30,938 bases of DNA. Origin: Selaginella moellendorffii. Its lineage: Eukaryota > Plantae > Lycopodiophyta. Below the pieces are notes generated by a model. It saw only the letters and a program-made list of their open reading frames with translations, was not told the origin of the DNA and did no database searches. The translations under genes were made by a program, and so were the position numbers. Positions within the stretch are counted from its first letter, which is position 1. The number at the start of each line of letters is the position of its first letter. The stretch covers positions 347,828 to 378,765 of the forward strand of contig NW_003314387.1 in assembly GCF_000143415.4 (NCBI RefSeq). The letters are read 5' to 3'. Shown here piece after piece: positions 1 through 30,938 of this stretch.

Positions 1-3000
1 GGCATTAACATCACGCAACTTATTTTAGTGAAAGTGGCATTGTTATTTCAAGTGATGAGGAATTTTCCTTGGACCTTGATTTTCCATGTCATTTTTCTTG
101 TTAGTGTTTTGGCTTCACATTAGATCTTGAAGGTGATTGAAGAAGAGTGTTAGTGCAATGTGGATATCCGAAGATGTGGTCTTCGTGATCAAACCTTGGA
201 TGTTCATTTTGCATTTTGCGAATGTCAGTGTTAGATATCGGTTAGATGAGCGATACTTAAACATATTGTTGGATCATGAGAATTTGTGTTGAGGTGAACC
301 TATATGAAATTGTCTGTAGGAGGAAGTTGGTTGAGTCTTGAAAGTTTGCAATTCTGGACTGAGAGGCATTTTTTCTTTAGGATGGAAATTTTCCACAAAT
401 TTTCTTAGACTTCTCCAATGGCTGATCTGTTGATCACTTTGCCGAAAACCATTCCATTTTTGTAAGCCAATACAAACTAGTGAAGGGGGTTAGAGTTGAC
501 TTCAGTTGGCTTAGACCTTGGTAGGTAGTTTGTATGATGTGACTTGAAAGGGATGTTGACTTTTGAGGCTAAGGCAATTGAGTTAGATAAAGTCTAGAGT
601 TGGTATAGAAAAGTGGCCGTTGTGTTTTTTCTAAGAAGGGTGACTTTTGTGCCTTTCTTTTGTAGCATTATGCTCGGTGGCAGGTTGCACCTTGCATTTT
701 ATTAAGACTCTATGAGAGTAGTGAGCTCTCACTGATCTTGACTTGGTCTTGGTGGCCCTGTGCCTTGGCTAAGGATGGTGATGTCCAACTTAGTTGTTTG
801 AGGTTGAGATGTTGGTACCTGTACTATAGCTTTGTCTAAGAGGAGGTTGTGTACCGATATGAGTTCATCTCATGGTCTTCACTTTTGTTTCGACTGAGTG
901 TTGATTGTATAGCTAGCCTCTTCAAGACATGTTCAGAGCTAGTGGCTAAATATTTTAGTGAGCTTATTGCAGTTGAGTTGGATTCGAGTGGTCATTTAGT
1001 TTGTGTTTGTCTATGAACTTTTATCTCGTACCTGGGGTATCACGTTCATATTGGACAAGTATATGACTTGATGACGTGAGTTTAGTGTTTGGGTCTTATG
1101 AAGACAAGTTAAAGAGTGATTGTTGGTTGCTCTGCGACTAGTGATTGCTCATAGATTTCATCGAAGACTGTTTGACACTTGATACACTCGATGATGATTT
1201 AGCAATGATAGACTTGCTTTGCTGGATGATGTTGCGGAGGATCGTATCATGGCTTGTATGGGTTTTCCATGTTGACATGTTGATTCCTTTGTCGATATCA
1301 TTTGGTTATGTTTAGTCCATAGTGTCGAATTATATTGAGTCTTGGATGTGGTGAATCACTCCTTGATGATGTGCTATCTGAAACTGAGTATTGTTAGAGG
1401 ATTGGTCTTAGATACTAATTAAGGTATCTTCGACTTTGGTTAGCTTGGTTGCTAGGAAGTTTTGGGTGGTGATTCACTCTTGCTTTCTTCTAGTTTTGTT
1501 ATGGTGTTGATGGCATTGAAGTGATACCTTGTCATTGACATTGTTGATATTGAGATTCGAATGAAATGAGATATCCTTCCAAGGATTGATATTGAGTTTC
1601 ATTAATCTTGATGAAAATAGTGTTGATGATTTGCTTTAGCTTTGTGTTGTTGGCATTCATGCATTTGCTAGTTAGCAACCGTGTTGACATTCAAATGAAC
1701 TAAGTGGCAAATTTGAGTTAGTTGCGTTCTAGATAAAATTGTTAAGTAGGGGTTAAGCTTTAGCTTTTCCTTGAAAAGTGATTTAGTCGTGAACAATGTT
1801 ACCTCTATGAGAGGAAGAGTTAGTGATTGGTATTGAAGTGATTGAATCTTTGTTAGATTTCAGTTGGGATATATTGATCATTGATGATTCTTCTTCTACT
1901 TGTTATGAAGTGAGTTACGTCTTGCTATAGATGGATTCATGGAGGATTGATTAAGTGATCACTTGTTGAGCATAGCTTCAATATGCTTAGCTTTTGGATT
2001 GATGCAGGAATGCTTTTCATTAGTTTAGCATTATGAAATTTGGCTTATAGATGTGTTGAGGAAGATATTGTGGGTTGCACCATGATTTTTTCTTTAGCAT
2101 TGAGGTTAGCTTCTATGAGACTTGTGATCATTATTAAGCAAGACTTGGCTATATGCTTCTTCAAGTTTTTGGTTCCTTGAGTTTTGTGCTCATTGTTCTA
2201 TTTGTTAAAAGTTGTTAGGGAAGCATTTTGGCTCATTAGCTTCAATGTTGACGTTGGCTTTCGCATCTAGCAATCATTGGTGATGATTGAATATCATCTA
2301 GGATAGTTGATTATCCTTATCAAAAGGTTTTGCTTGATTGTTATTGTTACAGAATGATTCACTGTTTTCGGGATGGTGGATTCCTTCTTAGACGATGATT
2401 CTGCATATCTCTTTTTGATGGGATGATTAATGATCTTTCATGATGGTTAGTTGTTCTCTTTGATGGCTTATGGTTTTTCGCATTACCACATGTTCTTTGT
2501 GGTTTGCTTTGAATTGGTCTTTTGAGTTTGAGTCATCAGTAGGATGTTGCTGACACTTGCTAAAACAACTTTGGTTCCTTGGTATTATTGACCGGGATCT
2601 ATTCAGATTGGCTAGTGCAATGGTTGATATGAAAAAGCATTTGTTTGCTTTGCAACATTCATTTTGTTCTGTTGATTATTGCTTGAGTTAGTTCTCATAG
2701 ATTATGATGTTATTTCCTTCGGGTGATACATTCACAAGCATTATGCTTGTTAGTCAATGATACTTTGTGTTCTTTGAGTTGTGTTTTGTGAGTTGTTTGG
2801 CATATTATCTGCCATTTTTGGTAATTAAATTTCATCATTGAGTTTACTTGATGATATACTTGCTATCAAATTTTGTTGGATGGTGAATCCTGTGTTTACC
2901 ACTTATGATGATCTTGGTGGTTCTTATACTATAATACTACTTTATCGGATGATAACTTACTTAGAATACTTTTGTGTTTAATCTAATATTTATTCACTAA

Positions 3001-3592
3001 TAATTAAGTCTCTAAGATATCATTGTCTATGACTTTGATATTTTCCATTTATTGATCTTTGAGTTTGGGCCAGTATAGGCAGACTGGCTTCGGCACTTTG
3101 TGTGCATGTTGAAATCTCTAGTCATGGGGTAGCTACTGTCAACTAGTCATATCACCCACCTCTCTGTCGATGTTCCTTATTCCGTTGAAAGGGTGTGACC
3201 ATGTAAACAATTCCAACTACCTATTTACAGTAATCTATCTAAACCTTACCGACAGGTTTGGTTTCTTTGCTCAGGAGGGTTGGGGCCTTTGGCTTCTCTC
3301 TCTATGTCTCTGTGGACAGGGGCGTATCACACTTTTCTAGCTGGGTGACACCCAGAGCAACAAGGGTGGCTGACTCCGTTGGTCATTTCCTTGTTGGCGA
3401 CAGCCGAAAGGTGTCTGAGCTGGTAGCGCATTCGCATTAGACAAAGAGGTTGCCTCCTAACTCATTTAAGTTGGTGCATTTCTCACATAGTGTGAATACC
3501 GTGAAGTTTTTCTGGAGTTGTTTCTTTGGCGGTATTCTAGACTTGAGTATGCATCAACGAGGATGTCGATCTTCCCTAGGGGGGGGGGAGAG
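1..3592 (+). mobile_element. Decayed internal region of an LTR retroelement (5' end outside window)
   Basis: No ORF >=60 aa in 1-3250 and strong T/G skew. Runs into a GAGGATGTCGATCTT..AGGGG motif, similar to the pre-PPT motif at 22357-22390, then a PPT and an LTR. No protein motif could be confidently read, so assigning 1-3050 to this element is inference. Confidence 0.45.
3578..3592 (+). other. Polypurine tract
   Basis: AGGGGGGGGGGAGAG immediately before the TGT that starts the LTR. Confidence 0.8.
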
Positions 3593-4726
3593 TGTCGCAA
3601 ATGTGACTTCGGGTATCGAAAGTTACCTGTCGACCAATCCTTACGGACACTCTTACCTTACTGCCACGACGGTAGGAGGTCGGTATTGCTGGACCCTTTA
3701 TCAGTCCCTCTTGTGCTAGTGGAGTTAACTAGGCATTTCAAGTGTATTTAGACCGGACGAGCATAACGACGGAATTTCTATGTGTTATTAGCTAAGCATA
3801 CTTAGCCCGGTAAAGAGTTCCCGTCTCATTATGTCTTGCACTAGCTAGTGACAAGAACCCTCGTGTATTGAGATTGGTCCCTCAATATCGTTGGATGATA
3901 GTTTACCGTGTCTGCTAAACACCCTCGCTATCATGCCTTTTGTGTTAGTCTCATTTCAGTCCCAAATGCTATTTATGAAAAGTGTCTAGATTTGCTCATT
4001 TGGCATATCTACAAAATGTAGGAATCGGCCTGAACACAATGGTGTTAGTCCCATGTCCAAATTCGCAATCTAGCACCATTCCATATTTAGTAAGTTTCGA
4101 GCTTGTCCCAGAGACTAACTCCTGATACTAAGGGAGGCTTGGGGTGAAAGCCCAAAGCGTGTGTTCCTCAAAAGGGGGGTTCCAAATGTATAGTAGGGAT
4201 AGTGGGTAGGTCGGGCATGGCCGACCAACCTAAGGCATAGTCTAGCTCCCGCTTGCGTGCCTGTTTTTGTTCTGTGTTCGGCTTGGGTTTAAGCCCAAGC
4301 TCCACACCATTCTAGCTGGTGGAGTACCCATGTCCTCACGTTAGGCCACTAGTATGCTGAAATAGCGCCAGACTTCGTTTGGCTCCATTTTGCATGCTAG
4401 TCCTGGCATTGGGATGCTGGATACTCTAGGACTGTTCCAAGTCACTCCGTGCCCTTATCCCTTTACTCCTTAGGCTGAATGCTCAGGAGTTATTCCATGG
4501 TTTGGTTCTATCAATCCTTGGCTCCATGTTTGGGAGTTTGGAATTGTTCCTTCGTTCAGTGGCCCAAGGCCCTAAACCTCGGGGTTCCACACCACTATCC
4601 TTTGGACATGTGGCATGTGACATGTGGCATCTGTCACGTAACACAAAAAAAGTTTAGGTTCCACTTCGTGGTGTTATCCTATGGTAAATCACCATAGGAT
4701 AAAAGGTAAAAACCACGTGCGTTACA
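3593..4726 (+). mobile_element. 3' LTR (~1.13 kb)
   Basis: TGT...ACA termini and an upstream PPT. Sequence right after 4726 (ATTCCTCATCTTTGCCACC) matches the F-box remnant at ~15845, so host sequence resumes exactly there. Shares a 19-nt motif and a TATA-like region with the LTRs at 16795 and 22391. Confidence 0.8.
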
Positions 4727-5390
4727 ATTCCTCATCTTTGCCACCTTGCGATTTTCGCCAAGTGATGTGTCGAGTGTAGTGCTTCACGTAAGCTTGTGGG
4801 TGTGACTAGGCTAGTGGAGTCACGTTTTAAAGCTTCTCCTTGTCCCTTACCATGCTCGCAGTGGCTTAACGTACCCAGGAGCAGTTGAGGGACTTCTTTG
4901 AACCTCGCAGATCCTTGTGTTGTATCATCGCCTTGCTTGCCATGCTTCTTCTCTTGTCAGCCATCAGCTATGCAGAGTCTAAACCTGCAAGCAGCTCTTG
5001 AGGAATTGTTTGCTCTCACCTGATGCTTGATCAAGGCTCTCACAATGTACTCTGGGACTAGACTACAGTGGATATCACTGATGCAACAAGCTTTAGGTTC
5101 TGAGTCTAAGTTAGTTGCACCAACTCAAAGATGTTCTGTTTTGTTTCATGGTTTTGAACATGGTTTTTCTATAGGAACAAGCATCAGACTGGAAGCTTTT
5201 GGGTGGTGTCTTGATGAATTAAGCTCCCCGAGGGTTTCATCTTGCGAAGAAGAGAGAAACAACTACCCCCAACCTTCAGCACTCTTGACATTTCCAGATG
5301 CCTTGCAACTCGAATCTCTTGGGCAGAACGCACCGGTGCTCTTGAGGGGGGTGCCTGGATCAAATCAAACTGGTGGGAAACATTCGTGTG
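4727..5390 (+). pseudogene. F-box/LRR gene remnant, copy A (5' part cut off by the LTR element)
   Basis: LRR-like STLDISRC motif. Patchwise homology to 6020-6400, to 15845-15887 and to the reverse complements of 7480-8130, 8895-9725 and 13645-14700 (e.g. GTGCCTGGATCAAATCAAACT). Frameshifts and stops. Confidence 0.65.
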
Positions 5391-5470
5391 CCAGCTGAGC
5401 GCCATGCCCAGAATTTCAAGAAACGATTCATGAAAGTAACAAACACGTTAACAAGCTATTAATGCATAAT

Positions 5471-5569
5471 TTGGTCGGGAACCTGTTGGCCGGATATCTG
5501 GCTAGAATAAAAACAATTATTGGCAAGGTCACAGGCTCGAACCCACAGCCAGAGACCCAATTAAATTTT
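5471..5569 (+). repeat. Conserved ~100-nt hairpin/B-box element, copy A (tRNA-related SINE-like element or ncRNA)
   Basis: 91/99 nt identical and ungapped to the reverse complement of 13459-13557. Contains AAGGTCACAGG(C/T)TCGAACCC, resembling a tRNA variable loop plus T-loop. Ends in T4. Confidence 0.8.
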
Positions 5570-5589
5570 ACTTCGCTTGCGCAAGAATT

Positions 5590-5810
5590 TGCCGATGGGT
5601 CTTTATGGAATTCGCTGGAGTGCTTGAGCAGCAGCAGCAGCCACGATGATCATGGTCAGTGTGTCGATCTAGCCCAGACTCTTCCTTTTGCTTTAAAGTC
5701 ATGCTGGAACGCGTCTCAGCATTGCTCGCTTGAACGCCAACAGGTTTGGACGAGGAGAGGAGCTTAAACTTGCGACTCGCAATGCAGCCTTGTCTACGAA
5801 AGTATCATTG
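5590..5810 (+). pseudogene. PPR-like remnant
   Basis: VDLAQ-type motif. Shares GTCGATCTAGCCCAG and CTTGCG.CTCGC..AATGCAGCCT with 6760-6865. Very degraded. Confidence 0.45.
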
Positions 5811-5884
5811 CATTTCAGCTAGAGGGGGTGTCCAAGTTTGAATCCACCACTAGCTCCTCCTACATGCTTCGTCAAAATAGCGAA

Positions 5885-6480
5885 TGGCCGAGGACTACTG
5901 ACGACCTGGATAACGATACGCTGCTCCACACTTTCGAGCAGCGTTTGACTGCCGCGCTTGTGCCAATCTCATGTAAGAAAGAGTGGAGCTGAGCTAGAGC
6001 GTAGCCTTTCTTCTCTCTAGTTTCTCGCAGTGGCTTGACGTTGCAGATCATTGTGTTGTATCATTCCACCGCTTGTCATGCTTCTTCTTTGCTCTCACCT
6101 GACGCTCGATCAAGGCTCTCACAGGCTGCAGTGAATAACAAAGGAATCACTGGTGCATCAACCCTCAGGTTCTGAGTCTAATCAGTTGCACCAAATCAGG
6201 GATGTGCCTCTCGTGTTTTTGGGAGTGAGTATTTAATTTCATGGTTTTGAACATGAGGATTTGATCTTGCAAAGAAGAGAGAAACAAATAAATACCCCAA
6301 CCTCCAGCACTCTTGACATTTCCAGATGCCTCTCAACTCTGCTCTTCAAGAGGGTGCTTGGATCAAATCAAACTTGCTCATTTTCCAGAAACTTTTCTTG
6401 TTCCGAGAAACAAGTTTTGCTCCAAAAAAAATCCTGGAACCAAGAAGAGAGGCTTGGAAACGTTCGCGCGACCTTGCCCA
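5885..6480 (+). pseudogene. F-box/LRR gene remnant, copy B
   Basis: F-box start DDLDNDTLL, DNA-identical to 15602-15627, and STLDISRCL. Aligned to copy A over ~400 bp with deletions. Confidence 0.7.
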
Positions 6481-6572
6481 CGTGATTGATACGGAACAAG
6501 GAATCAGCACGCGTGCCATTCACTCAAAATCAAGAACAAGCGAAACACTTTAACAGGCTATTAATGTTTAAT

Positions 6573-6678
6573 TTGGACGGGAACATGTTGGTCGGATATC
6601 TGGCTATAATAAAAAAATTTATTGGCAAGGTCACAGGTTCGAATCCACAGCCAGAGAACCACCTAAAAACACTTTTTT
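6573..6678 (+). repeat. Conserved hairpin/B-box element, copy B
   Basis: Colinear with copy A. Canonical B-box GGTTCGAATCC at 6636-6646 and T6 at 6673-6678. Confidence 0.8.
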
Positions 6679-6699
6679 CAAGTGTAGGCGATGTTGGAG

Positions 6700-7010
6700 T
6701 TTCTCCGCGATATTGGAATTTCCTTGTTTCTCCCTCCCGCAGGCTCGAGAGAAAAAAAGACAGTGGTCGATCTAGCCCAGAAAGAAAAGATCCTGGAATG
6801 TGTCTCTCGCTTGGAACGATAATAGATTTGGAGGAGGAACTTGCGCCTCGCGTAATGCAGCCTCGTTACGATCGCACAGAGTGCTGCAGACTGCCAAGGA
6901 AGAACACGAACGCTCTGCAAGCTGGAACGCGAGCTATTGAGCGGAGCAGAGACAGGACACGACCCTGGACATCGGTTTACCGATGCCCAAGAGTTTTGGC
7001 AACCTTCGAA
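6700..7010 (+). pseudogene. PPR-like remnant, paralogous to 5590-5810
   Basis: Shared DNA patches with 5660-5790. The long ORF in the track crossing this region mixes element-derived and remnant sequence. Confidence 0.4.
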
Positions 7011-7029
7011 TGGCTGTGAGTCATGATCT

Positions 7030-7280
7030 CCAGCCCAGAGGACAGGTCCAACTAGCATCGGACTTTTCCCCACTCTTTCATTCTCCAGCGCTGAAATCTG
7101 GCTCGACACTGGCCTCGTCTAGCTTCCCAGATCTCCCCAGCAGATCCACCAAGCATCTTAAGTGTTCCATGATCGTGGACATGCTGTAGTCTTGGGCTAT
7201 GGACGACAAGTAGTTCTCGTCCCGAGATGACTGCAGGCAGAAGACCTCGCTCTGATCACAGTAGCTTGCAAGATGCAAAG
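7030..7280 (-). pseudogene. PLS-class PPR remnant (S2/E-proximal motif)
   Basis: DYSMSTIMEHLRCLVDLLGRSGKLDEA matches the canonical PLS-PPR motif EHYxCMVDLLGRAGxLxEA. Confidence 0.85.
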
Positions 7281-7296
7281 GAGGGAGAAGCGTTGC

Positions 7297-7354
7297 AAAA
7301 TTTTTTGATTGGGTCTCTGGCTGTGGATTCGAACCTGATCAGGTTCCTGTCCAA
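7297..7354 (-). repeat. Conserved hairpin/B-box element, copy C, with 44-nt internal deletion
   Basis: Both ends match copy D. The deleted centre leaves the perfect palindrome GAACCTGATCAGGTTC at 7331-7346. Confidence 0.8.
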
Positions 7355-7479
7355 ATCGGACACTAATTGCTTCTTAACGTATATCATACCTTCACCATAA
7401 CGGCGCAAGCTCTCGCTCATTTCTAAGCATCCTTTCTAAACCCGTGGGAACGTTTTATAAGGCTGTCATCCTTTCTGCG

Positions 7480-8130
7480 GTTGTCAAGCTCAAGAAAGAA
7501 ACCATTATGGAATGAAGATTTCACCACTGAATCCCTGGGATAACCTACCTTTTCTTCTTTTGAGAAACAAGGTTTCCCTGCATCCAACGACTGAATGTCC
7601 GAAGATGGCTTGTTTGAGCATTGAAGATTAAATTGATCCAGGCACGCTCTTGATTAGCAGCAAAGTTAAGAGTACAAGGCTGGAGGTACTTGTCTGTTCT
7701 TTCAAATCCTGGGGAGCTTGAGATTTCATCAAGGGGCTTTCTTGTCGTGTTCTATCCAAGTTTGATGCTTGTTCCTAGCAGCAACAAGAAAAAATCCATG
7801 AAATTTCAAGTCACACCCTGTGTGAAGAAGAGGGGGCAATGCATGGAAAGTACTCGGGGCCAAAAGGTGACTGTCCACAACAAGAGTATTTAGAGCAAAA
7901 AGGGCGAAAGATGAACTGTGGGAAAGCAATGCTTTCACTGCAACGTATATCCCTTGTGCCCTGCTGATCAATCCAAAAGCCACAACACTGGTGGTAGTGC
8001 AGCAGCTCCTCCGTCCCGCGTTTAAATTCTACAAGCTCTTGCCAGGTGCAAGGTTCCATGGCCGTTTGTGACAAGAGAAATGCTGGTCACGTCTTTCGAA
8101 CTGGAGCTACCTGAATTGGATGCCGTGGTT
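7480..8130 (-). pseudogene. F-box/LRR gene remnant, copy C
   Basis: GTCAAGCTCAAGAAAGAAACCATT, GAAGATGGCTTGT and TTGATCCAGGCAC are shared with 8895-9145 and 13645-13900. GGGGAGCTT..TTCATCAAG is the reverse complement of copy A sequence. Confidence 0.6.
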
Positions 8131-8210
8131 GGCTGCTTGCGAACAGTTAAGCTATCAATCACTGTGCCTCTTTTGTTATTTTATTCACTCCAATGGTGGT
8201 GATTTGCCAG

Positions 8211-8706
8211 GTCCCCCAGGCAGCAGAGACTATCGTCAAGGAGACCATCCATGGTTTTAATGCTTCTCATTTGCCTCCTCCAAAAGAGGGCGTCATTCGC
8301 ATGGAAGCCAACGGTGGATTCATCCTCCAGAAGATTAGCGACGAGAAATGCTACATAAGGTACGCTATTAGTTTTTTTTTTTTTTGTTTGTTTTCTTCTT
8401 AAGATAGTCACTACTTCTTTTACAGAGCAGTAATACACCTGGACCTTAAGCTCGACTTTGTTCCGACATGGGTGATTAACTTCCTTGGGCGTCAAGTTGT
8501 GGGACACGGCTTCAGGCTATACCTCAAGGTATATTTCTTTCCTTTTCGGGTGAAAAATGTCTAAGCTTTGTGTGTTACAACAGACTGTTTCTTCTGTTAA
8601 AGAGAGCAAAGTGTTTCAAGAATGCATCAGGCAACAGCCACTCTACAGCCGCATAACGTTACAGATGCTACCAAAATCGAGCCACGAAAATGGATACAAG
8701 AGTTGA
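8211..8706 (+). pseudogene. Last three exons of a START-like (polyketide cyclase/lipid transport superfamily) gene: 8211-8359, 8426-8528, 8584-8706
   Basis: GT-AG introns of 66 and 55 bp splice in frame to VPQAAETIVKETIHGFNASHLPPPKEGVIRMEANGGFILQKISDEKCYIRAVIHLDLKLDFVPTWVINFLGRQVVGHGFRLYLKTVSSVKES...YKS*. The D-L-K-x-x-x-V-P-x-W-V-I-N-F motif is typical of START C-termini. Upstream exons are not found. Confidence 0.8.
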
Positions 8707-8894
8707 GGTGCTTTTCATAAGAAGTATTCATAAGCTTCCTGCACAAGAGCATTTACATTTATAAACAATTTATAAACAAAGAGGAGCTTGAGGCCCACCG
8801 ATACTCCTGAAAAGTCCGAACTTATTCATGAGACATATGCAAGGTGGGTTTTATAAGATTTTTGTTGTTTTGCATGTCTAGAAAAATCTGCTGC

Positions 8895-9725
8895 AGTCAA
8901 GCTCAAGAAAGAAACCATTCTCTTCTCGATGGAATGAAACTCTCACTTGCTCCATGCTCTGGCGAGGCCATGGCAAACAAAATGGGTGGACTCTTCGTCT
9001 CAATCTGACAAGCAGCTGATGCAAAGGCTACTTTTGAGAAACAAAGCGTAAGTATGCTGCAACAAGAACCAGCAACAGCCATTTAAGGTATTGTCGTGGA
9101 AGATGGCTTGTCTGAGCTCGAGTTTGATTTGATCCAGGCACCCTGGTCCCATCTATTCTTCACTTGGTTGTCAAAGCTTGGAGGTCCATAGGTTTCGATC
9201 CTTTCAAATCCTGCTCCAAACTTTTGATGCCTTTTCTTGGCAATAATATATTGCTCTGAAACCGTGAAAGCTTACTCACCTGCAAAAAAAACTCTAGGGT
9301 TGCACCTGACATCCAATAAACCAGGGAAGCTCTTGAGGAAAATCCTAGATTCAACATAAACAAGTCACACCTCATGGAATTGGTGGTGATCTTGGTGCAA
9401 CTAACTAGTTAAACTTGTCCTCAAACACATGGTTTTGGCATTTGTCTTTCACACTATTGTCCAATCTTGTGAAAGCCTTGACCGAGCTTAAACTCAATCA
9501 GCTGAGAACAAGCTGTCTCAAAAGTTTCCAAAGAGCAGAAGGCATAATACAAAAGTCACAAACTCGTCTCATCACAAGTTGCATTGTGGTCACTCCATGC
9601 CTTGGATGTTGATGAACTACAGGCCTCCATTTATCTTGGAAAATACATCTATGAGGAATGAAGCAATCTGGACAATAGTATAAGCAAAATGAACACGAGA
9701 AGAACCATATATACCGTGGAAAGCA
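8895..9725 (-). pseudogene. F-box/LRR gene remnant, copy E
   Basis: Close colinear duplicate of 13645-14395, plus an extra segment containing GGTGCAACTAACT, the reverse complement of copy A sequence. Confidence 0.7.
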
Positions 9726-9756
9726 TGAGTTCTACACTCAAAACGACACACACATG

Positions 9757-9915
9757 GCACGGGCAATGTTCGATCAAATGCCCGAGTGCCACAAATTGTC
9801 GCATGGACTGCTAGGCCTACGCTCTCACTGGAATTTCTTCCACGCTTTAATTTGATCCTCTACCAGGAGATGGTCTTGGAAGGAATGGCTCCCGACTAGA
9901 TCACATTCACTTCCG
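9757..9915 (+). pseudogene. PLS-class PPR remnant
   Basis: ARAMFDQMPE..IVAWTA..AYA...LYQEMVLEGMAPD*ITFTS, read across frameshifts. Confidence 0.85.
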
Positions 9916-10192
9916 AAATCAGAAAAGTTCTTTGTCAGGATGTACCATCTAGTAGGACGAAACTGGCCTCAAGAATGCTAGAGCATAAGTTATAACATGT
10001 AGCTACGTGGGGCTCCTCGCCAAATGATGAACCTATGCAGAGACTTGCCCGATCGTGGAGCACTGGTACACGCAAGGTGGATTGTTAACATTGAGGATGT
10101 CACTGTCGTGTGCTAAAGTGGCCTGAAGAACGCCACCGTGATTGGATTCCTTGTGATTCCATCACTCTTTTAGCTAATAGAGCTTCTAATTA

Positions 10193-10269
10193 CAATCTTT
10201 TACAAGGAACCCACAGTACAAAGACTAAGCTCGGTCACAATCTTTTAAAATGAACCCAGGACTAAGCTC
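10193..10269. repeat. Short imperfect tandem duplication
   Basis: ACAATCTTTTA.AA.GAACCCA...GACTAAGCTC occurs twice in succession. Confidence 0.7.
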
Positions 10270-10393
10270 AATAATGAAGATTAGGCCATCGTTGGAATGT
10301 CCATTTTAAGGAGTTGTGCTCTTATTGGATAGCTCAATGTAAAAATGCTTTTCAATTAAAACGTACAATAATATGCTTTGCCTCCTGTGGGAA

Positions 10394-11045
10394 CATGCAG
10401 TCTATGTTAGGAGATCTCAGCAGGCATGGTGGATCAATGTTCCATCTGGAACGGATGAAATTTCTTGCTCAAGGTGCTCGTCTGACCACATTCCATAGCA
10501 ATGTTCTGAAGCTGTACGTGAAGGAGATATTCGATGGGTTGTACAAAGAGATCAGGAAGATCCTGGTGCCGTTCATGTGGATGTTGTGCTGCCATTTGAA
10601 TGGAAATTCGGGGGTTGGTAAATCTGCATTCGTCTGGTACTTCCGGTCATGATCTACGAGTCCAGAGCGACTGTTTTGATGTTCAAGGGTAACAAGCTCA
10701 GGGTGGTGAATAGAGAAGACTTCCCTCAGGAGATTGTGCTGGACAGCAAAGTAGATACCATCTCATCGATCTGTGAGTGGACTTGGGGCGGATGGTTGGA
10801 AATAAAACCCTTGTTGCTGCTTCATCACCAGACGAGTTCAATGTCAGAAAAGCCAAGCGGACAACGTTCACTCGCTATCTGCCTGCGTGGGAAAAGCACG
10901 AGTACGATGCTCTTGTGTCTTCTTGGAGGAAACGCGTGACAGACTACGAGAGTGGATCGGAAGAAGCCAAAGAGATAACGCAGAGAGTGAATGCTGCTGA
11001 AATGGCGTTTGAATGGTTTGGAGGTATCCCCTAGTTTCTTTGGGA
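10394..11045 (+). pseudogene. Crinkler/RHS-type (CR) P-loop NTPase remnant
   Basis: Colinear motifs over three overlapping ORFs: LYVKEIFDGLYKEI, Walker A GNSGVGKS, IVLDS (Walker B-like), LVAASSPD, YLPAWEKHE and FEWFGGIP*. This motif order is characteristic of CRN/RHS NTPases. Two frameshifts and a stop. Confidence 0.7.
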
Positions 11046-11139
11046 TGTAGAAGCAAACGGTCTGACTGTGGAAGCTTTTGAAAGGGATTGAAGCACTTGA
11101 GTATGGTTCTGACTCCTGATTTTGTCCTTCAAGCGTTTT

Positions 11140-11345
11140 GAGTGTTGGTGGTCCAGGAAACCAAGGTGCGCATCTTCATGCTCTCAAACATGCTCCTGGC
11201 GGCGCTCAAGTTGAAACTTGCGTGAGAGCTATCCAGCAGACAATGGTCTTGCGCAGCATCTCGTGAACGGCCTTGTCAAAATGCCCATTCTCGCAAATGC
11301 GAGGATCCACGGTACTGGATTCTTCTCCGGGATTTGACCGAAGCT
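11140..11345 (-). pseudogene. PLS-class PPR remnant
   Basis: ENGHFDKA..EMLRKTIVCWIAL and LSAARSMFESMKMRTLVSWTT. Confidence 0.8.
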
Positions 11346-12033
11346 GTTCTTCGTGAGGGCAACGACGCCTTGGATGGTCCTAATGATGGAAGTCGTTGTA
11401 ATTCTTAGGATACTACTTTATCCATCACGAATAGCATCAATACAGTAATCACTTCGAAGCTTTTAAAATAGGATCTACATATTTTGTCTTGGTAATGGGA
11501 GATTTCACTTCCTGAACATAGTCGCTTCTATATATCAGGTGATAGCCACACACAAAAAAAATTCAAAAAATGGATGGATTTAACAGCAAATGAAATCAAT
11601 CAAGATGTGGACGTTAGATCTTGCTTCCGGCACCAGGAATCGTCTAAAATCAATCCATGGTGAGGCTCTTTGGGTATCGAGGTTTCTTCATTTGAATCCT
11701 TGGAATCTTTCGGTTTTCGGTTTTCGACATCCAAGCCGGCTCCCTTTCGTCCTTGGGCGGCTGGATGCCTTGGATGATCGCCGCATTTGCCGCGTCTTGG
11801 CGTCTGGAAGGGATGTGTCAGGGAGCGAAGCAATTGCGTCAGAATAGATGCAGCTGAGCTTCTGGACCAGCTCGTCCCAAGTCCGGCACGACAGGCCCGT
11901 TGTGTAGTTGAGAGAGAGGGGATGGAAAAGGTCGCCTTTGTCTGGGTGTAACCGGATGGAGAGCTCCGAGGGATTCAAGCCACCCAAACATCGAGAGATG
12001 GCAGCTTTCCGCTGCACAGACACCTCCACTAAA

Positions 12034-12082
12034 ATCTAACGGTTTGGATGGTATATTCTAAGATATCCTTTAATCCAACGGC
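12034..12082 (+). promoter_or_regulatory. Pair of MSA-like (AACGG, MYB3R-type) motifs
   Basis: ATCTAACGGT at 12034 and ATCCAACGGC at 12073, with a TATA-like TATAAA at ~12130. No associated intact gene is seen. Confidence 0.3.
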
Positions 12083-12665
12083 TGTGATGTATCGCTCTTA
12101 ACCTTTTATTTGTTTGTAGTTACCACTAATATAAACTGCGTTTAAAAGTTCATTCTCATTCACTATTTCTAGCTTGTTGTCTAGCGTCTTTCTTGTTCAA
12201 ATGGTGAGGAAGGCTTGCATATGCTGGCAGGGTCATCGAGAATTCAATGGCACAACATTGTGTGTGATTGATAGATTATGCTGAAGTGACAACTGATGAG
12301 AATTTGGTATATATGATCGAATTGGTAAGCTCAATGGCATGTTTGTGCTGTTTGTGTGCTACTGGAGCAAATCAAATATATATATATCTTCCCTTCCACA
12401 AAATTTGATTGCATGAGTACAGTGGAGATGCACCTAAGTTAATACTTTTTAATGATCTGTTTGTTTAAGTCTGTAATAATGGATTCCATTGATTACAAGT
12501 TTGGTTTTGCTTCTTTACTATGATCTAGTACCAACTTAACAACACAGTTAATCTTAGGTGAGATTTTGAGGAGAGCCACTCTCACTAGTAGATTGTATAG
12601 TGTTATAAAAAAGGAAAATAATAAAATGGTCCAACACAGTTAATTTAATAATAAAATAATAAAAT

Positions 12666-12801
12666 AGTGTTCATGTTAGGGGGCGACCCTAACACCGTAT
12701 TATTCTTGATTGAAAGTCGAGGCGGATGGGAATCGAACCCAGCAACCCTTCACAATAGAACATTACAGCGTGCATGCTATAACCACAAAGCCATGAACAC
12801 T
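12666..12801 (-). ncRNA. tRNA-derived Pol III-type element (Tyr-like head) with paired termini
   Basis: A-box-like TGGCTTTGTGG, B-box GGTTCGATTCC, CTGTAA anticodon-loop-like motif, 10-bp terminal inverted repeat AGTGTTCATG/CATGAACACT, followed by ATTTT. Confidence 0.6.
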
Positions 12802-12869
12802 GGGAGATAACAAAATATTATTTCAGCACCTCTTATTTGAAAAACAAGATTTGGAATCCATCTGATTGT

Positions 12870-13450
12870 CCACGTCGACGACATCCAGGGGCTGCGAGGC
12901 CAGAGATTTGGAGGATCCACGCGCGGATCCTGGAGAGCAGCTACTGGCCGAATCAATACCGTCTTCATCCGGCATGAAATCAAAGATTTCTTCCTCTGCT
13001 ATTCACTGCTGGAAGGGGAACCCATGGAACGTCCTGTCATTCTGGGCAGTAGATTCGTCCAGGACACGAGATCCTTGGCCGGCGTTTTTGCCCAAGCTCG
13101 ATTTCGCTGCCACAATTTGCCCCTGCTGCGCGAGAGCCATTATCATCGAGTTCCATGGCGCTCTGAGACGCAATCAAACATAGACTCTCACTCTCGGATG
13201 CGGGATGCCGCCACATACGCGGTGACCATCGCGTTCCAGGAGACGATCCTAATCGAACAAGATTGACGCCGCATCGATCGAATGCCCTGTTCTTGCTGCT
13301 CGCATTTGCCAGCGAAAGGGAATATCGCGCGATCCAAGAGCCTGAACCCGGCGCGGCGGCGTGGATCATTCGGGGGGATCGGCACGAGAGAAGATTTAGC
13401 TCCAGCAACGCTGCCGAGAGCGACTTTGCGGAGAAGAGAAATCCCTCGTT
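12870..13450 (-). pseudogene. PLS-class PPR remnant
   Basis: RMIHA, GKC..RAFD, IVSWNAMVTAY, WNSMIMALAQQGQIVAAK, KDLVSWT and EIFDFMPD, spread over different frames. Confidence 0.85.
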
Positions 13451-13455
13451 CATAC

Positions 13456-13557
13456 AAAAAAATTTGATTGGGTCTCTGGCTGTGGGTTCGAACCTGTGAC
13501 CTTGCCAATATATTTTTTTATTCTAGTCAGATATCCGGCCATCAGGTTCCCGTCCAA
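13456..13557 (-). repeat. Conserved hairpin/B-box element, copy D
   Basis: 91/99 identical to copy A. B-box GGTTCGAACCC and T7 tail. Confidence 0.85.
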
Positions 13558-13644
13558 AGTGTACACTAATCGCTTCTTAACGTATACCATAATGTAAACA
13601 GCGGCGCAAGAGATTTTCGTTTTGTGGGCGCCTGGCGCGCAGCG

Positions 13645-14700
13645 TGTCAAGCTCAAGAAAGAAACCATTCTCTTCTCGATGGAATGAAACTCTCACTTTC
13701 TCCATGCTCTGGCGAGGCCATGGCAAACAAAACGGGTTGGATGGACTCTGCATCTCAATCTGAGCAAGCAGCTGATGCAGAAGTTATTTTTGAGAAACAA
13801 AGTATAAGTATGCTGCAACAAGAACCAGCAACATCCGTTTAAGATATTGTTCTGGAAGATGGCTTGTCTGAGCTCGAGTTTGATTTGATCCAGGCACCAT
13901 GGTCCCGGGAATCTATTCTTCACTTGGTTGTCCAAGCTGGAGGTCCATAGGTTTGGATCCTTTCAAATCCTCGGGGCGTGAGACTCTGGAGCTCCAAGTT
14001 TTGATGCCTTCTCTTGGCAATAATATAATATATTGCTCTGAAACCGTGAAAGCTTACTCACCCGCAAACAAAACTCCAGGGTTGCACCAGAGATCCAATA
14101 AACCTGTGAGAGCCTTGACCAAGCTCAAACTCAATCAGCTCAGAGCAAGCTTTCTCAAAAGTTTCCAAGAGCAGATGGCATAACACAAAAAACGTATATC
14201 AGGTCACCAACTCATCTCATCACAAGTTGCGTTGTGGTCACTCCACGCCTTGGATGTTGATGAACTACAGGCCTCCATTTTATCTTGGAAAATGCTCGAG
14301 GCCAAAGGGTGGCGAAGATGAGGAATGAAGCGATCTGGACTGGACAAGAGTATAAGCAAAATGAGCACGAGAAGAACCACACATGCCGCGGAAAAGCAGT
14401 GCTTGTGCTTGTGAGCCTAGTTTGAAGATGTCTGAGACTGAGAAGAAAGACCATGCTGCTCGACTCATAGAGCACGCCCGGCAGCAGCACACCGCCCGGG
14501 TAAAGAGCCCCCTGGATCGAAAATGTGCAGCAGTAGCGTATAATGGCAATGGCGGTGGTTTTCCATGGCATCGTTCTTGAGCCTTGACGAGGAGGTGCCA
14601 TCCAGCGAAGATTTGCAGGAAGGAGGAGCGATCTCCAGCGGTGGGCGCCTGGGCGAGAATGCGGTGAGCACAGATCTGGGAGGGGGAAGGCGCATCCACG
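13645..14700 (-). pseudogene. F-box/LRR gene remnant, copy D (most complete)
   Basis: F-box-like LPDL/CAHRILAQAP/LEIA..SCK..WHLLVK across frameshifts near 14700-14570. TATACTCTTGTCCAG and GCTTCATTCCTCA.CTT.GCCACC are shared with copy F, the latter also with copy A. Confidence 0.65.
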
Positions 14701-14714
14701 AGGAAAATCGTCTC

Positions 14715-15180
14715 CAGCGGCCTCGAGGTTCCTTGCTAATCTGGTCATAGAAAGGTATGGAAAGTGCGGGCGCTGGAAATCTTCCAGAAGATGAAAGATC
14801 GAGGTTCTTTCTCGTGGAAGATTGCGATCGCGGCATTTGCCCTTGTTACTCTTTTTCGAGCATCCAGTTATTTCTCTTGGCAGCTATCAATGCCGATCCG
14901 GGGGAGATCCACGCGCTAATCATCGCCGCGTTACGGTGCTCCGTTGGCGAGCATGCCATCGCCGAGATCTTCTTCTGCCAAGAACTGGACAGACACTTGC
15001 ATCGGGTGGAACCAGGGCATTGCCGTGTGAGCTCGAGACTGGCATCCCAGCCTGATCGGCGCCACATCCCAATCTCTGCCCCAAGCTCCAATTACTACAA
15101 CGACAAGCCAAAGATGGTGATGGTGTTATTGTCTCAGCTCCAGGATTGCGAGGAGATCAGACAGCAGGGGTATGGCCTCC
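14715..15180 (+). pseudogene. PLS-class PPR remnant with possible E+ trace
   Basis: RFLANLVIERYGKCG, EIFQKMKDR..FSWKIAIAAFA, GEIHALI and EEIRQQGY. Confidence 0.75.
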
Positions 15181-15289
15181 TCCAAAGGCCGTGGTTGATT
15201 TACCCTCCAGCAGTAGTCTTTCAACCAGGCCTGGGGCGGGCCTTCTGCCAACTTAAGTCGAGGTTCCTGGTGTTTCTCACCATGTGTTT

Positions 15290-15500
15290 CTCACCTGGAT
15301 CTCTGCCACATCGCCATTGATAGCTGCAAGAATTCGATCGACGAGCATTTGCTGGGCAAATGCGTTCCAGAAGAAAACATTTCCATCTTCCATTTTGTGG
15401 AGGACACCCAAGGCATCCGCGGTGCGCCCGCACTTTCCATACATTTCCATGACGAAATTCGTGAGGAACGATCAGAGCAGCGTCTCCTCCTCGTCGTCAA
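15290..15500 (-). pseudogene. PLS-class PPR remnant, inverted paralogue of 14728-14911
   Basis: DRFLTNFVMEMYGKCGRTADALGVLHKMEDGNVFFWN. Exact 19-nt and 13-nt inverted matches to the + copy. Confidence 0.85.
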
Positions 15501-15554
15501 GAAAAATGCGATGGAACCATTCGTTAACTACAGGTAAGCTTCGTCAAAATAGCA

Positions 15555-15885
15555 AATGTCGCAAGGACAGCGATAGCAGAGGTGACGCTGCCACCATTGG
15601 GCGACCTGGATAACGATACGCTGCTCTGCACTTTTGCTTGCATTCCAACAAGGAAGTTCCTCACCCGAGAAGCGCTTGTCTGCTGTGCTTGGCTGGATGA
15701 TCCGGTCTGGCTCAAACCAAGACAAGCCTTCAAACAATACCTCGCAAAGCAAGCATCACAAGCATTGCTTTTGTGATTTAAAGTGGTATGTATATACTCT
15801 TGTCCAGATTGCTCAAGAACGCACAAGAGACTGTCTTGAGCTTCATTCCTCACCTTTGCCACCTTTCGATTTTCGCCAAGCGATG
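15555..15885 (+). pseudogene. F-box gene 5' remnant, copy F, interrupted by the gypsy LTR
   Basis: LGDLDNDTLLCTFACIPTRKFLTREALVCCAW fits the F-box consensus. Homology to copy A stops at the LTR boundary. Confidence 0.8.
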
Positions 15886-16045
15886 TGAAGAGGTGTGAAA
15901 ACTCCTCTTCGCTGGAAATCTATTGTTAGTAAGAAAACAAAAGAGAAAAAGGCCCGATCTCCAAGGGCAAAGAAGAAGCACGAGAAAAAGAATGCTGTGT
16001 ATTGATAAGAAAAACGATGGAATGGAGATATGTATCCACAATTCA
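15886..16045 (-). mobile_element. 3' LTR (160 bp)
   Basis: TGAA...TTCA inverted termini. PPT adjacent on the inner side, and host F-box homology ends at the outer side. Confidence 0.8.
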
Positions 16046-16058
16046 GATTCCCCCTTTT
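16046..16058 (-). other. Polypurine tract
   Basis: Minus strand reads AAAAGGGGGAATC directly before TG. Confidence 0.75.
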
Positions 16059-16189
16059 GAAAGGCTAGCAGTTCTAACTGCTAGCATATACTATATGTTG
16101 TGCATGATTTAATCTATGGCTCCGATGCAGCCTTGGGTTCAAAGTCGGAGTCCCTTGAGCCTGGGTTTTTGGTTGATACACTCTGCTCC

Positions 16190-16794
16190 TCTGACAGAAC
16201 TAGACACCGTCCTCGGTGCGAACATAGTCAGTTTCCATCGCTTGTTGCTGCTGCTACTCAAGTCGATAGAGGCGACGTTTTTGCTGCGGGAGTGTAAGCT
16301 CGTGGTTAGGGACACTATCTGGTGGATCTGTCCCATCTTCCTGGAGGTCGGCTACCTCAGCCAGCAGGGCAGTATGATCATCCTCGAGCTTTCAGTAGCA
16401 AGTGTTGAGCTCTTTGTATTTGAATTTGTAGGTGAATTTGTGAGCTGTTGATGGGGTTGATGGCTGCTTGGAGATGATCTTTCTGATGTCCTGGAGGTCA
16501 GTGCGGATTTGCTTCATCTCTTCGAGCTGAGCATCCAGCTGGTGGTTTAAAGGCTCATAGAATTCCTTCTTAATCGCTCCCTGGAGTCTTGCTTGAGAAG
16601 ATGCTATGCAATGTCAGCTCGTGTTGGGAAGTATTTTGCTTGGTCGCGGTGCATGCGTTGATTGAGGGCTTCAAATAACTTGCGGGTGTAGTAGCTTGGG
16701 TCGCGAAGTTTTTCTTCGTACTCCTTCCTGATCCCGTCATAATCATGGCGTACCTGACTCTGTGGCTGAAGCATAGCTGCTGCTCCTACTCCTT
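16190..16794 (-). pseudogene. C-terminal part of the gypsy extra 3' ORF (coiled-coil-like)
   Basis: Reads on from 24110 once the nested element is removed (HGAGVGAAAMLQ...YEEKLRDP). Stops and frameshifts follow. Confidence 0.6.
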
Positions 16795-18358
16795 TGTGAG
16801 ACACAAAATCCCTAGGCCCCAAAGTGGAGCTGGAAAGGGTGCCATGTGGTAGTGGCCGAAGTGAAAGCCAAACAAGCGTAACACGTTTGGACTAAAAGCT
16901 CCGACTTGAAAGGTCGAGAGCGGGAGTGGAACTCCCAACAAAGTGCTCGAGGAACAAGCATGAAGCAAGCAATAAGCAAGGCTCCAAAAAGGGACCCAAA
17001 AAGGACCAACACATGACACGTGAAAGTGTCTGAGGTGGAGTCCGAGGTGGAGTCCGAGATGGAGTCCGAGATGGAGTCCGAGATGGACCCAGACGGAGTC
17101 CGAGATGGAGTCCGAGATGGACCCGAGACGGAGTCTGAGATGGAGTCCAAAGTGGAGTCCACGATGGAGTCCGAGATGGAGTCCGAAGTGGAATCCGAGA
17201 TGGAGTCCGAGATGGACCGAGACGGAGTCCGAGATGACCGGGACCAAGACCGAGACCAAGACCGAGACCGGGACTGAGACCGAGACCGGGACCGAGACCG
17301 AGACCGAGGTGGAGGCCGAAACCGAGTCCGAGTCCGAGTCCGAGTCCGAGTCTGAGTCCGAGTCCGAGTCCGAGTTCGAGTCTGAGAGGGTGAAAGCCCA
17401 AAGCGTTCGTCTCCCAGATCCTGGGGGTTTTGGCTCCAAAAGTATAGTAAGGGGGAGGACTGTAGTGGAGCCAGTTTGGCCAGGAAAGGCCAGACCCAGT
17501 GTTGGGTGATGAACTGACCACTGGGAAGTCCAAGACTAGAGTGAACACGGACCGACAAGCGGGGTAGCTTGGTGAAGTGTTCAAGAGCCGGCTCTAGTTC
17601 CCCCGGGAGATCGACTGGCCGATGCTCCCAGTCCAAGTGTGGGTGGCACTACCTACTTGGATACCAGACGTGGCTCAATGGAACCTCGCTCTAAGCCCAT
17701 GGCTAGAGCACCCAAGGGCGGAAGGTGGGGAAAGTACCTAGGTGGCTCGCGTAAGGCCACGGTGTTCCGAAATGTCGTCCCAAAGGCCCAGACTGTGGAA
17801 AGGAAGAGGAACAGTCCTCTAGGGTGTGACCAAGGACACAGTCATGTGGTGATGAAGTCCTAGAGGACCGTGGGGCTTAGTGGTCGGGCCGGTGGGCCTC
17901 GATCCAGTGGCAGTGTTGGCAAACACGGCCAAAGGCAAAAAGGGACTTAATGGGGACTGACAGAGGGATATTGGGGAAGGCTGTTCCCTTTGTCGGTTAG
18001 CATCCTAAGGATGCTAAGGAGTGGATCTAGGATGACCACTCATGGATGGTTGGCCCAGTCTTGGAGAGACAAGACTGTGTTGCAAGTGGTATTGGACTAC
18101 CAGTGCAGCAAAGGTGATTGGGCATGGCCTTAGCGTAACAGGCTGTTATGTTGGTGGTACCTTTGAATGTCGGTCATGGGATTGGACACATGGAACACTT
18201 GGACCAGGTGCAAGGGTTGAGTGGCATGGATGCCATTTTTGGGGCTAGCAAGTCCCAAGTCCTGAATTGGACTTATGGAGGTTGTGAATGAGACTCCTCC
18301 AAATGGTCGGAGGTGTGGTTAAGTGACTAAAGTAGAATGGAAAAATTAGTCACTTACA
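16795..18358 (+). mobile_element. 5' LTR (1564 bp)
   Basis: TGTGAG...CTTACA. Direct repeat of 22391-24109 and followed by the PBS. Confidence 0.95.
17030..17386. repeat. Compound minisatellite in LTR: (GGAGTCCGAGAT)n, (CCGAGA)n, (CCGAGT)n
   Basis: Directly visible 12-mer then 6-mer arrays. Confidence 0.95.
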
Positions 18359-18361
18359 ACT

Positions 18362-18373
18362 TGGTATCGGAGC
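18362..18373 (+). other. Primer binding site, tRNA-iMet
   Basis: TGGTATCGGAGC, one mismatch from the canonical TGGTATCAGAGC, 3 nt after the LTR end. Confidence 0.9.
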
Positions 18374-20833
18374 TGTTCCTTAGTCTGACTTTTATTGATG
18401 CTCAAGTATATCACCATTGATGTTGGCATCGGAAGGTCCTAGGAGTGGGCTTATCCTTGAGGAGTAGCATGTCAAGAGGACACAACTCTCCACTCAAGTT
18501 CATGCGTGAACTTCGGCACAATGCGGTGGATAGAAAAGGGCCAATAATGAAACGACTTTGGGATCTTGGGAACAGTATAAGGTTTCCTCAGAGAGCTGAG
18601 GATGTGATCCAAATGAGTGTTTGACGCAACAAACGGGCTAACGTAGTTGTGATAAACAACTATAGTTGGGATCACGGGAAAGATAAAGACTCCAAAGCAA
18701 TAAAAGAGTCACAAGATTATCCTCATATAGTTGAGGTTGGTGCTCATGAATGTGAGACCAGAAGTAATGACTGTGGGAGGTCAAATACAGAAGAGGGCTA
18801 AAGTCCTTGAAATGGTAGCTGGGGCTACCTTTAATAAATGCTGGAACAACCCAAGGAGTTGGGGGGTGTACTTAGAGATGAGTTAGTATTCTCATCACAT
18901 GGACAAGTAGTCCTAAGGGGCAAAGGTTGCCCCAGAGAACAAAATCAAGTGTCAGAGTAACACTTGTGAAAATAGTCCTTGTGAGTGAGGACATGAATGC
19001 AAGAAGTGTATTCTAGTGAGCTAGTGCCCGACAAGTAGGACCTTATGGGTCTGTGGATTAACGAAGTCCAAAACTGTTGGATAACTCAAGGAGAGTCAAG
19101 GAATGGTCCTAAAGGACTGATGGAAGCATTTGGACTGAAGTGTGTGGTACCCCACGAAGGATGGGGGGGATCATAAGATCCAAGGATGAGAACAGAGGGT
19201 ATCTCATCGATGGCAAAATATGCCATGCTAAAGTCGTGGGAAGGGTGTTCCCAAAAAAAAAAAACTTTGAAACAAAGTTGTGTGTGACCTCTATGGTGCA
19301 GTGCTAACGGATGGTTGGCATGAGAAAGAGTGGTATTGATCTTGGCAAAGACTTAGACACAAAGAAGAAGTGTCATAGAGGTAAACTCGTGGAGCCAATG
19401 GTGTGGAGACACCAAATGTGCCAAGGTGTGATACCTTGAGGCTATGTTGGTGGGTTCATGAGAACCCCTTGCCAAAGGAATCCCAATGGAAATGGAAATG
19501 GCATAGCCTAAGCTGCAGAGCATGCAGTTGAAGTGTGGTGACCCAGATAATGATGGAGGTGTGGAAGCACCAGCAATGAGTTGTAGGACTTGACAACTAT
19601 GAGGCAACTAAGCAAAAGGTGCAAAATAATTGGTTAAACGGGTAGAAGGTAGCTACCCAAGCCTTCTTAATGGCATAAGGAAATTGGATATACCCTTACG
19701 GGGGATAAGTTGCTTATGTTGCGATATAGTAAGTCAATGTCATGAAAGGAAATACTCATTGTTAAGGAAGCCATCATTGGGACACTTGAACACTCTAGAA
19801 CACCAGAAGGTGGTGTTTGATGTCGCGAGGGCAATAGATAAGGCCCAAGGGACTAAGTCCCTAGCGAATGATGGATAGAAGGTGCTATCCAAATGTCCAA
19901 GGTGGTAGAGACAGGAGAAGACTGTCTACTCGAATTGGACAAAGCCAAAAATGGAATTTTGGCAAGGCTAGTGATGGGCATGTAAAGGCCCATAAGCAAC
20001 AACGTAATCTCAGTGTGTGGGATTATAGAGTGAGCATAACTGGATTGAGGAACCACTCCCTAGGCTATTGGGTAGGTTCATCCCTAAGAATACTTGCTAA
20101 GGCATGATAAAAAGTGCAAAGCTATCCTCTTGGTCTGGAGGAGAATGACCGAAGGAAAGGTGTGAAGCCAAAAGCAAGAAGTATGGGAGTAGAACCAAAC
20201 CATAGGAATCGAAAGGCATAACCAAGGTTGGTTATGCTAGCTGGGGGCTCGAGGGTGTTGCCGCTAGCAACCGTGATGCCATGGAAAGTCTAAAATATGG
20301 AATTGTCCATGTTAGACTATATGGTAATTGGAAAGCTTGCAAAAAGGGAGGCCTTAGTAAGCTAAGGGATAGAGTTCCTTCAAGGTTCCCAAAGATGATT
20401 CTAGGTAGTTTAGTACCTAGAAAGGCCAAGTGTAAATAGTTCAAAGAACGTGCGAAATCAGAGTGGCACAGCAGAAGCGTGGTCTTGAAGCTTGCCATGA
20501 GGCAAGGTTATCAAGGTTAGGGAAGTAGTTCCCGAGTGTTCAAAGAGAGGGCTTTGAACGAAAGTCAATGATCAAGGGCTTTCACACTTGTGCAGGAACC
20601 ATGTTACAGTGGTCGGAGGACTTGCCAAAGTGAGATTGGCAAGTCAGGGGAACAAATACCCTAGTTGAAGGTGATAACTTCAAAAAGGGTGGGCCATGGG
20701 GCCAAGCATGGAGGAGTCCATGCATGATCACAGACTTGTCAAGTGAGAGGACTTGATAGTGTGGAGGAACTAGGTTCCTAAGCTGTGATCTATAGCGCGC
20801 TTTGAGTATAAGTTGGTGCACCGGTGTGGGGAG

Positions 20834-21411
20834 TCACGCTAGGCATCCTGGGTGATGCCGTCCGTAGATGCATATACGGAGGTTGGGTTCGAGTCCCGAC
20901 CCTCTAGTGCTTGGGTTCAAGTCCCAATGCACTAGGGCGTGGTGATGGTTTGGAATATGAGGACACTCATTTTTCGGTGGTCATGGACTCTCAGTGTGGA
21001 GACTGGTTTGGGCACACTGCCAAGCAAGGGATGCCTCGGAGTCGTGATGCACGGTTAGATTGCTTAGTGTGGCTCAGCATATCTAACTTAAACACTTTGG
21101 TGCCAGTGGCACCAAGGACGTGGTGAATGAGATGGGGACACCCAGTCTCAGTTGCTATGGACCCTTGGCCGGAAGGGCTGGCTTGGGCACACCGCCAAGT
21201 GTGGGGGATGCCCCCAGGGTCGTAGTTAACAAGTTAAAGGTCTGGAAGACCTAGTACCTATTGGCAAACCTGTTAAGATGCCGAGCTGAGATCACTTGAT
21301 CTTGTGGCTAAATAAGGACAAGGTCCTTGTTTGGGCTAAGGAATAAGGTTCCTAGTTCAAAGTGTTGATTTGAACTATTGATGATGGTGTGGCTTGGTCA
21401 AGGTGACCAAG
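20834..21411 (+). other. Structured RNA domain inside the non-autonomous element
   Basis: Five-way junction with two T-loop hairpins (20834-20942), two covarying four-way junctions (20981-21047, 21155-21225) and further perfect hairpins (21353-21377, 21393-21411). Confidence 0.7.
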
Positions 21412-22376
21412 TGGGAAAAGCACATTAGGGAAATGAACTATGTCATTGCGATGGCATAGTGTGTCCAAGGAAAGTAGTGTCTAAAGAGACCTATGGGAGG
21501 GTCACAAAGTTGGGCCGTGGATAGAGCCCACAGCAGAAGCTAAAAAGACTTACTAAGGGTGAACACCCTAGTCTTGGCAAAGCAGAGCCTTTGCTATGGA
21601 ATCAAAAGAATACCTCAAGGAGGGAGGCAGAGATTCAGTGTTTCTTGGTGCAACAATCAACGGATAGGAGCAAAAGATGAGTGGCCAAGATAGGGCCATG
21701 GAATCCCTTGGAAGGAATCCAAGTGACAAAGTTAGGCAAGAAACAATAATGTGTTGGACGCTAACAAATTGCGAGAAAGGAAGTGTGTTTCCAAGGATGG
21801 ATTCCGAATTGTTCCGATTTGGCGAAAGTGGAAGTTCCAAGGGAGGGAGCAGTAAGGTAGCCAAATGATAGGGCCATGGACAACCCTAGCACAAAGTATG
21901 ATAAATGGAACTTAGTGCCCAAGGTGGCACGAAATAGAAGAGAAGATGATGGTGCCCTCAAGTAAAGAACTTCCTAGGATGGGAAGTGGAGTTGCACAAT
22001 ATGTGCAATGCAAGGTGTTGGAGACACCTAGGAAAATTGACTTCAAGAAGTCAAAAGTAAACGTTCCAAAGTGCAAAGGTTATATCAATGAAAATTGAGA
22101 CTACTCAAGATGGAGTAGTGGGATTGAGATAGAGACGGTGTCTCTAACAAATTTAGCGAGAACTAAACCAATAAACGGAAGGAACCACCACAAGTGGTCC
22201 AATCAATCTCTAAGTTAGAGAGACTATCCTCCTTAGAGGATGGACAAGGCATGGTGAGCCTTCGGGGTCAAACCATAGACAAATATTGGCCGGGTGCCAA
22301 GGATGGGAATGGTAATATCTGCGGGTGTGACTTTATAAAAGGGTTTACCGTTCGATGAGGACATCAAACTTCGTCT

Positions 22377-22390
22377 ATGGGTGGTGGAGT
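22377..22390 (+). other. Degenerate polypurine tract
   Basis: ATGGGTGGTGGAGT immediately before the 3' LTR. Confidence 0.55.
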
Positions 22391-24109
22391 TGTGAGACAC
22401 AAAATCCCTAGGCCCCAAAGTGGAGCTGGAAAGGGTGCCACGTGGTAGTGGCCGAAGTGAAAGCCAAACGAGCGTAACACATTTGGACTAAAAGCTCCGA
22501 CTTGAAAGGTTGAGAGCGGGAGTGGAACTCCTAACAAAGTGCTCGAGGAACAAGCACGAAGCGAGCAATAAGCGAGGCTCCAAAAAGGGACCCAAAAAGG
22601 ACCAACACATGACACGTGGAAGTGTCTGAGGTGGAGTCCGAGATGGAGTCCGAGATGGAGTCCAAGATGGAGTCCGAAGTGGAGTCCGAGATGGAGTCCG
22701 AGATGGACCGAGACGAAGTCCGAGATGGAGTCCGAGATGGACCCGAGACGGAGTCCGAGATGGAGTCCGAAGTGGAGTCCGAGATGGAGTCCGAGATGGA
22801 CCAAGACGAAGTCCGAGATGGACCCGAAATGGAATCCGAGATGGAGTCCGAGAAGGACCCGAGATGAAGTCCGAGGTCAAGACCGAGACCGGGACCAAGA
22901 CCGAGACCGAGACCGAGACCGGGACCGAGACCAAGATCGAGACCGGGACCGAGACCGAGACCGGGACCGAGACCGAGACCGGGACTGAGACCGAGACCGG
23001 GACCGAGACCGAGATTGAGGCAAAGGCCAAGACCGAGCCCGAGCCCAAGCCCGAGCCCGAGTCCGAGTCCAAGTCCGAGTCCGAGTCCGAGTTCGAGTCC
23101 GAGTCCGAGTCCGAGAGGGTGAAAGCCCAAAGCATTCATCTCCCAGACCCTGGGGGTTTGGTGAGCTCCAAAAGTATAGTAAGGGGGAGGACTGTAGTGG
23201 AGCCAGTTTGGCCAGGAAAGGCCAGTTTGGCCCAAGAAGGCCAGACCCAGTGTTGGGTGATGAACTGACCACTAGGAAGTCCAAGACTAGAGTGAACACG
23301 GACCGACAAGCGGGGTAGCTTGGTGAAGTGTTCAAGAGCCGGCTCTAGTTCCCCCGGGAGATCGACTGGCCGATGCTCCTAGTCCAAGTGTGGGTGGCAC
23401 TACCTACTTGGATACCAGGCGTGGCTCAATGGAACCTCGCTCTAAGCCCATGGCTAGAGCGCCCAAGGGCGGAAGGTGGGGAAAGTACCTAGGTGGCTCA
23501 TGTAAGGCCACGGTGTTCCGAAATGTCGTCCCAAAGGCCCAGATTGTGGAAAGGAAGAGGAGTAGTCCTCTGGGGTGTGACCAAGGACACAGTCGTGTGG
23601 TGATGAAGTCCCAGAGGACCGTGGGGCTTAGTGGTCGGGCCGGTGGGCCTCGATCCAGTGGCAGTGTTGGCAAACACAGCCAAAGGCAAAAAGGGACTTA
23701 GTGGGGACTGACAGACGGATATTGGGGAAGGCTATTCCCTTTGTCGGTGAGCATCCTAAGGATGCTAAGGAGTGGATCTGGGATGACCACTCATGGATGG
23801 TTGGCCTAGTCTTGGAAAGACAAGACTGTGTTGCAAGTGGTATTGGACTACCAGTGCAGCAAAGGTGATTGGGCATGGCCTTAGCGTAACAGGCTGTTAT
23901 GTTGGTGGTACCTTTGAATGTCGGTCATGGGATCGGACACATGGAACACTTGGACCAGGTGCAAGGGTTGAGTGGCATGGATGCCATTTTTGGGGCTAGC
24001 AAGTCCCAAGTCCTGAATTGGACTTATGGAGGTTGTGAATGAGACTCCTCCAAATGGTCGGAGGTGTGGTTAAGTGACTAAAGTAGAATGGAAAAATTAG
24101 TCGCTTACA
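22391..24109 (+). mobile_element. 3' LTR (1719 bp)
   Basis: Direct repeat of 16795-18358 with longer arrays and a short local duplication at ~23221-23239. Confidence 0.95.
22628..23116. repeat. Expanded compound minisatellite in the 3' LTR
   Basis: Same 12-mer and 6-mer units as 17030-17386, with more copies. Confidence 0.95.
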
Positions 24110-25430
24110 TCCTGCTCCATGATCCTGGTGTTTCTCGCTGTGTTCTTGGTCTCGGGAGTTGCATTTGCTTTGTTGGATGTGGGTGACGTGGTCGGGCCAG
24201 ATTCTTTGAGGTGGTTGGAGATGAGCTTTTCAGTTTGATGGTGGATGAACAGCCCAGATGTGGCGCTGAAATTAATTTATCCGTTCAGAAACTTTTCGCT
24301 TGGAATTTTGTTGAAGGGGCGGAATTTTTGTGAATGCTGGTCATGGTATTTGCTGGAGGAGGCATGCTTGTGTGTTCTTCAAGTGATTGGTGAAGGTAGT
24401 CAATGTTTTCCTTTGTGGAACGTGTCGAGGAGGTCGAGGCTTTGAGAATGTTGTTCTCAACTGGTGGAGAAATTGAGTTCAGGGCGAGCAGCTGACATTT
24501 TCCTTTGGCAATGTTGATGTGTTTGTGAGAAATTGTCGGTTTTGGGGCTGATTCAAGTGGATGCGGGCTCTGGGGTGAGTGTGGATGGTGGTGTGAGTTA
24601 TCTTCATTGTCGCTGATGATGAGGTGCTCTCAAATTAGCGGTGGCGGCGAAGTGGAGTTGAATTGTTGGAGTGTTTGTTGCTAGAGCTGGTGTTGTTGGA
24701 GTGAGTTGAGCCTGATTGTTGAGATGTTGGCTTCGGTTTCTTGCTGGGAGTTGCTCCTTCTGATTCTGACTGTTCTTCGAAGCTGTCACTTTGTTCTGTG
24801 GAGTTCATTTGGGTTGTCCACGGTTGTTTGTTGGGAAGAGCTTGGTGTAGAGCAATCAGCAGTGGGAATATTACTGTCCGCATGGTCTTTTTGTTGAGTG
24901 TGGTGAGGATGGCGCAGTCGAGAAGCTTGAGAAGGAGCTCGTGGAGATGATGAGCCACGTTCACACGTTTGCCGTCAAGTAGAGCTCTGTAGACTTCTAC
25001 TCTGCACTTGCCAATGGTGCGATCTATTGGGCGAAGTTCGTAGTAGAGGAGGAGGGATTTGAGGCGATCCATATGCTGCTCCTCGATGTCCTCCCATGTG
25101 AGCTCACCGGTAATTTCTCGATTGGCCTTGATGATTTGCTGTGGAACTTCTCCTGAAAATTTGAGCAGTCCCTTGTTGGAGATTTTGAAAACAGAGGCGA
25201 TTCTTGGTGATTTCGTTGGTGCTGTCGGTTATGGTGCCATTCTTGGGGTTGAAGGAGGCGGCCAGCTTCCTTGCTAGTTTTTGATCAGGGTGTGTTGAAA
25301 AGGCCTTGTGGAGGAGCTTGAATCCATGGCCCTTGAGCCAGGTGGTTGTGTCGTTGCTGGGAAGCCTAGGAATATGGTGTATGACGTATCTGAGGCGCCG
25401 CTGTGGATGAGCTAGCATCTTTCTCTTCAT
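24110..25430 (-). pseudogene. Extra 3' ORF of the gypsy element (Athila ORF/env-like position)
   Basis: ORFs 25104..25430 and 24635..25072 are joined by a frameshift. YRALLDGKRVNVAHHL...FPLLIAL resembles Athila-type extra ORFs. Lies between INT and PPT. Confidence 0.6.
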
Positions 25431-25803
25431 TTTCTGTGGTCGAAGTGCTCACCCCGTTAGGGTTCTTGAAACCTGTAACTGTTGGTTGGCTGATTGTGTG
25501 GCGCTCGATTGTTGGTGATGAATGGTAGAGATTTGTTGACGGAATTGATGTGGTTTGATTTGGCTTGATTGCAGATCAATGGTGGATATTGCTGATGAAG
25601 TTAACTCAAGTTCAACTATTGATATTTGCTCAGGTGGCGTTGATCCAACAGTAGCTTGGGACTTAGAGATTTTTGCTGCTGTTTATTGCTGAAGTTGGTG
25701 GATGAGTTCGTGTTGAGTTGAGTTGAGTTGAGTTGTGTCGAACTGATTTGAGTTAAAGTTTGTCTGCTGGGGTGAGTGTCGATTGTTGGTTTTGGGGTGT
25801 TTG

Positions 25804-28260
25804 TCAGTTTGGGTCGGAAATTTGCTGAGGTGCTGATGCTGAATATGTCGACGTGATATGGTCGAAGCTTGTTGAGGTTGACGATCTCAATGAAGTCTTC
25901 AGTGAGTGTGCTGACTTTGGCGGTGCCGTTGGGGTATAGTTCAATGATTTTGAAAGGTCCTTGCCATTTGGTGTGGAGTTTTCGGCCAAGTTTGCCGATG
26001 GGTCCTCGGTATCAGAGAACATGATCGTCGACGTTGTATTTGGGAATGTTATACCGGGATGCTTGTCAGTCATGCCGAGCTTTTCTCTGTTTTTGGATGG
26101 CGTGAAGTGTCTAGAGGGCGTTGAGTCGGAGTTTGTCGAGATGTTCGAGTTGCTGAAGCCTTTCTCGAACTGCATGTTGCTGTTGCTTTTGCTGTGGCAT
26201 GTCAGAGAGGTATTGCTTCGGCCCACTTGGTAGTGTAATCGGTGGTGATGATGATGTACTGATTTCGTTGACGGGTGCTGACTTGGGGTCCGATGAAGTC
26301 GAGTCCCCATTTCTGAAATGGTGCCATTGGGAATGTTGGGTTGAGTTGTTGAGTCTGAGTTTTTTGGCAGTAATCGGTGTTGGTTGACAGTATGTAGTGT
26401 TGGAACTTTTGAAGTGAGTAGATCATGCCGAGAGCTTTTTTCTTGGTGGTGGTGTAATTTCGTTCAGCTGGGTTGAGTAGTCAGCTGGCGTAGTAGATTG
26501 GTTGATCTCGGTTGTTGTGTTTAGTTTGGCTGAGAATTGCACTAGTGACAATGTCGAAAGTGTCGACATGAATGTGGAACTCTTGTGTCCAATTGGGCTT
26601 GGAAAGGATTGATGCTGTTGTTAGTTTGAGTCAGAGAATGTCGAATGCTTGTTGCTGTTCAAATGTCTATGTCCATTGGGCATCTTGCTTCAATCCATTG
26701 GTGAGTGGTTTGGCAATGTGAGCGTACTTGTGGATGAATCGTCGGTGATATCCGACTTTGCCGAGGAAGCGCTGAAGTTCTTTGTCGGGGTTGAGTGCTA
26801 TGTCTTTGTTCTCCTCGCACTTGTTGAGGCATTTCTCCAGGCATTCAAGATGTCGATCTTCCAAGATGAAAACGCTGAAGTCGTCCATGAAGACTCTCAT
26901 GAAGTCGGTGAGGTATTCTCGGAAAGTGTTGGTGACAAGCCTTTGGAAGGTGAATGGGGCGTTGTAGAGTCCAAAAGGCATTCGTCGGTAAGCATAGGCT
27001 CCCCATGGAATGATGAATGCTGTCTTGTGCTGATCTTCTTCGGCAATGTAAATTTGGTTGTAGCCAGAGAAACCATCGAGGAAGGAGTACATCTCGTGTC
27101 CGGCGACTACGTCAAGAACTTCATTGGTAAACGGTATTGGGAAAACATCTTTTTCAGTGGCGTCGTTGAGCTGTTTATAGTTGACGCAGATTCGAAGTTT
27201 GCCATTTTTCTTTGGCACAACCACCAATGGTGAAAGCCAAATCGGATTCTGAATCGGGTAGATGTACTCGACTTGGAGAAGCTTGTTGAGTTCTTTCTTT
27301 ACTTGTTCCATCAGATTCGGATTCATCCGGTAGGCTGCTTGGCTTCTTGGTTTTGAGTCTGGAAGAAAGGTGATGGTGTGAAGGCTGAGTTTGGGCGAAA
27401 TTCCCTTAAGGTCTCGATAACTCCAAGCGAACAAGTGTTTCTTCTTTTGGAGAAGATTGATGCCTTTGTCTCAAAAACTTGCCGAGATGTCGGTAGCGAG
27501 TACAATGTAGTGTTCGTTGCCATCATCGGCAAGGCTGAATTTTTTGAGTTTTTGGTCGGCTGGAATTGACGGAATGTAGGCAACTTTGTTGTGGTTGTCG
27601 ACTGTGAATGTCGGTGGCGCTTCGAGTTTTGTATCTCGAGTGACTGGATTTTTTAGTGCTGATGTAATCGGGGGTCGTTCTCATTGGAAGTCGGCGACAA
27701 TTCGGAAGAGGTCGATCTCGGCCAAAGGTTCGAGATCGGGGTAGGCTTTGAGAATTTGTTGTTCTTCATAGTTGTCGAGGCCATCTTCGAGATTAAATTC
27801 TTCCAAGTCAATAGGTCGGTTTTGGCTGGACAGTGATTTGGTCGCTTTTGTCGACACAGTTGTCGGTCTGTCTGGTCTGTGAAGGATAAGATTGTCATTG
27901 GGCCAATCTTGATAAACTTGGGCAGTTCGGAGCCAAGGTCAACCGAGGAAAATCAAGTATCCATTGGTCTGCTCTGGTAGTTTGAGGACGACATAGTTGA
28001 CTGGTATTTCAACGCCTTGAATGGTGGGGTTGACTTTTTGGATGATGCCTTTGGGTTGAATAGATCGGTGGTCGGCCATTTGGACATTGAAAGGTGCTGG
28101 GTGGACTGGGCCAATGTTGAGTTGTTGAACAAGACTTTCTTCAATAATATAAACGCTAGAGCTGCTGTCAATTATGGCTCCTCGAACAAGGTGTTTGTCG
28201 AGTCGTAGGTCAATTGTCGGAACATCATTGTCACAATCGCCTGGTTGAATCTCAATTCGA
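25804..28260 (-). pseudogene. pol: pol: protease (IIDSSSS), RT (FLDGFSGYNQI, MPFGL, FMDD), RNase H (HVD, YYAS, NYTTT), integrase fragments (WGLDFIGP; GPF)
   Basis: Motifs read from the ORF track and by manual translation. Several internal deletions, frameshifts and stops. Confidence 0.92.
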
Positions 28261-30055
28261 AATGTGTCAACAGCTGTCTGTGTGGAGTTGAGTGTGGGCA
28301 AGTCTGTCAAAGTGTTGGTCGGTGCAGATGTTAGATCGGTGAGCTGTTNNNNNNNNNNNNNNNNNNNNNNNNNNNNNNNNNNNNNNNNNNNNNNNNNNNN
28401 NNNNNNNNNNNNNNNNNNNNNNNNNNNNNNNNNNNNNNNNNNNNNNNNNNNNNNNNNNNNNNNNNNNNNNNNNNNNNNNNNNNNNNNNNNNNNNNNNNNN
28501 NCTGGTACTGAGTCTTGGCATTGTTGTCGAGCTGGTGATGGTTGAGCTTCATTGTCAGAGTCTAAAATCACTAATTCAGGTGGTTGTAGAGCGAGTTGCC
28601 GTTGTATCTTGGCGGCTAACTTCTGCTTCTTTTCCCATTCCTGGAGTTTTGTCGGGCTCTCAAGGCCTTTCTCTTTACTATCTCTAGAATCTCTGTCTGG
28701 TTGTTGTTGTTTTTTTGCTCGAATTTGTGCTCGGGTTTGTACTGCCATGACTTGAGGATCTAAGTCATCATTGTCGGCATAAGGTAGTTCATCGGTCTCG
28801 ACCATCCTTGTTGTTGGTGGTTGCTGCTGGTTTTGATCTTATTGTCGAGGAGGCGGTGGACCAAGTCTCGGCGGACTGCCTTGGTTTTGAAGTCGAGGTT
28901 GCCATGCTCGGTTGTTACAGTTGCCTTGGTAGCCATGGTCTTGATAACCTTGGCCTTGGTATCTTCAGTTTTGGTATCTTGGGTATTGTTGGTATCCTTG
29001 GTTGTAGTTGTCTCGGTTTGCTGGGTAGTTCCAGTTCGGCGGGTGTTGTTGATCGTTGTAGTTGTTGTTGTAGTCGTTATTGTAATTGTTGTAGCGAGGT
29101 TGATCATTCCATTGTCAACTCTGGTGTTGGAAGTTGTTTCTCAGCAGTCTCCAGTTTGTCGGAGGTGGTGGCTGGTAATTGTTGAAGTATTGATTTGGAT
29201 ATGGTTGTCGAAATTGCTGTCGGGGATAGTTCAAGACTTGTCAAACTTCTGGAGAATTTCAAAATTTTCAAGTTTTGGCGTCATGACCTTCTTTGGTACA
29301 GATCTGGCATTTGGAGATTTGGAGCTTGCAGTCACTTGCTGGATGTCCTTCGTTCTTGCACTTAGTACACCAAATTCTAGATCGAAATTCTTTGATGTCG
29401 GCCTTGGCTTTTCCCTTGAGCTTGTCGATTGTTTTCTTGAGTTTCCGAAGTTTTGACTTGGTGCTCTCTCCGAGTTCATCTCGGAGTTGTCGTCGGAACT
29501 GCTATCAGAATCTGAGTTATCTGTGTCATCTACTTGTGCTGTCATTCGTCGAGCTTGAACATCTTGATGGGCTCTTGTGAGTTCGAGATAAGTGGCAACA
29601 TTGATGTGCGTTGCCGCTTCTCAGAGGGATCGTTGGAGTCCTTGCATGTACCATTGGTAAAGTAATGTTTCGGTGGCACTGTTTCCGCATTTGCTGGCAT
29701 GTTGAGTGAAGGTTTGAGTGTAGTTGTCGATGGATTGACCAGACTTCTACTTGAGTTTTTGGATCTTGTGAAGTCGTTGGCTTTGAGTGAGGGAAGACTT
29801 GAATCGGTCTACGAGCTTGAGTGCGAGGTCGTCGAAACTTGTATTTTGAGGAAGCGTTTGAGCCCATTTGTTGGCTCTCTTTCGAAGGGTACATCAGAAA
29901 TAGTATGGAAGTTCAGTCGTTTGGCCGTTGATTCAGATTTCTTCTCGGAACTGTTCAACATGTTTCTCGGCGTCTTCTGACTTCAGACCATGAAATAGTG
30001 GATAGGAGACGTGTCTTCCAACAGGTATGTTGGCGACGGCGGTAGTGACTGCCAT
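28261..30055 (-). pseudogene. gag: gag, degenerate
   Basis: MAVTTAVANIP..YPLFHGLKSEDAEKHVEQF...SIDNY...WYMQGL is a capsid-like pattern. It is followed by Ser/Asp- and Asn/Gln-rich low-complexity segments, upstream of the protease. Confidence 0.75.
28349..28501. other. Assembly gap (153 N)
   Basis: Run of N. Confidence 1.
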
Positions 30056-30938
30056 TTGCTGATGATATTTTCGTAGATGAAGGTTGCTGTTGCTTTCGCT
30101 GTGGCATGTCGAAGAGGTATTGCTTCGGCCCACTCGGTAGTGTAATCGGTGGTGATGATGATGTACTGATTTTGTCGACGGGTGCTGACTTGGGGTCCGG
30201 CGAAGTCGAGTCCCCATTTCTGAAATGGTGCCATTGGGAATGTTGGGTTGAGTTGTTGAGTCTGAGTTTTTGGCGATAATCGGTGTCATTGACATGTGTC
30301 GCAGCATTTGCAGAATTCTTCAGTGTCATGCCAGAGTGTCGGCCACCAGAGGCCGGCTTGAAGAATCTTCCGAGTTGTGGTGTTAGCAGCAAAGTGTCCG
30401 CCGGAAGGTCCATCGTGAGCTTCCTTGATGATTTGAGTTGTGCTTGGCGGCTTGATGCATTGGTGAAGAATGTTGTCAATTCCTAGTTTGTAGAGAGTGC
30501 CTCCGATAACTGAGTATCGTTGGGTTTTAGCAACAAAAGTCTTCTTTTGGTCGGACGTAGTGTACTGATCTGGAACTTTTGCTGAGTTCAGGTAACTGAA
30601 GACGTCATCAAGCCAGGTTGCTGGTATTGAAACTCGGAATAGGTTTGAGTCGGGTAAGTCATCAGTAAGTCTTTTGGGTTTGTCGCCGGTGGTGATCCGG
30701 CTGAGATAATCTGCTTGCTTGTGATTTTTGCTGGGTTTGTGGAGGATCTCGAAGTTTTATTCTTGTAGTAAAAGGAACCATCTTAATATTCGACCAGATA
30801 GTATCGGCTTGTTGATGAGGTAAAGGAGTGCCTTGTGGTTGACGAAAAGGACGACTTTGGTTGACAGTATGTAGTGTCGGAACTTTTGAAGTGAGTAGAT
30901 CATGCCGAGAGCTTCTTTCTTGGTGGTGGTGTAATTTC
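30056..30938 (-). pseudogene. pol: Second RNase H-integrase (zinc finger plus start of core) segment upstream of gag
   Basis: KFRHYIL..NHKAL..RW..LLQE..HKP..ADYLSR; H-x6-H..WWPTL..C-x2-C; WGLDFAGP..DYTTEWAEA. Near-identical to 26176-26461 where they overlap. Confidence 0.9.

What the first reader, a model, noticed from the sequence alone, without database searches (positions are those of the whole stretch)
5445..13590. Conserved ~100-nt hairpin/B-box element sitting between an F-box/LRR remnant and a PPR remnant in four units
Seen: copies at 5471-5569(+), 6573-6678(+), 7297-7354(-) and 13456-13557(-). Each lies just downstream of an F-box/LRR remnant and immediately upstream of a co-oriented PPR remnant, and the PPR piece differs between A/B, C and D. 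Copies A and D are 91/99 identical with no indels, while their flanking gene remnants align only in patches. The element has a 12-bp stem GAACCTG(N)TGGCC/GGTCACAGGTTC with a variable extrahelical base, an A-rich loop, a B-box and a T4-T7 run. About 25 nt of AT-rich upstream sequence is also conserved. The T-stem is broken, so it is not a functional tRNA. Inference: it may be a Pol III ncRNA or small-RNA precursor, a SINE-like head, or the cis-acting end/recombination site of a unit that carries or joins gene fragments.
Basis: partly seen in the sequence, partly recalled or inferred. Interest (0 to 1): 0.75.

Follow-up and report, generated by a model that had tools for sequence, protein, structure and literature searches.

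The report
Decayed tRNA-like module in duplicated pseudogene unit
A ~125-base sequence that carries half of a tRNA gene's signals is repeated four times in this spikemoss region, apparently because the broken F-box/LRR-like gene unit it belongs to was duplicated locally, and nothing I could test shows that it still works as an RNA gene.

Summary
Four copies sit at the stated places, A and D are 91/99 identical, and B box, T-run and the 12-bp stem are present.

The four copies are not independent. A/B lie in a ~1.1-kb tandem duplication and C/D in a segmental duplication. A fifth, B-like copy is inferred elsewhere on the same Selaginella moellendorffii scaffold from a gene model.

- **Flanks:** the upstream flank is an F-box/LRR-like pseudogene unit, shown by homology to hypothetical Selaginella proteins; the Pfam F-box match is below threshold. 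A PPR remnant lies downstream of C and D only, not of A or B.
- **RNA tests:** ARAGORN and Infernal/Rfam find no tRNA or other known RNA. Folding energies equal those of shuffled sequence. Four of five stem substitutions break pairs and none is compensatory.
- **Damage:** A has a mutated B box, C lacks 44 nt, and the inferred fifth copy lacks the 5' stem arm.
- **Divergence:** 11-14%, close to the best-aligning flank blocks (12-23%).

My best reading (about 50%) is a decayed tRNA-derived Pol III-type cassette, pseudo-tRNA or SINE-like, fixed at the 3' end of a composite repeat unit and multiplied passively. One thing stays unexplained: A/B-type and C/D-type units share only this element and a 22-nt patch.

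The parts
5441..5569 (+). Copy A of the element: conserved 5' part 5441-5470, core 5471-5560, T4 run 5566-5569. Its B box is mutated (GGCTCGAACCC at 5534-5544).
6543..6678 (+). Copy B: exact B box at 6636-6646, T6 run after a 5-nt insertion in the tail, and one stem mismatch plus one G-U change.
7296..7388 (-). Copy C: the same element with 44 nt missing inside the stem, which leaves a 16-nt palindrome. Exact B box at 7325-7335 and a T4 run.
13455..13587 (-). Copy D, the best-preserved copy: perfect 12-bp stem with a bulged A, exact B box at 13484-13494, and a T7 run.
5350..5371 (+). 22-nt patch GGTGCCTGGATCAAATCAAACT in the LRR-like flank upstream of A. It recurs at 6353-6374(+) with 1 mismatch, exactly at 9121-9142(-) and 13877-13898(-), and at 7625-7646(-) with 4 mismatches. 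It is the only other block shared by A/B-type and C/D/E-type units.
4898..5440 (+). F-box/LRR-like pseudogene flank of copy A. 5177-5395 is 97% identical in translation to the C-terminus of SELMODRAFT_428362. That reading frame stops at 5396-5398, 43 nt before the element.
5867..6542 (+). F-box-like start (5867-5973) and LRR-like body of the second tandem unit, which ends in copy B.
13592..14398 (-). LRR-like flank upstream of copy D. It is duplicated at 8896-9725(-) (unit E, 92% in aligned columns) without the element, and in patches at 7389-7723(-) upstream of copy C.
7108..7218 (-). PPR remnant 78 nt downstream of copy C, co-oriented. It matches residues 361-397 of a synthetic PPR-DYW protein.
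13006..13331 (-). PPR remnants about 125 nt downstream of copy D, co-oriented, in two frames.

Best explanation
The element is a decayed tRNA-derived, RNA-polymerase-III-type cassette: a pseudo-tRNA or the head of a SINE-like unit. It keeps the variable-loop/T-stem-5'/T-loop string of a tRNA gene (an exact B box), a ~20-nt acceptor/trailer-like stretch and a T-run at the distance expected for a tRNA gene. It has lost the cloverleaf.

I infer that this cassette became fixed at the 3' end of an F-box/LRR-like gene unit. That unit then decayed into pseudogenes and was copied by local DNA duplication: an A/B tandem repeat of ~1.1 kb, the C/D(/E) segmental copies, and further units on the same and other scaffolds.

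On this reading the element multiplied passively with the unit rather than by its own transposition, and the copies are now drifting. The 12-bp 'hairpin' would be a by-product of an inverted copy of the self-complementary T-arm sequence, not a maintained RNA structure.

- **Shown:** the copies, their lesions, the duplication structure, and the absence of any known RNA family or of covariation.
- **Inferred:** the tRNA/SINE origin, and that the element was already in the ancestral unit.
For: **tRNA-type signals**
- Exact B box in 3 of 4 copies, where about 0.7 matches are expected in the whole 31-kb window.
- A T-run in all four copies.

**Duplication structure**
- A-B homology runs from 4898/6035 through the element to about 5790/6865, as in a tandem duplication.
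- C-D-E share the upstream flank.
- From differences read off the alignment, the copies group as (A,B),(C,D).
- The window encodes SELMODRAFT_430248 exactly, so it lies on a 449-kb S. moellendorffii scaffold.
- The gene model SELMODRAFT_448641 on that scaffold contains the translation of a B-like copy of the element, after F-box-like and LRR-like exons. So the composite unit recurs.

**No sign of a maintained RNA**
- No tRNA or any other Rfam family, even at E<=10.
- Folding z-scores are about 0.
- 0 compensatory changes; 4 of 5 substitutions in paired columns break the pair.
- Lesions: the B box is mutated in A, 44 nt are deleted in C, and 15 nt of the 5' stem arm are missing in the copy inferred from SELMODRAFT_448641.
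- The open reading frame through the element does not look protein-coding, by eye from the ORF translations: nearly every substitution changes the amino acid, and the reverse strand is also open.
- Divergence of the element (A-B 12%, C-D 11%) is close to that of the BLAST-alignable flank blocks (12-23%).
Against: - A/B-type and C/D-type units share the element at 89% (core 83/90) while nearly everything else between them is unalignable. The exceptions are a 22-nt patch and one weak 44-nt block. Simple co-duplication with neutral decay predicts alignable flanks.
- In forced global alignments the element is significantly better conserved than its flanks: A-B 88% vs 63-74%, p=3e-5; C-D 89% vs 56%, p=8e-10. 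It also has no indel over 125 nt in A, B and D.
- C-D similarity stops exactly at the T-run, with no downstream similarity (p=0.73). That looks like a defined terminus.
- The A box is only weakly recognisable (TGGC... without AGTGG), so a full Pol III type-2 promoter is not shown.
- The tRNA origin rests on about 20 nt.
- No other Selaginella DNA could be fetched, so copy number and flanks genome-wide are unknown.
Confidence: 0.5

Rival explanations
1. It is, or recently was, a functional Pol III unit. Either a ~70-100-nt tRNA-like ncRNA is transcribed from the B box and ended at the T-run, or a TFIIIC-binding B-box site acts as a boundary between the F-box/LRR gene and the next gene. On this reading purifying selection explains the island of conservation.
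For: - The element is an island of conservation between unit types whose flanks are otherwise unalignable.
- The 40 nt around the B box are the most conserved part.
- All four copies keep a T-run although the tail around it varies.
- A 7-bp terminal pairing TCTGGCT/AGCCAGA encloses the B box like an acceptor stem.
- Other notes of this scan report tRNA-derived Pol III cassettes, one per tandem unit, in this genome (unchecked).
Against: - There is no covariation, and stem substitutions are mostly disruptive.
- A's B box is mutated, C lacks 44 nt, and another copy lacks the 5' arm.
- The A box is weak and there is no conserved TATA: C and D read ATTAGTG where A and B read ATTAATG.
- There is no Rfam match and no match in metagenome contigs.
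- The surrounding genes are pseudogenes.
Confidence: 0.15
2. It is the terminal module of a mobile or recombinogenic unit. This could be a SINE inserted more than once, or the 3' end of a non-autonomous element (Helitron-like or other) that carries gene fragments. That would explain the sharp common 3' boundary and the differing downstream DNA.
For: - Similarity between C and D, and between A/B and C/D, ends at the T-run. There are three different downstream contexts.
- The tree of the copies is star-like, with A-D distance equal to A-B distance although the A-D flanks are unalignable.
- The region is a mosaic of F-box/LRR, PPR and other gene fragments.
- Some plant SINEs end in T-rich tails (my own knowledge, not checked here).
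Against: - No target-site duplications are visible at either candidate 5' boundary (inspection).
- The upstream flank is the same gene family in every copy, including the inferred fifth one, which is not what random insertion gives.
- There is no CTRR end and no GC-rich subterminal hairpin as in Helitrons.
- There is no LTR/PBS, and the sequence is unrelated to Helenus-1_SMo.
- A-B homology continues past the T-run.
- The element ORF shares no 5-residue words with any predicted protein of comparable length in the database.
Confidence: 0.17
3. It is the 3'-end module of the F-box/LRR gene transcript, that is, its 3' UTR and polyadenylation region, possibly with a tRNA-like processing or mobility signal. 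It would have been conserved while the genes were functional.
For: - It is always co-oriented with the upstream F-box/LRR-like reading frame and 43-290 nt behind it.
- The loop holds a conserved AATAAA, and there is a UGUA-containing upstream part in A, B and D.
- A U-rich run follows.
Against: - The best-conserved part is the B-box region, downstream of the putative poly(A) signal.
- Plant poly(A) regions do not need 90 nt at >90% identity (my own knowledge).
- No transcript evidence is available.
- The genes are broken.
Confidence: 0.1
4. The element has no function and no mobility. It is a neutral island kept similar by gene conversion among nearby copies, perhaps favoured by the hairpin-forming inverted repeat.
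For: - All copies lie within 8 kb, and B and C are convergent and only 617 nt apart.
- One homoplasy exists: T in B and C versus C in A and D at the T-loop position.
- There is no sign of structural or coding constraint.
Against: Conversion alone does not explain why tracts would always be confined to the same 125 nt, or why A-B flanks that are homologous were not homogenised too.
Confidence: 0.08

Closest known systems
tRNA pseudogenes and 'tRNA-like' Pol III cassettes in plant tandem repeats (decaying tRNA gene clusters)
   Same: It has an exact B box within a variable-loop/T-arm string, a T-run at tRNA-gene distance, one copy per repeated unit, and copies in various states of decay.
   Different: There is no cloverleaf, no recognisable anticodon arm or acceptor stem, and only a weak A box. 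The tRNA of origin cannot be named. The repeated unit is a protein-gene remnant rather than a tRNA array.
tRNA-derived plant SINEs (SINE2 type)
   Same: It is about 100-125 nt long, with a tRNA-related head carrying a B box and a T-rich 3' end.
   Different: No TSDs were found and the A box is weak. Upstream flanks are homologous in all copies. Dispersal could not be tested, and the four copies are explained by two local duplications.
Helenus-1_SMo, the tRNA-like TRIM of Selaginella moellendorffii (Kojima 2024, PMC10886601)
   Same: It comes from the same genome, is a ~120-nt unit with a tRNA-like B box, and is predicted not to encode a working tRNA.
   Different: The published LTR consensus is a different sequence. 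There is no LTR pair, no TG...CA ends, no PBS or PPT, and no 5-bp TSD.
Helitron 3' termini that carry captured gene fragments
   Same: There is a subterminal hairpin, a sharp 3' boundary, and neighbouring gene fragments of different origin.
   Different: There is no CTRR end and no A/T insertion site. The hairpin has a 44-nt loop and lies 35 nt from the end. Homology of A-B continues beyond the 'end'.

Membership tests
functional tRNA gene | Cloverleaf with acceptor, D, anticodon and T arms, recognised by tRNA detectors | tested here: not met
   ARAGORN at default settings finds 0 genes. At lowered thresholds it gives only a spurious model with a 2-bp T stem. The Infernal tRNA model gives no hit at E<=10 on the element alone.
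functional tRNA gene | B box GGTTCGANNCC and a downstream T-run terminator | tested here: met
   The B box is exact in B, C and D, with 1 mismatch in A. Runs of T4-T7 lie about 20-30 nt downstream.
tRNA-derived SINE | Internal A box (TRGCNNAGTGG) 30-60 nt upstream of the B box | tested here: inconclusive
   Only TGGC followed 9 nt later by GG is present at a suitable distance (TGGCCGGATATCTGG), read. It matches 5 of the 9 specified positions.
tRNA-derived SINE | Target-site duplications flanking each insertion | tested here: not met
   No direct repeats of 6 nt or more abut the boundaries of A or D (inspection). Old copies could have lost them.
tRNA-derived SINE | Many dispersed copies with unrelated flanks | not testable with these tools
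Inside the window all copies share the same upstream gene-family flank.
Helenus TRIM (tRNA-like LTR) | Sequence similarity to Helenus-1_SMo; two LTRs with a PBS (TGG...) and a PPT between them | tested here: not met
   The consensus read from the supplement of PMC10886601 is unrelated. The DNA after copy A does not start with a PBS. A and B are joined by homologous flanks, not by an internal region.
Helitron 3' end | CTRR terminus next to a host T, with a GC-rich 16-20-nt hairpin 10-12 nt upstream | tested here: not met
   The ends read ...CCCAAT(T/C)AAA-Tn. The hairpin arms are separated by 44 nt and end 35 nt before the boundary.
miRNA/small-RNA hairpin precursor | An extended (about 20 bp or more), thermodynamically stable stem that is conserved | tested here: not met
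   The stem has 12 bp. Folding z-scores are -0.4 to +0.1 for the full-length copies. There is no Rfam miRNA family hit. The stem is deleted in two copies.
structured ncRNA in general | Compensatory base changes supporting the helices | tested here: not met
   Of 24 pairs, 0 show changes on both sides. Of 5 substitutions in paired columns, 4 break the pair. Only 3 sequences were available, so power is low.
F-box/LRR gene (upstream flank) | A Pfam F-box or LRR domain above threshold | tested here: not met
   Window ORF pieces give no hit. The paralogue SELMODRAFT_430240 gives F-box at E=0.049, 14 bits against a cut-off of 20.5. The F-box/LRR reading therefore remains plausible but weak.
PPR gene remnant (downstream flank) | Significant similarity to PPR repeats on the element's strand | tested here: met
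   This holds for C (E=4e-6) and D (E=1e-4; Pfam PPR E=0.015). It is not met for A and B.

The most novel reading that the evidence does not exclude
The element is a selectively maintained B-box module at the junction between F-box/LRR-type and PPR-type genes of a lycophyte gene-cluster family. It could be a TFIIIC-bound boundary or terminator, or a short tRNA-like Pol III RNA. Alternatively, it is a hairpin-bearing breakpoint hot spot at which different gene fragments have repeatedly been joined. The copies in this window would be recently pseudogenised members.
Probability: 0.1. Interest if true: 0.6.

Novelty: new member of a known kind. Interest (0 to 1): 0.25.

Why it matters
If the main reading holds, this is an ordinary fossil. 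It is one more tRNA-derived Pol III-type relic in a genome where such relics seem common, according to other unchecked notes of this scan. Its use is for repeat and pseudogene annotation: several 'hypothetical protein' gene models of S. moellendorffii, such as SELMODRAFT_448641, translate parts of it.

It would matter more if the island of conservation reflects selection. That would point to a B-box element with a role between genes, which has hardly been explored in plants. The genome-wide census that decides this is simple to run.

Tried and rejected
- **Real, intron-containing or permuted tRNA.** The 5' stem arm looks like a T-stem-3' plus acceptor strand placed upstream of the T-stem-5' and loop. 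I rejected this because there is no D or anticodon arm, ARAGORN and Infernal are negative, and the resemblance follows from the self-complementarity of GGTTCGAACC.
- **Helenus-1_SMo solo LTR.** Rejected: the consensus sequence is different.
- **Coding exon.** The frame is open through A, B and D. Rejected because nearly all substitutions change the amino acid, the reverse strand is open too, and there is no Pfam or protein match.
- **More copies elsewhere.** Two metagenome scans gave 0 hits. A protein-word search with the element ORF gave none.
- **Helitron, TRIM or SINE termini and TSDs.** None was found by inspection.
- **Hidden homology in the flanks, tested against shuffles.** It is present for A-B downstream and C-D upstream, absent for C-D downstream, and borderline for B-C upstream.
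- **The 22-nt patch as a small-RNA site complementary to the element.** I saw no complementarity by eye. Its perfect conservation is compatible with the same ~11% divergence as the element (by my arithmetic, P about 0.07 for 0 of 23 differences).
- **The lead that Tx1-like LINEs of this genome target a tRNA-like YTCGA motif** (scan note s1-410701). There is no LINE sequence in the window and no insertion at the B box here. The lead was not testable further.

Full report
**1. What is there**

The window comes from Selaginella moellendorffii. It encodes the annotated protein SELMODRAFT_430248 without a single difference outside one intron. It therefore lies on a 449,091-bp scaffold of the public assembly, which agrees with an earlier scan note.

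The element exists as described. Copies are A 5441-5569(+), B 6543-6678(+), D 13455-13587(-), and C 7296-7388(-), which lacks 44 nt. A profile HMM of the four finds no further copy in the 31-kb window.

- A and D are 91/99 identical without indels, exactly as reported.
- By segment, A vs D is 20/26 in the 5' AT-rich part, 83/90 in the core and 8/9 in the tail.
- The B box GGTTCGAAYCC is exact in B, C and D, while A reads GGCTCGAACCC. About 0.7 such matches are expected by chance in the whole window.
- All four copies end in a run of 4-7 T.

**2. Is it a known or structured RNA?**

- ARAGORN finds no tRNA. With thresholds lowered to 80% and introns allowed, it gives one spurious model with a 2-bp T stem.
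- Rfam/Infernal finds nothing on the element, even when the element alone is searched at E<=10.
- Minimum free energies equal those of dinucleotide shuffles: z is -0.4 to +0.1 for the full copies.
Of 24 pairs, none has a compensatory change. Of five substitutions in paired columns, four break the pair and one turns C-G into U-G.
- Copy C has lost the inner 44 nt of the hairpin.
- The frame that is open through A, B and D is not coding. Nearly every substitution changes the amino acid and the opposite strand is open as well. No protein or Pfam match exists.

**3. The copies are not independent**

*A and B.* They belong to a tandem duplication with a period of about 1.1 kb. Its homology runs from 4898/6035 through the element and on to about 5790/6865, broken by many indels.

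*C, D and E.* C and D share their upstream flank in patches. A third copy of that flank, E at 8896-9725, is 92% identical to D in aligned columns. Its homology stops 63 nt before the place of the element, and E has no element.

*Tree.* From differences read off the alignment, the copies group as (A,B),(C,D). About five differences are fixed between the two pairs and six to nine are private to each copy.

**4. The flanks**

*Upstream.* A profile-free search of 1.8 billion proteins with the F-box-like piece at 15528-15773 found SELMODRAFT_430240. Further searches found SELMODRAFT_428362, 428584, 430248, 448641 and LOC112342286.
- The C-terminus of 428362 is 97% identical to the translation of 5177-5395, just upstream of copy A. 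That frame stops 43 nt before the element.
- The only domain evidence is a sub-threshold Pfam F-box hit, E=0.049. The window pieces give none. 'F-box/LRR remnant' is therefore plausible but weakly supported.

*A fifth copy.* The gene model 448641 contains, after F-box-like and LRR-like exons, the peptide that a B-like copy of the element would encode, minus five residues. Those residues correspond to the 15 nt of the 5' stem arm. I infer a fifth copy elsewhere on the same scaffold, again in the same composite unit and again damaged.

*Downstream.* Co-oriented PPR remnants are real after C (7108-7218, E=4e-6 to a synthetic PPR-DYW protein) and after D (13191-13331, E=1e-4; 13006-13173, Pfam PPR E=0.015). 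I found none after A or B. There the element is followed by a spacer and the F-box-like start of the next tandem unit.

**5. Rate compared with the flanks**

- Within A-B the element differs at 12%, and within C-D at about 11%.
- The BLAST-alignable flank blocks differ at 12-23%, which is not clearly different.
- In forced global alignments the flanks are much worse: A-B 63-74% and C-D 56% in aligned columns, plus 20-40% gap columns. Fisher tests give p=3e-5 and 8e-10. Such alignments mix decayed and non-homologous stretches.
- Indels do hit the element: 44 nt in C, an inferred 15 nt in the fifth copy, and 5 nt in B's tail.
- Taken together, since the recent duplications the element behaves roughly like the better-preserved neutral DNA around it.

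**6. What remains odd**

Between the A/B-type and C/D/E-type units almost nothing aligns. The exceptions are the element (89%), a 22-nt patch (GGTGCCTGGATCAAATCAAACT) and one weak 44-nt block.
- The patch is exact in A, D and E, has one mismatch in B and four in C, and lies 75-294 nt upstream of the element.
- The weak block aligns at p=0.007 against shuffles.
- The A-D distance (11%) is no larger than the A-B distance (12%).
- C-D similarity ends exactly at the T-run, with no downstream similarity (p=0.73).

Three explanations remain open:
- a burst of duplications of a longer ancestral unit, followed by large replacements and deletions;
- past selection on the element;
- a mobile or recombinogenic terminus.

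I could not separate these without the rest of the genome.

**7. Known families**

- Helenus-1_SMo, the published tRNA-like TRIM of this species, has a different sequence and architecture.
- No TSDs, CTRR ends, LTR/PBS features or miRNA-like stems are present.
- The exact 15-nt T-arm string GGTCACAGGTTCGAA occurs in one paper on bacterial methionyl-tRNA synthetase. This only shows that it is a generic tRNA T-arm string.
- Two scans of metagenome contigs for the core found nothing.
- Other notes of this scan report decaying tRNA arrays and orphan tRNA-derived Pol III cassettes, one per tandem unit, in this genome. They also report LINEs that target a tRNA-like motif. These are unchecked leads. 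They fit the view that such relics are common here.

**8. Verdict**

The 'four units' are two duplicated lineages, and the PPR neighbour holds for only two copies.

The most likely identity, at about 50%, is a decayed tRNA-derived Pol III-type cassette carried at the 3' end of an F-box/LRR-like pseudogene unit and multiplied passively.

A maintained function (ncRNA or TFIIIC site, about 15%), a transposon terminus or SINE (about 17%), a 3'-UTR module (about 10%) and conversion-maintained neutrality (about 8%) are not excluded.

The decisive test is a genome-wide census of the element with its flanks.

Noticed in passing
window 5350-5371(+), 6353-6374(+), 7625-7646(-), 9121-9142(-), 13877-13898(-): A 22-nt patch GGTGCCTGGATCAAATCAAACT is exact in three units and near-exact in two, although the DNA around it is unalignable between unit types. 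It lies at the end of the F-box/LRR-like reading frame. It could be a small conserved site or simply a surviving block.
   Followed up: partly
window 14565-15317(+): The window encodes SELMODRAFT_430248 (199 aa, hypothetical) exactly. Related gene models (428362, 428584, 448641, LOC112342286) stitch together pieces of the same repeated unit, and one translates part of the tRNA-like element. These are probably mis-annotated pseudogene mosaics.
   Followed up: partly
window ~12720-12795(-): This is another tRNA-like stretch, with B box GGTTCGATTCC, about 660 nt downstream of copy D and followed by AT-rich DNA. ARAGORN calls it only at an 80% threshold (tRNA-Glu-like). It may be a SINE head or a tRNA pseudogene, and it is unrelated in sequence to the element.
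   Followed up: partly
window 17500-17560(+) and 23251-23311(+): Sub-threshold Rfam hits to the box C/D RNA SCARNA18 (25 and 22 bits, gathering score 40) lie inside two near-identical repeats spaced about 5.7 kb apart, probably the LTR-like ends of a non-coding retroelement.
   Followed up: no
window 14728-14922 and 15285-15469: An inverted duplication carries PPR remnants. The one at 15280-15471(-) matches PPR proteins at E=4e-15. It sits inside the region annotated as SELMODRAFT_430248.
   Followed up: partly
window 26667-28805(-): A Ty3/gypsy-type element has a reverse-transcriptase-like ORF at 26667-27434(-). I identified it by eye only. A run of X in ORF 27939-28805 marks an assembly gap.
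   Followed up: no
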